From Desulfobacterales bacterium (lineage in GTDB: Bacteria > Desulfobacterota > Desulfobacteria > Desulfobacterales > UBA5852), in NCBI GenBank assembly GCA_963674755.2, contig CAXXVS010000002.1, forward strand, positions 2,304,001 to 2,368,000: a DNA stretch of 64,000 nucleotides, given 5' to 3'. The notes beneath the pieces were generated by a model that was not told where the DNA came from, did not search any database, and saw nothing but the letters and a program-made list of their open reading frames with translations. Position 1 is the stretch's first letter. Each line of letters starts with the position of its first letter. Shown here piece by piece: positions 1 through 64,000 of this stretch. The translations under genes were made by a program, and so were the position numbers.

Positions 1-20
1 AGGAGTGGGGCTCCGAATGA

Positions 21-92
21 ATTGTCCCGCCGCGAAGCAGCGGCGTATCGATAAAGGCAATGCAACGCCACAAGCGGCGGGGAATTAACCAC
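21..92. repeat. REP/IS200-IS605-derived double-hairpin element
   Basis: CCCGCCGC..GCGGCG and CGCCACAAGCGGCGGGGAATT hairpins in an intergenic stretch. Confidence 0.35.
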
Positions 93-228
93 CCCTTGTC
101 CGCCTTTGGCGGATTAAAAAAACCGTAAAGCGAACGGCCATCGCCGTCCGTCGGCGACCGTTCCCCGGGAAGCCCTGCGGGGTAGGGAAACGTACAGGAC
201 AACCACCAACCAGATAAGGGGTTGAAAC

Positions 229-1467
229 ATGGACTCGTCTGTCGATGGGGAGAAACATCCGGCATCCGTTGAAGGGCCGGCGGGACAGATGCGGGACCAC
301 CGGAAGTCGCATCCGACACAGGTGCTGATCGATCTGGACAACCTTGCGCACAATATGCGCCTATTGGAGCGTCTGGCCGGTGGCCGCCCTCTGTGGCCGG
401 CCATCAAAGCCAATGCTTACGGCCACGGCGCACTCATCATCGGCCGCCACCTGGCAAGTTTAGGGTATGGCACCCTTTGTGTGGCCCACAGTTCGGAGGC
501 GGTGCACCTGTTGGCGCACGGCCTGCAAGCCCGATTTATCGTTCTGTCCCCCGGCCTGCCGGAAAACATGGCCGAAATCGTGGCCTATGGCCTGGAGCCC
601 TTTGTCTGCGATCTAGCGCAGGTTGCCGCGCTATCCGTGGCGGCCCGGCGCACCAACCGGATCATCGATGTCCACCTGAAAGTGGACACCGGCATGGGCC
701 GGGTCGGCATCCCGCCCGGAGCGGTGGCCTCTTTCCTGGCCGCCTGCGAAGCACACCCTCTGGTTCGCGTAAAGGGTATCGCCAGCCACTTTCCAAAGGC
801 GGACGAGACCGACAAGGCGTTTTCCCGTCACCAGATCGACCTCTTTCAAACCGTACGCGATGCCGCCGGTGCCTTTGCCGTCCCCTATTTCCATATGGCC
901 AACAGCGCCGGCATTTTCGACCTGCCGGAAGCGCATTTCAACGCTGTTCGCCCCGGCATTGCCATTTACGGCCTCAAACCCTCGGCGGACATCGTCAATG
1001 AGCAGGTCAACGAACTCAAGCCCGTATTGACCCTCAAGACCCGCATCACCTTTCTCAAGGACGTTGCCGCGGGTACCGGTCTTAGCTATGGCCACCGCTA
1101 TGTGGCCCCCGGCCGCTCCCATATCGCCACGATTCCCCTGGGATACGGCGACGGCCTGAGCCGGGGTCTTTCGAACCGGCTCGAGGTCCTGATCCAGGGA
1201 CAGCGCTGCCACCAGGTCGGGCGCATCTGCATGGATCAATGCCTCGTGGACGCCACCCCGCTCAGGGGCCAGGTCGCCCCTGGGGATGAGGTTGTGGTCA
1301 TCGGAAACCAGGGGAACGAAACCATCCGCGCGGACGAACTGGCCGCCAAAATCGATACCATTAACTATGAAATTGTCACGCAGTTGGCCGATCGCCTGCC
1401 CCGCATCGCCGTCACGGCACTTCCACACCGGCCGGCGTCAGGCCCACCCGGTTCTCTTCCGTCTTGA
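229..1467 (+). CDS. alr: Alanine racemase (start could be 289)
   Basis: IKANAYGHG PLP-lysine motif, HLKVDTGMGRVG, GYGDG, GRICMDQ, TINYE. Confidence 0.95.
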   Translation: MDSSVDGEKHPASVEGPAGQMRDHRKSHPTQVLIDLDNLAHNMRLLERLAGGRPLWPAIKANAYGHGALIIGRHLASLGYGTLCVAHSSEAVHLLAHGLQARFIVLSPGLPENMAEIVAYGLEPFVCDLAQVAALSVAARRTNRIIDVHLKVDTGMGRVGIPPGAVASFLAACEAHPLVRVKGIASHFPKADETDKAFSRHQIDLFQTVRDAAGAFAVPYFHMANSAGIFDLPEAHFNAVRPGIAIYGLKPSADIVNEQVNELKPVLTLKTRITFLKDVAAGTGLSYGHRYVAPGRSHIATIPLGYGDGLSRGLSNRLEVLIQGQRCHQVGRICMDQCLVDATPLRGQVAPGDEVVVIGNQGNETIRADELAAKIDTINYEIVTQLADRLPRIAVTALPHRPASGPPGSLPS

Positions 1468-1570
1468 TCTCCTTCAATATGCCGACGATCATGGAACACC
1501 TCCTCAAAAAGAAAACGCCCGCCGCAAGGCAGCGGGCTATCTGAAAAAAGCAACGTCTTAGGAGGCCGGC

Positions 1571-1942
1571 AAGTGAGCCTCCTCCCGCTTAGCGGAAGGC
1601 CTCAGGAAGCCCCCTCGAAGGGGGCTTGAAAATAGTTTTTGCGGTTTTGGTTTTGAATTTCCCTTTGTCCCGCGCCGAGCATCCCGTCTGCGGGCGGAAA
1701 AGACGCGGCGACCTGCTTGTCCGCCGAAGGCTTGCCGCAGACGGGTTTGAGTCCGCCGTAGCTAAAGCGAAGGCGGGGCGCGCAGGGTTAAGCGGGACAC
1801 GGGCGTTTGAAGCCTGTCACGCCGGGGCGTGATTGCTTCCGTTTTCTTGCACGTGCAAGAAAATGAAGAAAACAATTGATGTAAAGCCACCCCGGATCGG
1901 TAAAACCTCTCCGGGGCCTCCACCAGAGGCGGAGGGCCCGGG
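1571..1942. repeat. Dispersed MITE-like repeat family A, copy 1
   Basis: Colinear similarity to 43586-43858 (shared GGGCGTTTGAAGCCTGTCACGCCG..GCGTGATTGCTTC..AAATGAAGAAA); imperfect terminal hairpins. Confidence 0.75.
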
Positions 1943-1955
1943 GGTTAAAATAATG

Positions 1956-4247
1956 TCAATCGTCAACCACCAATTCGATCCGTCCCTCAACAGCGCCGCC
2001 CGGCCCGTAAATACCATAAGGGATACCCGTACTTGTGGGAGCACCACCTTCATATGCCGGGAAAGCCCTATTCAGGTAACTCAAAAGAGCCATCCATTCC
2101 TTTAGTTCCTCTACCTCCTCTGTAGCAGGATTCCTATCGATCCTGAAAGGCAAGTAATCTATAATCGGTTCTCCACTCTCGTCTTTGGGAATTATCGAAA
2201 GACCAGAAGGGCCAATAAAATCATTTACCACATACAACAACTGGAAAGCATAAAGGTCGACGACCGCATGATATAATCTGGTTGTATCCGGATCTACCGG
2301 AGTTGTCGGCCCCAAACAGAATAGGTCATCGGGGGCATAAAGGCTTACGCTCTGTACACCCTGCAGATAAGGTGCAGCTGGGTTGTATTCGATTTTGGCG
2401 CCCGAGAAATTCAGGTAATAGCTCGATCCGAATTGCTGGGAAACCGTGAGACCGACTTCCGCAATGATATAAAGCTCCTGTGCCGTAAAATAGGCGTGCA
2501 TCAACGGATAACCGGGAACGGGCTGAGTCGTGTCGGGAGAAATCCCCAACGGCAGACAATTGTAGACATCTGAAAATGTGACGATCCCTGTATTGCCCTC
2601 AAAAATTTCATCCCGGATAACACCGGTCGGCACGATCCCCACGTCGACCGGGGTCCGGTCCAATCCTCCGTTGGCGGCCAGTTCGTTCGCAACGTTCCGG
2701 ACGGAATCCGCGCAAAGACTGCCAAGACCGCTCACGCCGGTTGCCTGGTAAGCCCCCATATCCAGATCAAAGTCGGTTCTTGAAACAGGATCGGCCAGTC
2801 GGGGCATCCCCGCGTCAGAAAGTGATGCATTGATCCCGGCATTGTACTTATCGACCATGAGCTGTATGTCCGGATCGCCAGGGACCGTATCGTCTACAGG
2901 CACAAGGTGAAAATCAAACCCGACAATACGCCCGAGCTTTTTACTATAGGTAAAATCAAGATGGCTTACCCATTCCCCGTATTCTCCCGGGGAAAAGATG
3001 ATCGTACTGGAGCCGCCTTTTACGTAAGCGTCATGTGTTGCGGTATGCGCATGGCCGGATGCAATGATATCGATCCCGCTAACATGTTCGGCAAGTTCGA
3101 TATCTTCACCCGCGCCTCTTGAATTGACGCCCGTGTGGGATAATGCAACCACAACGTCGACCCCGTCATGGTTCCTAAGATCATCAACGCCTGCCTGGAT
3201 AAACGCATAGTCATGATTAAATGTGATGGGTTTGGCCACAGGAGCATCCTCATCGGCATTTTCCCCCATCAAGCCCAGGAGGCCCACCTTGACCCCATTT
3301 TCAAGTTCAATGACTTTTTTGGTAACGATGGTGCCGGTTGTCATGAGATATTCGATCCCATCATCGCCGGTCCCGATTACATCATCCGGTATGGTATTAC
3401 TGGCCACGATCGGTATGTCGAAATCATCTTCCAGCCCTGCACTCAGAAGCATATAAAGACCGGCCGGTGTCCAGTCGAATTCATGGTTGCCCAGGGTTAT
3501 GGCATCATATTCCATGAGCGAGAAAAATTTTAATGCGATGGGATCACTGGCGGTCAGATCATACGTGGTCCCCATAAAGTAATCCCCTGAATCCACCAGT
3601 AGTGTTGGGATGCAAGCCTTGGCCTGTTGATGCCGGATGTCTTCTATGACGGTTGCTATCCGCGCAAACCCGCCGGTAACATCGTCATCTCCCAGGCTAT
3701 CCGGGGAATAATCGATAAAGGGCCCATACCCGCTCGCATGATGGTGTACATCGGATGTTTGAAGAAGCGTGGATGTTACCCCTTTGGCCCTTACCGCTAC
3801 GGTATCGGAACCAACGAATTCAGCGCCATTGACAGATCCGCTTACGGTCAATTCTTCTAATCCGGTAAACATGCGGGATTGCAATTCCCGCCGGTTGAAT
3901 CTGACCTTCAGGTCCGGCTTGCCATCCTTGTCATGGTCGCCGATTTTGGTTTTGGATTCAGCCGATATATCGTATCCATTTACGCTTAAAACGACACTCC
4001 CCACGTCGATTTGCCGGACATTGTATGGACATCTCTTCGGAAATTCGATGTAGACCGTGGTCCATTTCCCCTTGCTTTGAAGATTAAATGTATTTGGATT
4101 TACATCAATGACGGCATCGAGGATGGCATCAGGGGGAGGCGGGTCGGCAGCAAGAGCTGACGAGGGAAGTACCACTAGCATTACAGCGGCCCATAAGAGC
4201 AACATCTTTATCCGGCCAGAACCCACTTCTACGCACTTCCCTGTCAT
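1956..4247 (-). CDS. Secreted bifunctional metallophosphatase/5'-nucleotidase (UshA-like) with an extra N-terminal domain
   Basis: Signal peptide; motifs SDVH, DSGD, GNHEFD, SHTG, GHAH; C-terminal nucleotidase domain; GGAGG RBS before ATG 4247. Confidence 0.9.
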   Translation of the reverse strand: MTGKCVEVGSGRIKMLLLWAAVMLVVLPSSALAADPPPPDAILDAVIDVNPNTFNLQSKGKWTTVYIEFPKRCPYNVRQIDVGSVVLSVNGYDISAESKTKIGDHDKDGKPDLKVRFNRRELQSRMFTGLEELTVSGSVNGAEFVGSDTVAVRAKGVTSTLLQTSDVHHHASGYGPFIDYSPDSLGDDDVTGGFARIATVIEDIRHQQAKACIPTLLVDSGDYFMGTTYDLTASDPIALKFFSLMEYDAITLGNHEFDWTPAGLYMLLSAGLEDDFDIPIVASNTIPDDVIGTGDDGIEYLMTTGTIVTKKVIELENGVKVGLLGLMGENADEDAPVAKPITFNHDYAFIQAGVDDLRNHDGVDVVVALSHTGVNSRGAGEDIELAEHVSGIDIIASGHAHTATHDAYVKGGSSTIIFSPGEYGEWVSHLDFTYSKKLGRIVGFDFHLVPVDDTVPGDPDIQLMVDKYNAGINASLSDAGMPRLADPVSRTDFDLDMGAYQATGVSGLGSLCADSVRNVANELAANGGLDRTPVDVGIVPTGVIRDEIFEGNTGIVTFSDVYNCLPLGISPDTTQPVPGYPLMHAYFTAQELYIIAEVGLTVSQQFGSSYYLNFSGAKIEYNPAAPYLQGVQSVSLYAPDDLFCLGPTTPVDPDTTRLYHAVVDLYAFQLLYVVNDFIGPSGLSIIPKDESGEPIIDYLPFRIDRNPATEEVEELKEWMALLSYLNRAFPAYEGGAPTSTGIPYGIYGPGGAVEGRIELVVDD

Positions 4248-4289
4248 GGCAAATCCTCCCCCTTTAAGTTGTGATGGCACTCAATGCAT

Positions 4290-4352
4290 ATAAAAAAGCC
4301 GAACTACACCGTCGGTGACCTTGACGATGTCACCCCTCGGCAGCCCGGCTAT
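4290..4352 (-). terminator. Riboswitch expression platform (intrinsic terminator)
   Basis: AGCCGGGCTGC pairs with GTAGTTCGGCT, followed by a T run on the minus strand; overlaps the aptamer 3' strand. Confidence 0.65.
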
Positions 4353-4438
4353 CTTGCCTACCTGTGCGTCAAGTACCCGCGTCGGTCGAAGACCCGTGGT
4401 TTTCCGTCCGCACCTCACGGTGGGGTTGGCTTTGCGAA
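4336..4438 (-). promoter_or_regulatory. c-di-GMP-I (GEMM-I) riboswitch aptamer
   Basis: GCCAAC-CCCACC GTGA GGTGCG-GACGGAAAACCACGGGTCTT...AAGATAGCCGGGCTGCCGA fits the GEMM-I consensus; in the 5' leader of the nucleotidase. Confidence 0.85.
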
Positions 4439-4605
4439 TTGTAAATGTATTGTGCGTGTGTCATAGGCATTAGTAATGGAGGGGGAAACGTGTCAAGCAA
4501 ACAATAGGCCTTGGTTGCCGGTAAGGATTGGCTATCTTGCAGAAACCGTCCCTGATCGGCGCATGGGTCACTCCCGCGAGACCTTAGAAGGCGGGGGATT
4601 CGTTA

Positions 4606-5720
4606 TTAACCCGGCAATAATAGTTACCAATTATGCTGCGTAAGCAATCTTAGGATGTTTAAAGTATTTTGCAACGCGCCTTGGCAATTTTTGTAGCATG
4701 CGAAGGTGGCTTAGCGCCTTGCTCTTTAATTGGGATTTTGACCTGGCTGGCGCACCGGAATGAACCCCGGCCTTCAAATCACAGTTCAAATATTCATCTG
4801 GATTCAATTCGGGCGAATACGAGGGCAAAAAGAACAGTTCGATTTTGTCTTTATGCTGATCGATCCAGTCTTTGACAATATGACTATGATGAACTCGCAG
4901 ATTGTCCAAAATCAAAAATACCTTTTTGTCGGCATCTTTTATCAATCGTTTGCAAAATTTGATAAAGGTCTGCGAGTTCATTGTCTGATTGTAGATCATG
5001 AAACGGACTTTACCCTGATTGGTAATCGAAGAGATCAGGTTGACCCTTTCCTTTTTTGCATTGAGCCGTATGGCAGGCGTTTTTCCTCTTGGCGCATAGC
5101 TTCTGCCATGCTGACTGTCGCTGCAAAGCCCGGTCTCATCCCCCCAATTGATCTCAGCGTCTTCTTTCTTGGCCCTGACTGCAATGGCGGGATACTCTTC
5201 GTCAAGCCATTTTTGAACCAATTTTGGGTTCTGTTCATAGGCTCTGCGCAAAGGCTTTTGGGGGGTAAAGCCCCAGCGGTTGAGGTACTCACCTACGGTG
5301 CGAATCGGCATATTGATGGAAAAAAGCTGCGTGATCAACTGCTGGACAGCCCGACGGGTCCAAAGGGCAAATGGGAACTTGAGTTGATCAGGGGTTTTAT
5401 CGGTAATTACCTTTTTCAGCTGCTTTTCCTGCTCTGGATCAAGCGTTCGGCAACTACCGGTTTTGCGCCCCCGTTTCTTTGCCTTAATCGCATTTTGACC
5501 GCCTTTTTCGTAGGCTTTAAATATCTTGCACGCATTAGTGTAGTGAATGCCAACAACCTCACCGATCTCTTTGTAAGTTTTGCCAGCTTTGCGAAGCCTT
5601 ACAACTTGTCGGCGCAGTTGCTCTTGAACCTCTGGTTTAAGCTTTCTGGTGTCTGTTGTTTCCATGCGAAGTACTATACCATACTTCGCAGTATTTTGGT
5701 ATGAATAATCGCCGGGTTAA
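4606..5720 (-). mobile_element. IS630-family insertion sequence
   Basis: TIRs TTAACCCGGC.AT / AT.GCCGGGTTAA; TA duplication at 4604-4605 and 5721-5722. Confidence 0.93.
4631..5665 (-). CDS. IS630 transposase
   Basis: HTH N-terminus; WGDET, LDNLRVH, PSYSPELNPDE DDE motifs. Confidence 0.95.
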   Translation of the reverse strand: METTDTRKLKPEVQEQLRRQVVRLRKAGKTYKEIGEVVGIHYTNACKIFKAYEKGGQNAIKAKKRGRKTGSCRTLDPEQEKQLKKVITDKTPDQLKFPFALWTRRAVQQLITQLFSINMPIRTVGEYLNRWGFTPQKPLRRAYEQNPKLVQKWLDEEYPAIAVRAKKEDAEINWGDETGLCSDSQHGRSYAPRGKTPAIRLNAKKERVNLISSITNQGKVRFMIYNQTMNSQTFIKFCKRLIKDADKKVFLILDNLRVHHSHIVKDWIDQHKDKIELFFLPSYSPELNPDEYLNCDLKAGVHSGAPARSKSQLKSKALSHLRMLQKLPRRVAKYFKHPKIAYAA

Positions 5721-5987
5721 TAACATCAAATCATCTCGATCTATGCCTCGTGGGCCTCATCAGCCTAACCTCAGGAAAATCTTGACAAATTAAAATGCCT
5801 TTGAGTATCTACAAATCGGGTCTACATTCTCGTCATAGCTTTCGGTTCTTGCTCCTCCTCGCTGGCGATGACCGAAGTTTCCCCTGAGCTCACCGCCATC
5901 CATTATCCTCCGCAGCGCCTCCCAAGCGCCATCTGCTGTTCATTCATCTGAAATGATCATCGACGAATTCAAGGAAGGGGGAATAAG

Positions 5988-6926
5988 ATGAAAAAAGCCA
6001 TAGGGTATGGATTAATAGGTGTAGCAGTCGTTGCGGTCATCTTGGCTGGATTTTACTATCTGTTTCCTGAAACTGTGTTCAAGCTGGCACTGAACACGCA
6101 ACGACGCGCTGCCGATTTAATCAAAAAGGAAATTCAGGTCGATGGCCAAAAAGTAGTCTACCTGGAAGGCGGAAAGGGAGAAACCGTCTTACTCCTTCAT
6201 GGGTTTGGAAGCAACAAGGACACCTGGACGGCCTTTGCCAAATACTTGCGGGGGTATCATTTGGTGATCCCCGACATTGCCGGTTTTGGGGAAAGTTCAC
6301 AGGTATCAACGCATCGCTACGATATTGACAGCCAAGTGGGGCGCATCGAGCGATTTGTGGAAGTACTCGCTCTCGATAAATTCCATATGGCGGGAAATTC
6401 ATTAGGGGGCGCTTATGCCGCAGCCTACGGGGCTAAACATCCCGAGAAGGTGTTGACGATGGCTTTAATAGACACGGCCGGAGCGCCATCACAGAATAAG
6501 AGCGAGTTCGCCATGCAGCTGGAAAAAGGCAATAATCCCTTCCAGATTAACAGCATCGAAGATTATAACAGGCTAATGGATTTGGTTTTCACAAAGCGGC
6601 CCTCAATGCCTGCGCCTTTCAGAAAAATTTTAGCAGCCGATTGGATCGCCCACACAGAGTTCAACATGAAAATATGGAATGACATGCAATCAGTCGAATT
6701 TTCCAAATTTTCCATAGGCCCCGCCCTGTCACATATTCAGGCGCCGGTCCTGATCATATGGGGGGATCAAGACAAAATAACCGATATTGGCGGGGTTGCC
6801 TTCATAGAAAAGAATTTAAAAAATTACGAAACCGTTATTCTTAAAGACACGGGCCATTGTCCCATATTTGAAAAGCCTGAAGAAACAGCGAAAATATTTC
6901 GAAATTTCTTGGAGAAAAAAATTTAA
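5988..6926 (+). CDS. Alpha/beta hydrolase (lipase/esterase)
   Basis: HGFG, GNSLGG nucleophile elbow, WGDQD, GH; N-terminal TM segment. Confidence 0.9.
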   Translation: MKKAIGYGLIGVAVVAVILAGFYYLFPETVFKLALNTQRRAADLIKKEIQVDGQKVVYLEGGKGETVLLLHGFGSNKDTWTAFAKYLRGYHLVIPDIAGFGESSQVSTHRYDIDSQVGRIERFVEVLALDKFHMAGNSLGGAYAAAYGAKHPEKVLTMALIDTAGAPSQNKSEFAMQLEKGNNPFQINSIEDYNRLMDLVFTKRPSMPAPFRKILAADWIAHTEFNMKIWNDMQSVEFSKFSIGPALSHIQAPVLIIWGDQDKITDIGGVAFIEKNLKNYETVILKDTGHCPIFEKPEETAKIFRNFLEKKI

Positions 6927-7065
6927 ATATACCGGGTAGTGAGTTTTAGTATCGCCAAATCGTCCGCAAAACTCACGGAATTGGGCCAGCTGATATTTAA
7001 CTTGAACCAAAGCTGAAAATCATTGCCATCCCAGCCGCATCGCAAGCACTTGCCGGAAAGACCTG

Positions 7066-8265
7066 CTAGTCGATGTTGAGCATCTTCTTCCCCATGGCGA
7101 CACGCTTCTCCAAATCGGCGTCCTCCAGTTCTTCGGCCACCTGCTCCAGAACGTCGGGGATTTGGATCTCCTGGGGGCATTTCTCCAGGCATTCACCGCA
7201 CTGCACGCATTGGGAGGCATAACCGGCGGTGCCGGAAATGATGCCGCTCAAGCGAATGGCATACAAGACCTTGCCCTCCTGGGGATTGCCGAACATGTGC
7301 ATCTTGTTGTAGACCTCGAAGCAGCCGGGGATATGCACTTCCGATGGGCAGGGCAGGCAGTAGCCGCATCCGGTGCAGCCCACCTTCATCAGCGCCTTGT
7401 ACTTGCGGCCGGCTTCTTCCACCAGCGTGCGTTCTTCCGCGGTCAATGAATTGGGAAGCGCCTCGGCGGCGATGGCCAGGTTCTCTTCGATCTGGGCTTC
7501 GTCGTTCATGCCGGAGAGCACCACCGTGACCTCGGGGTGGTCCCACACCCAGCGCAGGGCCCATTCCACCGGCGTGCGTACCGTCGCCGCCTTTTGCCAG
7601 ATGGCCGCCACCTCCGGCGGCGGGGTGGGCAAGGCCAGGTTGCCGCCCCGTAGCGGTTCCATGACCACCACGCCCAGGCCCTTGGATGCGGCATAACGCA
7701 GCCCCTCGGTGCCGGCCTGGTTTTCCTCGTCCAGATAATTGTACTGGATCTGGCAGAACTCCCAGGGGTAGGCGTCCACGATCCGCTTGAAATCAGGCAA
7801 CCTGCCATGGAAGGAGAAACCGGCATTGACGATGCGGCCGTCGGCCTTGGCTTTATCCAGGAAGTCGATCACATCCAGGGCCTCGAGCTGGTCCCAGGGC
7901 TCCCCAGCCAGGGCATGCAGCAGGTAGTAGTCGATGCGGTCGGTCTGAATCTTTTCGAGCTGGGCGTCGAGGTAGGTGTCCATGTCCGCCCGGCTTTTGA
8001 TCATCCAGGAGGGCAGCTTGGTGGCGATCCGGACCTTGTCGCGATAGCCGCCAGCCAGGGCCCGCCCCATAACGGCTTCGCTCTCCCCGGCGTGATAGGG
8101 CCAGGCCGTATCCAGGTAGTTGACCCCCTGGTCGATAGCGCTGCGGATCTGCTGAATCGTCCGCGGTTCATCGATCTTGCCATCCTTGGTCACGGGCAGC
8201 CGCATCAACCCGAACCCCAATATAGATAGTTCGTCCCCGGTTTTCGGTATTTTGCGATACAGCAT
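7066..8265 (-). CDS. Aldo/keto reductase with C-terminal 4Fe-4S dicluster
   Basis: GFGLMRLP, DTAWPY, MEPLRGG, CTGCGYCLPC and CVQCGECLEKC. Confidence 0.92.
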   Translation of the reverse strand: MLYRKIPKTGDELSILGFGLMRLPVTKDGKIDEPRTIQQIRSAIDQGVNYLDTAWPYHAGESEAVMGRALAGGYRDKVRIATKLPSWMIKSRADMDTYLDAQLEKIQTDRIDYYLLHALAGEPWDQLEALDVIDFLDKAKADGRIVNAGFSFHGRLPDFKRIVDAYPWEFCQIQYNYLDEENQAGTEGLRYAASKGLGVVVMEPLRGGNLALPTPPPEVAAIWQKAATVRTPVEWALRWVWDHPEVTVVLSGMNDEAQIEENLAIAAEALPNSLTAEERTLVEEAGRKYKALMKVGCTGCGYCLPCPSEVHIPGCFEVYNKMHMFGNPQEGKVLYAIRLSGIISGTAGYASQCVQCGECLEKCPQEIQIPDVLEQVAEELEDADLEKRVAMGKKMLNID

Positions 8266-8794
8266 AATGTCCTCCAGTCATATTGGGCCGGTGTGCCAAT
8301 CGGTTTTGGGACGCCGGCAAGTTTCTTTAATCTGCGTGATCTCCAGCTTTCCCGAAAGCAACTTGCGACAGCATAAACTGTTTCTGGTCGTATAGGCAAG
8401 ACAGCCGGCATAGCCCGGCAACTACCGATAGATTCACGGACATCTCAAGTGCAACGTCCCTTACCCGACCCACGCGGATTCCCAGTTTGCCGAACGAATC
8501 CTCGAATGCGACGGCAGGGTTGGTATCCTTGGTCGTGCATTATTTCCTTCCACCGCTCCCGGGTTGCCACGACCGGCGCGTTGTGGTACGTGATCGGCAT
8601 CTATCCTATTGATTCAATGTAGCAATTTTGCAATTGAAGTTAGCGAGCAACGGACATTATCACGGCCACCGGGGCGTTCTATGCTTATTCCTTTTGGGCC
8701 CTGCATGCAAATGCACATCTGATGAACTTTTAGGTATGCTCCATGGCGCGATGAACCAAAGATGATCTTAGGGAAGCCCATATCCGCAACATAT

Positions 8795-8847
8795 AAATCA
8801 AAGAAGATGGAACCTACGGCAGAATATTGTCTAAAGACTTTCAATGA
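8795..8847 (+). pseudogene. Remnant 3' end of a substrate-binding protein paralogue
   Basis: IKEDGTYGRILSKDFQ* versus IKADGTYDRILSKYVQ* at the end of 10202-10948. Confidence 0.6.
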
Positions 8848-8965
8848 AAATCTGAACCGGATTTACCGACATTAAGGTAAAACGCCCTACGCCTGGTTTC
8901 CACTTGTTTACCACCGTGAAAAAATCCTGAATCGGAAAAATTTTCCGTCAACGCCGGTTTCAATC

Positions 8966-9100
8966 ATGGACATTATCCAAGCCAAAGCGCCACATGAGAT
9001 CGATGAAATCCGAAGACTTTTTCGGGAATACGAAACCTACCTTGAGATTCATCTCCACACCATTGCTGAAATGTACGCTGCCAGGTATGTTTGGCATTAA
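8966..9100 (+). pseudogene. GNAT acetyltransferase N-terminal fragment
   Basis: MDIIQAKAPHEIDEIRRLFREYETYL; same ~35 nt leader as the fragment at ~11017. Confidence 0.55.
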
Positions 9101-9222
9101 AATGATCGAGAACGGATTCGAGGTGATTTTCTGATACAGCGGAGTTTGAATCACCCTAAAGTTCGGACACATTACATATGCGCAACGCAAAATCGGACAA
9201 GTTGTTCAACAGAAAAAAACAG

Positions 9223-10125
9223 ATGAGCGGGATACTTCACATCACAAGCGGCGACATCGCCGGCGAAAGTTTGGCCAAGTCCGAGCTTCCGGGAGAAGTC
9301 TTCGTCTGGCATGACATCCTCTATGACGGACCCCGGCAGCCCGGTTGGCCGGATGAAAAGACGCTCCGTGCCCGTGCGCTGTTTCTGGAGGCGTTCACCG
9401 CCGGCGGTTTGGACAGGGACCGCATTCTGCAAACGTTGCATACCCAGTATCAAAGGCTGGCGGAAGCAGGATCTTATGAACAGATCGTTCTGTGGTTCGA
9501 TGCCTGTCTCTTTGACCAGTCCATGCTGGCCCATATCCTCACCTGCCTATCCCACCAAGGGATCCTGAAGGCGGAGCTTCTGTGCGTCGACGCCTTCCCC
9601 GGCATCCAGCCCTTCCACGGACTGGGGCAACTGCAGCCGCAACAACTGGCATCCCTCTATCCCAACCGGCGTTCCGTCACAGACGCGCAGTTCCGGTTGG
9701 CCGCTGTCGCGGACGAGGCCTTCGCAACCCAGGATCTTGCGTTGCTTACCGAACTGTCGGAAATGACCGGACCGCCTTTACCCTGGGTTCCGGCGGCAGC
9801 AACGCGCTGGCTGCAGGAGCAGCCCGACCCGGCCACTGGACTAGGACGGCTCGAAAAACTGGCCCTCGACGCGATTCGGGCCGGCTGCCAAACACCGGGC
9901 AGGATTTTTGCCTCGGTGGCGGCCGCTGATACCCCGCCCCAATTCTGGGGAGACACAACCCTGTGGGCCAAGATCAACGGACTTGCGGACCGTATCCCGC
10001 CGCTGGTGAAGATCGAAGGACCTGCGCCCAGGTTGCCGCAATGGGAGCGTCCCGTGTCGCTCAAAGCCTTCAGAATAAAAGCTTGCCCGGATCGGCCGTT
10101 AGACACGGCAATTGAAAAGCGCTAA
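9223..10125 (+). CDS. DUF1835-like protein
   Basis: LHITSGD, W.D.L.DGP, VLWFDACLFDQ pattern. Confidence 0.75.
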   Translation: MSGILHITSGDIAGESLAKSELPGEVFVWHDILYDGPRQPGWPDEKTLRARALFLEAFTAGGLDRDRILQTLHTQYQRLAEAGSYEQIVLWFDACLFDQSMLAHILTCLSHQGILKAELLCVDAFPGIQPFHGLGQLQPQQLASLYPNRRSVTDAQFRLAAVADEAFATQDLALLTELSEMTGPPLPWVPAAATRWLQEQPDPATGLGRLEKLALDAIRAGCQTPGRIFASVAAADTPPQFWGDTTLWAKINGLADRIPPLVKIEGPAPRLPQWERPVSLKAFRIKACPDRPLDTAIEKR

Positions 10126-10201
10126 GGATAAACCGGATTTTTCATTGCGGTAAGTAAAAATGTGCTCGATTTATCGCTGAACCAAATCAAACGAGGTCGT
10201 C

Positions 10202-10948
10202 GTGAAGCGCCTATTCCTGTTTCTGCTTCTTTTCATATCAGGAACCATCTATCCAGCCCATGCCCAGGAAATTGCCATCGTTACGGAAAATTATCCGCCC
10301 TATCATTACGAGCATAACGGCGTTGTCGTGGGCCAGGGGACCGAAACGGTTCAGGCGGTTTTAGACGTATTGAACATCAAGGCCCGCATCGAGATATACC
10401 CTTGGGCACGCGCTTATTATATGGCGCTGCATCATAAAAACACGCTGATTTTCGGCATCGCCCGAACCCCGCAACGGGAAAGTTTATTCAAATGGATCGG
10501 CGTATCCTCTCCGGTGCGCTATTGCCTGTTCGCATTGACAAGCCGCAACGACATCCGCGTACGCACCTTGGAAGACGCCAAACGATATAAAATCGGAACC
10601 GTTCGAGATGACATCGTCGAGCTGTATTTGTTGCAGAACGGGTTTCAAATAAGGACGAATATCGAACCCAACAGTTCGTTTGAGGCTAATTTCAAAAAAT
10701 TGACCAACCAGCGTATTGATCTGTGGGGAGTGGCGGATTTAGCCGCACACTATATCGCCCAATCCAACCGATACCCGAAAAGCATTATAAAAGAAGTCTA
10801 TTACCTGAAAACGTTATCTGCCGGGGGCGCGTATATGGCGTTCAGCAAAAATACCCCTGACGACTTGGTCGATCGATTCAGGGAAGCACTTAAAAAAATC
10901 AAAGCCGATGGAACCTACGATCGAATATTGTCCAAATACGTTCAGTGA
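10202..10948 (+). CDS. Periplasmic substrate-binding protein (family 3-like)
   Basis: Signal peptide, TENYPPY, PWARA, RTPQRE, DGTY..I. Confidence 0.88.
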   Translation: MKRLFLFLLLFISGTIYPAHAQEIAIVTENYPPYHYEHNGVVVGQGTETVQAVLDVLNIKARIEIYPWARAYYMALHHKNTLIFGIARTPQRESLFKWIGVSSPVRYCLFALTSRNDIRVRTLEDAKRYKIGTVRDDIVELYLLQNGFQIRTNIEPNSSFEANFKKLTNQRIDLWGVADLAAHYIAQSNRYPKSIIKEVYYLKTLSAGGAYMAFSKNTPDDLVDRFREALKKIKADGTYDRILSKYVQ

Positions 10949-10959
10949 AAACATAGCGC

Positions 10960-11280
10960 TTGAGATGCGTTGCTGAAATTGATCCGGAAAAGTTTTCCGT
11001 CAAAGCCGGCTTCAATCATGGAATCAAACGGTTGTATGTCCGCCCCTGCGCCCGGGGCCGGGGTCTTGGCAAACGGATTGCCAAACAACTGATTCGGGAG
11101 GCGGTTCATCTGGGATACGCCGTCATGGTTCTCGACACCCTTGAGCGGCTGGAGGCGGCCACTCAGCTTTACCGATCATTGGGTTTCATGAGTGCGGAAC
11201 CCTATCATGACAATCCGCTATCCGGGATCGTTTATATGAAACTGAGCTTGCGAAATCCGCCGAAACAAATCATCAGATAG
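10960..11280 (+). pseudogene. GNAT acetyltransferase C-terminal fragment
   Basis: IKRLYVRP.ARGRGLG, LDT, LYRSLGF; N-terminal half missing. Confidence 0.65.
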
Positions 11281-11388
11281 GCATGGCCCACGCTCTTGGC
11301 TGATTATAGGCTAAAAAACAGCTTCTAAAATTTTGGACACGCGATAGCCCGCCGCCTGCTGGCAGGGGGCCTCGCTAAAACCATTATT

Positions 11389-11952
11389 ATGCCAACCGTA
11401 TTTTCACATCCCGCAATTGCCTTGGCGACAACACCCCTATTGCAAGGTTTAAAAAGAAAACCGCTGCTCGTCATTTCCGGTGCATTATTAACCGTTTTGC
11501 CCGATCTCGATGTTGTTGCGTTCAAATTCGGGATACCCTATAGTCATATGTTTGGTCACCGGGGCATCAGCCACTCCATTTTATTTGCCTTTATGGCCAG
11601 TATCCTCTTTACCTCTATCAACAGGCAAAAGGGCTTAGACAAGAATCTGCTTGTTTGGGGATATCTTTTTATCTGCGGTCTGAGTCACGGCTTATTGGAT
11701 GCCGCAACAAACGGCGGACTTGGCATAGGACTGTTTTTGCCATTCTCGGCCGAACGGTTTTTCTTTCCCTATCGCCCCATTGAAGTTTCGACGCTGAGCA
11801 TCACCAGGTTCTTCAATGGGCAGGGCGGGTTTGTGCTCCAAAATGAAATATTGTACCTATGGTTACCCGCCATCGGCCTGTTTCTATTGCTCTATGTGCT
11901 GTTAAGGATTTTCAAAACCGTTTCAGGGCATCAACACCCGAATCGATGTTGA
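11389..11952 (+). CDS. YdjM-like metal-dependent membrane hydrolase
   Basis: SH, LPDLD, HRGISHS, SHGLLDAATNGG. Confidence 0.88.
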   Translation: MPTVFSHPAIALATTPLLQGLKRKPLLVISGALLTVLPDLDVVAFKFGIPYSHMFGHRGISHSILFAFMASILFTSINRQKGLDKNLLVWGYLFICGLSHGLLDAATNGGLGIGLFLPFSAERFFFPYRPIEVSTLSITRFFNGQGGFVLQNEILYLWLPAIGLFLLLYVLLRIFKTVSGHQHPNRC

Positions 11953-12416
11953 TCACAGAAATGCCGGATATCGAGATCACGCCATTTGAAATTTCGCTCT
12001 ATGATGACGTTTTAGCCTTATGGCAGTGCTGCGATGGTGTGGGTTTGAGCGATGCGGACTCATGGGAAGATATCCAGAAATATCTGGAGCGCAATCCCGG
12101 GATGAGCTTTATTGCTTCGTCTTCCGGAAAAATCGTGGGTGCCATACTGGCAGGCCATGATGGCAGACGTGGCTATATCCATCACCTGGCGGTACATCCG
12201 GATTTTCGCAAAAAGGGGGTGGCGCGTCGTCTCGTCGATTGCAGCATCGCGAAACTAGAGGATTCCGGCATCCGCAAATGCCACCTCTTTGTCTTCAACA
12301 ACAACCATGCCGGTCTTTCATTTTGGCAGAAGATCGGGTGGCGCCGCCGCCTGGAATTAAGTATCGTCTCCAGGCAAACGGCAGAAGACCGATCTCAAAA
12401 CCCACCGCCCCCATAA
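11946..12416 (+). CDS. GNAT acetyltransferase (YpeA-like)
   Basis: GHDGRRGYIHHLAVHPDFRKKGVA, FWQKIGW. Confidence 0.88.
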   Translation: MLITEMPDIEITPFEISLYDDVLALWQCCDGVGLSDADSWEDIQKYLERNPGMSFIASSSGKIVGAILAGHDGRRGYIHHLAVHPDFRKKGVARRLVDCSIAKLEDSGIRKCHLFVFNNNHAGLSFWQKIGWRRRLELSIVSRQTAEDRSQNPPPP

Positions 12417-12444
12417 CCGTCATGAACCGGAAGGGAAATTTGCA

Positions 12445-13026
12445 ATGAACGTCGTAACGCTTCTGGGCAGTCCCCGAACCAACGGGAATACGGCAACCCT
12501 CGCCAAAGCCTTTATCGATACCGCGGAAGCGTCGGGGGCCGAGGTACAGACCTTTCTGTTAAACAAGCTGGACGCAAGGGGCTGCCAGGCCTGCAACGCC
12601 TGCAAGACGAAAACGGATCGATGCGTGATCGAGGACGGCCTGACGGATGTGTTGGAAGCCGTAAGGAACACCGATGTCCTGGTGGCGGCAACGCCCATTT
12701 ACTTTGCCGATGTTTCCGCACAATTCAAGATCTTCGTCGATCGCTGCTACGCGTACCTGGAGCCTTTTGACGACATGCCCACGCACAGCCGTTTGGCGAC
12801 GGGCAAAAAATTCGTCCTCATCACCGCCCAGAACCGGGACGAGAGTCTGTTTGACGAGGTTTGCACCAAATACCGGATGATTTTTAAGTTTTTAGGATTT
12901 CGGGAAACGCATCTCGTCCGGGGTTGCGGTCTCAGGGAAGCGGACGCGCTGATAAAGAAAAACCGCCAGGATCTTATCGAACTCTCCAAAGAGACGGCCC
13001 GCAATGTGTTAAACCGGACGGCGTAG
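12445..13026 (+). CDS. Iron-sulfur flavoprotein / flavodoxin family
   Basis: GSPR..GNT, CQACNAC..C, TPIYF. Confidence 0.9.
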   Translation: MNVVTLLGSPRTNGNTATLAKAFIDTAEASGAEVQTFLLNKLDARGCQACNACKTKTDRCVIEDGLTDVLEAVRNTDVLVAATPIYFADVSAQFKIFVDRCYAYLEPFDDMPTHSRLATGKKFVLITAQNRDESLFDEVCTKYRMIFKFLGFRETHLVRGCGLREADALIKKNRQDLIELSKETARNVLNRTA

Positions 13027-13290
13027 TGAAGACAGACCCAAATGATTCATCCACGGATAGACATCCACACCCCCCTTGGATTTTCGGGGAAAACCCCGGA
13101 AACTTGAGTGAAAGGGGAATCCGTCAGCTTCTATTCATTGGAATTCAGCCGGTGGCAGTTGACAGCAGCCCCGTTTTAGGCGCATTTTGCCAGACAACGC
13201 CCTTCCGTATTGCTTTGAAACCTCAAAGGGCGTCTGATCCCATGATATTGCTGGTCGGCACGCATCCATTAAACGTTAAAAGTTGATCTT

Positions 13291-13653
13291 ATGGCACCCA
13301 AATATCGAATTGAATCCCAAGACGGCATTACGACGATCCGCTTTGCCGCTATCCCTGAGCTGGATGACATTCGCCAGGCAATCGATGATGTTGTCGAAAA
13401 CTATCTGAGTGGGCTTAGGATATGGGATTTTAGCAATGGTTTTAGTCTGACCGACGCCGAGCTGAAGCAGCTGGCCGAATACGGCAAGTCAAAATTTTCG
13501 ATTCCTTCGAAGGTCGCCGTTATCGCACTGAATGACCTCGCTTATGGGGTGGCGCGGGTTCATGACGTTTACCGGGAAGATGGGTTTTGCGAACAACGGA
13601 TCTTTCGAACAGAGCAGGAAGCACGCGCCTGGCTCCTTAGCCAACGGCCATAA
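13291..13653 (+). CDS. Hypothetical protein (STAS/SEC14-like)
   Basis: 120-aa ORF with KVAVI..YG.AR and F....EA..WL pattern. Confidence 0.65.
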   Translation: MAPKYRIESQDGITTIRFAAIPELDDIRQAIDDVVENYLSGLRIWDFSNGFSLTDAELKQLAEYGKSKFSIPSKVAVIALNDLAYGVARVHDVYREDGFCEQRIFRTEQEARAWLLSQRP

Positions 13654-13755
13654 CCAGACTTTCGCGCCTATGCGAGACATCTATCGACTTACCGACCGAC
13701 CTGCCGCACCCTTTGACAGCCCGGGGCAAACCCATCCCGACTGACCTCGATTGTC

Positions 13756-14607
13756 ATGATTGAAAAGCTATACATCGGCACCAGTGGCTATTCCTACCCC
13801 GAATGGGTGAAAGCGGGTTTTTACCCGCCGGGCACCTCCGGCAAGGTGATGCTTGAATCCTACGCCCAACGGTTCTCCGCCGTTGAGCTGAACTATACCT
13901 GGTATCAGATGCCTCGGCCGAGCGCCATCGAGCGTCTGGCCATACGCGCGCCGCAGGGCTTTGTCTACACGGCCAAGCTGACGCGGACCATGACCCATGA
14001 AATCGATCCCGGCGGCTGGCGCACCCAGGTGAAGCAATACCGTGAAGGCATCGCCCCGCTCGTCCTCGAGCGGCGCCTGCTGGCCATTCTGATCCAGCTG
14101 GGGCCGCGCTTCGGGCGAACCGTGGAAAACCGCAAATACCTGGCGCGGCTGCTCGATGAACTCGCGGCCCTGCCCCTGGCCGTGGAGTTTCGCAACCGCT
14201 CGTGGGCGGACGACCGGGTGTTTGCCGAGCTCGAACACCGCCGGGTAAGCCTGGTGGCCGTGGACGCGCCGGATGTAAACGCCATGTTTCCCCGCCTCGA
14301 TGTGGTGACAAACCCGGACCTGTTTTATGTGCGGATGCACGGGCGCAACGCCCGGGGATGGGGATCGGGAAACAAGCAGCTTCAATTCGACTATGACTAC
14401 ACCGAAACGGATTTGGCGCTCTGGAGCCGGGACCTGATCCCCCGGATGGCGGACAGGGCCAAAACCGGAGTCGTGTTTTTCAACAACCATGTCCGCGGAC
14501 AGGCGCCCCGCAATGCCCGTTTGCTGACCGACCAGCTTGAAGCCGAGGGTTTTTCACCGAAAACCGGCGGCGGATATATGCACCCATCCGGAGGCATACC
14601 GGTCTAA
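13756..14607 (+). CDS. DUF72 family protein
   Basis: IGTSGYSY.EW, VELN.T.Y, AVEFR..SW, YVRMHGRN, FFNN. Confidence 0.92.
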   Translation: MIEKLYIGTSGYSYPEWVKAGFYPPGTSGKVMLESYAQRFSAVELNYTWYQMPRPSAIERLAIRAPQGFVYTAKLTRTMTHEIDPGGWRTQVKQYREGIAPLVLERRLLAILIQLGPRFGRTVENRKYLARLLDELAALPLAVEFRNRSWADDRVFAELEHRRVSLVAVDAPDVNAMFPRLDVVTNPDLFYVRMHGRNARGWGSGNKQLQFDYDYTETDLALWSRDLIPRMADRAKTGVVFFNNHVRGQAPRNARLLTDQLEAEGFSPKTGGGYMHPSGGIPV

Positions 14608-14795
14608 CCGGGTCAGGCCCGGGAAAAGCGTCTGCGCCCAATAAAAGGCGCCTTGACCTTCAATCCTTTTTCATTATGGTACAAGGAGGGCCAGCATGCC
14701 TTCCTGCATCATCTGAGCGCCGTCTTCGGCTACCATGAGATGCTGATCGTCAAACCGATGCGCTTCTAACGCGCCCGCCCATGGATGGCGCTTCA

Positions 14796-15085
14796 CTAAT
14801 GAGTGACCAGCTCGAACGCCTCCCGTTTCGAGTTACAGATCAATTCATGAATGTCCCATTTGGTTCCGTTGTCGCGGGGTTGTTCCAGCTTCTGAGCCAT
14901 GACGACGTGTTCGCCGAGTGCCCGCAGGGTAATCATGCCGTAGACGGCTACATTTCGGTCCTGCTTCTCTTCCATCTCCTTCTTGAGTCGCGTGCGTTCC
15001 TTGGCGTCATCAGCCTCTTCGATCCGACGGAAATAATCTCGAAGCGCGTCAAAATACTTTAGAGGTGCTGAGTGACATATGGCAT
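14796..15085 (-). pseudogene. Degraded terminal cassette ORF
   Basis: AAGGAG RBS and ATG, then a frameshift into a ~90-codon open frame ending TAG; follows the last attC and mini-intron. Confidence 0.35.
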
Positions 15086-15164
15086 CTCCTTCACGGGTCT
15101 ATAGGGCTTTTTATGCTTCTTCTCCTGGCGTTCGAATGGAGACCATTCTAAATTTGCTCTTGCA

Positions 15165-15268
15165 GTCGCGGATAGGGATGCCGGTTAACCCTTACAGAAA
15201 GCCGTTACCGACTTTCTCCCGGCAGGGACTTACACCCTGCAAGATGCGCCGAGCTTTGCTCGGCGCGA
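15165..15268 (-). mobile_element. Mini group II intron derivative (5' end fused to domain VI 3' end)
   Basis: First ~85 nt nearly identical to 18064-18146, then GGTTAACCGGCATCCCTATCCGCGAC resembling the DVI/3' end; removal restores GTTATGC. Confidence 0.75.
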
Positions 15269-15339
15269 TAACGCCAGTTTAACCGGCGTTTATCGGAGCG
15301 TAGCGGAGATAAACGTCCGTATTTAAACTTTTGTTACGC
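15266..15339 (-). other. attC site 21
   Basis: R'' GCGTAAC ... R' GTTATCG, internal inverted repeat. Confidence 0.85.
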
Positions 15340-16143
15340 TTAGGTGATTGATTTTGAATTGTTTCCAAATTTAATCAGCGGTCTCGGAAGAAATATTATT
15401 GCGATAAATGCAGCAACTCCCCAGAAAAGAAAATTGTACTGTTTCCGGTAGTTGACTGCAAACGCAAGGAAATTGGCCGACTCGTGTAGTAAGATTGCCG
15501 GTAATACACTTCCTTGGGCTTTGTATATAAATAGTGCCATGACAATCGTCCAACAAGTAAGCAAATATATATAAAGAATAAGGGAGTCACCATATTGAGA
15601 CGATCCAGGTGCAAAAAACAGAGGCAGATGCCAGAGGGCCCAGAGAGTGCCTACAACAAGACTGCCCCCAAGTGATCCCAGCCTATTTTGAAGTTCTGGC
15701 AGTGCAAATCCTCTCCAGCCGATCTCTTCACCAAGCCCGTTATAAACCAAGAAAAAAATCATGAAACCCAAGGGCATAGATGGCGAAAACCAATTGTTAG
15801 GTAATTCAGCTTCTGAAATCAAGACTGCTGTCAATGTACTTGCAGCCGCAATCACCAGTGGAGTCAATATTGCTGCAATGTACCATATTATATTGAAACG
15901 CCAATTTAATGAACGCTTTATTAGATGATGAAGCCCATATTTCCCATTTGTTATCAACAATGAGGTAGTAGCCGCAATTAAGGCTGCTGGAACTCCGATA
16001 AGGACAAGTAATCCACCCAATTGTCTAGGATCGTAAGTGAAAGGTATTTCAAACAGTTTTCCAATACCAAACAAAGCCCATAGTATCGAATACGAAATCA
16101 CGACATACAGAATGAGATGAGATAGCTGAGTCTGTTTTGCCAT
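15340..16143 (-). CDS. Cassette: CPBP/CAAX intramembrane glutamic endopeptidase
   Basis: GEEIGWRG, WALWHLP, LLHES.N. Confidence 0.92.
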   Translation of the reverse strand: MAKQTQLSHLILYVVISYSILWALFGIGKLFEIPFTYDPRQLGGLLVLIGVPAALIAATTSLLITNGKYGLHHLIKRSLNWRFNIIWYIAAILTPLVIAAASTLTAVLISEAELPNNWFSPSMPLGFMIFFLVYNGLGEEIGWRGFALPELQNRLGSLGGSLVVGTLWALWHLPLFFAPGSSQYGDSLILYIYLLTCWTIVMALFIYKAQGSVLPAILLHESANFLAFAVNYRKQYNFLFWGVAAFIAIIFLPRPLIKFGNNSKSIT

Positions 16144-16189
16144 ATTTATGTACCTAGATATTTTCTTAATCTAGTAAAACCACAATTAA

Positions 16190-16319
16190 GCATAATGCAT
16201 TTTTCAGAGGCCGGGCGGCGATTGTCGAAAATGAACCGCTGAAAGACATTGTTTATATTTGTTTTAACCTTAAAAAAACCGCGCCGTAAGCCCGGTCCCA
16301 CTGCAAAAAATTGTTATCT
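16190..16319 (-). other. attC site 20 (degenerate R' ATTATGC)
   Basis: R'' AGATAAC, inverted-repeat arms present, R' has A instead of G. Confidence 0.7.
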
Positions 16320-16697
16320 TCTTTCCTCATAATCCCAGTAAGATTCATAAAATGTATCATGTAACATCAATTCATCTGTTTCATCAGAGGAAAGACTTTC
16401 ACCATCCCAATCCTCAATTTCAATAATGTTTGGTTCAGTTACGCCATCTATGAGAGAGCATAGATGAAAACAGGGATACGCACATGCATCTTTAATAATT
16501 TTCTTTAGCGCAGCTTTTGCTGTATCTGATAATTCCAGTTTTGAAAGTGCTGAAATCTCATCCTGACTGAGTTCTATTCCCGGAGGGTAATCAGGCGAAG
16601 GTTTTCCATTTATTCCTAAGGCATTAATTGCAACTTCTGCAGACTCTTCAATTGCAGCATGTATTTCGGCAAAAAGTGCCTTCTTACTTTCATTCAT
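16314..16697 (-). CDS. Cassette: acidic hypothetical protein
   Basis: GGAG RBS; ORF fills the cassette. Confidence 0.8.
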   Translation of the reverse strand: MNESKKALFAEIHAAIEESAEVAINALGINGKPSPDYPPGIELSQDEISALSKLELSDTAKAALKKIIKDACAYPCFHLCSLIDGVTEPNIIEIEDWDGESLSSDETDELMLHDTFYESYWDYEERR

Positions 16698-16709
16698 ATT
16701 TTCTCCAAA

Positions 16710-16777
16710 AAATAACGCCCTGGCTTAAAGGTGAGGGCCGCGAAGTGGCCCTAATCCGATACAGCCTGATGTTATAT
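16710..16777 (-). other. attC site 19
   Basis: R'' ATATAAC ... R' GTTATTT. Confidence 0.85.
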
Positions 16778-16791
16778 TATTCCGATTTATT

Positions 16792-17295
16792 TTATTTCGT
16801 TTTTAATTCTGGAACTCCTGCGTATTCCGCCCACAGATCCCTGCATAAAACCTGCACTTGACCTAGATGAACCGAAAATCGCCTGATAATTATCACCTCA
16901 TCAGGCATTATGAAAACCCAACTGCCATCCTTTCTTTCAATTTGACGAGTGAATACCGCGAATTTATTTTGATCTTTATATAGCGTTTCTACTTTATTCC
17001 TAAAATATCTTAGCAATTTATTAATATTATCATTTCCAATTATACCTATATCCTCCCCATAAAACACACCGCCCAAAAACATATAACTTACAATATTAGA
17101 TTCCACTTCACCAAACTTAGCAACTGAATCCCCTATTTTGTACCACTTCATATTTGATTCAACTTGTATGAATTCAAGACTTGCATTTTTAATTGTGGAA
17201 ATGTTTTGGCGGCATTTAAAGCGATTCAAATAGTTCGCTTGTGTAACTTGGGGAAGTAACAAGATTAGAAATATGGGAAGTATTTTTTTCATCAT
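16792..17295 (-). CDS. Cassette: secreted hypothetical protein
   Basis: Signal peptide MKKILPIFLILLLPQVTQA. Confidence 0.8.
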   Translation of the reverse strand: MMKKILPIFLILLLPQVTQANYLNRFKCRQNISTIKNASLEFIQVESNMKWYKIGDSVAKFGEVESNIVSYMFLGGVFYGEDIGIIGNDNINKLLRYFRNKVETLYKDQNKFAVFTRQIERKDGSWVFIMPDEVIIIRRFSVHLGQVQVLCRDLWAEYAGVPELKTK

Positions 17296-17301
17296 TTGAA
17301 T

Positions 17302-18146
17302 ATCTCGTGGTAGGAACGCCGGTCACCCGGCGCCCCCCACTCAGACCCGGACGTGCGGTTTTCTCCCGCCATCGGCGGGATTCTTCGGTTGGACTCGCTT
17401 CCGCGCGGATCTTCACAGTTGCCCGTTACAAGATCCAGTTGCTATTCCCCGCAGTGAGGTTGGCTCGTGTTATCCAGCCCTACATGTCCGGCACGAGTTT
17501 CCTTTGTGGGCTACGTCCTTCCGTCAGGTCCTTTCCCGTGCATGTGTCCATGACACATGCCTGTGGCTGGCTTTCCCAACCTCTGAGTACTATGCCTGAT
17601 AAGACACCCCAATGGCATATAGCCGCCTTGCGACGACCCACCTGGTTCAGGATCATGATTGCCAGGAGCGCAATGGGGCTTCCCGAGTTCTACAGCGCAT
17701 CTCTTCCTGCATGCCACGGCCTGATGACTCCGGCGGACCTCCACATCCTCGCCTGTAACGGATGCGTCTGTATTGCCTTCGGTGCACGTTAAAACCCTCG
17801 GCGTCCGCAATTGCTATTTCGAAGCTGTACCAGCTCTTCAGGGAGCGCGGTCTCCCCTACGGCCTACAGGATTCTCTGCCTACGCTTAGCCCATCTTGTT
17901 CGATACCTCTGCTCCATTGTTCGTTCAGTGGGGTGAGACCATCCGCGAATGCCACCGGTCTCCCGGGTCGCGGCTCGTTTCCAGCCAATACAGCGACTTC
18001 CAGCACTTACAATGATCAGAAAGCATCTCCGCCATGGACCCAAGGCTCGATACGGGTGGGGGGCTAACCCTTACAGAAAGCCGTTACCGACTCTCTCCCG
18101 GCAGGGACTTACACCCTGCAAGATGCGCCAAGCTTTGCTCGGCGCG
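17302..18146 (-). ncRNA. ORF-less group II intron inserted at the attC R' core
   Basis: 5' CGCGCCGAGC..GGGTGTAAGTCCC; RT start relic PTSLRGIA; DV 3' arm CCGCACGTCCGGGTCTG; DVI GGCGCCGGGTGACCGGCGTTCCTACCACGA; removal restores GTTATAT; boundaries +/-2 nt. Confidence 0.88.
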
Positions 18147-18206
18147 ATAACGGCGCTTTTCAGCGGGCGCGGCTTTTTGCGATCCGCTGCAAAAGCTTTG
18201 TTAGAA
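18145..18206 (-). other. attC site 18
   Basis: R'' TTCTAAC ... R' GTTAT followed by the intron. Confidence 0.88.
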
Positions 18207-18237
18207 TTTCTCAATATCTAAACGCCTTTGATTATGT

Positions 18238-19295
18238 TTAAGCATGGCTTTTAAATTTATCATTCCAATATTTCTCAACACTATCAATCAAAAAATTCTC
18301 TGTCGGAAGATTATAGCTACATATATTAGTTAGTTTGTCATTTTCTTTTTCGACCATAACATGGTCAGCCTCTGAATATTCTTCTTTGTGCTCTTTGTAT
18401 ACGGACAAAATCGATTTTCTAATATCGTCAAATATTGAATACTCAAATTCATCAGTAATAAGCTTATCAACATTCATGATTTCCGCAAGTATCATGTCTT
18501 TTTTGTCTTGGCTAAATGAATTCCAATAGGACGGTTTAACAAACCAATGGTCACTACTATGAATCATAACCGATTCAATAAAGCTTAAAATTGTAAGAGG
18601 AGTTTGGAAATAGAAATCGATAATATTTCGAAAAAAATTATTGTGTTCTTTACCTGCCGAACAAAAAACATATGTACAATTTTCTAATGGAATGATGTTT
18701 GTTATCATGAGCATTTTTTTATTGGTTATCTCATCGCCATATGCCAAAGAGGTATAGCCGCAAAGAGCTACTGGGAATTGGTAATCAATCCGAACTCCAT
18801 GGTTTATTGTTGTACTATTTCTATTTTGAGAATTGCCTAAATATTCATTAAGGATTCGTGATGAGTAATCTTTTAAATAAATTATACGCTTTTCAAAATC
18901 TTTTTTCATATATCGCAATTGAATCAGTATGACATCATTTGCTTTAATATTAAGGCAATCAATATCTTTTTTAATTCCTTGCCTTCTTAAGTTTGCTCTC
19001 AATATATTGAATGCTTGTTCTTTCATTATAGATTCATATGTTTCAATCATTACCTGCATTTTATCAACTTCAATATAAAGATGAACTATCTCTCTGCAAA
19101 TTGATCTGTATACCTGCAATGCAAGAAAAGATTCTTCATCCAACTTCAAATTTTCATATTGCTGAAAGATTTTTTCATGGGCTTCACAGTACCCCGGAAA
19201 GGTAGAGGCTTTGTTGACTCCTACCGCCTCCATTGACAATTTAAAGTTGCTTCCAAACACATCAAATACAGGTTGAAGGACATGCCCTTGATCAG
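18238..19295 (-). pseudogene. Cassette gene, C-terminal part (Cys/His zinc-binding hypothetical), disrupted by IS
   Basis: ASTFPGYCEAH motif; the listed MLH start comes from the IS end; N-terminal part lies at 21642-21813. Confidence 0.75.
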
Positions 19296-19307
19296 TGTGC
19301 AACATCG

Positions 19308-20357
19308 CTAATTATGACACAATTCGGATGAAAAATCGGGTAACACTTTACCTGCTTTGCGGATCGTGATCATCTCGTTTTTAAGCAGCCATTGGGTGGC
19401 CGCTTCCCGCCAGGCGGCCGGCACGATCCAATCCTTACCAGCCCCCTGGGATATAGTGATGGCCAGATCTCTGATCCAGCGATAGACGTCCTGGCGCTTG
19501 CGCTTGGGATAGCGAAGCCGCTGCTCTCCAAAATAGACATAGCAGGCATTTCGTCCTTCAAGGCTGCGCCGGGAGCGGTGATTCAAATCATGGGCTGCGG
19601 TTTCCGCCAGCACGGCAGCGCCGCGGCAACTGTCCGCTTTCCAGCCCCAGTCACGAAGATAGCGTTTAAACTCGCCCTGGGTATGCTCGATGGCCCCATT
19701 GTAGGGCGCCGTATAGGCCGGACTGTTGATGGGAACCACCAGAGCCTCGGACAGAATATCGTCAACGGCGGCATGATTGAGATTACCGCCATTGTCGCGT
19801 TTACAAAACAACGGCGCCCCGAACTGAGAAAACAAGTGATCCAAATGCCCGGCGACTTCCTCACCGCAGGCAAGCTGTGTGGCCGCCAGGGGACGGAACT
19901 TGTAGCGGGAACATAAGTCACTCAGATTATGCAAATACAACCGGCGACCATCGACAATCTCCGTACACTGGCAGTCATCCATGGCCCAGGCCAGATTCGG
20001 CCGCAGCCAGGAGACCTGACAGGTCTGCGCCGAACGCTTGCGGTTCGCCTCCCGGCGGACATCAGCAATCATCCGTTCCAACTCCCGCCGGGAGATAGCA
20101 TCACCAAAAGCGCCCTTAAGACGTCCAGTCCCACGGCTGCGCCGGTGTCCGTGCTCGATGTCCCGGATCTGCGCTTTGAGTTCACCGAGATCAAGCGGAC
20201 AGACCTTCTTCGGTCCGGATTTCTCCACCGGTGCCTGCCCCCGGTCCAGCCGCCGCTTCCAGCGCATCAACGTGGCGTAGCCTATCCCCAGTTCCCGGAC
20301 GATGATGCGGATCGACACGCCATAGCGCTTTTTCATCGCCTCGATCATGATGACCAC
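19308..20357 (-). CDS. DDE transposase/integrase core protein
   Basis: WAMD, KRDNG, PYNGAIE, N.R.RRSL. Confidence 0.85.
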   Translation of the reverse strand: MVIMIEAMKKRYGVSIRIIVRELGIGYATLMRWKRRLDRGQAPVEKSGPKKVCPLDLGELKAQIRDIEHGHRRSRGTGRLKGAFGDAISRRELERMIADVRREANRKRSAQTCQVSWLRPNLAWAMDDCQCTEIVDGRRLYLHNLSDLCSRYKFRPLAATQLACGEEVAGHLDHLFSQFGAPLFCKRDNGGNLNHAAVDDILSEALVVPINSPAYTAPYNGAIEHTQGEFKRYLRDWGWKADSCRGAAVLAETAAHDLNHRSRRSLEGRNACYVYFGEQRLRYPKRKRQDVYRWIRDLAITISQGAGKDWIVPAAWREAATQWLLKNEMITIRKAGKVLPDFSSELCHN

Positions 20358-20370
20358 CTCTCGGATGCGC

Positions 20371-20718
20371 TCATTTTTTTTTCGCCCGGTCCAGGCCGGG
20401 ATCCAGCTTCAGCTCCGTCAGCACGTCCTTTAAGGCCATCTTGTGGCGCATCAGGGCGCTCTCCCGCTGGGCCTCGGCCAGCTGCTTTTCCAAGGCCTCC
20501 CGATGGCGGTCCACAGGCTTTTGCGGGCGGCCGGCAGGCTGATCCTCCAGGCTGCCCAAAAGGGCGCTTAGGCCCCGTTCCTCCCACTTGTAGTAGGTTT
20601 TCCTGGAGACGCCCAACTGGCGGGCCGCCTGGCTGGCACTCAGAAGACCGCAACGCACCTTCATGATCGCCTCGGCCCGCTGACGGGCCCTCTTTTGCGA
20701 TGGAGGACGCGCTTTCAT
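20371..20718 (-). CDS. HTH protein of the IS element
   Basis: ASQAARQLGVSRKTYYKWE. Confidence 0.8.
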   Translation of the reverse strand: MKARPPSQKRARQRAEAIMKVRCGLLSASQAARQLGVSRKTYYKWEERGLSALLGSLEDQPAGRPQKPVDRHREALEKQLAEAQRESALMRHKMALKDVLTELKLDPGLDRAKKK

Positions 20719-20739
20719 TATCGCCTCCTGGTGAAGGAA

Positions 20740-21048
20740 CTAGGTGGCGCTGGCCTTCTGGATGCTGCGCAGGCGCTTCTCCAATTTCGCATTGGGGGCG
20801 GCCAGCTTCTTTTCGATCAGCCGTGTGAGCCGGTGATTGAGCGGCGGTAAGGGGGCTTTCGTCGTGGGATCCAGCGCTTTGAGCATGCCCTCGATGGCCA
20901 GGTTCTGCCACTGGCCGAGCAGCGCCGGGCTGATCTCCATCTCCTGGCAGACCTGGGCGCTCGTGCGACGCTCGCTCCAGATCGACAACACGGCCGTGAT
21001 TTTCTGTTGTGGATCGAATATCCTGCGGGGACGTTTGGCTGTCTTCAT
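20740..21048 (-). CDS. HTH/OrfA-like protein of the IS element
   Basis: RRIFDPQQKI.AVL..W, VCQEMEIS..L.QW. Confidence 0.72.
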   Translation of the reverse strand: MKTAKRPRRIFDPQQKITAVLSIWSERRTSAQVCQEMEISPALLGQWQNLAIEGMLKALDPTTKAPLPPLNHRLTRLIEKKLAAPNAKLEKRLRSIQKASAT

Positions 21049-21448
21049 CGTCTATACCCTTTCTCGCATCGTAGACAAGTTCTTTTTGGGGGCGCTGCTG
21101 CTCACCATCCACCAGCATGCGCACTTTGCCCTTTTCCGCCCGGATCACCACGGATTGATCTCCCATGCGGCCCACCATGTAAAACGGGTCCACCGGCCGG
21201 CCCCGCAGGGCCAGCTCGAGGGCGTTTTCCTCCACCCCCTGCGCCAGGGTGCGTTTTAGATCGTGGGCGATTTCAAAGAACCGATCGGCCGGGCAAAGCC
21301 CGCCGATGCCCTGATGCGGTCGTTTGTAATTGTAATACTTCACCCAGTACGCGCAGCGCTCCACGGCCTCGTCAAAGCTGGCAAACTGCGCGCGCATACG
21401 CGGCTTGGCCTTCCCCCCTCTATCCTTGGTCTTACCTCTCTTAACCAT
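21045..21448 (-). pseudogene. Internally deleted IS481-type transposase
   Basis: Short N-terminus fused to YYNYKRPHQGIGG..PADRF; catalytic core missing. Confidence 0.65.
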
Positions 21449-21542
21449 GGGACACACTCCTTTCATTTCAATTGATTCCTACACTCAGGAGTGTTACCCA
21501 ATTTCCCTATATCGGTTGTGTCATCATCTGGTGACTAGGACA

Positions 21543-21641
21543 ACCATGAAAAGACAAGCCTATGGCTACCGTGATCAGGAGTTCTTTAAACTTAAAATCA
21601 TGACCATTCACTTGGCCAGGTACGCATTAATCGGATGAACC
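21543..21641 (+). mobile_element. ISL3 right-end remnant
   Basis: KRQAYGYRDQEFFKLKI C-terminus and GAACC terminal end. Confidence 0.8.
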
Positions 21642-21813
21642 TGCAATTTGGATATATGCATGTTCTCTGTTTCCAATATTTTTTACTATATTTTTGGCTT
21701 ATTGATTTGAAAAGAGGGCTATAAGCTTTAAAGCTTTGTATTTCAAGTGATCGATTATCTATGAGCTCAATTAGATTTTCTAATTCAGCCTCAATGATAT
21801 TCTTGCCTTCCAT
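21642..21813 (-). pseudogene. Cassette gene, N-terminal part
   Basis: MEGKNII...TCIYPNC cut by the ISL3 end; cassette core GTTAGAA matches R'' at 18200-18206. Confidence 0.7.
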
Positions 21814-21897
21814 ATCAGTAGTACCTATTTGCTGATTCCCCAAAACTTATCATAGACGGAGATGTTTTTTCTGAGTTCACCCGAAACTTGAAGCGAT

Positions 21898-21965
21898 TTC
21901 TAACGGTGATGCTTACCGGCTGGACGGCATTTTATCGCCCAGTCGGGTAGAGCATTTTGTTAGAA
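21898..21965 (-). other. attC site 17
   Basis: R'' TTCTAAC ... R' GTTAGAA. Confidence 0.85.
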
Positions 21966-22431
21966 AATTTATTATCTTTTGCGGCAACCAATTAATGTTT
22001 TCCTGAGGTAACCAATTGATGTCTTCTAAACCCTGTAGCGCAAGTTTCGCTTCCTTTAGGGACTCCATATACATTAGTTTATCACGAGTGTCAGGATCTA
22101 CCTCCAACATATTACTATTATTTATAACTTTAAGAATTTTGTCTGAAACTTTTGGAGAAAAATAAACTGTTCTCTCAACCCAAGCCGAAATCACCTCTTC
22201 ACACACCTGTTTGAAATTTTCTTTTCTTGATACTGCATCTGCCAACTTAAAAAGTAGAACATGCATGACCTTGTAGGCTTCTATTCGTTCTTTAAAAATA
22301 AGATCCAAACGCTCTTGATATTTTTTCCATCTTACACTTTTAAGTTGGAATACTTGTATTATAACCTGACCAATTAAGGTTATTGAGCTTCCGATTATTA
22401 CTCCAAGTAGGACATCGTTCATATCAATCAC
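21913..22431 (-). CDS. Cassette: hypothetical protein with N-terminal TM
   Basis: ORF fills the cassette and reads into attC. Confidence 0.78.
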   Translation of the reverse strand: MIDMNDVLLGVIIGSSITLIGQVIIQVFQLKSVRWKKYQERLDLIFKERIEAYKVMHVLLFKLADAVSRKENFKQVCEEVISAWVERTVYFSPKVSDKILKVINNSNMLEVDPDTRDKLMYMESLKEAKLALQGLEDINWLPQENINWLPQKIINFLTKCSTRLGDKMPSSR

Positions 22432-22433
22432 CT

Positions 22434-22491
22434 TTCTAACGGCGGGGCTTTGTGGCGAGGGAACCGAGTCCGCAACAGCCCAAGGTTAGCC
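22434..22491 (-). other. attC site 16
   Basis: R'' GGCTAAC ... R' GTTAGAA. Confidence 0.85.
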
Positions 22492-22852
22492 TTTATTTGG
22501 TCGCTTTATAAAAAACTGCCGATAATGATAAATCCAAGAACTATAAAGTAAGACGATTATTATTGATCCAATATCAACCATCTTGAATCTAAGAGCTATA
22601 TCATTTTGATTATCCCAACCAGCACGGATTAAAATGTCATTATTTACCAACAGGATATTAAAAATAAAAGCGATAATAAAAAAAGCATTAAAATAGAGGA
22701 ATCCGTAGTATGACCATCGATGAATTTTAAAAATTCCGATCGCCAATACAATATTTATAAGAATTATTATAGATTGCAGGATATCATAATGCATGCCCTC
22801 GAATAGAAATCCAAATAGTATAAAACTACTATTGGCATTAAATAATTTAGGT

Positions 22853-24260
22853 CACTCTTGTCCAAAAACGGGATTATATGGAAGTAATCTAATGAGATCT
22901 TGAAAAAAAGCCCCCTTGTAAGGCATGGTTTAGCTGCGAAGAAAAACCTATAGCCAACAACAAGGAGGCAAATTGATGGTACGTCACGCAAGCCTGTTCA
23001 GTCAACTGGTTGGTCTGTTTAATCGAGGGCATTTTCATAACCTGGTCTTTCGGCATCAGGCGGAGCGGGTATGCAAAGGGTTTCACCAGCTGGGATCATT
23101 TCGTAGCCATGCTTTTTTGCCAACTTGCCCAAGCCAAGAGCCTTCGCGAAATTTGTGGCGGCTTATCCTGCTGCCTGGGCAAGCTGCGTCATCTGGGGGT
23201 GCAAAAATCCCCGAATAAATCCACGCTGTCCTATGCCAATGCCCATCGTCCCTGGCAATTGTACCGGGATCTCTTTTATCAGACCCTCAACGTCTGCAAA
23301 ATGGCCGGACCTGGCAAACACCGTTTCCGCTTTAAGAACAAGCTACTGTCGCTGGACAGCTCCACCATCTCATTGTGTCTGTCTTTGTTTCCCTGGGCTA
23401 AATTCCGTCGAACCAAAGGGGCCGTGAAACTCCACTTGCTGTTAGATCACGATGGCTATCTGCCCACCTTCGCCTACATCTCTAACGGAAAGAAGCACGA
23501 TGTGACCATCGCCCGCGGGGTACCGCTGGCTCCCCATTCGATTGTCGCCATGGACCGTGCCTACAATGACTATCGGCTCTTTGCCGAATGGACAGAAAAC
23601 CAGATTTACTTTGTCACCCGGCTCAAGGGCAATGCCGATTACAGGGTTGTCGAGGATCGCGGCGTACCTGCCAACCGTAATATCCTAAGCGATGAGCTCA
23701 TCGAGTTTAATGGCTATAAGGCACATAAACGCTGTCCCTATCCCCTGCGCAAAGTCGTTGTATGGGACAAGGAGCATGACCGGGAGCTCATCCTCTTAAC
23801 CAATCACCTGAAGTTTGGCGCTACGACCGTATCGGCCATTTACAAAGATCGCTGGCAGATCGAGCTCTTCTTCAAGGCGCTTAAACAAAATTTGAAAGTG
23901 AAAACCTTTGTCGGCACGACAGAAAATGCCCTCTTCATTCAGATTTGGACAGCACTGATTGCCATGCTTCTGATCAAGTATCTCAGTTTCAAGGCCAAAT
24001 TTGGCTGGTCGTTGTCGAACCTAGTGGCGTTTTTGCGTTGGAACCTGTTTACCTATAGGGATTTATGGGAATGGATCGACCACCCCTTCGATGTGCTGCC
24101 GATCATCCCCAAATCCGTCCAATATCTTCTTCCGTTCAAGGGACTTGGACAGCATCAATTGAAAACGGCAACCTGATTTTAACTTTAGGGCATTTATACG
24201 CCTAACTCCTTGATATCGTTACACCCGAAAGGGATTCTTAGTTTATTTTGGACAGCAGTG
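22853..24260 (+). mobile_element. IS4-family insertion sequence
   Basis: TIRs CACTCTTGTCCAAAA / TTTTGGACAGCAGTG; 9-bp target duplication AATTTAGGT. Confidence 0.93.
23010..24176 (+). CDS. IS4 transposase (probable frameshift near the 5' end; true start likely ~22976)
   Basis: LDSSTI, MDRAY, IYKDRWQIELFFKALK (YREK); N-terminus MVRHASLFSQL lies in another frame. Confidence 0.88.
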   Translation: MVCLIEGIFITWSFGIRRSGYAKGFTSWDHFVAMLFCQLAQAKSLREICGGLSCCLGKLRHLGVQKSPNKSTLSYANAHRPWQLYRDLFYQTLNVCKMAGPGKHRFRFKNKLLSLDSSTISLCLSLFPWAKFRRTKGAVKLHLLLDHDGYLPTFAYISNGKKHDVTIARGVPLAPHSIVAMDRAYNDYRLFAEWTENQIYFVTRLKGNADYRVVEDRGVPANRNILSDELIEFNGYKAHKRCPYPLRKVVVWDKEHDRELILLTNHLKFGATTVSAIYKDRWQIELFFKALKQNLKVKTFVGTTENALFIQIWTALIAMLLIKYLSFKAKFGWSLSNLVAFLRWNLFTYRDLWEWIDHPFDVLPIIPKSVQYLLPFKGLGQHQLKTAT

Positions 24261-24362
24261 AATTTAGGTATTCCAATAATAGCGGCTAAGAATGTAAAGA
24301 CGCTTAATATTGTAAGCCCTTTTGGTCTGATAATATTGTCCATAACATCCGTTATGTTTGGA

Positions 24363-24490
24363 GGCTAACGCTCTACATGACCGGACGGGAAAACGATCAC
24401 GTCCTATGCAAAGGATACGTTTAATAATGATTGCTTAAAAGCTAATAATGGCATCGTTTTCCCGGTCCGATGTCCATGCAGTTGTTATGT
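24363..24490 (-). other. attC site 15 (long)
   Basis: R'' ACATAAC ... R' GTTAGCC. Confidence 0.82.
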
Positions 24491-24736
24491 CTTATCTCGC
24501 TTATTGTTTCTTGATAGAAATCCATAACCAAAAAAACCTAAACCCAAAAAAAGCCCTACGAGGATCAAACTATAAAATTTATTATCTTTTCCAAATATAA
24601 TTAAAGCCAAGATAATTCCTACAATCCCGACGACTACAGCAAAGCCAGTTTGATTAGCTTCACGTTTATTTAGCTTTGCCCCTCTGAAGGGAACTATCTG
24701 GGCTTCATCCTTTTCGTTGTTTGAGCTTTTCTTCAT
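24485..24736 (-). CDS. Cassette: small 2-TM protein
   Basis: ORF fills the cassette. Confidence 0.75.
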   Translation of the reverse strand: MKKSSNNEKDEAQIVPFRGAKLNKREANQTGFAVVVGIVGIILALIIFGKDNKFYSLILVGLFLGLGFFGYGFLSRNNKRDKT

Positions 24737-24760
24737 AATTTATTCAATTTTATCTCAGAG

Positions 24761-24833
24761 ACATAACGTTCTTCTCACCTGGCCGGTGTGGAGCGGCAGC
24801 GTAACACCGGTCAGGTGAAGAAATTGGTTAAAA
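24761..24833 (-). other. attC site 14
   Basis: R'' TTTTAAC ... R' GTTATGT. Confidence 0.85.
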
Positions 24834-25160
24834 GCTATTTTTATTTTGTTTTCCAAAAGTCATCAACAGTATGCCAGCAACCAAAAGGTTTAATCCAATT
24901 AAATGAACAATAAGGGCAAACGACATAGTTGAATGAACCCAGTCCAGTAATCTGTGCTGAGTTTCAGATACAAAATTTTGCCAGGGAATTATTTTATTAT
25001 ACATTGAACCGATTGCTGCGAGGAATGCACCTCCACCAAAAAGCATCCCACTTTTTGTCCGAAATTTATAGTAATAGAATACTCCGGATATTGCTAAAGC
25101 CGGTAATGTAATGAAACTGTAAAAGGAACCTAATATTTTCAATAACAACTGATTATCCAT
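24828..25160 (-). CDS. Cassette: small membrane protein
   Basis: Three hydrophobic segments; stop codon in R''. Confidence 0.78.
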   Translation of the reverse strand: MDNQLLLKILGSFYSFITLPALAISGVFYYYKFRTKSGMLFGGGAFLAAIGSMYNKIIPWQNFVSETQHRLLDWVHSTMSFALIVHLIGLNLLVAGILLMTFGKQNKNSF

Positions 25161-25175
25161 AACTCTCTATTAGAC

Positions 25176-25238
25176 TTTTAACGTCCGAGCTGAGACGCGC
25201 GAGGTTTCGCGCGTCGGTTCTCAAGCGACAGGTTAGAT
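25176..25238 (-). other. attC site 13
   Basis: R'' ATCTAAC ... R' GTTAAAA. Confidence 0.85.
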
Positions 25239-25691
25239 CATTCTTCTTTTAATTAGTCCGGAATAGCTCTTCACTATAAAAATTATGCTGAAGACGAAAA
25301 CTAAAGGTGCGACAATATCCTTGTGAATTATTGGGACAGGAGATTGAATTAGCAGATCTTTATATATTATTTTAATCCAATCCAAGACACCGCCTTTATG
25401 TGAAAATGCAGCAAATAGTCGGCCTGCAACCATGTAAGTTGAAATGGCGATTGTAATATGGCGTCCGGCTTTTTTCCCTTTTAGCAAAAGGTATCCACCC
25501 AATACCCCGACGACAATCATCAGGTAAGCTTTCGCAATGCTGAGATGGACAGCGTTTTGAACCGATGGGTCCGTGGGTATTGGATAATTCGTAAAAGGCG
25601 GCACATATTTGAGATACATCAACCAAACACAAATTGATAATATGCCTATTGTATATTCGATCCGGCTATTGTTCATATCATAAGGTTTCAT
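25233..25691 (-). CDS. Cassette: membrane protein
   Basis: Four hydrophobic segments; cassette core GTTAGAT at 25702-25708. Confidence 0.78.
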   Translation of the reverse strand: MKPYDMNNSRIEYTIGILSICVWLMYLKYVPPFTNYPIPTDPSVQNAVHLSIAKAYLMIVVGVLGGYLLLKGKKAGRHITIAISTYMVAGRLFAAFSHKGGVLDWIKIIYKDLLIQSPVPIIHKDIVAPLVFVFSIIFIVKSYSGLIKRRMI

Positions 25692-25708
25692 TTGGTAGAC
25701 GATCTAAC

Positions 25709-26053
25709 GTTCGCTTCAGCCCGTCGAGTGTCATATTGGAAAGGGTCGGGCTGATTATCCCGCCCTGAGGCGCTCCTTTACGAGAAGGATATAAGATGCC
25801 GTTTTCAACATATCCTGCCGTGAGCCACTTGCTAAGAACAACTTTATCCATTACGATGTTTTCGAGCATCCACTCTGATGAAATGTTATCGAAACACCCG
25901 GCGATAGGCCCGTGCTCACTGACGGCGCGTAAAGTCCTTTGCCTACTCTCGCCATATTGCCCCACGGGCGCAACACTCGATACGGGTGGGCGGCTAGCCC
26001 TTACCCGACAGGGACTTACACCCTGCAAGATGCACCAAGCTTCGCTTGGCGCG
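25709..26053 (-). mobile_element. Group II intron remnant: 5' ribozyme piece plus RT fragment
   Basis: CGCGCCAAGC..GGGTGTAAGTCCC 5' end; peptide CFDNIS..WL.AGY...GAPQGGIISPTLSNMTLDGL. Confidence 0.88.
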
Positions 26054-26122
26054 CTAACGGTTGAGCTGTGGGGCGGTAGATGCGTCAGCATTTATCCGTC
26101 CCACACAAGTGATTTGTTAGCC
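26052..26122 (-). other. attC site 12
   Basis: R'' GGCTAAC ... R' GTTAG followed by the intron. Confidence 0.85.
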
Positions 26123-26123
26123 A

Positions 26124-26573
26124 TTAACTTGGTCTCATGTATATAGCTAAAAAGGATAGCACTAATGCAACTTCAACGAACACAATTAAATATACGAGGT
26201 GCTTAAAGTATGGTTTTGATTCTTTTATATATGACATCCAACTTTTCTTTTCAGTTGAGTTGGATTTATTGATTTTTTCTAGTTTTCTTGTGCTTAGTTT
26301 TTTTTCCATTATGAATCGAAATGATGATATCCCGAAAAAAATCACTAAAATAAGCGATAACTTGTTTGCAAAATTAACAAAATTGATTGTGACAATTGCT
26401 CCTTCTCCTACAAGTACTGTTGAATGGCCTCCTCTATTACGCAATTGAATTTCATTTATTTCTTCAAACTTCTTTGTCCAATAACCATGAAGCATGAATG
26501 AATATATGGTAATAAGAATTAACAAAAATAGAATTGTATACATCGATTTTGATGATTTAAATTTGAATAGCAT
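26124..26573 (-). CDS. Cassette: 3-TM hypothetical protein
   Basis: ORF fills the cassette. Confidence 0.75.
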   Translation of the reverse strand: MLFKFKSSKSMYTILFLLILITIYSFMLHGYWTKKFEEINEIQLRNRGGHSTVLVGEGAIVTINFVNFANKLSLILVIFFGISSFRFIMEKKLSTRKLEKINKSNSTEKKSWMSYIKESKPYFKHLVYLIVFVEVALVLSFLAIYMRPS

Positions 26574-26588
26574 TATTTAAATGTAGGT

Positions 26589-26658
26589 GGCTAACGACCA
26601 AGCTGAGACGCGCAAAACGCGCAAGCGTTTTCGCGTCGATTCCAGCGCCAGGTTAGCC
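26589..26658 (-). other. attC site 11
   Basis: R'' GGCTAAC ... R' GTTAGCC. Confidence 0.87.
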
Positions 26659-27108
26659 TTGTTTTAGGTGTTTTGAAATATAGCGGACAATAAAATGCGC
26701 ATTTCCCGCCTCATTTTGAGCGAATTTTATATCCCCCTTATCCATGAATGCTTTTTCATGAATCAGTTCATTTCTTGTTCTTTGAAATTTTTCTGCTGTA
26801 TCCAAAATACTTGGATCTAAAATGCCCATCATTCTTAATTTTTCTTTATATGGCTTTTTATTGTGTTTATTAAACTGATTTTTACTATGATTCGTTACCA
26901 TGAATTGGTGAAATATTGCCTCAATCCACATAACAGCAAATACAACTACAATCATTGATTTCTTAAACGATAATTGGGAGGGATCGTATTTTATAATATA
27001 ACCACTACCATCTGCTTTAGGCGTTCTATTATTCTCTATATCCCTCACCATATCAGAATAATTGTCGTAAACAATTTGTTGGTAGATGTTTACGTTTGAG
27101 TAGGTCAT
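26653..27108 (-). CDS. Cassette: putative HEPN-domain protein
   Basis: Helical protein with upstream IEA and RNELIH (R-X4-H). Confidence 0.65.
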   Translation of the reverse strand: MTYSNVNIYQQIVYDNYSDMVRDIENNRTPKADGSGYIIKYDPSQLSFKKSMIVVVFAVMWIEAIFHQFMVTNHSKNQFNKHNKKPYKEKLRMMGILDPSILDTAEKFQRTRNELIHEKAFMDKGDIKFAQNEAGNAHFIVRYISKHLKQG

Positions 27109-27124
27109 TGATTATTACGCAAAA

Positions 27125-27185
27125 GGCTAACGATTTTGATGTGGGGCGCGCGCCTTTGCGCGTCCCAACCAGCAAGTTGTTAGAA
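27125..27185 (-). other. attC site 10
   Basis: R'' TTCTAAC ... R' GTTAGCC; similar to 29073-29135. Confidence 0.87.
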
Positions 27186-27200
27186 ATAGAACTCTTTTGG

Positions 27201-27758
27201 CTAACTCTTTATATTAACGCCGTGATCCTTCAACTTCATTTCTAATTTACGAATATCATTTTTGATTTGATTATTTTGGTCATTTAACTCTGATAACCTA
27301 CTTTTAAACTCATTATTCGTCTTAATTGTTTCATCATTAATCAAGTCGAGTTTTTTTGTTATTAACTGGTAATGCTCTAAGTATTTTTCCGAAATAGCTG
27401 CGGCTATTATTATCTTTTCGCGGTTGGACTGTTTCATTTCTGCTTTTAGAATTTCATGGTGCTTCTTAACGATTTCTTCTTGGATTGGTAATATTTGCTC
27501 TTTAAACCATGTATTCTGTTTCATTGCTGGTGTTATCAATTCATTTCTACATTCAGGAAAGGTTGCCTTTTTCTCTTCAGTAATTATGTCACTAATCCTT
27601 TTGTATGGGCGTTTTTGAATGGCCTCATCAATCTGGTCAAACAATTGATTAATATTTATAAAAAATTTTGATATCAGTTCATCATCGTACTTTTCTGAAT
27701 GGCAGGACAAACCCGTGAACAACAAGGTAGCAATAATTATAAATAAAGTTCTTTTCAT
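27201..27758 (-). CDS. Cassette: lipoprotein with coiled coil
   Basis: Lipobox-like GLSC after a signal peptide. Confidence 0.78.
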   Translation of the reverse strand: MKRTLFIIIATLLFTGLSCHSEKYDDELISKFFININQLFDQIDEAIQKRPYKRISDIITEEKKATFPECRNELITPAMKQNTWFKEQILPIQEEIVKKHHEILKAEMKQSNREKIIIAAAISEKYLEHYQLITKKLDLINDETIKTNNEFKSRLSELNDQNNQIKNDIRKLEMKLKDHGVNIKS

Positions 27759-27760
27759 AT

Positions 27761-27831
27761 TTCTAACGTTGAGTTGAGACGCGGGAAACGCGTCAGCGTT
27801 TACCCGTCGAGACTCAAACGATTTGTTAGAT
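27761..27831 (-). other. attC site 9
   Basis: R'' ATCTAAC ... R' GTTAGAA. Confidence 0.87.
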
Positions 27832-27839
27832 GTGGTTCC

Positions 27840-28106
27840 TTATTTTTTTAAATAATCTGCAAGAAAAGCCAACACCATTAACGAAATAACAATATACCAT
27901 CCAATTTTCTCTCGCTTGGAAAGTGGTCGTTCAAAAATTTTCGCAAACGATTCATGAAAAGGTTTACTGAGCGGCCCATAAATTAAATTCCGTGCCATTT
28001 TTGTCTTGGTTCCGTTCCCATCTTCAGATTTCAATAATAAGAATCCAATAAAGAGAATTATTATTGAGACGATGGGTAGGATTTTGAATAATGACTCGGT
28101 TTCCAT
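27840..28106 (-). CDS. Cassette: small 2-TM protein
   Basis: ORF fills the cassette. Confidence 0.75.
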   Translation of the reverse strand: METESLFKILPIVSIIILFIGFLLLKSEDGNGTKTKMARNLIYGPLSKPFHESFAKIFERPLSKREKIGWYIVISLMVLAFLADYLKK

Positions 28107-28119
28107 TTATTTGTTCAAC

Positions 28120-28178
28120 ATCTAACGCCAAAAATCAGCGGCGCAGCTTTTTGCGTTCGCTGGATTTTTTTGTTAGCT
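28120..28178 (-). other. attC site 8
   Basis: R'' AGCTAAC ... R' GTTAGAT. Confidence 0.87.
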
Positions 28179-29013
28179 GTAATTTTTCGTTGAATTTAAG
28201 ATGTACCATTTTTATGGCATTAAAAAATTTAATGACTTTAATAGAAGAGATATCTTGTTTAGCCCAATGTTCATCAATTTTCACCTTGGAGTAAAATGGA
28301 TATTCGTTAATAATTTCTATGTGTTGGTTCCATTTAGCAACGGACTCTGCTGAATTAATAGCCCAACGCATCCTTGCTTCTATATCACTTTTGCATTTAT
28401 TCTGTCTTTCACCAAGCCGATTAAGCCATAGCATAATTTTCGAGTAGATTTCGAACACCATTTCACTATTAGGAAATTCCTTTAATAAATCATTAAGCAA
28501 TCCTTTTACTTCTTTCTCGTTAAAATATGCTAATAACCCTGCGGCAATAATGAGAATTTTTGCCCCCCTTATTTCGATATCCTTGAACCAACTTCTATCA
28601 AAAACAGATTTAGCAATATATTTATTTCTTTCACCCTGAGGAATTAACTGATTCCTTAAAAAAATGGTGTCCTCTAAATCAAGATCGTACCAAAATATTC
28701 TTCCATTATCAATTCGATGGAACGTTGTATCTAATCCTGCCCCAATATTAATGATTGTTGCATCTGGCCAGGCACTGATTACATCTAAAATTTCTTTATC
28801 AAAATTGAAAGCACGAATTGCGCTGTTTATTTGTAAATGAGCCGGAATATTTTGTAAAAAAGTAGAGTCGAATTCAAGTTTAGATATTATTTCATGTGCA
28901 TATTTGTCCCTAATGATGGCTGAATCATTCTCATATTCTTTAGCCCGACCCCATAAAGGAATAAGCAGCGTTTTTTGCACTCCATTTAGGGTGGTTTTTA
29001 ATTTGTTTTCCAC
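28135..29013 (-). CDS. Cassette: class I SAM methyltransferase (LCM/TcmP-like)
   Basis: TLLIPLWGRA, INIGAGLDT, WYDLDL, AGLL.YF. Confidence 0.88.
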   Translation of the reverse strand: MENKLKTTLNGVQKTLLIPLWGRAKEYENDSAIIRDKYAHEIISKLEFDSTFLQNIPAHLQINSAIRAFNFDKEILDVISAWPDATIINIGAGLDTTFHRIDNGRIFWYDLDLEDTIFLRNQLIPQGERNKYIAKSVFDRSWFKDIEIRGAKILIIAAGLLAYFNEKEVKGLLNDLLKEFPNSEMVFEIYSKIMLWLNRLGERQNKCKSDIEARMRWAINSAESVAKWNQHIEIINEYPFYSKVKIDEHWAKQDISSIKVIKFFNAIKMVHLKFNEKLQLTKKSSERKKLRR

Positions 29014-29072
29014 TAATCCATTTATCCTTTTAGATATTGATGGTTAATTTACGGAATAATTAACTAATTGAC

Positions 29073-29135
29073 AGCTAACGTTGTTGATGTGGGGTGCGCG
29101 TTAGTTTGCGCGTCCCAACCAGCAGCTGGTTAGAC
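29073..29135 (-). other. attC site 7
   Basis: R'' GTCTAAC ... R' GTTAGCT. Confidence 0.87.
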
Positions 29136-29158
29136 AAGCAGATATTTCATGCTGAGCG

Positions 29159-29833
29159 CTAATTTAGTGCACCCTTATTTGATAATATCTGTACCGTATT
29201 TTCGAATTCTTTATTTTCAAAAAACCCAAACGAATCTAAGGCTAATTTGTCATTTTGATTCAATTTAGCGCCATTCTTTAACAGATGCATCATTACAGTA
29301 GGGTGATCATAAATAATCGATCTATAGAGTGCGCTGTATTTTCCACTACCAGTATAATTAACATCAGCCCCATTTCGGACTAATAGGTCAACAATTTCGA
29401 TATTATCGAATTGAGCCGCGTTTGTTAGCAAAGTTCCACCATTTTCATCATCCCATGCGAAGTTAGGATCGACTCCTGCCTTTATCAATTCGTCTGCAAT
29501 TACTGGATAATTTCTTGTTATAGATAAGTAAAATGCCAAATTAGGAAACTCAATACTACCTTCCGGTTTTGATCCGCTTTTCAATAAAAACTTTACCATA
29601 TCGATATTGCCGGATGATGTAGCAATTGCGATCGGAGTATATTTAAGACTCTGGATTTCGATTGTACAATTTACATCAGCTCCTTTTTGAATTAACTGTC
29701 CAACCAATTTCGTATCACCAGATATCGTTGCCTCTAATAGTTTTTCATCCAAATCTTGGTTTGAATAACAAATGCAGTTAAATATTAAAATTGTAGCAGG
29801 GATTACGAATAAGAACGATTTCAGAGCATTCAT
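29159..29833 (-). CDS. Cassette: secreted ankyrin-repeat protein
   Basis: Repeated TP/TL..A...G...V..L...GADVN. Confidence 0.9.
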   Translation of the reverse strand: MNALKSFLFVIPATILIFNCICYSNQDLDEKLLEATISGDTKLVGQLIQKGADVNCTIEIQSLKYTPIAIATSSGNIDMVKFLLKSGSKPEGSIEFPNLAFYLSITRNYPVIADELIKAGVDPNFAWDDENGGTLLTNAAQFDNIEIVDLLVRNGADVNYTGSGKYSALYRSIIYDHPTVMMHLLKNGAKLNQNDKLALDSFGFFENKEFENTVQILSNKGALN

Positions 29834-29863
29834 AAATGTGCGCTTCTATTTATGTTTTGAATT

Positions 29864-29923
29864 GTCTAACGCTGCTAATCAGCCGCGCGGCTTTTTGCGT
29901 CGGCTGAATTAGCCTTGTTATGC
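29864..29923 (-). other. attC site 6
   Basis: R'' GCATAAC ... R' GTTAGAC; closely similar to 61155-61214. Confidence 0.88.
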
Positions 29924-30042
29924 CTTTTCAGCGATGTAGCCACCAAAAAGGTATGACTGGTAAAATTTATAATTCTTTGTGAAACCGCTTGATTTCAACA
30001 GCTCAATAATTCTTTCTTCGGGTATGAATTGTAAATCCGTAT
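29918..30042 (-). pseudogene. 3' remnant of a cassette gene (methyltransferase-like C-terminus)
   Basis: TDLQFIPEERIIELLKSSGFTKNYKFYQSYLFGGYIAEKA*, no start codon. Confidence 0.6.
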
Positions 30043-30043
30043 G

Positions 30044-30571
30044 TTAGCTTAGGATTTTATCTTTAACCTTCGACTGAAGCATCTCAAGGTCTTCAATAAA
30101 CTTTTTTTCGAGATCTTCCATGGCCTTACGGTTCTTATTGTAGGCATCCTTTCTAATTTTGAACAGATGTTTATTTTTATGAAGCAATGATCGTCGTTTT
30201 AAAAAATCTTCACGGGCTGTTCTATACTCTGCATTGATCTCAGATAATTTTTGCTCTTCATCACTATATTCTAATGGTGTCGTCCAGTCCCATGGATTTT
30301 CCCAGTTGATGCTATTAGGGTTATTGGATAGACGCCATTTGAAGGCTATCAAATCCATTTCTTGTTCAGCCTCTTTCATCGGTATCCAAAGCTCATAAAA
30401 TGATTTAACTTCAGGGCATGAATTTACAAGAATTTCTGATTCCCTCAACTCATGTAAATAAAACAATTTCTGTGCCTCAATAAAGAATTCTATTTTTTGA
30501 TCCTCAGCATGAGAATTTGAGGCTAATAAAATTGATATCAATAATGTTGCTATAGTCAGGATATTCTTCAT
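30044..30571 (-). CDS. Cassette: secreted hypothetical protein
   Basis: Signal peptide; ends in an isolated R'' AGCTAAC. Confidence 0.8.
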   Translation of the reverse strand: MKNILTIATLLISILLASNSHAEDQKIEFFIEAQKLFYLHELRESEILVNSCPEVKSFYELWIPMKEAEQEMDLIAFKWRLSNNPNSINWENPWDWTTPLEYSDEEQKLSEINAEYRTAREDFLKRRSLLHKNKHLFKIRKDAYNKNRKAMEDLEKKFIEDLEMLQSKVKDKILS

Positions 30572-30576
30572 AAGAG

Positions 30577-30660
30577 AGCTAACGTAGAGTTAACTGGCGT
30601 GGCGTCGTTTGCCACGTCCAAGCGGAGTGCAACGGAGCGATGTTGAACGACGGGTTAGCA
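30577..30660 (-). other. attC site 5
   Basis: R'' TGCTAAC ... R' GTTAGCT. Confidence 0.87.
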
Positions 30661-31284
30661 CTTCAAGTGCTCTATATTGTTTATATATTTCACATTTCTA
30701 TTTTCAAAAACATCACCCTCTTGAAGCAAAGTGATACCACCTGGATTTGAAGAAAAATTGCAATAAGCCATGTTTGAAACTGGAATTTTTAACCAAGACA
30801 TAATAACGAATGTTAAAGCAAAGCCGTGAGTAACAACGATTGCATTTTGATTCATTTCATTTAGAATTTTCGCGATTGATTTTTCTATGCGACTTCCAAT
30901 TTCTCTTCTTGATTCCGAATTTTGGCAAACTCTATGATCTAGTCTATTACCATCTGTTGGTTTATAAGAAATTCTTTTGGATAACCAAGCTTGTTCATGT
31001 CCTTCCGCAATACCGTAACTTAGTTCACGAAGATTTGGATCATATATTACATTTTGCTTAAAAGCCAACCCAATAATTGCAGCTGTTTCTGCTGCTCGCT
31101 TTAAGTCTGAAGAGAATAAATTTACAGGCTCCGTATTTATTCTTTGTTTTAAAGACTGAGCAACTTTTGCAGCTTGATCTTTACCATGTTCAGTCAAACC
31201 AGTATCATACCAACCACCAACTTTTTTTTCTATGTGGTGAACTGATTGAGTATGTGTAACTATGTAAACATTCTTCATTTTCAT
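30655..31284 (-). CDS. Cassette: histidine phosphatase family protein
   Basis: VTH..S, LT..G..QA, SSDL.RA.ETA, LRE.SYG..EG, VTHG. Confidence 0.88.
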   Translation of the reverse strand: MKMKNVYIVTHTQSVHHIEKKVGGWYDTGLTEHGKDQAAKVAQSLKQRINTEPVNLFSSDLKRAAETAAIIGLAFKQNVIYDPNLRELSYGIAEGHEQAWLSKRISYKPTDGNRLDHRVCQNSESRREIGSRIEKSIAKILNEMNQNAIVVTHGFALTFVIMSWLKIPVSNMAYCNFSSNPGGITLLQEGDVFENRNVKYINNIEHLKC

Positions 31285-31286
31285 GG

Positions 31287-31348
31287 TGCTAACGCCGGAG
31301 GTCACAGGGCGCACGGTCCATGCGCTCCTGTGCACGCCTTTGTTCGCT
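31287..31348 (-). other. attC site 4
   Basis: R'' AGCGAAC ... R' GTTAGCA. Confidence 0.85.
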
Positions 31349-31398
31349 CGTCCTTAATTATATAAAAGACCGTATCAGCAACAAAACCTTTCCGTATA

Positions 31399-32196
31399 CT
31401 ATTTTTCGTCCCAGAAGGGCTTACTTTCATCGTCTTTCGGGAAGTTCGGATCGATATGCTTTTTTACTATTTTGTTACGAAAGTATACTTTTTCAGCTTG
31501 TATCCATTTTTTGTCTATTCTCCTGTATTGTACAAGCTGTAAAACGCGACCATTACGAGCCATTATTTCAATTTCATATCTTGCTTTATCAGCATTTTTA
31601 GGCAGCGTTAAAGTCCCAAGGGGATAGCCTTGACTCTTACCGATATTCCCAATTCTTATAATTTTTGCAGATTTATTAACCAGACTATAGAAATCACTGA
31701 GTGATAAATCGGATGGCTTCCCAGCCTCACGCCAATTATTCAAATTCTCAACCCTTTTGTCCAAATCATGAATTCGTACTTCAACGTCATATAAAGGATA
31801 TTCGCCTTCAGTAAGAAGTATTAAATCAATTCGGTTTGATTTAGATGCATTCATTAAAAGGTAACAATAGGTGTCTCCACCTGTTATTGAGCTAGCGATC
31901 TTTTCATTTAGTTCTGAATTTTTTATCGCCAAATTTGTATTTTTTTCTGATATTTCTGCAATCTTCTCAGTTTTTTGTTGTAGTGTTTCTTCTGATTGTT
32001 CATTTTGATACCCAGATAAAATGCCACCACAAAGAACGATAAGCCCTGCGATAAATGAACCCCATGCAATCCATTTTGGAGTCTTTTCTGTTTTTGAAAC
32101 CCCTGCTATAAAACCAAAAAATGAGGTCAGGATACCGCCTATCGCTACAACAATTATTGTTGGGTCCAAAAGATATTGAAAAAATTCTTTCATCAT
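31399..32196 (-). CDS. Cassette: 2-TM plus coiled-coil hypothetical protein
   Basis: ITGGDTYCY, YPLYDV motifs. Confidence 0.8.
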   Translation of the reverse strand: MMKEFFQYLLDPTIIVVAIGGILTSFFGFIAGVSKTEKTPKWIAWGSFIAGLIVLCGGILSGYQNEQSEETLQQKTEKIAEISEKNTNLAIKNSELNEKIASSITGGDTYCYLLMNASKSNRIDLILLTEGEYPLYDVEVRIHDLDKRVENLNNWREAGKPSDLSLSDFYSLVNKSAKIIRIGNIGKSQGYPLGTLTLPKNADKARYEIEIMARNGRVLQLVQYRRIDKKWIQAEKVYFRNKIVKKHIDPNFPKDDESKPFWDEK

Positions 32197-32228
32197 CAGC
32201 CCTATGTTAAGCGCTTCCTAAGAATTAC

Positions 32229-32286
32229 AGCGAACGCCCGGCTTCAGCGCGCGCCGTCAGGCGTCCGCTGAAAGCCGATGTTCGCT
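32229..32286 (-). other. attC site 3
   Basis: R'' AGCGAAC ... R' GTTCGCT. Confidence 0.85.
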
Positions 32287-32654
32287 GTTCCTTTTCTTTC
32301 ATTCCATGTTTCCGGATAGTAGGACTTCAACAAATTCCAAAACTTTTCACGAACTTCAGATATTCCATCATGGTAATATTCAAAAAAGCCAACTTCATTC
32401 CATTCTGGAGGATAGCAGTAGCGTTCACCCTCTTCACCATATTGACATGTCCAAAAATCTGGTTCTTGTGGATCAATGATCCTAAAACAATCAGGGTCAT
32501 AAAGAACAGGATCATTGCCATATGGTTTCGATTCCGGATCTGTAAGCACTCTATATTTATCGGCTTCAATGCCGAGCACTTCATAAATTCGGTCTATCGT
32601 GAGGGATAAACTATACCCCTCGGAATCTTTGAGCTTTATGGGTGATATTTTCAT
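32244..32654 (-). CDS. Cassette: hypothetical protein (immunity-like)
   Basis: LT....Y.VLGIE...PVLYD...F...W...YP.EW...FFE.Y.DG pattern. Confidence 0.78.
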   Translation of the reverse strand: MKISPIKLKDSEGYSLSLTIDRIYEVLGIEADKYRVLTDPESKPYGNDPVLYDPDCFRIIDPQEPDFWTCQYGEEGERYCYPPEWNEVGFFEYYHDGISEVREKFWNLLKSYYPETWNERKGTANIGFQRTPDGAR

Positions 32655-32663
32655 AATTTCAAC

Positions 32664-32762
32664 AGTGAACGTTTCAATATGGGGCAGCCGGAACAGAGCG
32701 AAGCGGCGTGTAGGCTGTCCCAGCCCGCGCTTTTTGCGGGCGACATAATTGACTTGTTATGT
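32664..32762 (-). other. attC site 2
   Basis: R'' ACATAAC ... R' GTTCACT. Confidence 0.83.
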
Positions 32763-32766
32763 TTTA

Positions 32767-33138
32767 TTACCACTTGATTCCAAGGCTCTTAGAAATATCT
32801 TTCGTTGGATCTTTAATGGCTTTAGATAGTTCATGAGAGTCTATGTTTTCGATGACCTTCCTGATTTCGTTGTTCTTACCAGGGCCAGCCACGATATCTT
32901 GTTGCGCACTTATATACTTTATCACTAATTCTTTAACAGCAGAGTCCAATTCTTCATTACTGGCTTTTAACTTGCTGTTTTCTGTTTTGATCTGAGCGAG
33001 CAACTCCTTACGTAGAGCTTCTTCTCGACTATCAAGATATTCCATAGCACCAACACCGGTCATGAACCCGGTGAACAAACAGCCAAGGACAATAATTGAA
33101 GGGCTATTTTCGATAATTGATTTTAGGCTCATTGCCAT
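32767..33138 (-). CDS. Cassette: TM plus coiled-coil hypothetical protein
   Basis: AAGGG RBS; ORF fills the cassette. Confidence 0.78.
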   Translation of the reverse strand: MAMSLKSIIENSPSIIVLGCLFTGFMTGVGAMEYLDSREEALRKELLAQIKTENSKLKASNEELDSAVKELVIKYISAQQDIVAGPGKNNEIRKVIENIDSHELSKAIKDPTKDISKSLGIKW

Positions 33139-33168
33139 TTCCCTTTATAGGTTGTTGGTAGGGCTGAA

Positions 33169-33228
33169 ACATAACGCTGTGCTCACGGGGCGCGGCTTTT
33201 TGCGCTCCCGTGCAGTAAATTGTTGGGT
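33169..33228 (-). other. attC site 1
   Basis: R'' ACCCAAC ... R' GTTATGT. Confidence 0.87.
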
Positions 33229-33237
33229 GCTATAATT

Positions 33238-35003
33238 TCACAGTACAGCTCGTATTTCATCAACCAACATATTGATATCCTGCGGAACTTCGCCGGCATC
33301 CATTTGCTCTAAAATGTTGAATTTGTCGACATGAAAAGCATTCTTGATAGAATGGGTATTTTCATCAATTATATCTTTTCCATTTGCTTGCAAAAGAAGC
33401 TCTGGTTCGCTTTGGTCTATTATACGTGCCGATATATCTAAGGCAAAGTGTTGTGTAATATGATCTATAATATCTTGTGGATTCTTACCTGTTGCCCGCG
33501 CAATTGCATCTGGATGAAGCAGATAACCTTCGATATGGCGTCTTCGCCACTTGCGCGGGAAAAAGCTGTTAACATTATCATCGTTATACTGTTTGTCTTT
33601 TAGTTGAGCATCAACGCTCTCTATAGTTTGAAAATCTCTGTCTACAAGAGAAATCGAAACCAGTGTCGGAAAGAGTTTTCTAAGTTCAAGATGGACGTAT
33701 TTTGCTCTTTGTGTCCGCTAGCCCAAGGCCATACTACGAATGTGTCTGACAGAGGTGTCCCTAATTTATTTGCCGCCTTTTTGAGAATATTTGCATCTGA
33801 TTCATTTTCAACGAATAAAATGCGTTTATGCTTTTCAATATCCGAAAATCGAGGTGTATATTCAGATCCAATGCCGGCAAGAAGGGAAATCTTCTGGTCA
33901 CGAGTATTGAGATAACAAGGTCTGCTTTTGTTGGCATTTAGAATGCGGGAGTGTTCTTCGCATTTAATCAGCTCTGCTGAATGAGTTGAATAAAGCACCT
34001 GCTTGCTAAATTGATCTGCTATTTCTCGGAGTTCTCGAAGCAACTCCTCTTGTAATGCTGGATGTATGTGTGCATCAGGTTCGTCGAGCAAAACCATTGT
34101 GATTTTTGGATCGAGGGTAAGGGCAAGAACAGTCAGCCATTGCAAAAATCCGCTGCCCTCCACCATTAAATCTCTGGGTGTATAGTTATTTAATCGTTGA
34201 AAGCGTCCTGAACGCACCTCACCCCTGAAAGCCTCCACTGTAATATGTGTATGATATATATCGCTGAACTCCTTAACTCGAAGGTTGTAGGAAAAGACAG
34301 TATTTAACAGTTTCGTAAGACGTTCATATGGATCATTTTTTCGTAATCTTTTGAGAAAAGAACTTCTAAGTCTTCTGACTCCTGTTGTTCGACGTTCATC
34401 ATCTCGTTTTTTTTCATTTGTGATATAATGATCTAATATGACGTTTCTCAATACAGCCCCAGGCAATCCTTCACCGATGAACCTTCTAATCATAGCTGGT
34501 GTATATCGAGGTTCTTTGGCTGAAATACCAGCAAATGGCGGTATATATGCAATACGTGGAACTCGATCTTGTGTAGTAACATTAGAACTCAGAGTACGAA
34601 TAAATAGCCTATCGTTCACTAATGAAAGACCAATGCGAATATGTTTTTCTAATGAATCGTCGTCCATCCAATCAACTTGAATCCAAAGTGTATAGCCATC
34701 AGCCTCGTCAATTTTCTGCGTTTTCAAATTAGTCCAAAGGTGTTTCAAGGAAGGAACCGTTACGGGGGAAAATTCATCATCTCCAATACCAACTCCTTGG
34801 TTGCTGCTTTCAGCGCAAATGCTGGGTTTTCCGCGTTCTGTTTCGAGCACAGTGCGACAGAATTCCCATATAGCTAAACCTTGCAATATAGATGTTTTCC
34901 CCGCACTGTTCCCTCCCGCCATCAGCGAAACACCATCATGCAATAGGATTTCAATATCCCGGTATTTTTTAAAACGATGATATGTTACCTTCGTAATTCT
35001 CAT
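33238..35003 (-). pseudogene. First cassette: OLD-like ABC ATPase-TOPRIM nuclease, frameshifted near 33703
   Basis: GGNSAGKT, EGSG, LLDEPDAHIHP, STHS, FVENESD; shifted frame continues LVDRD...RRHIEGYLL to a stop just before attC1. Confidence 0.82.
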
Positions 35004-35015
35004 TAATATTCCTTA

Positions 35016-35044
35016 GCCCAACTATTTTATTATCCTGCTGCAGG
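35016..35044 (-). other. attI site (core GTTGGGC)
   Basis: GTTGGGC nearly complements R'' of attC1; no attC hairpin; preceded by a repeat also found 175 bp upstream. Confidence 0.75.
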
Positions 35045-35201
35045 TTTTAGACAGATAATTGTCTCGAAAGACACTTGATACAGAAAATCAATTTAGCGCC
35101 GCAATTCGATAATTACTCATTATATTTACTGCTTACATATACATAACAAATTTTGTAGCATCTTCAAAGTACCATGGCTGCAGTTTTTGGTGCTATATAT
35201 C

Positions 35202-35226
35202 TTATTATCCTGCTGCAGGATAATAA
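35202..35226. promoter_or_regulatory. Perfect palindrome / attI accessory repeat
   Basis: TTATTATCCTGC-T-GCAGGATAATAA; 18 nt repeated at 35027-35044. Confidence 0.6.
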
Positions 35227-35252
35227 CGTTTATGAATTATCCTGAGACAGTT

Positions 35253-36482
35253 TTAATCCAAAGGGCTAACCACACCCTGCCTGTTTTTGCTGATGATATG
35301 GGTGTAGATCATGGTCGTTCGCAAGTCTGTATGGCCCAACAAATCTTGGATCGTTCTGATGTCATAGCCTCTTTCCAATAGATGGGTCGCAAAACTGTGG
35401 CGCAACGTATGAACTGTGACATGTTTGGCGATACCTGCCTTTTGTGCTGCGGATTTAATAGCTCGGCGCAAATTGTCAGGATATATATGATGCCGCCGCA
35501 AAATACGCGATCTTGGATCGATGGACTCTTTGTAGGAAGGGAAAACCCAATACCAGCCCCATTCTTTGCCGGCGTTAGGATATTTTTTCTCAAGCGCCCC
35601 CGGTGTCATGATGCCGTTTGCGTCCCTTTCGCGATCCTGCTCGTAAAGTATGCGAACACAACATAGATGGTCCTTCATATCTTTTTTGATACTCGAAGGA
35701 AGTACGGTTTCTCTGTCCTTGTCGCCTTTTCCGGCACGCACCGTAACGGCCTCGCGTTCGAAGTCGATGTCTTTGATTCTTAAACTTACGCATTCAGCCA
35801 ACCGCAGGCCGCAACCATAAATGATGCGGGCCATAAGCAGATTGGTTCCCTGCATCGCCTGAAAAAGTTGGTCGATTTCCGAATGCGTAAGGACCACCGG
35901 TAAGCGCTCTTTTCTTTTTGCCCTTATTGTATCGGCTATATCTTCCAGATTCTTGTCGAGAATGTGTCGAAAAAGAAACAGCAACGCGTTGAAAGCTTGA
36001 TTCTGGGTGGATGCAGCAATTTTTTCTTCAACTGCCAAATACGTCATGAAATCCTTTACCGCGGAACTATCTATACTAAATGGCGATTTGCCACATAGAA
36101 ATCGGTAAAAGCGTCGAACCCAACCAATGTAAGCTTTTTCCGTACGATAGGACCGGTGCATTAGACGCAGCATTCTGCGCATGTCGTTGACCACTGATCG
36201 CCATTGGTCGTTTCTTGCGGATCTCAGTCTCGTTGAACGAGTCGCGTTTCGCCTCTCATGGAATTGATAAAGTGAAATCGCTTTGGCCGCCTGATCGACC
36301 TGCCACGATTCCCGGCTTTTGGACAGATGTTTCAAATAGGTTTCGATCTCCTGCTTGGAGACGGCATCTTTGGGCTGTTTACGATGAAAGCGGTAAAATT
36401 GTGTCACCCAGTGAATGTAAAAATCCACCGCCTTGGGGTTGGCAATGCGCATGGAAAGTAGGTAGGCTTTGAAATCCTGCAT
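35253..36482 (-). CDS. intI: Integron integrase with N-terminal extension
   Basis: Tyrosine recombinase residues (GLR, GKGDKDR, HTLRHSF, LGH, TMIYTH), IntI-specific ALEKKYPNAGKEWGWYWVFPS, SPLD C-terminus. Confidence 0.97.
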   Translation of the reverse strand: MQDFKAYLLSMRIANPKAVDFYIHWVTQFYRFHRKQPKDAVSKQEIETYLKHLSKSRESWQVDQAAKAISLYQFHERRNATRSTRLRSARNDQWRSVVNDMRRMLRLMHRSYRTEKAYIGWVRRFYRFLCGKSPFSIDSSAVKDFMTYLAVEEKIAASTQNQAFNALLFLFRHILDKNLEDIADTIRAKRKERLPVVLTHSEIDQLFQAMQGTNLLMARIIYGCGLRLAECVSLRIKDIDFEREAVTVRAGKGDKDRETVLPSSIKKDMKDHLCCVRILYEQDRERDANGIMTPGALEKKYPNAGKEWGWYWVFPSYKESIDPRSRILRRHHIYPDNLRRAIKSAAQKAGIAKHVTVHTLRHSFATHLLERGYDIRTIQDLLGHTDLRTTMIYTHIISKNRQGVVSPLD

Positions 36483-36835
36483 GGTGTTGAAGATCAGCAA
36501 AAGCCATACCAAAAGTACATACTGTAATTTAGCCGGGTTAGGACATTGTGAACCCGTCATAAGCACTTTTACCTGTGCGACATGCCTTATTTACTGTGCA
36601 ACTTCGTAATGAGTATCTGGGACGCGATAGTGTGCTATGGCGACCTGTTAGGGTCGCCCATATTGACGCCGCTTTGCGCGGAATTCAGGCGGGAGCCGGC
36701 AAGAGGATTATGCACAAAATAGATACCAGAATTTTAATATGATGACAAGAACTTGGCCGACGGCCCCCTAAAACACAGGGACAGCGGACGATGAAAAGTT
36801 TAATGTGACCGTTGGGCCTTTACCCCCCCCTCGAT

Positions 36836-37693
36836 TCAGGACATCTCCGCCTTCCGGGACGCCCGGCGGCCGATGATAAACGCCACCAGGCCGACCACCA
36901 CCATCGAAAAGCACAGCACCTGCCCCATGGTGAAGGGTCCCAGAACGAACATCAGCTGGGGGTCCGGCTGGCGGAAGAACTCCAAAAAGAAGCGCATGAT
37001 GCCGTAGCCCATCAGGTAGAGCCCCAGCATGCCGCCCCGCAGGCGGGGGTTGTTGCGCACTGTCCAGAGAATCAAGAAGAGCACGATGCCCTCGAAGAAA
37101 GCCTCGTAGAGCTGGGAGGGATGGCGCAGCTGATGGGTCGGGTCCAGCGGGAAGTACATGCCCCAGGGCACGTCCGTGACCCGGCCGTAGAGCTCCCCGT
37201 TGATGAAGTTGCCCAGCCGCCCGAAGGTGTAGCCCAGGGGCGCGGCGGGCGCCACGAAGTCCACCATGGTGACGAAGGGCTGCTTGTGGCGGCGGCTGAA
37301 AAGATAGCCGGCCGTCACGATGCCGATCACCCCGCCATGATAGGACATGCCGGAGATCCCGGTGAAATGGAAACCGTTGCTGACATCGAAGGGCAGAATG
37401 ATTTTGAGGGGGTGGGCGGCAAAATAGGACCAGTCGTAAAAAATGACGTATCCCAGCCGTCCCCCGATGATCGTCCCGGCGATGAACCAGACCATGAGGT
37501 CCTGGATGCGCTCCGGGGTGTACCAGGTAAACCCATCCTTGTGGCAGCGGTACACCAGCAGGAAATACGTGCAGGTGAAGGCCACGATGTACATCAAGCC
37601 GTAGTAGCGCAGCTGGAAGGACCCGATCTGGAAAAGGGTGGGGTCGATATGGCTGGGCAAGTGCTGCCACCAGTTCCAAAAAGCGTGCGTCAT
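36836..37693 (-). CDS. lgt: Prolipoprotein diacylglyceryl transferase
   Basis: YYGLMY, GGRLGYV, GMSYHGG, GRLGNFINGELYGR, HPSQLYE. Confidence 0.97.
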   Translation of the reverse strand: MTHAFWNWWQHLPSHIDPTLFQIGSFQLRYYGLMYIVAFTCTYFLLVYRCHKDGFTWYTPERIQDLMVWFIAGTIIGGRLGYVIFYDWSYFAAHPLKIILPFDVSNGFHFTGISGMSYHGGVIGIVTAGYLFSRRHKQPFVTMVDFVAPAAPLGYTFGRLGNFINGELYGRVTDVPWGMYFPLDPTHQLRHPSQLYEAFFEGIVLFLILWTVRNNPRLRGGMLGLYLMGYGIMRFFLEFFRQPDPQLMFVLGPFTMGQVLCFSMVVVGLVAFIIGRRASRKAEMS

Positions 37694-37741
37694 TTGTCTG
37701 TCCCGTTAAAAAGGTCCGGCCCCGTGATGGTCCGGCATTTT

Positions 37742-38749
37742 CTATTGTCCGAAAGCAAATCCCGGCATCAGGGCGCCGGCCACATTCACCTTCTTGATGA
37801 TCTGCTTCTGGTTGTACATGATCTCTTCGGTCTGCATCCAGGCGTCGGTGTCGATGATGCCGATGGGTTCGCCGGATTGCGGTTGGACCAGGTCGCGGGT
37901 GACATCCAGCTGGGCTTGCAGCTCGTCGCGCGGGGTGTCCTTGTCGTAGTCCTGGAGCATCGTGAGCACCATGTCGCTTTGGTTCGGATCGAGGGCCGCG
38001 GTCCAGCCCTTGAGCAGGGCCTGGATAAAGCGGCGCACCGTATCCGGCCGCTCCTGCGCCATCTGGCGGGAGGTGACCACGGAATTGGCCACAAACTTGA
38101 CGCCGAAGTCGGAAGGAATGAAAAACTGCACCGGATCCCCGTTGGCCGCCATTTTACGGCCGATGACAATGCCCTGGGTGTTGCGATAGACCGGCCAGAG
38201 ATCCACCTTGCCCTGATAAAAGGGCGTGTAGTCGTAACGCACGCTGAAGAGTTTCACATCCCGGTCCGTCAGGCCGCCCTTGGCCAGCAGGGTGCGCATG
38301 ATGGTTTCATCGTTGCCGCCGTATGTGATGCCGATGGTCCGTCCCCGCAAATCGGCCAGCTGTACAATCGGCGGATCGGACTGGCGGTAGATCCACTGCA
38401 GGGGATTTTCCTGGAAAAGCTGCGCGATGACCACCACGGGCGATCCCTTGCCCATGGCCCGGATCACCTGGTCGGCGGACGCCACGCCGAACTGGGCCTG
38501 TCCCAGCTCGAGCTCTTTGATGGCATCCCGCTCCGGTCCGCCGGCTTTGACGGTCACGTCCAGGCCGGCGTCGGCGAAATCGCCGTGCGCCACGGCATAC
38601 AAATCACCGACCGCGCTGGTATTGAAAAGCCATTTCAAACGGTAGGTCAGTTGTTCGGCCCCCCGGGCTGCGGGCGACGCCAACACCACCACGGCCATCA
38701 GGATGAGGGCGGCCGCCCACCCCTTCATCAGGCATCGATACGGTTGCAT
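37742..38749 (-). CDS. ABC transporter substrate-binding protein (NMT1/THI5-like)
   Basis: RLKW, G.FA.AGLDV, signal peptide. Confidence 0.85.
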   Translation of the reverse strand: MQPYRCLMKGWAAALILMAVVVLASPAARGAEQLTYRLKWLFNTSAVGDLYAVAHGDFADAGLDVTVKAGGPERDAIKELELGQAQFGVASADQVIRAMGKGSPVVVIAQLFQENPLQWIYRQSDPPIVQLADLRGRTIGITYGGNDETIMRTLLAKGGLTDRDVKLFSVRYDYTPFYQGKVDLWPVYRNTQGIVIGRKMAANGDPVQFFIPSDFGVKFVANSVVTSRQMAQERPDTVRRFIQALLKGWTAALDPNQSDMVLTMLQDYDKDTPRDELQAQLDVTRDLVQPQSGEPIGIIDTDAWMQTEEIMYNQKQIIKKVNVAGALMPGFAFGQ

Positions 38750-38809
38750 ATCAACCTCCTTTGTTGCCCCCGGCCGACGCTGCGGCTGCCATGGGAGGCG
38801 CTTCCGGGA

Positions 38810-39559
38810 TTATTGGCTTTCCCATGCCTTGCGAATGGCCGCCCCCAGCCATTCGAGCAGGCCCTGATAGACCGAAAGGGATATGCCGATTAGAAAGAGG
38901 GCCACCAGAATCTTGCCCAGGTCACTCTGGTACAGGGCGATCCGGATGCTGTAGCCGATACCGGCATTGGCCGCGATAAACTCCGCCACGATCGTTCCGG
39001 CCATGGCCAGCGTGGCGCTGCCGGCCACCACCGTGGTCAGCTTCCCGATGTTTTCAAAAGCCCGGATCTTCACTTCCAGCTGCCAGCGCATACGTCCCGT
39101 GACGCGATAGAAATGCTCGATGTCCTGCACCGGCTCGGACATGATCCCCAGGACCGACAGCAGCAGGGGAAAGTAGCAAATCATGGCGGCGATCAGCAAG
39201 CGGGAGATGAAACCGTCCCCCAACAGGATAAAAATGATGGGCGCCAGGGCCACAATCGGATAGGCCTGCACATTGTAGGCCGCCACCTTGACGAAAGATC
39301 CCAGCCAGGTGGTCTGGCGGCCGACAATGCCGATAAAACCCGCCAGACAGATGGAGAGCACCTGGCCGACAATGGCCACCGACATGGTGTTCATGACATC
39401 GGAAAAATAGCGGCGGTATTCCTCCTGGGCGGTCGTCCAGATTTCGGCCGGTCCGGGAATGACGTAGTTGGAAAGATTCAGCGCATACTTGATACCCAGC
39501 AGCAGGGCCAGTCCCAGAGCGTAGATGATGAAAAACTGGTAGATCCGTCTAGGCAGCAT
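38810..39559 (-). CDS. ABC transporter permease (SsuC/TauC-like)
   Basis: QAYPIVALAP, IVAEFIAA..GIGY. Confidence 0.88.
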   Translation of the reverse strand: MLPRRIYQFFIIYALGLALLLGIKYALNLSNYVIPGPAEIWTTAQEEYRRYFSDVMNTMSVAIVGQVLSICLAGFIGIVGRQTTWLGSFVKVAAYNVQAYPIVALAPIIFILLGDGFISRLLIAAMICYFPLLLSVLGIMSEPVQDIEHFYRVTGRMRWQLEVKIRAFENIGKLTTVVAGSATLAMAGTIVAEFIAANAGIGYSIRIALYQSDLGKILVALFLIGISLSVYQGLLEWLGAAIRKAWESQ

Positions 39560-40241
39560 TCATGATCTCCAGCATGGTGGTTTCCATGTCCTGTTTTTCC
39601 AGGGACTGCCCGGTCTGCTGGTCCTGCCCCTGCACCACCGTCGCCGGCTGCCGGCGGCCGGTTCCCGCCAGCACCAGGATGTCCCGGCAGAATTTGGATA
39701 CTTCCACGATATTGTGGGAAATGTAGATGAAGAATTTGTCCGGGAAGAGGGCCTTGATGTTGAGGATGATCTTCTCCCGGGTCAGCTCGTCCACATTGGC
39801 CAGGCTCTCGTCCATGATCAGCATCTGGAAATCCTGCAGCAGATAGCGAATCAGGTTGATGCGGTTCTTCTGCCCCAGGGAGAGCTGGGAAAAACGCGAT
39901 CCCAGGAAGGGCGTCATCCCGAACAACGCCACCAGCTCTTCCTTTGTGACCCGCGCTGACGGCATCGCAATGCGATCGAGATGCTTACCCACCGCCGCCC
40001 ACCCCGGCAGGCGCTCCAGATTGTAGGAATACAGGATGCGCGCGATCCCCGGCGTACGGAGCCGCCCGTCAAACGCGGTCAGATCGCCGGTCAGCATACG
40101 GGCGATGGATGTCTTGCCCACGCCCGAAGGACCGAAAAGGGCGTTGAACCCGGGGCCTTCCATCCGAAAAGAGAGGTCTTCGAAAACCGGCATCTCGGCG
40201 CCGGGATAGCGAAACGTCATGTTGTGGCATTCGACCTGCAT
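39549..40241 (-). CDS. ABC transporter ATP-binding protein
   Basis: GPSGVGKT, LSLGQKNR, MDE, SHN. Confidence 0.88.
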   Translation of the reverse strand: MQVECHNMTFRYPGAEMPVFEDLSFRMEGPGFNALFGPSGVGKTSIARMLTGDLTAFDGRLRTPGIARILYSYNLERLPGWAAVGKHLDRIAMPSARVTKEELVALFGMTPFLGSRFSQLSLGQKNRINLIRYLLQDFQMLIMDESLANVDELTREKIILNIKALFPDKFFIYISHNIVEVSKFCRDILVLAGTGRRQPATVVQGQDQQTGQSLEKQDMETTMLEIMNAA

Positions 40242-40402
40242 GGCAAAACCCGGTTATCCGTCCAAAGTTCTCCGGAAGCGCCTCCACCCAGGCAGGTGCG
40301 CCTTTGCGGTGAGCGCTTCCTTTACGCCCGAGGGGCCAAACCGGTTGAAACAGCACCCTAACGCCAATTTTCCCGGTTTGCAACCGCCTGCCGGTGCCGC
40401 GT

Positions 40403-41365
40403 CTATCCGGCCTCTTCCTCCCCTTCGGCCAGGATGCGGGTCATGGTGGGGCCGTCGATATTGCCGCCGCTCAGGATGACCCCCACCCGTCCGGCCGGCG
40501 TCACCGCCCCGCTCAAGAGGGCGGCTGCCCCCAGCACGCCCGAGGGTTCCACGACAATCTTCATGCGGTAGAAGAAAAACCGCACCGCCGCCATGATGGC
40601 GCTCTCGGTGACGGTTTGCATGTCGCTGACGAATTCGCGGATCAGGGGAAAGGTGTGCTGACCGAGGGAGGGCGTGCGCGTGCCGTCCGCGATGGTCGGG
40701 GGGTTGTCCACCCGGTGCAGCACGCCGGTCCGAAAGGAGCGGGTGGCGTCATCGGCCAGCTCCGGTTCGATGCCGATCACACGGCAGCCCGGCATCACGC
40801 CGCAGGCGGCCACGGCCGACCCGCTGAGCAGTCCGCCGCCGCCGCAGGGGACCAGCAGCATATCCAGCGGCCCCGCCTGATCGTACAGCTCCAGGGTCGC
40901 CGTGCCCTGGCCGGCGATAATGTCCGGGTGATCGTAGGGCGGCACCAGAACCCCGCCCCGCTCTTCCTGGAGCGATCGCGCCAGGTCGTCCCGGGAGGCG
41001 TGGCGTGGATCGTAGAGTACGACTTCGGCGCCGTATCCTTGGGTGGCGGCACGCTTCGTGGCCGGCGCATCCTCCGGCATGACCACCGTCACGGGCACCT
41101 TCAGGAGGCGTCCCACCAAGGCCACGGCCTGGGCGTGGTTGCCGGAGGAAAAGGTGATCACCCCTTTGCGGCGCACGTCTTCCGGCAGGCCGGCAATGGC
41201 ATTGTAGGCCCCCCGGAACTTGAAAGCCCCAATGCGCTGCAGGTTTTCACACTTGAAGAACACCTCCGCCCCCACCCGCGCATTGAAAGTGGAGGACGTC
41301 ATCACCGGTGTGACGTGGGCCTGTCCTGCCAGGCGGCGGCGCGCCGCCATAACGTTTTCTAGCAT
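40403..41365 (-). CDS. PLP-dependent serine/threonine dehydratase family (hydroxyaspartate ammonia-lyase-like)
   Basis: KCENLQRIGAFKFRGA, SSGNHAQ, PCGGGG, SGGN. Confidence 0.9.
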   Translation of the reverse strand: MLENVMAARRRLAGQAHVTPVMTSSTFNARVGAEVFFKCENLQRIGAFKFRGAYNAIAGLPEDVRRKGVITFSSGNHAQAVALVGRLLKVPVTVVMPEDAPATKRAATQGYGAEVVLYDPRHASRDDLARSLQEERGGVLVPPYDHPDIIAGQGTATLELYDQAGPLDMLLVPCGGGGLLSGSAVAACGVMPGCRVIGIEPELADDATRSFRTGVLHRVDNPPTIADGTRTPSLGQHTFPLIREFVSDMQTVTESAIMAAVRFFFYRMKIVVEPSGVLGAAALLSGAVTPAGRVGVILSGGNIDGPTMTRILAEGEEEAG

Positions 41366-41651
41366 GGTTTTTTCCTATCCTCTGTTTTTGGTGTTCTTCG
41401 GCATGCCCATCGAAAAAAATGCTCGATGGTTCCCGGCTGTCTTTGCCCCGGGATCGCGATCGTTATCTGCTTCTTTGCTTTATCGATTTCGATTTCGCCC
41501 GGCCAGCAATCAAAAAACGCGGTTTGCTCGCTGGCTGTCACGTCCTGTCTGCACCTCTTTGGAATTCTTGGAAAGGCCCCCTCCCCCGGCCAGCAGCCTT
41601 TCTTTTAAAACGGAATATCCGTGGCCGACAGCCGGCCGGCCGCGTCCCCCT

Positions 41652-42530
41652 TTACCCCGCGCCCGCGATCAGGAAGACGCCGACAAAAATCAAGAGGGCC
41701 GAAACCATCCGCTGCCGGACATGGCGCTCCTTGAGGACCAGGGCCCCCAGCAGAACCGAGAACACGATGCTGATCTGCCGCAGCCCCACCACGTAGCTGA
41801 CCCGTTCGAGAGAAAACGCTACCAGGATCAGGAAATAGCCGAAAATGCCCAATACGCCGCACACCAGGATCGAACGGCGGTTGGCGCGCCATTCCCGCCC
41901 CAGGGCGCCCCTGTGCCGGGCAACGGCCACATAGGCCGACAGCAGGGCCATGCTGAACCAGGGGTAGATGAAGGCGAAGGCCACCGGATGAAAACGCTCC
42001 ACGGCCTGCTTGTCCACAAGGGAATAGGCGGCCACGGCCAGCAGGGTCAGGAAGGCATAGCGGGTGCCGTCATCGTAGCGGAAATTGCGCAGGGGCCGGA
42101 GCAGGGCCTTCGGCGTCAGGTGATCGAGGCTGATGGTGTAGACCCCTATCGCCGCCAGAAGGACCCCCGCCGCCCCCGGCAGGCTCACCTGCTCTCCCAT
42201 GAACAACACGGCCAGCACCAGGACCAGGGCCGGGGCGGAGCGCGAAATAGGATAAACCCGGGACAGATCGCCGGTTTCCAGGGACCGTGCCAGCCAGAGC
42301 CAATAGAGGAAATGCAGCAGGCCGGAGAGCAGGGCCATGGGCCAGATGCCGTCCAGGTCGAAGGCCCGGCGCCAAAGTCCATAGACGAAGACCGGCGCAA
42401 AGAAGGCCAACCCCAGCAATTCGTACCACCAGACGAAGACCTGCTTGTCGTGCGCCGTCTTGGTCAGGAAGTTCCTGACCGCGTGCATGGCGGCGGAGAT
42501 CAGGACCAGGACGACGGCCGTCGTATTCAC
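41652..42530 (-). CDS. EamA/DMT transporter
   Basis: About 10 TM segments; GDLSRVYPI.R, LRQ.SI. Confidence 0.88.
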   Translation of the reverse strand: MNTTAVVLVLISAAMHAVRNFLTKTAHDKQVFVWWYELLGLAFFAPVFVYGLWRRAFDLDGIWPMALLSGLLHFLYWLWLARSLETGDLSRVYPISRSAPALVLVLAVLFMGEQVSLPGAAGVLLAAIGVYTISLDHLTPKALLRPLRNFRYDDGTRYAFLTLLAVAAYSLVDKQAVERFHPVAFAFIYPWFSMALLSAYVAVARHRGALGREWRANRRSILVCGVLGIFGYFLILVAFSLERVSYVVGLRQISIVFSVLLGALVLKERHVRQRMVSALLIFVGVFLIAGAG

Positions 42531-42560
42531 AGCACACCATCTCCCCGGTGCCCGGGGCTT

Positions 42561-43541
42561 TCAGGCCTGAGACAGGGTGGCATCGGGAGCCAGATAGTGG
42601 CGCACATAGTCATCCACCGCCTCCTCGAGAGAGCGGCAGGGGGTCGACCATCCGGCGGCCTGCAGCTTCGTGAGATCGGCACAGGTGTAATACTGGTACT
42701 TGCCGCGCAGGTCCTCCGGCATGGGGATGTAGTCGATGTTCAGAGGGCGGTCGGCTGCTTTGAAAAGCGCCGCGGCGACATCGTTCCAGGATTGGGCCCG
42801 GCCCGTACCGATGTTGAAGAGTCCGCCGATCTCGGGCCGCTCGAGGAAGTGCAGGGTCATGGCCACCGCATCCTTGACGTAGATGAAATCCCGCAGCTGT
42901 TCGCCGTCCCCGTAGTCCGGGCGGTGGGATTTGAAAAGGCGCATCAGGCCCTCGTCGCGCACCTGGGGGTAGGCCTTGTTGATGACGCTGCGCATGTCGC
43001 CCTTGTGGGTTTCGTTGGGGCCGAAGACATTGAAATACTTCAGCCCCACGATGTTTTTCAGCCAGCCGTTGCGCCGGGCCATCAGATCGAAAAGATGTTT
43101 GGAATAGCCGTACATGTTCAGCGGGCGCAATTCATCCAGCTTCGCTTCGTCGTCGGCATAGCCCCGGGCGCCGTCACCATAGGTCGCGGCGCTGGAGGCG
43201 TAGATCAGGCGGCAGCGGGGATGGTCTTCCCGCCAGGCGGCAATGCGGGCCGTATAGCGGGTGTTGTTCTCCATCAGGTAATCGGCATCCTTTTCCGTCG
43301 TGGCGGAGCAGGCCCCCATGTGGAGGATGGCCCGCAGACCGTCGCCGAAATCGCCCCGGGCCAGCCGCTCGATGAACACGGTCTTGTCCAGATAGTCGGC
43401 GAAGCGCAGCCCCACCAGGTTTTTCCACTTCTCGGTCTGATGCAGCTGATCGACGACGAGGATATCCTCCTCGCCGCGCCCGTTGAGGGCCCAGATCAGT
43501 GCGCTGCCGATGAATCCGGCCCCGCCGGTAACGACAATCAT
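42561..43541 (-). CDS. hldD: ADP-L-glycero-D-manno-heptose 6-epimerase
   Basis: TGGAGFIGS, HMGACS.T, YASSAATYG, YGYSK, KYFNVFGP, YQ.YTCAD. Confidence 0.95.
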   Translation of the reverse strand: MIVVTGGAGFIGSALIWALNGRGEEDILVVDQLHQTEKWKNLVGLRFADYLDKTVFIERLARGDFGDGLRAILHMGACSATTEKDADYLMENNTRYTARIAAWREDHPRCRLIYASSAATYGDGARGYADDEAKLDELRPLNMYGYSKHLFDLMARRNGWLKNIVGLKYFNVFGPNETHKGDMRSVINKAYPQVRDEGLMRLFKSHRPDYGDGEQLRDFIYVKDAVAMTLHFLERPEIGGLFNIGTGRAQSWNDVAAALFKAADRPLNIDYIPMPEDLRGKYQYYTCADLTKLQAAGWSTPCRSLEEAVDDYVRHYLAPDATLSQA

Positions 43542-43585
43542 GGCTGTATGCGCTCCTTTCCGCTTTCTATTTTCCTGTCACACCT

Positions 43586-43858
43586 AAGTGAGCCCTCCTT
43601 CCGCATAGAAAGGAGGCCTCAGATAGTCCCCTCAAAGAGGGCTTGAAGAAGGTTTTATTCTTTGATTTTCATGATTCCCTTTGTCCCGCGACGACGCGCA
43701 GGGCAGCCCCCAAGGGGCCGCGGGGCACGGGCGTTTGAAGCCTGTCACGCCGAGGCGTGATTGCTTCTGTTTTCTTTCACGTGAAAGAAAATGAAGAAAC
43801 CATCTATGGAAAAGTGCACCGGATCGTTAAACCCTCTCCGAGACCTCCACCAAGGGCA
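43586..43858. repeat. Dispersed MITE-like repeat family A, copy 2
   Basis: Similar to 1571-1942 with an internal deletion. Confidence 0.75.
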
Positions 43859-43965
43859 AAGGGCTGAGATCCCCGTCCCGGCCAATACGCCGGCTGATGT
43901 CCCGCCCTTGTCTCCCAATTCCATCCAGGTGTCAAGACCACCCGATAGGACGGGATGCGAGGCCC

Positions 43966-44712
43966 TCATGCTTCCGACGGGCCATAGGGGCCGCCGGAAT
44001 CCGGGGTGCATTCGTAACGCCACCCTTCCCGGCGCGCCCACAGCCGATGGCGGGGCCCCGGCGTATCGATGTCCAATTGATCGTAAGCCTGATCCCCGCT
44101 GTAGAGAAAACAGGTGTCCTTCCCGCGGGGGACCACCTTCGGAGCAAAATGGTAGGCCGGGACCTGGGCGGCGGTGGACAGGGTCGCGTCACGGCTGGCA
44201 AACGATGCCAGGTGATGCAGGGTAACCCAGGTGGGCGGGAAGAACGGCATGCGGCCGGTGCGATGCCGCGCCAGCGCTTCATGGGGGGCCAGCCAGCAAT
44301 GGTCATGAATCTCACCCTGGTCGATGCGCACCGGCATCCCGGGCGAGGCCGCCAGGAAGAACCAGGTATCGAACCGCCGGGGCATCTCCACGGGTGCGGT
44401 CCAGCGCGACAGGGGCACCACGGCCTCGGTTGCCACGGTCAGTCCGGTCTCTTCGGCCAGTTCCCGGACAGCCGCACGGCGGGCAGTGGTCTGACAGGCC
44501 GGCCAATCGTCGGCCGGGCCGTCCACCGGTTCCACCGCTCCGCCGGGGAAAACCCAGGCCCCGGCAAAGGCCGACAGCTCCCGGCTGCGGCGCAGCAGCA
44601 GAACTTCCAGACCGGCCGCGCCGTCCCGCAGGATCACCAGCGTGGCCGCCGGCCGCGCCGGCGGCCCATCCGCATCATCGATATCCGCGTTTCGTTTCAG
44701 ATTCAGGTTCAT
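43966..44712 (-). CDS. NUDIX hydrolase
   Basis: VFPGG, AAVRELAEETGL, RRFDTWFF. Confidence 0.9.
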   Translation of the reverse strand: MNLNLKRNADIDDADGPPARPAATLVILRDGAAGLEVLLLRRSRELSAFAGAWVFPGGAVEPVDGPADDWPACQTTARRAAVRELAEETGLTVATEAVVPLSRWTAPVEMPRRFDTWFFLAASPGMPVRIDQGEIHDHCWLAPHEALARHRTGRMPFFPPTWVTLHHLASFASRDATLSTAAQVPAYHFAPKVVPRGKDTCFLYSGDQAYDQLDIDTPGPRHRLWARREGWRYECTPDSGGPYGPSEA

Positions 44713-44736
44713 AACGTCCTTGCGTATTTGAAAGCA

Positions 44737-45864
44737 TCAGCGTGTCCGGCCCCGGGCGTCCACCGGCCACACCTGGACGCCGTCACCATCCCGCACCACC
44801 AGGCGGTCGGTCAGGTTGACCACCGGGCAGGCGTGGTTCGGGATAAACCGCAGGCAGGTTCCCAGGGGCAGATCCGGACCATGGCGGGGGATGAAGCCGT
44901 GCTCTTCCGACAGGCGCACCAGCATCCGCGCCTGCCCCGCCGCGCCGAACCGCTCCAGGGGCCAGCCCACGGCAAAACCGTCGGCCGCGGCCGCGCCGTG
45001 GGCGCCGCCATCAGAGCTGAAGGTCTTGGAACCGGCATCCACGATCAAAAAATCCGCGTTGCGGCTGATGACCGTGGCCAGCACCGTGAGGGCAATCTGC
45101 GCCCGCCTGACCAGCCCCAACCGCAGGGGCGTCCGATCCATGAAGACATAGTTGCCCGGGCGGATTTCGGTGATCCCGTCAAACCGTTCGGCCGCCAGGA
45201 CGGTGGGCGTCGACCCCACCGATATCTCGGGAACCGCCAGGCCGGCCGCCGTCAGACGGTGGGCCACGGCCAGCATGGTCCGGCGCTCGTCCTCGGCGAT
45301 AGCCGCGACCTCAGCGCGATTGGCCGCGCCATAGGCGTGCCCGGCATGGGAGAGCAAACCGACCAGCCGCAGCCAGGGGTGGGCCTGGATCCTTTCGGCC
45401 AGGGTCCGGATGGCGGGGTCGTCGGGGCGGCAGCCGCAACGGTGCAACCCCACATCGATTTTGATGGAAACGCCCGTGACCAGGCGATGGGCCTCGGCCC
45501 GGCCGGCCAGCAGGTCCAGCCCGGGCCGGCTGTCCACGATCCAGCGCACCTCGCAGGCCTGGGCTTTGGCAGCCGCCATCAGACGGTCCACTTTGGCGGC
45601 GATCATCTGGGGTTGGGCCAGGGTGACGGAGGAAATACCGTCGCGGATGAACACCAAGGCCTCGTCCACCTTGGCGGCCGTGATGCCGCAGGCGCCGGCC
45701 GCCATCTGCCGCCGGGCGATGGCCAGGCTCTTGTGGGTCTTGATGTGGGGCCGCAGCCGAAGCCCACGGTCACGGGCCAGGGCCTGCATGGCATCGATGT
45801 TGTCATCGAGGATTTGCCGCTCGATGACAACGGCCGGCGTTTCCAGGGGCAGGGGCGGGGTCAT
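44737..45864 (-). CDS. D-threonine aldolase / D-serine dehydratase-like PLP enzyme
   Basis: RPHIKTHK, SHAGH, EIRPGNYVF, SEEHG, PNHAC. Confidence 0.9.
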   Translation of the reverse strand: MTPPLPLETPAVVIERQILDDNIDAMQALARDRGLRLRPHIKTHKSLAIARRQMAAGACGITAAKVDEALVFIRDGISSVTLAQPQMIAAKVDRLMAAAKAQACEVRWIVDSRPGLDLLAGRAEAHRLVTGVSIKIDVGLHRCGCRPDDPAIRTLAERIQAHPWLRLVGLLSHAGHAYGAANRAEVAAIAEDERRTMLAVAHRLTAAGLAVPEISVGSTPTVLAAERFDGITEIRPGNYVFMDRTPLRLGLVRRAQIALTVLATVISRNADFLIVDAGSKTFSSDGGAHGAAAADGFAVGWPLERFGAAGQARMLVRLSEEHGFIPRHGPDLPLGTCLRFIPNHACPVVNLTDRLVVRDGDGVQVWPVDARGRTR

Positions 45865-45927
45865 GGTCGTTTGACCGGCGTCTCCGCCAAGTCCATGGAC
45901 CTGGGGGCGGAGCGTTTTTCAGCCGGG

Positions 45928-46023
45928 CTAGTCCTTGCGTTTGGGCTTCTTCCTGGGGCGCTTCTTGCCGGTGGTCCCGCGCCAGATCTTGCCGCGTTTA
46001 CTGCGTCGATCACCTTTACCCAT
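45928..46023 (-). CDS. thx: 30S ribosomal protein Thx (bTHX)
   Basis: [41 protein letters not shown]; absent from the ORF track. Confidence 0.92.
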
Positions 46024-46228
46024 GGGAATTCTCCTCCTTGGTTCGAATGGCCAATCACTCGTCAGGATCGATGGCTATCCATATACCCTTCCCCTGGGCA
46101 GGGCAACCCCTGCCCCCCGACCTTTCAGGCCCGTCCGGCCGTGCCCCCCGATCGCTTCGCATCCGGCGTGGTGCCTGCCCCCCAAATCCGGCATCCAGCA
46201 TCAAGCATCCAGTATCCAGACCCCAGCA

Positions 46229-47341
46229 TCAAAGCTTTTCTTCGCACCAGGCGCGGATGATATCCGTGTAGATGGCCACGGCCGCTTCGATGTTCGACAG
46301 CCGGACGAATTCATCGGTCTGGTGGGCCTGGGACGGCTCGCCCGGGCCGAGGATGACCGTGGGCGGGGCCTGACCGGCGCTACGCAGCGCCGCCGCATCA
46401 GTGAAATAAGCCGCGCCCCGGGGCAGCGGCCGTGTGCCGATCCTCTTCTCCACCACATCGAAGACCTGCCGCACCCACGCATCGGCCGGGTCATTGGCCA
46501 CGCTGGCCATATCGGCCAGGGTGCGGATCTCGACCGGGGCATCGCTGCAGCGCGCCACGGCCTCCCGCAGGGCATCGTGGTCCACCCCCGGAATGGTGCG
46601 GATATCCAGGCTGATGACGGCCCGATCCGGTACGGAGTTGATGTTGAGGCCGCCGTGGAGCATGCCCACGCTGAGGGTGGGCGGCCCCAGCACCGGATGG
46701 GGCTTTTCCGCAAAGGTCCACCCTTCCAGACGCCGGGTCAGGTGGGCGGCCTTGTAGACGGCATTGTCCCCCAGCTCCGGGGCGGATCCATGGGCCGTGC
46801 GGCCGGTGACCTCGATTTCCAGCCACAGGACCCCTTTGTGGCCCACCAGCGGCACATTGGCCGTGGGCTCTCCCACCACCAGGGCGCCCAGGCGCTCCGG
46901 CAACAGGCCGTGCGCGGCCAGATAGCGGGCCCCTTCGCAGCCGTTTTCCTCCCCGGCGGTGAGCACCAGACAGACCTCGGGACGGGGGCCCACGGCGCAA
47001 GCCGCCGCCACCATGGCCGCCACCCCGCTTTTCATATCGCTGGCCCCGCGGCCGTATAGCCGGTCGCCGGCGATGGTACCGGCCAGGGGATCCCGGGCCC
47101 AGGGCGCCTCCCCCAGGGGCACCGTATCCAGGTGCCCGGACAGGCAAAGCTGCGGCCGATCCAAGGTGCCGGCACCCCGGGCAATCAGATTGGTGCGCCC
47201 CTCCGCAAATTCATAGGCCTGTACATCGAACCCGGCCGCCTCCAGCCGATCGGCTAAAAAGCGGGCGCAGGCGTCTTCATCACCCGGTGGATTGCGGGTG
47301 TCGAACCGGACCAGTTGTCGGGTCAGCTCAATGGCATTCAT
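46229..47341 (-). CDS. M20 metallopeptidase (ArgE/DapE-like)
   Basis: GHLDTVP, GRGASDMK, GEE, GEPT, AH..DE. Confidence 0.92.
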   Translation of the reverse strand: MNAIELTRQLVRFDTRNPPGDEDACARFLADRLEAAGFDVQAYEFAEGRTNLIARGAGTLDRPQLCLSGHLDTVPLGEAPWARDPLAGTIAGDRLYGRGASDMKSGVAAMVAAACAVGPRPEVCLVLTAGEENGCEGARYLAAHGLLPERLGALVVGEPTANVPLVGHKGVLWLEIEVTGRTAHGSAPELGDNAVYKAAHLTRRLEGWTFAEKPHPVLGPPTLSVGMLHGGLNINSVPDRAVISLDIRTIPGVDHDALREAVARCSDAPVEIRTLADMASVANDPADAWVRQVFDVVEKRIGTRPLPRGAAYFTDAAALRSAGQAPPTVILGPGEPSQAHQTDEFVRLSNIEAAVAIYTDIIRAWCEEKL

Positions 47342-47552
47342 AGCAATGGCCCCCTGTGGCGCTATGTTATCGGTGATCCGTGTATAACCTCAGGTCCTTC
47401 TCTATAGAATGCCATCGTCCGCTACAATAGTTTTCCGGTGGGGGTGCCTGAAGCACAAGGGGATTGAAACCAGCGGTTGGCAGGCGGCGATTCGGTCTTA
47501 ATTTGTCGGGATATCTGTTTCCCCGCCCCTACTGCCAAGGAGATGAACGCCC

Positions 47553-49325
47553 ATGACGATCTGGCTGGTAACGGCAATCCTGCTGGTGACGCTGATCCTT
47601 CTGATCACCGACAAGGCGCCGGTGGACCTGGTGGCCGTGGGCATCATGGTGGCCCTGACCGTGACGGGCATCCTGGAGCCGGGCCAAGCCGTGGCCGGGT
47701 TTGCCAACCCGGCGGTCATCACGGTGGCCGCCATGTTTCTCATGAGCCGGGGCATGATCCGCACCGGTGCGGTGGGCTTCATCGGCCAGCGCGTCATCAA
47801 GGGGTCACGGGGCAACCCCCATCGGGCGCTCCTCATGAGCCTGCTGATCGTGGCCGCGGCCTCGGCCTTTATCAACAACACGCCGGTGGTGGTCCTCTTC
47901 ATCCCCATCATGATGGCCGTCAGCTGCGAGTTCGGGATCAGTCCCTCCAAATTCCTGATCCCGATTTCCTACGCCTCCATCCTGGCGGGCACCTGCACCC
48001 TGGTGGGCACCTCCACCAACATCATCGTCAGCAACCTCAGTATCCAGGCCGGCTACGCACCGATCGCGATGTTCGAACTGGCCTGGGTGGGTCTGCCGGT
48101 GGCCCTGATCGGCATCCTGTTCCTGACCCTGACGGCCTCGCGTTTCCTGCCAGGCCATGCCGCCGCCACCTGCCATGTGGAAGGCGGGAAAAACCGCGCC
48201 TACCTGGCCGAGCTCCGACTGCCAGGCCGCAGCGCCCTTATCGGCCGTACGCCGGCCGGCCTGGCCGACAGCCACCCGGCCGTCGGCATCATCGAGGTGG
48301 TGCGGGGATCGGACATCCACTACCCGGACGAGGCCGGCCTGCGCCTGGCCCCCGGAGATCTGCTCCTGGTCAAAAGCTCGGCCACGGACCTGGTGGCCCT
48401 CTTGGCCGCGGGGATGGTCGAACTGCCCCATGAAGACGCTGATTTCACCAAGGCCGGATCCGACCCGCAACACCTCATCGTGGAGCTGGTCATTCCCCCG
48501 GGATCCGGCCTGCTGGGGGCCCGGGTGCCGGATACCCGGCTGTTCAGGGACGAGGAGATCCAGATCCTGGCCATCAAACGCCGCAGTCATCACTATGCCG
48601 ATCTTAAAATCCGCACCCGGCGCCTGCGGGTGGGGGATATCCTGCTGGTGCGCTCGCCGATCGACAAAGTGGCCAGCCTGCGCAGCGAGGGCGACTTCAT
48701 CGTGATCGAGGACGTCCATCACGAAATCGTCCACAAGCGCCTGGCCGGACGGGCCCTGCTGATCTTCGGGGGGGTCGTGATCGCGGCCGCGACAGGGCTG
48801 CTGTCCATCATGGTGGCGGCCATGGCCGGAGTGCTCCTGATGATTCTGACCGGCTGCCTCCAGTTGCGCACGGCCTATCGGGAGCTGCGGGCGGATGTGC
48901 TGCTCCTGATCGTGGGCACCATCGCCCTGGGGCAGGCCATGCAGGCCACCGGTGCCACGGAATTGTACGCCCATGCCTTTCTGAAACTTTTTGCCGGGGC
49001 CGGACCCTCGGTGGTGCTGGCGGGGTTTCTCCTGCTCACCAGCCTCGGCACCCAGATCCTGAGCAACAATGCCACAGCGGTGCTGCTCCTGCCGGTGGCC
49101 ATCTCCACGGCCCTCACCCTGGGGGTCGACCCACGCCCCTTCATCATCGCCGTCTGCCTGGGAGCCAGCGCCTGTTTTGCTTCCCCCATCGGCTACCAGA
49201 CCAACCTGATGGTCTACGGGCCGGGCAACTATCGTTTCGTGGATTATCTCAAACTGGGACTGCCCCTCAATCTGATCGTGATCACCGGCGGGGCCGTCCT
49301 GATCCCCTACTTCTGGCCCTTTTAA
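47553..49325 (+). CDS. SLC13 permease with TrkA-C domains
   Basis: SAFINNT, GTSTN, SNNAT, PIGYQTN. Confidence 0.92.
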   Translation: MTIWLVTAILLVTLILLITDKAPVDLVAVGIMVALTVTGILEPGQAVAGFANPAVITVAAMFLMSRGMIRTGAVGFIGQRVIKGSRGNPHRALLMSLLIVAAASAFINNTPVVVLFIPIMMAVSCEFGISPSKFLIPISYASILAGTCTLVGTSTNIIVSNLSIQAGYAPIAMFELAWVGLPVALIGILFLTLTASRFLPGHAAATCHVEGGKNRAYLAELRLPGRSALIGRTPAGLADSHPAVGIIEVVRGSDIHYPDEAGLRLAPGDLLLVKSSATDLVALLAAGMVELPHEDADFTKAGSDPQHLIVELVIPPGSGLLGARVPDTRLFRDEEIQILAIKRRSHHYADLKIRTRRLRVGDILLVRSPIDKVASLRSEGDFIVIEDVHHEIVHKRLAGRALLIFGGVVIAAATGLLSIMVAAMAGVLLMILTGCLQLRTAYRELRADVLLLIVGTIALGQAMQATGATELYAHAFLKLFAGAGPSVVLAGFLLLTSLGTQILSNNATAVLLLPVAISTALTLGVDPRPFIIAVCLGASACFASPIGYQTNLMVYGPGNYRFVDYLKLGLPLNLIVITGGAVLIPYFWPF

Positions 49326-49361
49326 CGCCAGCGGGAACACACCCTTCCCGAGACGTTAATC

Positions 49362-49572
49362 GTGTCCATCCTGAAATGGTAGATTTTGGTTCCGGCCAAG
49401 GCCGCAGCGATTTGTCCCGCGCGGCGGGGTATTATCCCGCTAGACGGGACTTCCCGTCTGATCCAACCCCGCTGGGGGTGGAAACCACAGGCGCAGCTGA
49501 GCTACGGCGAGGATTTCCAAAGAGTGAGAACGTCGGCTTGTCCGCCAAAGGTGATTTTGTTCACCGGCGGAG
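49362..49572. repeat. MITE-like repeat family B, copy 1
   Basis: ATGGTAGATTTTGGTTCC..AAGGCCGCAGC shared with 53956-54149. Confidence 0.7.
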
Positions 49573-49594
49573 GGCCGAGGCTAAAAGATGCTAT

Positions 49595-50404
49595 TTATGG
49601 ATCGACACTGAAGAGGGGCGCATTCAGGCTGCCCTGCCGGTAGCCTTCCAGATCGAGGGCCACGTAGACAAAGCCAACCGCTTTCAGTCCCTGAACCAGG
49701 CGATGCCGGATGTCGGGCATCAACACCCTGGCCATGGCCGCTTCGCCGGCCAGTTCGAGGCGTGCCACGTCGCCGTGGCAGCGAACACGTCCGCCCTGAA
49801 TACCGAGCGACTCCAGCAGGTCTTCCGCGGCTTCCACCCGGGTCAGCAGCGCCTGGTTCAAGGGGGTGTCATAGGGGATGCGGGAAGCCAGGCAGGCCAT
49901 GGCCGGCCGGTCCCAGTTGGGCAGCCCCAGCTCCCGGGCCAGCTGCCGCACCTCGCTCTTGGTCAGACGGGCCTCCACCAGGGGCGCAATGACCGCCAGT
50001 TCCTCCGCCGCCTGCAGCCCCGGCCGGTAGTCGCCCAGATCGTCCAGATTGGCACCATGGGCCATGTGGGCAATTCCCAGGGCGGCGGCGTGCGCCATGA
50101 GTTGCCGGAAGATCAGTTTTTTGCAGACATAGCAGCGGTCGCGGGTATTGGCACGAAAGCCCGCCTGGTCCATCTCCGTGGTACGGGCCAGAATGTGATG
50201 AACCTTGAGACGACTGCCGATGTCCAGCGCGGCCCGGGTTTCCCGGGCCGGATGCACGGGCGAATCCGCGGTCAGGGCCACCACCCGGTTACCCATCACC
50301 GCCACCGCCGCGGCCAACAGAAGCGTGCTGTCCACACCGCCGGAAAAGGCCACTGCCAGGGACGGCAAGGGGCGCAAGCGATCCTTCAGCTGGTCATATT
50401 TCAT
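49595..50404 (-). CDS. larE: ATP-dependent sacrificial sulfur transferase LarE-like
   Basis: SGGVDS PP-loop, RCYVCK, DD.GDYRPG, CLASR, RVR.H. Confidence 0.88.
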   Translation of the reverse strand: MKYDQLKDRLRPLPSLAVAFSGGVDSTLLLAAAVAVMGNRVVALTADSPVHPARETRAALDIGSRLKVHHILARTTEMDQAGFRANTRDRCYVCKKLIFRQLMAHAAALGIAHMAHGANLDDLGDYRPGLQAAEELAVIAPLVEARLTKSEVRQLARELGLPNWDRPAMACLASRIPYDTPLNQALLTRVEAAEDLLESLGIQGGRVRCHGDVARLELAGEAAMARVLMPDIRHRLVQGLKAVGFVYVALDLEGYRQGSLNAPLFSVDP

Positions 50405-50770
50405 CGTTATGTCAGGCGTTAGGGTCATCGCACGACCTTGCCCCGGCCCGGGGCCTGGAATTGATTCATGGAATGCGCCGCAGCATAGCGGAATTTGGTT
50501 CCTGCGGCAAATTAATCATTGCCAATCAAGGCTCAATTCCTGTAAAGGACATAGTTTAATGACCCTCCTATTTATTGATGGTCCGTTACAATGCGTCTAT
50601 TTCAGGAAACAGGTATCAACCGGTGCAGCCCACCATGGTAAACGGTGTGGGACCTGGGAAAACACAAATCATCCCATGGACCGCACCTGCCGGATACGCG
50701 CCTGATACCGGAAACAACGCTGAGTTGGATGATTTCGGCGGCATCAACATTCAGACCTGAAGGGGTTTTT

Positions 50771-52366
50771 ATGGGAAAAGACAGCTTACTCGAATCCACT
50801 TCCAAGAAAAAGGCGACGGCCAAAGCGGACAAAGAGAAGCCGGCCAAGAAAGCCGCCGCCAAGAAGACCACCAGCAAAAAAACGGCAGCCAAAGCCAAAA
50901 AGACGGCCGCTAAGAAAGCGGCCGGCCCGGCAAAGAAGACGGCGGCCAAGAAAGCCACGGCACCGAAAGCGACGGCAGCCAAGGCCCGGAAGCCGGCCAA
51001 GAAAGCCCCTGCCCCACGAAAACCGGCGGCAAAAAAACTGACCCGCAAAGAGCTGCTGTGGAAAAAATTCGAGCCCCTGTCAGCGGCGGCACGCTATACC
51101 CCCGCGGCCAAAAGCCAGCCGCCGGCCGTGCCCGACCCCCCGTCCTTTTTCAGCGGCATGAGCGAGAGCGACGCCAAGAAGGCCCGGGAGGTCCTGAAAC
51201 GCAAATTCGACTGGGCTGAGATCAAGGCCGCCGGAGAAAAATACGCGGCTGAGATGGCGGCCAAGGCGGAGGCGGAAGCCAAACGTAAGGCCGAAGAGGA
51301 AGCCAAGCGTAAAGCCGAAGAAGAAGCCAAGCGTAAGGCCGAAGAAGAAGCCAAACGCAAAGCCGAGGAAGAAACCAAACGTAAAGCTGAAGAAGAGGCC
51401 AAACGCAAAGCCGAGGAAGAAACCAAACGTAAGGCCCAGGAAGAAGCTAAACGTAAGGCTGAGGAAGAAGCCAAACGCAAAGCCGAGGAAGAAACCAAAC
51501 GTAAAGCTGAAGAAGAGGCCAAACGCAAAGCCGAGGAAGAAACCAAACGTAAGGCCCAGGAAGAAGCTAAACGTAAGGCTGAGGAAGAAGCCAAACGCAA
51601 AGCCGAAGAAGAAGCCAAACGAAAGGCTGAAGAACAAATGACACCCCCTCCCGCAGAGACCGGTGCCGACGCCGGAAAAGGGTTCAACCCCATGAAAATG
51701 GGCATCATCGGCTTTTGCGCCATCATTGCCCTGCTCATCTTTTCCAGCTATTCCAATACCAAGAGCTACTATATCACCGAGAAGGACGGCGCCGTTGAAA
51801 TCTGGCGGGGCATCTTCGCCCCCATGGGCAAGACCCGCCTGATGATCCTGCCCGGTATTCAAATGCCGCCGGAAGTGAAGAAGACTTACGGGTGGCAGGA
51901 TGCGTACCGCCTCATGTACCAGTATTATATCGAGAAAGCGGATGCGACCCTTGCGGTTCCGGGCATCCCGGACACGGCGGCGCTTACCCAGGACCTCGAA
52001 AAAGCGATCTCCTATGCCCCCGATCGGGAAATGCGGGATGCCGCACGCACCCGGCTGGTGAGCATCCACATGCAGACCTTGATCCAAAAGGCCCAGGCCG
52101 CGATGAACCGCGGCACCGTCGAAAGTGCCGAGGAGGCCATCGGCTTTCTGAAAGAGGCCGCCCGGTACGATTTAAGTGACGCGGAAGCCGAAATGGTCCA
52201 GCGCAAAATCGAAGAAGCCGGGGGCGTTCTGGCCGACCGCGAAATGGCCAAGGCCGCCGCGGAGAAGGCCGCCGCTGAAACAAAGGCCCTGGAAGCGGAA
52301 GCCCAATCGCTCAAGGAGGCCTCCCAGAGTGAACCGCCGGCAGCGGCTGAAGAAGCCGGTCATTAA
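50771..52366 (+). CDS. Membrane protein with histone H1-like N-terminus and E/K helical repeat
   Basis: AAKK-rich segment, 15 x AKRKAEEE, one TM segment, helical C-terminal domain. Confidence 0.85.
51278..51637 (+). repeat. 24-bp coding tandem repeat (about 15 units)
   Basis: Includes an exact 120-bp duplication, 51361-51480 = 51481-51600. Confidence 0.92.
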
Positions 52367-52398
52367 ACGCTGACACAGCGTTTCTGAACGATAATCCG

Positions 52399-52434
52399 AG
52401 CGGGGAGACGGTGTGATCTGTCTCCCCGCTTTTT
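52399..52434 (+). terminator. Rho-independent terminator
   Basis: AGCGGGGAGAC...GTCTCCCCGCT followed by TTTT. Confidence 0.85.
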
Positions 52435-52672
52435 CTTCCTGGAGAGGGCCCGGCGGTTTCGTCTGCCGGCGAATCCCACCGGAACCCTACCGGAAAAGGC
52501 AAGATCCCCGTTTGGCCCCTGCATTCCCGGTTACCTTGATGATGATGCGCCATGCCGCGCGGGACAATTGCTTCCGCCATGTGGCCCCCTCGGTCTACAA
52601 CAACCGCGCTGCGTCATGCCGGCCGGCGTCCGCCTGGAAGGCCCCGTGCAATTGTCGCGGTGACAATGTCTG

Positions 52673-53911
52673 ATGCCCATCCCGTTCAAATTCCATCGAT
52701 CGTCGCCGGATGCCTGGCAGGGCACATTGTATATCATGTGTTTTGCCCAGATGGTTTCCATGATCGGCTTCTCCAGCATCTTTCCCTTCCTCCCGCTCTA
52801 TGTAAAGTCCCTGGGAACCGTGACATCCCTCAGTCTCGACCTTTGTATCGGCCTGGTTTTCTCGGGACAGGCCTTCAGCATGATGATCGCCTCGCCCGTC
52901 TGGGGGGCTCTGGCGGACCGCTGGGGCCGCAAGCTGATGGTGGAACGGGCCATGTTCGGCGGGGCGGTCATCATGGCGTTGATGGCCTTTGTGCACTCGG
53001 CCGAAGAGCTGGTGGCCCTGCGCATGGTCCAGGGGCTGATCACCGGCGTTATGGGCGCCACCAATGCCCTGGTGGCCGCCACGGTGCCCCGCGGCCGGGC
53101 CGGCTATGCCATGGGACTCATGCAGGTGGCCATGGGCGTGGGACTCGGTTTGGGTCCGGTGATCGGAGGAATGGTCGCGGACGCTTATGGCTACCGGGCC
53201 GCTTTTTATATCACGGCTGCTCTTCTGGCCGTGGCCGGGGTCGTGGTCTGGGCAGGTGTGGAGGAGCATTTCGTGGCCCGGGAATCCGCGGGCCGCGAGG
53301 CCCTGCAATTCGTTAGCGCCTGGCGGCGCGTTTTTTCCTCCCGGGGCGTGCTGCTGGCCTACACCCTGCGGTTCATCAACCAGATGGGCCGCATCGTCTT
53401 CATGCCGATTCTGCCGTTGTTCGTCCTCTCGCTGATCGATAGCCCGGACAAAATCAACAGTTTCACAGGCATCGTGATCGGTGCCTCTTCAGCGGCCACC
53501 GCTATTTTCTCCGTCTACCTGGGCCGCCTGGGCGACCGCGCCGGCTACCGGTGGATCGTCATCATCGGGTTGCTGGTCACCGCTTTCCTCTTTCTCCTGC
53601 AAACCATGGTCACCGCCGGCTGGCAGCTTTTGGGATTGCAGGTCCTCTACGGCGTGGCCCTGGGCGGCATCGTGCCAGGCATCAGCGCCCTGCTGGCGGT
53701 CTTCTCCCGCCAGGGCGACGAGGGCGCGGTCTATGGCCTGGACACCGCCATCACCTCGGGGGCGCGTATGATCGGGCCCCTGCTGGGCGTCGGCATCTCG
53801 GCCTGGTTCGGCGTTCGCATGGTTTTCGGAACCGCCGGCCTGCTCTATCTGGCCGCCGCTTTGCTAGCCGTCTGGGGCTTGCCTCCGGGCAACCACACGC
53901 CCCGCGAGTGA
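52673..53911 (+). CDS. MFS transporter (DHA1/MdtG-like)
   Basis: SPVWGALADRWGRK, LRMVQG, 12 TM. Confidence 0.92.
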   Translation: MPIPFKFHRSSPDAWQGTLYIMCFAQMVSMIGFSSIFPFLPLYVKSLGTVTSLSLDLCIGLVFSGQAFSMMIASPVWGALADRWGRKLMVERAMFGGAVIMALMAFVHSAEELVALRMVQGLITGVMGATNALVAATVPRGRAGYAMGLMQVAMGVGLGLGPVIGGMVADAYGYRAAFYITAALLAVAGVVVWAGVEEHFVARESAGREALQFVSAWRRVFSSRGVLLAYTLRFINQMGRIVFMPILPLFVLSLIDSPDKINSFTGIVIGASSAATAIFSVYLGRLGDRAGYRWIVIIGLLVTAFLFLLQTMVTAGWQLLGLQVLYGVALGGIVPGISALLAVFSRQGDEGAVYGLDTAITSGARMIGPLLGVGISAWFGVRMVFGTAGLLYLAAALLAVWGLPPGNHTPRE

Positions 53912-53955
53912 GTGGTCCTGTCTGTAAAGAGGGTGCCGGAACAAGGCCGCTATTT

Positions 53956-54149
53956 AGTGCCCATCCAGATATGGTAGATTTTGGTTCCTGGCAAGGCCGC
54001 AGCCGACTGGCGTCCCGCCGAGCGGGACTTCCCATTTGATTGATTTTTCAACGGTGGGTGCCCGCAGGCGTAGCTTGGGCTACGCCGAGGACCGACAAGA
54101 GGCGAGAACGCCGCCAGGGGCCAAAAAATGCCATCTCTGAATGGGCACT
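53956..54149. repeat. MITE-like repeat family B, copy 2
   Basis: TIRs AGTGCCCATCCAGA / TCTGAATGGGCACT; internal GCGTAGC..GCTACGC. Confidence 0.78.
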
Positions 54150-54349
54150 CTTTAACGGCCCGGGACCTTCCCCTAAGGCCGCAAAGACCTCCACCGCAAA
54201 TTCACTCACAATGGATCGGCCTGTTAAACAGGGTTGCGGACGGATCGGACGATCGTTATGTTGGAGAGAATTCAATGGTCCCGGTTCGGGGACGGCATCG
54301 GCCATAATTTTGTTTCAACATGTATACCTTACCAAAGGCGAGGCAACCT

Positions 54350-55207
54350 ATGGGAAAACTGATCAAGGAAGAAGGCGAAGCGGGAAGGCTCCACATCGAC
54401 ACCCCCCTGATGGGGGAATCCCTGGTGAGCAAGGAGCTGCTGGAAAAAACCGAGGCCAAGGAGTATTTCCGGATGCACCCGGATGTCAATGTGCTCAAGA
54501 TCGGGGGCCAGAGCATCATGGACCGGGGAGGCCAGGCCCTGTTTCCGATCCTGGAGGCGCTCATCAGCGCCAAGGATGAATACAAGATGCTCATCATGAC
54601 CGGCGGCGGCACCCGTGCGCGCCATGTCTACAATATCGGTGTGGACCTGGGTATGCCCACCGGCGTCCTTTCCAAACTGGGGGACAAGGTATCCTGGCAG
54701 AATGCGGAGATGCTCTCGGTCCTGCTGGCCAAGCATGGCGGGGTGAAGATCGGCCACGGCGACAATCTGGAGCAGCTCACCATGTTCTGCCGCCTGGGCT
54801 ACATCCCCATTACCTACGGCATCCCGCCCTACGGGTTTTTCGAACACCCGGCGGAGTACGGCTCGATTCCGCCCCACCGGACGGACTGCGGCGCTTTTCT
54901 CCTGGCGGAGAACATCGGCGCCCGCTCGCTGATTTTTCTGAAAGACGAAAAAGGCCTCTTTGCCAAGGACCCCAAGAAAGTACCGGCTGACGAGCGGGAC
55001 CAGCTGACCTATTACAGCCGCATATCGGCCCGGGAACTCCTCGAACTGGATCTGGACGACCTTATCATCGAGCGGCCCATTATCAACCTGCTGCAGCGGG
55101 CCAAATGCCTCAAGGAATTCCAGATCATCGATGCGATCCGCCATCCCGAACACATCCTGGCAGCCCTCAGGGGCGAGCATGTGGGGACGATCGTCTACAA
55201 AGAATGA
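54350..55207 (+). CDS. Molybdenum storage protein-like (amino-acid kinase fold)
   Basis: TPLMGESL, PDVNVLKIGGQSIMDRG, GGGTRARH, IPPHRTD. Confidence 0.8.
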   Translation: MGKLIKEEGEAGRLHIDTPLMGESLVSKELLEKTEAKEYFRMHPDVNVLKIGGQSIMDRGGQALFPILEALISAKDEYKMLIMTGGGTRARHVYNIGVDLGMPTGVLSKLGDKVSWQNAEMLSVLLAKHGGVKIGHGDNLEQLTMFCRLGYIPITYGIPPYGFFEHPAEYGSIPPHRTDCGAFLLAENIGARSLIFLKDEKGLFAKDPKKVPADERDQLTYYSRISARELLELDLDDLIIERPIINLLQRAKCLKEFQIIDAIRHPEHILAALRGEHVGTIVYKE

Positions 55208-55529
55208 AGCATCTGCTCACAGAATCGCTCCCCGGATCGGTCGAACATATAGGGGTCCGCCACCCGAGGTGGAGGGGTTAAATCGAAACCACATGCCAGT
55301 CGGGATCGCTATCAAAATACCTTGGCAATGGTTGCCAACCGGCTGAACACGCACTTCCCGACAGCGCCTTTTGAAGCTGGGTGGCCCCCTCCTCATAAAG
55401 GCCGCCTGTCGCCCTCCTGAAGATACGCTCCGGATTCCGACAGCGATCCCGAATCATCGGACGATCGCCCCATGGACTCATGGCCGGGAATTTTTTCCTC
55501 GCCATGACCCCATGGGAGGTTATGGGCGG

Positions 55530-55748
55530 TTAGCTCCCCTGCCCGCCCCCGTCTTTCTGTCCCTGACCGGCATCAAGGTAAACCACTTGCGCACCGCTCT
55601 CGCGGCAAATATGGTCAAGTTCTTTCTTGCGAATATGCTTTACGTATAGTTTTAAATCAGCGCCGCTCACGCCCACCACGCGAAAACGCGGCTTTTTCTC
55701 ACCCTTTTCGATCTTGCGGCGTTCACGCACGAAAATTTTACTGGCCAT
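55530..55748 (-). CDS. Small basic hypothetical protein
   Basis: AAGGAGAG RBS; 72 aa; divergent from the PadR gene. Confidence 0.75.
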   Translation of the reverse strand: MASKIFVRERRKIEKGEKKPRFRVVGVSGADLKLYVKHIRKKELDHICRESGAQVVYLDAGQGQKDGGGQGS

Positions 55749-55828
55749 GAGGCTCTCCTTTCGCTATCAAGCGTATAGGTAATTCGAATCCTTAAGTTGT
55801 AAACAATATATATGTCCTTGGAGGATAT

Positions 55829-56212
55829 ATGTCAAGATCGTCTGATAAAAACCCCAAGGGAAATTGGCAGCCCGGGTCGGGCAAGGCCCAGCGCTATATC
55901 CAGCCCTCCCTCCTGCTCGCGCTCCAGCGCAAGCCTTCCTATGGGTACGAACTGATTCAGGAAATCGCCGCTTTCGGCTTCGTGGAGGGGTCGGCACCGC
56001 CGGGCATGATCTACCGCCATCTGCGGGACATGGAGGAAAACGGCTGGGTAACATCGGAGTGGCACACCGAGGGGGCCGGTCCGGCCAAGCGAATTTACCA
56101 GCTGACCGCCGAGGGACAGGAGGTCCTGTCGTTCTGGATCGGCTACATGGACCGGCAGGCCCGAAAATTGTCCAATTTCATTACCATGTATCGGTCATCT
56201 CAAGATGAATAA
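55829..56212 (+). CDS. PadR-family transcriptional regulator
   Basis: SYGYEL, IYRHLR.ME, W....GP.KR.Y.LT.EG. Confidence 0.9.
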   Translation: MSRSSDKNPKGNWQPGSGKAQRYIQPSLLLALQRKPSYGYELIQEIAAFGFVEGSAPPGMIYRHLRDMEENGWVTSEWHTEGAGPAKRIYQLTAEGQEVLSFWIGYMDRQARKLSNFITMYRSSQDE

Positions 56213-56553
56213 TGAATGGGGATGGCAGGATCCAAACAGCCGCCCAGCTTGAACCCGAACTGAAACCTTTGCGGTTTACCTTTCGAGCACTGCATTTTAA
56301 TGTCCTCTATAATTGTCTTCTCTTTCAGATTATGGCACGTAATCGCAGATTTTGGGTGTAGTGATTTCTCTGTGATAACCTACATTTCCCCTCATTAATC
56401 AAAATTTCCCATTTCTTTCCTGATCCGAGTTCTATCACTTATCTACCCGCGATGATAACAACTTGGCGTTGCTTATGCGGAAAACTCGATAATTCACTGA
56501 TAAGAGCGCCAAAGTGGAATAGTGAATACTAAAAGGGGCTTGGAGTCAATTAA

Positions 56554-57116
56554 TGTCCCCCTCGGGGAATGGGAGAAAATCCCTCGCCTTTAGGCGAAGA
56601 CTTTAGTAGGCTTGCGATATTATGAAGAATTACCGCAAGACCTCGCATTCGGTTTATGACATCAAGTATCATTTGGTATGGATCACGAAATATCGCAAGC
56701 CGATGCTCAGCGAAGGGGTGGGGACGCGGTTGCGGGAGCTGATCCGTGAGATCTGCAAGGCGATGGATATAGAGATCATCAAGGGTCATGTTTCCAAGGA
56801 CCACGTCCATCTGTTTGTTTCCGTACCGCCGTATCATTCGGTAAGCCAGGTGATGAAACGCATCAAAGGGAAAACGTCAAGGCGGTTGTTAAGCGAAAGC
56901 CGTATTTTAGCCAGACAATGTTGGGGTCGTCATCTGTGGGCTCGCGGCTATTTTGCAGCATCATCGGGTAATGTCACCGATGAGGTCATAGCTGAATATA
57001 TCGAAAAGCAAACCCACACTGAGCGAGCCCGCGATGACGACTTCACCGTGGACTCGTGAGTCGACTTCAGTCGACCACGTTTGAAGCCACCGCCTTTAGG
57101 CGGTCGGAGCCTTCAC
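56554..57116 (+). mobile_element. IS200-type element (TnpA only)
   Basis: Subterminal hairpins CGCCTTTAGGCG at both ends; boundaries approximate. Confidence 0.85.
56622..57059 (+). CDS. tnpA: IS200/IS605 Y1 transposase
   Basis: YHLVWITKYR, DHVH, LWARGY, YI..Q. Confidence 0.95.
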   Translation: MKNYRKTSHSVYDIKYHLVWITKYRKPMLSEGVGTRLRELIREICKAMDIEIIKGHVSKDHVHLFVSVPPYHSVSQVMKRIKGKTSRRLLSESRILARQCWGRHLWARGYFAASSGNVTDEVIAEYIEKQTHTERARDDDFTVDS

Positions 57117-57126
57117 TTCAGATACA

Positions 57127-57154
57127 TTGACTTAACAACGAGTTATGATAGAAT
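57127..57154 (+). promoter_or_regulatory. Putative Pc-like sigma70 promoter for the second array
   Basis: TTGACT-16 nt-TAGAAT with extended TGn. Confidence 0.5.
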
Positions 57155-57212
57155 TCTGATAAATATCAGGTAGTCAAATAAAATAACATTTTTGTCTGAA
57201 AATGGCCTTTGG

Positions 57213-57251
57213 TGCGGAAAGGCAGATTTCCACTGAATAAATAAGTTATGT
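57213..57251 (+). other. attI-like site without an adjacent integrase
   Basis: Core GTTATGT complements R'' ACATAAC; no attC hairpin; motif TGCGGAAA..CACTGA repeated at 56476-56500. Confidence 0.55.
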
Positions 57252-57264
57252 CGTAAATAAGAAA

Positions 57265-57609
57265 ATGCTTCCTAAAATATTTTTTGCCATATCTGCAATT
57301 GCATCATTCCTATTGGGCATATTTGTTGTTTTTGAAAAAGGCTATAATCATCATGGTATTTCTATTGATTTAAGCAAAAGTTATATTACAGTGTCTGTGC
57401 TATTCTTTGTTATTTCTATTATATTCTTTATCTTAGCATACCGAGAAAAAATCGGAGAAAATTACGATTCAGATAACAATTATATGTGTTCTGAGTGTTT
57501 AAAACCTTTCAGCGGGAATCAAATACGTAATGATAAATGTCCCATATGTGGTTCTAAGGTTGAAAATCTAAAGGGCTTTTATGACAAGCATCCGAATTTA
57601 AAGGACTAA
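57265..57609 (+). CDS. Cassette: 2-TM protein with C-terminal zinc ribbon
   Basis: CSEC...CPICG. Confidence 0.8.
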   Translation: MLPKIFFAISAIASFLLGIFVVFEKGYNHHGISIDLSKSYITVSVLFFVISIIFFILAYREKIGENYDSDNNYMCSECLKPFSGNQIRNDKCPICGSKVENLKGFYDKHPNLKD

Positions 57610-57706
57610 ACATAACAAGTCGCTAAAGTCGTTTCGCGCACATTTGTGCGCTTCACTGGGACCTCCGCCGCTACGCGACTCCGGTCCTTTAGCTCCAGCG
57701 TTCTGT
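57610..57706 (+). other. attC site A
   Basis: R'' ACATAAC ... R' GTTCTGT. Confidence 0.85.
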
Positions 57707-58117
57707 GTAAATGAAATGCTAAATCAAAAATCAATCAAATGGATCAATGTTGAAAAAGAAGGGGAACAATTTTTTGTTCTCGCTATATTCTACTATTTGA
57801 ACGAAGCCAAAAGAATACGTTTTGCCATCGATAAAAAAACAGCCGATGGAATGAGAATTGTCCTTAGTGAACGACCTTTTAAAGAAAAATATGGTAGCGA
57901 CTATTCATATTGGTATTCTGGGTACAGTACTGATAATGAAAACAAAAGTTATGAGTATTACGTTGAAATACGCCTTGGAACAATGAGGCACAAGGAAAAG
58001 AGTCCTTGCTCAAAATCTTTTTGTCAAAATCTAAGATGGTTGACTGAAATCGAATCTATTGTCAATGGGAATGAAAATTGTACCATTTTCGGGAAACGAA
58101 AAGTGTACCACTTCCGC

Positions 58118-58906
58118 TCAGTTAAGGGTTTCGGTTAATGCAGCCGGTGAAGCCGGCGCGGTGTTAAATTCGTTCTTTGACAAAGTGTGCTTTCTGAGCC
58201 GGTAGCTGTGGCCCTTGATGTTGACCACCCGACAGTGGTGGAGCAGCCGGTCGAGGATCGCGGTGGCAATGACCTGATCGCCGAACAGCTCCTGCCAGTC
58301 CCCGAAGCTCTTGTTGGAGGTAATGATGGTGGAGCTTCGTTCGTAGCGGTAGCTGATGAACTGGAAGAACAGGTAGGCTTCCTTGCTGTCGATGGGCAGA
58401 TAGCCCACCTCATCGACCACCACCAGACTGGAGGTCAGATAGGCCTTGTGCCGGGACTGGGGCTGCTCCTTAAGTTTTCGCATCAGGGCGTCCATGGTCA
58501 TGAAGTAGACCTTGAAGCCGTGATGACAGGCCTTGGTGGCCAGTGCGATCGCCAGATGGGTTTTGCCCACCCCCGGAGGCCCCAGGAAGATCACGTTCTC
58601 GTGCTTGGGGATGAAGTCCAGATCGAAGAGCGCCATGACGTCTTTCTTATTGAGATCCGGGTGGAACGAGAAGTCGTAGGCATCGATGGTTTTGGCCGCC
58701 GGAAGGCCCGCGGTCTTCATGGCGGTCTCCACCCGCCGCTTTTCCTTGGCGCCGACTTCCTCCTCCAGCAGGTGATCCAGGAAAGCCATATATGAGCTCT
58801 TGTCGGTTTCGGCCTGCAAAAGGACAGTGTCGAGCACGGCGGCAGCCTGGGTGAGCTTTAGCCGCTGAAGATTGTCCCGAAGGCGGTCTGTAATCAGTTG
58901 GTCCAT
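58118..58906 (-). CDS. istB: IS21 helper ATPase
   Basis: GPPGVGKTHLA, VDEVGY, TSN, AILDRLLHH. Confidence 0.96.
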   Translation of the reverse strand: MDQLITDRLRDNLQRLKLTQAAAVLDTVLLQAETDKSSYMAFLDHLLEEEVGAKEKRRVETAMKTAGLPAAKTIDAYDFSFHPDLNKKDVMALFDLDFIPKHENVIFLGPPGVGKTHLAIALATKACHHGFKVYFMTMDALMRKLKEQPQSRHKAYLTSSLVVVDEVGYLPIDSKEAYLFFQFISYRYERSSTIITSNKSFGDWQELFGDQVIATAILDRLLHHCRVVNIKGHSYRLRKHTLSKNEFNTAPASPAALTETLN

Positions 58907-60171
58907 ACCCCACCTCCTTTCTGGGCCGCCTGTTCGTAGACGGACAGCGGCCTGTAGAGCACTTGGGGAAACAGGCTGCCGTTGACCAGACCCCGCGTGG
59001 CCTTGCCCTTGCGGCGGCCGTAGGGTGGTGTCTTCGGCGGCTGTTCGCGGCGCAGCTTGAGGATCTCCTCGATGATGGCCGGATCGGTGATCATCCGCCC
59101 CTTCTCCGGGCTCTCGGTGTGGGTGATCAGCAGCCGGTCGTCGTCGTAAATGCGGATGACGCCGTCCTTGATCCTCAGCAGCACTTTTTTGCCGACCGCT
59201 TCCGGCGGCACCTGGTAACGGCTGGCGTCGTAGGAGATCAGGCAGTCTTTGTAGACCTTCCGGTAGACCTTGATGGCGGTGTCGTAGTCTCTGGGCACCG
59301 GGCCAAGGCTGCGGACCTCCTGCTGCCAGCGCATGTCGACGAGCTGCCGGTGAGTACGGTGCTGGCGCCGGTTGGCGGTCTCCGAGATCCAGTGGAGCAG
59401 ATCCGCATTGGCCTGGTCGATGCTCTCAAACACATAGCCGCGCCAGAAAGCTTCCCGGATGTAGTCGATGGGGCGTTCCACCTTGCCTTTGGTCCAGGGG
59501 CTATAGGGGGCGCACAGCACCGGCTTGAAGCCGCAGTGGTCGGCAAAATCGGTGAACTCGACATTGATGCGCGCTCGCCCATCGGCGCGGCCGGCGAACA
59601 CATGGCGCATGTTGTCATAGAGCAGTTCGAAAGGCACGCCCCCGAGATACTTGAAGGCCCGCAAGTGGGCGTCCATAAACGCCGCCAGAGTGCAGCGGGT
59701 GACGAACTCGGCGTACATGGCCCGGGAAAATCCGAGAACCAGCAGGAACAGATGCACGGTGATGTCGGCGACACCGGCAGCGGCGATCTTAAAGTCGGCC
59801 CAGTCCACCTGGCCTTGCAGACCGGGAACCGTCTCGAATCGCAGGAAGGCCTGACGACGATTGCGGGCTTTGACGGCCCGCACATAGGTTTTGACCGTGT
59901 CGTAGCCGCCGGAATAGCCGAGGTCTTTGATTTTCTGAAAGATCCATGTACCGCGGTAATTGTCCTGCTGGAGCCAGTCGTCGATCATCTGGTGGTAGGG
60001 GGAAAGGATCGATTCCTTGCGCTTGTGTTTACGATACCGGGGCATTGTGGGATCTGCCAGGTACTTGGTGACGGTGTTGCGGTGAATGCCAAGCTTCCTG
60101 GCAATGGCGCGCATCGTGAAGCCTTGGCGGTGATAGGAATGAATGTCCATGAATGCCTCCCTGGTGATCAT
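58894..60171 (-). CDS. istA: IS21 transposase
   Basis: RFET.PG.QGQVDW, YDNM, TKGKVER. Confidence 0.96.
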   Translation of the reverse strand: MITREAFMDIHSYHRQGFTMRAIARKLGIHRNTVTKYLADPTMPRYRKHKRKESILSPYHQMIDDWLQQDNYRGTWIFQKIKDLGYSGGYDTVKTYVRAVKARNRRQAFLRFETVPGLQGQVDWADFKIAAAGVADITVHLFLLVLGFSRAMYAEFVTRCTLAAFMDAHLRAFKYLGGVPFELLYDNMRHVFAGRADGRARINVEFTDFADHCGFKPVLCAPYSPWTKGKVERPIDYIREAFWRGYVFESIDQANADLLHWISETANRRQHRTHRQLVDMRWQQEVRSLGPVPRDYDTAIKVYRKVYKDCLISYDASRYQVPPEAVGKKVLLRIKDGVIRIYDDDRLLITHTESPEKGRMITDPAIIEEILKLRREQPPKTPPYGRRKGKATRGLVNGSLFPQVLYRPLSVYEQAAQKGGGVWTN

Positions 60172-60318
60172 GGCGGCGCCCTCCTTTAGCAGAGGGTCTT
60201 ACCACCAATTACACCACCGGGGTGGTACACTTTTCATTCCCATTATTGGTACACTTTAGCATTCCCGCCGACATCTATTTCGGATTTAGACAATCTATCT
60301 ATTAATGGACCGGAAAAC

Positions 60319-60380
60319 ACAGAACAAGGGCATTAAGAGCGACGGCAAAAAGCCGCCGCGCTTTATGCCCGGCGTTATAT
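60319..60380 (+). other. attC site B
   Basis: R'' ACAGAAC ... R' GTTATAT. Confidence 0.87.
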
Positions 60381-60399
60381 GTGCATGGAAAAGACAAGC

Positions 60400-61203
60400 A
60401 TGAAAAAATATCTAATTATCACAGCCATATTGTTATCAATAATAATTATTGGAACATCAGGGTGCAGTGTTATTAGAAGTGCTCGGATAATCGCCCCTTC
60501 GTTATTTGGCACAACCGAAATAAAAGAAGGGATTTATTTAGATGAAGATGCAACTGAAAACCAAAAAAATGAATTATACTCATCTGTTAATACAGCCAAG
60601 GAAAGGCTTGCTTATTTTTATGGAACGTTAAAAACAAAACCCAAAATTGTGGCGTGTGGCACAGAGGACTGTTACAGGAAGTTTGGTGGGGTTTCAGCCA
60701 AAGGAAAAAATTATGGCAGTGTAGCCATATTATTATCACCAAGAGGAATCAATCCAGAAATAATATCACACGAATGGTCTCACCGTGAATTATTTGAAAG
60801 ACTGGGATTTTTCAAAAGCAGGAAAATAGCATATTGGTTTGATGAAGGTTTAGCTGTTTATATCAGTAAAGATGAAGTCTATTCGCATGAAAAGTGGTTA
60901 AAAGCAACGGAAAAAACAAATAAGACACTTGGATTGGATGATATAGATACATTACAAAAGTGGTTGAAGGCAAATCGGGAAGAAGAACACATAATGTCTT
61001 ATGGCGCTGCACGGGAAGAAGTAGCCCGGTGGCTTGAAAGAGCCGGAGTTGATGGTCTAAAAGAGCTTTTAAATAGATTAAGCAAAGGCGAAGACTTTTA
61101 TTCCGCCTATTTTTCAATAGCAAAGATAAACTCAACATTTCTGGAAAGAATAACATATAACAAGGATAATGCAGCGGACGCCAAAAACCGCGCCGCTGAT
61201 TAG
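60400..61203 (+). CDS. Cassette: lipoprotein, peptidase MA-like zinc metallopeptidase
   Basis: Lipobox-like TSGC, HEWSH (HEXXH), WFDEGLA. Confidence 0.8.
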   Translation: MKKYLIITAILLSIIIIGTSGCSVIRSARIIAPSLFGTTEIKEGIYLDEDATENQKNELYSSVNTAKERLAYFYGTLKTKPKIVACGTEDCYRKFGGVSAKGKNYGSVAILLSPRGINPEIISHEWSHRELFERLGFFKSRKIAYWFDEGLAVYISKDEVYSHEKWLKATEKTNKTLGLDDIDTLQKWLKANREEEHIMSYGAAREEVARWLERAGVDGLKELLNRLSKGEDFYSAYFSIAKINSTFLERITYNKDNAADAKNRAAD

Positions 61204-61214
61204 CAACGTTAGAC
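61155..61214 (+). other. attC site C
   Basis: R'' ATATAAC ... R' GTTAGAC. Confidence 0.87.
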
Positions 61215-61390
61215 CCAAGGAAAGACGTAATAGCAATGCCAAAATTCGAACCAGACAACCAGCTTTCTGTAGAGATATATGAGGAGGCTAGTGTTTTTAT
61301 TATATTCTTACGATTTTGACCTTCACCCTGGCACCGTTAGTCACCCCAAACGTCTATATATCATCTCATCTATTGATAGGTAGGTATAGG

Positions 61391-61723
61391 ATGAAAAGGT
61401 ATATTTCAATAATTACCGGAGTATCATTTATCGCATTGGCAACTTCCGGTATGATGATGATATTCATAGGTGGTTTTGAGCTCATGCTCAGGATGCATCT
61501 GGTACATAACTTTTTTGGCATAGTTTTGTCCATCGCAGGAATATTTCACATCTATTATAATTTCAAGCCCATAAAAAAATATCTGAAGAATAGACGGATC
61601 GTAATTTTCACCGCTTTTCTCTCGGTTGTTCTCATATTCTTGTACGGTATTGGGTTATATGTGGATATTGATCTGGAAATGATCAATCAGATAGAAGCAA
61701 TACTTAAGAATCATATGCATTGA
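61391..61723 (+). CDS. DUF4405-like membrane protein
   Basis: TSG, two His in TM helices, HIYYNFK. Confidence 0.7.
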   Translation: MKRYISIITGVSFIALATSGMMMIFIGGFELMLRMHLVHNFFGIVLSIAGIFHIYYNFKPIKKYLKNRRIVIFTAFLSVVLIFLYGIGLYVDIDLEMINQIEAILKNHMH

Positions 61724-62060
61724 TACTGATTCTTTCTCCTTGCCAGAGAGATGATAGATGAGATGAAAATAATATGGTATACGACAAAAGCATTACTTTT
61801 ATTGGTTTTCATCATATTGATGATAGTATTTTTACAATACTGTAATCGCATGGAGTTCCGGGGACATGATACTTAATTCCAACCAGAAAATGCACTGGAT
61901 AAACCGGTGATTTTCATGTTATCATATCCCAAGCTAATCCATAACTCCTCTGGAACTGAGATACCTGCTATCACATCAGACCAACGCCACCCTAAAAACG
62001 TGAAGGCCAACCCCCAAACATATGAAGGTTGGCCTTTCGACTTAAGGCATAGCGCTCTTT

Positions 62061-62795
62061 TCACGCTGTCCAGTGGTCTGCGTGTCGGCGCTTGCCATAA
62101 ATATTCTCCCACACCCCCTCGTTTTTAGGGCGCACGAGCAGGACCGGCCGGTGCCCGATGAGACGCGGCCGGAGCCAGCGGTGGGTCAGCACCCGGTCTT
62201 CGGGAGCCGGCAGCTGGGCGTCGCGGTCTTCGGCCACGACTTCGATGTCCTGCCCCCGGATATCCGCCACCGTCATGACCTCCGGCGCGCCCCGCAGATC
62301 CCCGAGCTCGATATAGCGGCCCGCCCAGCCCGAGGCGGTCAGACCGACGGCCGCCGCCGCCCCGATGATGCCGTCGTTGGTACCCCCGTGCCCGGACAAG
62401 TGGGCCCCGTCCACCTGACGCAGGGCCTCCGCCTGGGAGGCCACCGCGTGGGTACAGCGGCGGCCGAAGGCCACCAGATCCGTCAGGGCCGCATGATCCT
62501 CCGCCACCACGCACAGACCGGGGTCGCTGCCGTCGGCGGCATGGGCTTCGATGTGCCGGACCGCTTGCTCCACCAGAGACGCCAGCAGATCCGGCGCCGC
62601 AACCTCCAGCACCATGCAGGCCGCGCTGTTGTGGGAGGTATAGGGAATGTCGTCGCACACCAGAAGCTGCTGCCGGACAACGCCTTGACAGCGGCAGCCT
62701 TCCGGAAGCATGGGTTGAAACCAGCGGGCCACTTTACCGGTGCCGTATTCCGAATCGCTCGCGTCCGTATCGTCAAATCCAACAAATACTCTCAT
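62061..62795 (-). CDS. TiaS N-terminal (TCKD)-like protein
   Basis: GFDDTD..GTG, RQQL, YTSHNS.AC, SDPGL, GG...GIIGA.AA. Confidence 0.75.
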   Translation of the reverse strand: MRVFVGFDDTDASDSEYGTGKVARWFQPMLPEGCRCQGVVRQQLLVCDDIPYTSHNSAACMVLEVAAPDLLASLVEQAVRHIEAHAADGSDPGLCVVAEDHAALTDLVAFGRRCTHAVASQAEALRQVDGAHLSGHGGTNDGIIGAAAAVGLTASGWAGRYIELGDLRGAPEVMTVADIRGQDIEVVAEDRDAQLPAPEDRVLTHRWLRPRLIGHRPVLLVRPKNEGVWENIYGKRRHADHWTA

Positions 62796-62799
62796 ACGC

Positions 62800-63822
62800 T
62801 CAAATCCAGGTGATGTGATCGATGCGGTAGCCGGCATCGAGGGGTTGGCCGGGGAAGAAACGACCGTCATGAAGCTGCTGCTCGGTCAGAGGGACGCTGA
62901 AGGCCAGATCGCCGGCCATGACGGTGGCGATAATCCTGCCCGTGCGGCGTTCCCGGCTGAGACGCCGGATGGTGCCCCTGACCGACTGATCCGCCGAACC
63001 CGTTTCGGCACCAGGCCCTGTGCCGTCCAGAAGGGAAAACCGGATAATGGCGGCGGCATCGGCATAGGGCGGTGGGGATACGGTCAGGCGTGCGCCCTCG
63101 GTCAGCTGTTTGCCATAGCGCCCATCGGCCATCGTTTTCCATGGGCCCAGGACAATGGTCTCGTGCCGTGTGCCGAGCACTTTCCCCCGGAACAGGTGCA
63201 GCACGTCGTCACAGACATCGTGGAGCCATTGCAGGTCGTGGCTGGCCACCACGATGGCGGTGCCCCATTCCTGTAGCGCCTGCAGGGCAGCATGCTGAAT
63301 CAATTGGGCGCTGGCGACATCCACGCTGGCAGTGGGTTCGTCCAGCAATAGCACTTTGGGTTTCAGCACCAGACGGGCTGCCAGGGCCACCCGCTGGGCC
63401 TCCCCGCCGGAAAGGGCATACCAGGGACGTGGGGCAAAACGGTCCGCGGGCAGCCCCACCAGGGCCAGCGCCTGATGCACCCGCTCGGCAATGCCGTTTT
63501 TTTCTCCGCGCAGCTTCAAGCCGTAGCTCACGTTGTTGAAAACGCTGCGCTTCATCAAAAAGGGCTCCTGGGGCAGAAGGGTTATCCGGAAGCGGGCCGC
63601 CTCGCAAAAAGGCGCGATGGGCTTTCCGTTATAGCGGATGTCTCCTTCCGTGGGGCGCTCGATGCTGCCCAGCATGCGCAGCAGGGTGCTCTTGCCGCTG
63701 CCGTTGGGGCCCACCAGCCCCGTGATGGCGCCTCCGGCGATGGTCAGCCGGTCGATATCCAGCACGAGCCTTTCAGCGTAGATGTGCTTCAGGGCGTGGA
63801 TTTCAAAAAGGGGGGCGGCCAT
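62800..63822 (-). CDS. tupC: Tungstate ABC transporter ATP-binding protein
   Basis: GPNGSGKS, LSGGEAQR, LLDEPTASVD; follows the TupB-like permease. Confidence 0.8.
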   Translation of the reverse strand: MAAPLFEIHALKHIYAERLVLDIDRLTIAGGAITGLVGPNGSGKSTLLRMLGSIERPTEGDIRYNGKPIAPFCEAARFRITLLPQEPFLMKRSVFNNVSYGLKLRGEKNGIAERVHQALALVGLPADRFAPRPWYALSGGEAQRVALAARLVLKPKVLLLDEPTASVDVASAQLIQHAALQALQEWGTAIVVASHDLQWLHDVCDDVLHLFRGKVLGTRHETIVLGPWKTMADGRYGKQLTEGARLTVSPPPYADAAAIIRFSLLDGTGPGAETGSADQSVRGTIRRLSRERRTGRIIATVMAGDLAFSVPLTEQQLHDGRFFPGQPLDAGYRIDHITWI

Positions 63823-63824
63823 GC

Positions 63825-64000
63825 TCAGGCCCGCCTTCTGAGAAAGGATACCGAGAGGTTGACCCCGAAAGCGATCACCAGAAGCACGAGGCCCAGGGCG
63901 ACCCCCATGCCGAACAGTCCCTTGTTGGTTTCCAGTGCGATGGCCGTGGTGATGGTGCGGGTATGCCACTTGATGTTGCCGCCCACCATCATGGAAATGC
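63825..64000 (-). CDS. tupB: Tungstate ABC transporter permease (3' part only)
   Basis: MMVGGNIKWHTRTITTAIALETNKG. Confidence 0.85.
   Translation of the reverse strand, partial: ISMMVGGNIKWHTRTITTAIALETNKGLFGMGVALGLVLLVIAFGVNLSVSFLRRRA

What the first reader, a model, noticed from the sequence alone, without database searches (positions are those of the whole stretch)
15165..26053. Group II intron family repeatedly inserted in sense orientation immediately after the attC R' core
Seen: three elements with the same 5' end (CGCGCC.AGC.AAGCT.GG.GCATCTTGCAGGGTGTAAGTCCCTG) begin right after GTTA(T/G) of three different attC sites (15267, 18146, 26053). All are on the cassette coding strand and lack a clean GUGYG start. 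Established: IIC-attC introns insert into the bottom strand at R'', antisense to the cassettes; some non-IIC integron-associated introns have also been reported, so novelty needs checking. Inference: this lineage recognises attC structure rather than sequence (the three attC sites differ), lands in the 5' leader of the next cassette, and so travels with IntI-mediated cassette moves and is transcribed from Pc. It is a candidate retroelement-integron hybrid system that could shape cassette expression or formation.
Basis: partly seen in the sequence, partly recalled or inferred. Interest (0 to 1): 0.85.

Follow-up and report, generated by a model that had tools for sequence, protein, structure and literature searches.

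The report
Sense-strand attC-homing group II intron remnants
Three broken copies of a self-splicing mobile intron sit at the same base of three different integron recombination sites, pointing the same way as the gene cassettes, and intact relatives in many bacteria occupy the same spot, a habit that I found in print only as fragments.

Summary
Three minus-strand elements share a group II intron 5' end and each starts right after CGTTA of a different attC.

The array is a chromosomal integron whose intI points the same way as the cassettes. ORF direction, intI position and an attC covariance model all put the introns on the cassette-sense (top) strand.

All three copies are dead:
- a roughly 86-nt 5' stub
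- an 845-nt ORF-less copy with a disrupted domain 5
- a fused remnant carrying pieces of a second, chloroplast-like intron

A full-length copy lies in another attC elsewhere in the genome. Across 80 related loci, 28 of 41 5' junctions follow GTTA. All 30 attC-model hits lie on the strand opposite the intron, and 8 abut the intron in one register. A domain 1 loop, UAACG, is complementary to CGUUA.

The lineage is not IIC-attC. It is IIB-like, and by eye it matches the class E fragments H.ha.F1/F2 of Sonbol and Siam 2021. This scan has noted similar sense-strand attC introns in other genomes.

Verdict: a real new variant of a known kind. Splicing, any need for the hairpin and travel with cassettes remain untested.

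The parts
35253..36566 (-). Integron integrase gene intI, transcribed in the same direction as the cassettes (inverted-intI layout).
   Evidence: NCBIfam TIGR02249 integron integrase scores 433.1 bits against a cut-off of 265. Pfam finds Phage_integrase and Phage_int_SAM_4.
15269..35003 (-). Cassette array: small minus-strand ORFs separated by attC sites (R'' YTAAC ... R' CGTTAG/T/A). It is interrupted by IS and transposase genes.
   Evidence: ORF list and Pfam; intergenic sequences. attC model R1 gives 16 hits on the + strand (the attC bottom strand) between 16710 and 33228 and none on the - strand there.
26055..26122 (-). attC occupied by copy 3; its R' is cut after GTTA.
   Evidence: R1 hit at 26052-26122, 34.7 bits, E 1.4e-5; this site was not in the training set. 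Sequence checked.
25721..26054 (-). Copy 3, a fused remnant. Intron nt 1-88 are the E-type 5' end (GCGCG start). Then 25964-25902 and 25906-25721 are pieces of domain 1 and of the RT of a chloroplast-like (IIB1-type) intron.
   Evidence: blastn: 88% to the L042 5' end; 98% over 63 nt and 90% over 186 nt to C2:1974492-1975682. That intron's RT scores 555 bits to the T.el4h RT 6ME0. RT fragment: TIGR04416 71 bits.
18148..18206 (-). attC occupied by copy 2.
   Evidence: R1 hit at 18145-18206, 31.2 bits, E 8.8e-5; not in the training set. Sequence checked.
17303..18147 (-). Copy 2, an ORF-less group II intron of 845 nt. Sub-features: EBS1 UAACG at 17791-17787; a 31-nt hairpin replacing the domain 4 ORF at 17437-17407; domain 5 at 17383-17344, carrying a 7-nt insertion; domain 6 at 17342-17303; bulged branch A at 17311.
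   Evidence: Rfam RF02005, 58.2 bits against a cut-off of 49. It is 91.6% identical to the ribozyme part of the full-length C1 copy and 85-88% identical to ORF-less copies in two other genomes that carry the same domain 4 hairpin. D5-D6 alignment; coordinates.
15269..15339 (-). Last attC of the array, occupied by copy 1.
   Evidence: GCGTAAC ... CGTTA with an 18-pair stem. Model R1 does not detect it, as it belongs to an AT-rich family.
15183..15268 (-). Copy 1, a 5' stub of the intron: 86 nt at 97% identity to copy 2. Weak similarity may continue to about 15165.

Best explanation
The three elements are decayed insertions of endonuclease-less, IIB-like (class E type) group II introns that home into the top, cassette-sense strand of integron attC sites. 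They insert exactly between GTTA and the last three bases of the R' core.

Shown:
- The same insertion register at three different attC sites in the window, at a fourth attC holding the full-length copy (contig C1), and at many attC sites in other phyla.
- The intron always lies on the strand opposite the attC bottom strand.
- A 9-nt terminal loop in domain 1 carries UAACG, complementary to the exon bases CGUUA.
- Domains 5 and 6 are conserved with compensatory changes.

Inferred mechanism:
- The RNP reverse-splices into single-stranded top-strand DNA using a 5-bp EBS1-IBS1 pairing with the conserved R' core.
- A further determinant is probably involved, either the attC hairpin just upstream (as in IIC introns) or single-strand exposure.
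- In this chromosome the attC bottom strands lie on the leading-strand template, as in most sedentary integrons. The top strand is therefore the lagging-strand template, the substrate that endonuclease-less introns are known to use.
- Being in sense, an intact copy would be transcribed with the cassettes and could splice out, restoring GTTA|GGC.

ORF-less copies such as copy 2 are non-autonomous derivatives, presumably mobilised in trans by the RT of full-length copies. In this window all three copies are dead.
For: 1. Junctions. Three of 3 window copies, the C1 full-length copy, a 51-nt stub at C2:1652727 and a stub in a second genome of the family all follow CGTTA, or CGCTA in C1. In 80 related loci, 28 of 41 5' junctions follow GTTA, 34 of 41 follow GTT[ACG] and 25 of 41 follow CGTTA.

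2. attC identity and strand. Model R1 was built only from 9 intron-free attC bottom strands of this window.
- It finds the occupied attCs of copies 2 and 3.
- It finds attCs at C1:723-730 kb around the full-length copy.
- It gives 30 hits in 18 of the 80 loci, all 30 on the strand opposite the intron. Eight of them end exactly 2 nt into the intron.
- Bottom strands fold more stably than top strands in 9 of 11 attCs.
- Upstream ORFs are mainly in sense in 27 of 34 junctions with at least 400 nt of flank; 7 short flanks were dropped.
- intI lies upstream in the same direction.

3. An empty paralogue. The window attC at 22434-22491 (...CGCCGTTAGAA) is homologous to the C1 site (...GGCGCTA|intron).

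4. EBS1. In 25 of 43 junctions with the anchored hairpin, exon positions -1 to -5 pair with UAACG or UAGCG in 23-25 of 25.

5. Ribozyme. Rfam RF02005 and RF00029 at 40.0 bits on the C1 copy. In the D5-D6 alignment of 28 sequences there are 27 predicted pairs, 16 with compensatory changes, and a bulged UA in D6. The C1 ORF has RVT_1 and a weak GIIM match and no endonuclease domain.

6. Re-insertion at the same site. A head-to-tail tandem in L085 abuts the ORF-less copy's 3' end directly on the full-length copy's 5' end. This implies that the 5' exon dominates recognition.

7. Replication. GC skew puts the window's + strand (attC bottom strand) on the leading-strand template. All 7 intron copies or fragments in the genome have their sense strand on the G-rich strand. 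In Loot et al. 2017, 25 of 30 sedentary integrons have this orientation (passages).

8. Non-random siting. The genome has 4,908 CGTTA sites but only about 24 model-detected attCs. Even so, 4 of 5 5' junctions lie at clear attCs.
Against: - No splicing or mobility evidence. Only assembled contigs of public runs could be laid, and none shows an exon-exon joint.
- All three window copies are defective.
- The UCGCG subgroup, including the full-length C1 copy, has AAC where other members have the AGC triad in domain 5, plus unusual 5' U and 3' GA ends. Its catalytic competence is therefore uncertain.
- EBS1 and IBS1 are both conserved, so the pairing is complementarity without covariation. Position -6 pairs in 11 of 16 unique combinations, which is not better than shuffles (559 of 5000).
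- Some copies are not at attCs. Seven of 34 junctions have mainly antisense ORFs upstream, one of them (L085_3392) because its upstream flank is another intron. L017 appears to lie inside a gene. A small subclade, L033 and L041, has other targets.
- Model R1 is narrow, trained on one genome. It confirms only 8 of 41 foreign junctions and misses copy 1's attC.
- A hairpin requirement is not demonstrated.
- The replication argument rests on GC skew alone.
- The class E label rests on a by-eye comparison with sequences printed in a paper's supplement, not on a computed tree.
Confidence: 0.8

Rival explanations
1. Sequence-only homing. The introns recognise nothing but the short motif (N)CGTTA|G by EBS1/EBS3 pairing. 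attC sites are hit simply because arrays offer many copies of that motif on an exposed strand, and the hairpin plays no part.
For: EBS1 complementarity is strong. Some copies lie after CGTTA with no detectable attC, for example L017 and L018. The tandem in L085 shows that the 3' side is unimportant.
Against: There are 4,908 CGTTA sites in the genome against about 24 model-detected attCs, yet 4 of 5 junctions in this genome, and at least 22 of 41 elsewhere by a crude hairpin measure (7% in 600 control CGTTA sites), lie at attC-like hairpins. Near-identical intron copies sit behind unrelated -7 to -12 sequences, so no EBS2-IBS2 pairing adds specificity.
Confidence: 0.25
2. These are ordinary IIC-attC introns and the strand call is wrong: the minus strand is really the attC bottom strand.
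For: attC sites are near-palindromic, and both strands read ...AAC...GTT.... IIC-attC introns also insert beside GTT (passages).
Against: - All array ORFs and intI are on the intron's strand.
- The extra unpaired bases and the G-T pairs lie on the window's + strand.
- AACAA follows R'' at the far end of the site, where the TTGT/T target of IIC-attC would lie.
- Domain 5 has the 5-nt loop named as an IIE/IIF hallmark by Nagy et al. 2013.
- The RT is no closer to solved IIC RTs (135 bits) than to LtrA (124) or T.el4h (117).
- The RT is at most 40% identical to any plasmid-borne group II RT.
Confidence: 0.02
3. The three copies arose by duplication or IntI shuffling of one intron-bearing cassette, not by separate insertions.
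For: Copies 1 and 2 are 97% identical over 86 nt. The intron sits at the 5' edge of a cassette, so IntI could in principle move it.
Against: The three attCs upstream are unrelated in sequence. The downstream cassettes differ: ORF 16792-17295 after copy 2, ORF 25233-25691 after copy 3, and chromosomal backbone after copy 1. Further copies lie on other contigs. Copy 3 belongs to a different sub-lineage, with a GCGCG start and no early hairpin.
Confidence: 0.05
4. The ORF-less element (copy 2 and its relatives) is a domesticated ribozyme with a host or integron function, for example a DNA-cutting or regulatory RNA, rather than a parasite.
For: ORF-less copies with one shared, neat domain 4 hairpin persist at 85-88% identity in three genomes. 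Contigs from RNA libraries cover the ribozyme parts and carry ORF-less joints.
Against: The window copy has a 7-nt insertion in domain 5. ORF-less copies sit at the same attC register as full-length ones, as expected for trans-mobilised retrohoming. The RNA-library contigs may derive from DNA or from other organisms.
Confidence: 0.05

Closest known systems
H.ha.F1 and H.ha.F2, class E (IIB) intron fragments in the Halorhodospira halochloris CALIN (Sonbol and Siam 2021, PMC7923331). I read the abstract, sections 5, 7 and 12, found passages, and Additional file 1 via search.
   Same: By eye their printed IEP sequences are colinear with the C1 RT, including the C-terminal signature. The printed H.ha.F1 DNA shares the domain 1 stretch around GTCATCAGGCCGTGGCATGCAGG. 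They are endonuclease-less, lie in the cassette orientation, have attC-like hairpins upstream, and sit on the G-rich strand relative to replication.
   Different: The published fragments are 5'-truncated, so the junction with the attC was not visible and no target rule or EBS1 pairing was given. Here the 5' junctions are intact and the register is fixed (GTTA|). The similarity was judged by eye and was not computed, because sequences from a paper may not be passed to the tools.
Group IIC-attC introns (S.ma.I2 and relatives; Leon, Quiroga, Centron and Roy 2010, PMC3001079, passages; summary in PMC7923331).
   Same: They are endonuclease-less group II introns that insert beside the GTT of an attC core just after a hairpin, using a short IBS1.
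   Different: They insert on the opposite (bottom) strand, at the other end of the site (R'', TTGT/T), antisense to the cassettes, and they are class C ribozymes. Here the intron lies on the top strand at R' after GTTA, in sense, with a IIB-like ribozyme that has a 5-nt domain 5 loop.
UHB.I2, a IIB1/CL1 intron directly after an attC in cassette orientation (Sonbol and Siam 2021, section 7).
   Same: It is a sense-oriented, non-IIC intron just downstream of an attC. The body of window copy 3 (a domain 1 piece and an RT piece) belongs to a chloroplast-like intron of this general type.
   Different: It belongs to a different ORF class from the main lineage here. That paper reports no conserved flanking exon sequence.
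Top-strand group IIC intron of an Enterobacter cloacae class 1 integron (Rodriguez-Martinez, Nordmann and Poirel 2012). I saw it only as cited in PMC7923331; the paper itself was not in the library.
   Same: It is an intron in the attC top strand, in cassette orientation.
   Different: It is reported as class C and in a mobile class 1 integron. I did not examine it.
Group IIE / IIF introns (Nagy et al. 2013, PMC3753933, section 4 and passages; Toro and Martinez-Abarca 2013, PMC3552965, passages).
   Same: They have a 5-nt domain 5 loop, an overall IIB-like form, an IEP without an endonuclease domain, and EBS1-IBS1 as the pairing that matters.
   Different: Those papers describe ordinary homing with EBS1 and EBS2. 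The second paper contains neither 'attC' nor 'target' (0 occurrences).

Membership tests
Group II intron | Domain 5 hairpin with a 2-nt bulge, followed by domain 6 with a bulged branch adenosine near the 3' end. | tested here: met
   Alignment of 28 3' ends gives 27 consensus pairs, 16 with compensatory changes, and an unpaired UA 7-8 nt from the end. Rfam RF00029 matches the C1 copy at 40.0 bits against a cut-off of 40. In window copy 2, domain 5 is broken by a 7-nt insertion.
Group II intron | Conserved domain 1 to 4 ribozyme core. | tested here: met
   Rfam RF02005 group-II-D1D4-6: 58.2 bits on copy 2 and 57 bits on the C1 copy, against a cut-off of 49. Copy 3 scores only 27.1 bits.
Group II intron | 5' end GUGYG. 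| tested here: inconclusive
   The lineage has GTGCG in 13, GCGCG in 3 and TCGCG in 25 of 41 junctions. The window copies carry the two variant forms.
Group II intron | RT/maturase ORF in domain 4. | tested here: met
   The full-length C1 copy has RVT_1 at 106 bits; its GIIM match (19.5 bits) is below the cut-off. No window copy has an intact ORF; copy 3 keeps a fragment (TIGR04416, 71 bits).
Group IIC-attC introns | Insertion in the attC bottom strand, antisense to the cassettes. | tested here: not met
   The introns lie on the ORF and intI strand. All 30 attC-model hits in related loci are on the opposite strand.
Group IIC-attC introns | Insertion at R'' in the consensus TTGT/T. | tested here: not met
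   Insertion is after CGTTA at the R' end. The AACAA (= TTGTT) end of each attC is intact.
Group IIC-attC introns | RT within the IIC-attC clade; class C ribozyme. | tested here: inconclusive
   No labelled references could be brought in. Indirect evidence: solved IIC RTs score 135 bits, no better than IIA or IIB RTs. Domain 5 has a 5-nt loop and an AGC/AAC triad. That class C has CGC there is my recollection, not the result of a call.
Group IIE/IIF (bacterial class E or F) introns | A 5-nt loop instead of a tetraloop on domain 5 (Nagy et al. 2013). | tested here: met
   GAAAA, UAAUU, UAGUA and similar loops across the 55 distinct 3' ends.
Group IIE/IIF (bacterial class E or F) introns | IEP without a DNA endonuclease domain. 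| tested here: met
   The 461-aa ORF has RVT_1 and a weak GIIM match only, and ends shortly after the X domain.
Group IIE/IIF (bacterial class E or F) introns | Alpha-prime at the tip of a stem-loop in DId3, and an extra bulge loop in DId3. | not tested
   I made no full secondary-structure model of domain 1.
Group IIE/IIF (bacterial class E or F) introns | ORF phylogeny with class E or F references. | not testable with these tools
   There is only a by-eye match to the H.ha.F1/F2 IEPs, which their authors place in class E. E versus F (g3) is not resolved here.
Integron (IntI plus attC array) | Integron-type tyrosine recombinase. | tested here: met
   TIGR02249 scores 433.1 bits against a cut-off of 265.
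Integron (IntI plus attC array) | Array of attC sites with R''/R' cores, imperfect stems and strand asymmetry. | tested here: met
   Consensus of 9 sites: 17 pairs, 9 with compensatory changes, and an unpaired T on the 3' arm of the bottom strand. There are 16 co-oriented hits in the array.

The most novel reading that the evidence does not exclude
A class E-type group II intron lineage, spread over at least five phyla, has specialised on the integron attC top strand. Its EBS1 loop reads the conserved R' core (CGTTA|GGC). It may exploit the fact that large chromosomal integrons keep their top strands on the lagging-strand template. It would be carried and transcribed as the 5' end of the downstream cassette and could splice out harmlessly. 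It has spawned ORF-less non-autonomous derivatives that re-use the same site. Together with a chloroplast-like lineage doing the same, it forms a sense-strand counterpart of the IIC-attC introns that could move with cassettes and seed rearrangements in arrays.
Probability: 0.45. Interest if true: 0.75.

Novelty: new variant of a known kind. Interest (0 to 1): 0.58.

Why it matters
Integron-invading introns are taught as one case: class C, bottom strand, antisense, blocking Pc transcription. [quoted passage not shown]

A second intron class that reads the R' core itself, on the expressed strand, changes three things:
- which strand and which replication context an integron exposes to retroelements
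- whether an intron is neutral to cassette expression, because it can splice
- whether introns can ride along with cassettes

It also offers a natural, short and programmable RNA-DNA recognition of a structured single-stranded site, and a set of compact ORF-less ribozymes to test.

For this window itself the practical meaning is modest. The copies are dead scars that record past invasions of the array by two intron classes.

Tried and rejected
1. Crude attC test (AAC...GTT forced to pair, outer-stem pairs counted). It separates junctions (22 of 41 foreign and 3 of 5 own at 14 pairs or more) from 600 random CGTTA sites (42, 7%), but it is too unspecific. I replaced it with covariance model R1.

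2. Search for IntI within the +/-4 kb flanks of related loci. Only weak tyrosine-recombinase hits came back, so it was uninformative.

3. Class assignment from solved structures and from plasmid RTs. There were no labelled class E, F or IIC-attC references and no hit above 40% identity. E versus F stays unresolved by computation.

4. Covariation at exon -6 with EBS1 nt 6: 11 of 16 unique pairs, with 559 of 5000 shuffles as good. Dropped; I claim 5 bp only.

5. Idea that the 3' truncations of copies 1 and 3 end at internal GTTA sites through IntI action. Copy 1's similarity fades gradually beyond GGGTTA. Copy 3 does end near CGTTAGAT, but one case proves nothing. Dropped.

6. Public runs. Only contigs were available.
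- No exon-exon joint and no empty-site joint was listed.
- Parts without cover prove nothing.
- In two metatranscriptome runs (word shares 0.07 and 0.06) contigs cover the ribozyme parts and not the ORF, with ORF-less joints and one head-to-tail joint (3560->1502 in run X1). This could be an intron circle or a transcript of a tandem such as L085, and could come from other organisms or from DNA.

7. Same-family survey. Only 2 of 17 genomes, including this one, hold the 5' end, so the family gives no useful table of flanks.

8. The chloroplast-like intron at C2:1974.3-1977 kb does not follow GTTA. I did not pursue it.

I stopped it and took the coordinates by arithmetic and by coordinate-only printing.

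Full report
**Observation.** The 25-nt core of the shared 5' end occurs three times in the window, all on the minus strand without mismatch. None is expected by chance. On the minus strand each copy follows CGTTA. The sequences upstream of the three are unrelated hairpins bounded by YTAAC and CGTTA, and each lies downstream of a minus-strand ORF. The starts are therefore 15268, 18147 and 26054, and the 5' ends are the GUGYG variants UCGCG and GCGCG.

**The setting.** Window 36566->35253 encodes an integron integrase (TIGR02249, 433 bits against a cut-off of 265). It is on the same strand as some 20 kb of small minus-strand ORFs that follow it, which is the inverted-intI layout. Between the ORFs lie attC sites with R'' YTAAC(AA) and R' CGTTAG/T/A.
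- Eleven intron-free sites were folded on both strands. The window's + strand is more stable in 9 of 11.
- An RNAalifold consensus of nine + strand sequences gives 17 pairs, 9 with compensatory changes, and an unpaired T on the 3' arm.
- I built covariance model R1 from these nine bottom strands. It finds 16 sites on the + strand within the array and none on the - strand there. The 16 include the attCs occupied by copy 2 (18145-18206) and copy 3 (26052-26122), which were not in the training set.

ORF direction, intI position, strand asymmetry and the model thus agree that the minus strand is the attC top strand. The introns are in cassette sense, inside R', 3 nt past the G|TT crossover point.

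**What the three copies are.**
- Copy 2 (18147->17303, 845 nt) matches Rfam RF02005 at 58.2 bits against a cut-off of 49. It has domains 5 and 6 but no ORF: domain 4 is replaced by a 31-nt hairpin. Its domain 5 carries a 7-nt insertion relative to its relatives, so it is probably inactive.
- Copy 1 (15268->about 15183) is an 86-nt stub in the last attC of the array.
- Copy 3 (26054->about 25721) is composite. Its first 88 nt are the same kind of 5' end (88% to L042). The next 63 nt (98%) and 186 nt (90%) match another intron at C2:1974492-1975682. That intron's RT scores 555 bits to the T.el4h RT and it matches RF02012 and RF00029, so it is a chloroplast-like (IIB1) intron. Copy 3 is therefore a fused remnant of two intron classes.

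**Elsewhere in the genome**:
- A full-length copy at C1:732363-734421, with a 461-aa RT ORF (RVT_1 and a weak GIIM match, no endonuclease domain).
- A 51-nt stub at C2:1652727.
- Two 3' fragments of a related lineage on C3.

The C1 copy follows ...GGCGCTA in a site homologous to the empty window attC at 22434-22491 (...CGCCGTTAGAA). This fixes the insertion point. R1 finds three further attCs at C1:723-730 kb in the matching orientation.

**The lineage.** A scan of 185,579 species genomes with the C1 RT gave 103 relatives, of which 80 loci were kept. They come from Desulfosarcina, Desulfobacterium, Ectothiorhodospira, Planctomycetota, Chloroflexota, Calditrichota and others.
- Of 41 5' junctions located by nhmmer, 28 follow GTTA, 34 follow GTT[ACG] and 25 follow CGTTA.
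- The 3' exons start with T (25) or G (23) in 48 of 67, most often GGC. The joined exons therefore read GTTA|GGC, GTTA|GCC or GTTA|TGT, like the intact R' cores here.
- R1 gives 30 hits in 18 of the 80 loci. All 30 lie on the strand opposite the intron, and 8 end exactly 2 nt inside the intron. This is the same register as in the window.
- Upstream ORFs are mainly in sense in 27 of 34 junctions with enough flank; 7 short flanks were dropped.
- On an RT tree of 22 rows, the GTT target is found throughout. The exceptions are one two-member subclade with other targets and one N-masked flank (one long-branch row is unreliable).
- Not every copy is at an attC. Seven of 34 junctions have mainly antisense ORFs upstream (one because its upstream flank is another intron), and some flanks have no hairpin.

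**Recognition.** Inside the Rfam-matched domain 1 hairpin, a 9-nt terminal loop carries UAACG (window 17791-17787). In 25 of 43 junctions where the hairpin could be anchored, exon positions -1 to -5 pair with it in 23-25 of 25. Position -6 is not significant. Near-identical introns sit behind unrelated -7 to -12 sequences, so an EBS2-IBS2 pairing does not add specificity. The genome has 4,908 CGTTA sites but only about 24 model-detected attCs (150 of 791 candidates scored). Something beyond 5 bp must therefore guide insertion. The hairpin just upstream (the IIC logic) or single-strand exposure are the candidates, and neither is shown. In L085 an ORF-less copy abuts the 5' end of a full-length copy at one attC. 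This is what re-insertion at the intact 5' exon would give.

**Ribozyme and class.** An alignment of 28 3' ends gives a domain 5 with a 2-nt bulge and a 5-nt loop. It also gives a long domain 6 with an unpaired UA followed by a 5-bp basal helix. Sixteen of the 27 pairs carry compensatory changes. The 3' end lies 7 nt after the branch A, or 8 nt in the UCGCG subgroup. The 5-nt loop and the endonuclease-less IEP are the features that Nagy et al. 2013 give for IIE/IIF. The RT is no closer to solved IIC RTs than to IIA or IIB ones. The IEP and DNA of H.ha.F1/F2 printed in Additional file 1 of Sonbol and Siam 2021 are, by eye, colinear with the C1 RT and domain 1. Those authors place them in class E. 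I could not compute this, so E versus F (g3 of Toro and Martinez-Abarca) stays open.

**ORF-less family.** Copy 2 is 85-88% identical to ORF-less copies in two other species-level genomes (L085, L030, L021), and all carry the same domain 4 hairpin. In those, domain 5 is intact. They sit at the same attC register. This looks like a non-autonomous derivative mobilised in trans. Contigs from two metatranscriptome runs cover the ribozyme parts but not the ORF, and they show ORF-less joints and one head-to-tail joint. These are contigs with a small share of the sampled words, possibly from other organisms or from DNA, so they are a hint only.

**Replication.** Cumulative GC skew puts the window in a stretch where the + strand is C-rich. 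The attC bottom strands therefore lie on the leading-strand template, as in 25 of 30 sedentary integrons (Loot et al. 2017, passages). The top strands lie on the lagging-strand template. All 7 intron copies or fragments in the genome have their sense strand on the G-rich strand. Endonuclease-less introns are primed at replication forks (review passage). This offers a reason why a lineage that colonises chromosomal arrays reads the top strand. It is inference.

**Literature.**
- IIC-attC introns: bottom strand, R'', TTGT/T, antisense.
- Sonbol and Siam 2021 report one IIB1/CL1 intron in sense after an attC and two 5'-truncated class E fragments in a CALIN. They cite one top-strand IIC case in E. 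cloacae. That 2012 paper is not in the library.
- Searches for group II intron with attC and integron, with 'top strand', with 'same orientation', with CALIN, and for 'bacterial class E' found no description of a fixed R' register or of an EBS1 matching the core for this class.
- Earlier notes of this scan describe similar sense-strand attC introns in other genomes. They are unchecked AI notes and I do not count them as evidence.

**Verdict.** The elements are dead remnants of an attC-R'-homing, sense-strand, class E-type intron lineage, plus pieces of a chloroplast-like one. This is a new variant of a known kind. Still to be shown: splicing, the role of the hairpin, transcription from Pc, and co-mobility with cassettes.

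Noticed in passing
window 60319-60380 and 61155-61214 (- strand hits), flanking ORF 60379-61203 (+): Two attC-model hits (25 and 41.8 bits) in the opposite orientation, about 24 kb beyond intI, bracket a single + strand ORF. This looks like an isolated cassette outside the array.
   Followed up: partly
window 4336-4440 (-): A c-di-GMP-I riboswitch aptamer (RF01051, 49.7 bits against a cut-off of 35) lies upstream of the minus-strand ORF 1956-4280, a metallophosphoesterase / 5'-nucleotidase.
   Followed up: no
window 33642-35003 (-): The first ORF after intI is an AAA_15/AAA_21 ATPase with faint matches to retron-associated effector ATPases (PtuA 39 bits, far below its cut-off). It may be a defence-type gene at the head of the array.
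   Followed up: no
window 35004-35252 (-): Between the intI stop codon and the first ORF, the words CTGCAGCAGGATAATAA occur twice as a direct repeat, and an AAACGTTAT lies near the first. This may be the attI region of this inverted-intI integron (seen by eye).
   Followed up: no
window 18238-21466 (-) and 23010-24176 (+): The array is interrupted by mobile-element genes: two rve-type integrase-core ORFs with a 355-aa partner that has no family match, and an IS4-like DDE_Tnp_1/DUF4372 transposase on the other strand.
   Followed up: no
L002 (G000:C1:732363-734421) and loci L010-L031: The subgroup starting UCGCG has three coordinated oddities: 5' U instead of G, a 3' end ...GAGA one base longer than the ...GAC/GAU of its relatives, and AAC opposite G where relatives have AGC opposite A in domain 5.
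   Followed up: partly
L096 (G000:C2:1973501-1978000): A full-length chloroplast-like group II intron with a 535-aa RT (555 bits to the T.el4h RT; RVT_N, RVT_1 and GIIM; RF02012 and RF00029). It does not follow GTTA. Pieces of this family make up the body of window copy 3.
   Followed up: partly
G000:C1:181044-181496, C1:756591-756743, C3:1409431-1409607: Fragments of further intI genes (57-75% identical to the window's IntI C-terminus), with attC-model hits nearby (C1:185-187 kb, C3:1420 kb). These suggest decayed integrons or CALINs.
   Followed up: no
L085:2567-5823: A head-to-tail tandem at one attC: an ORF-less intron directly followed by a full-length intron. A matching 3'-to-5' joint appears in one contig of an RNA library.
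   Followed up: partly
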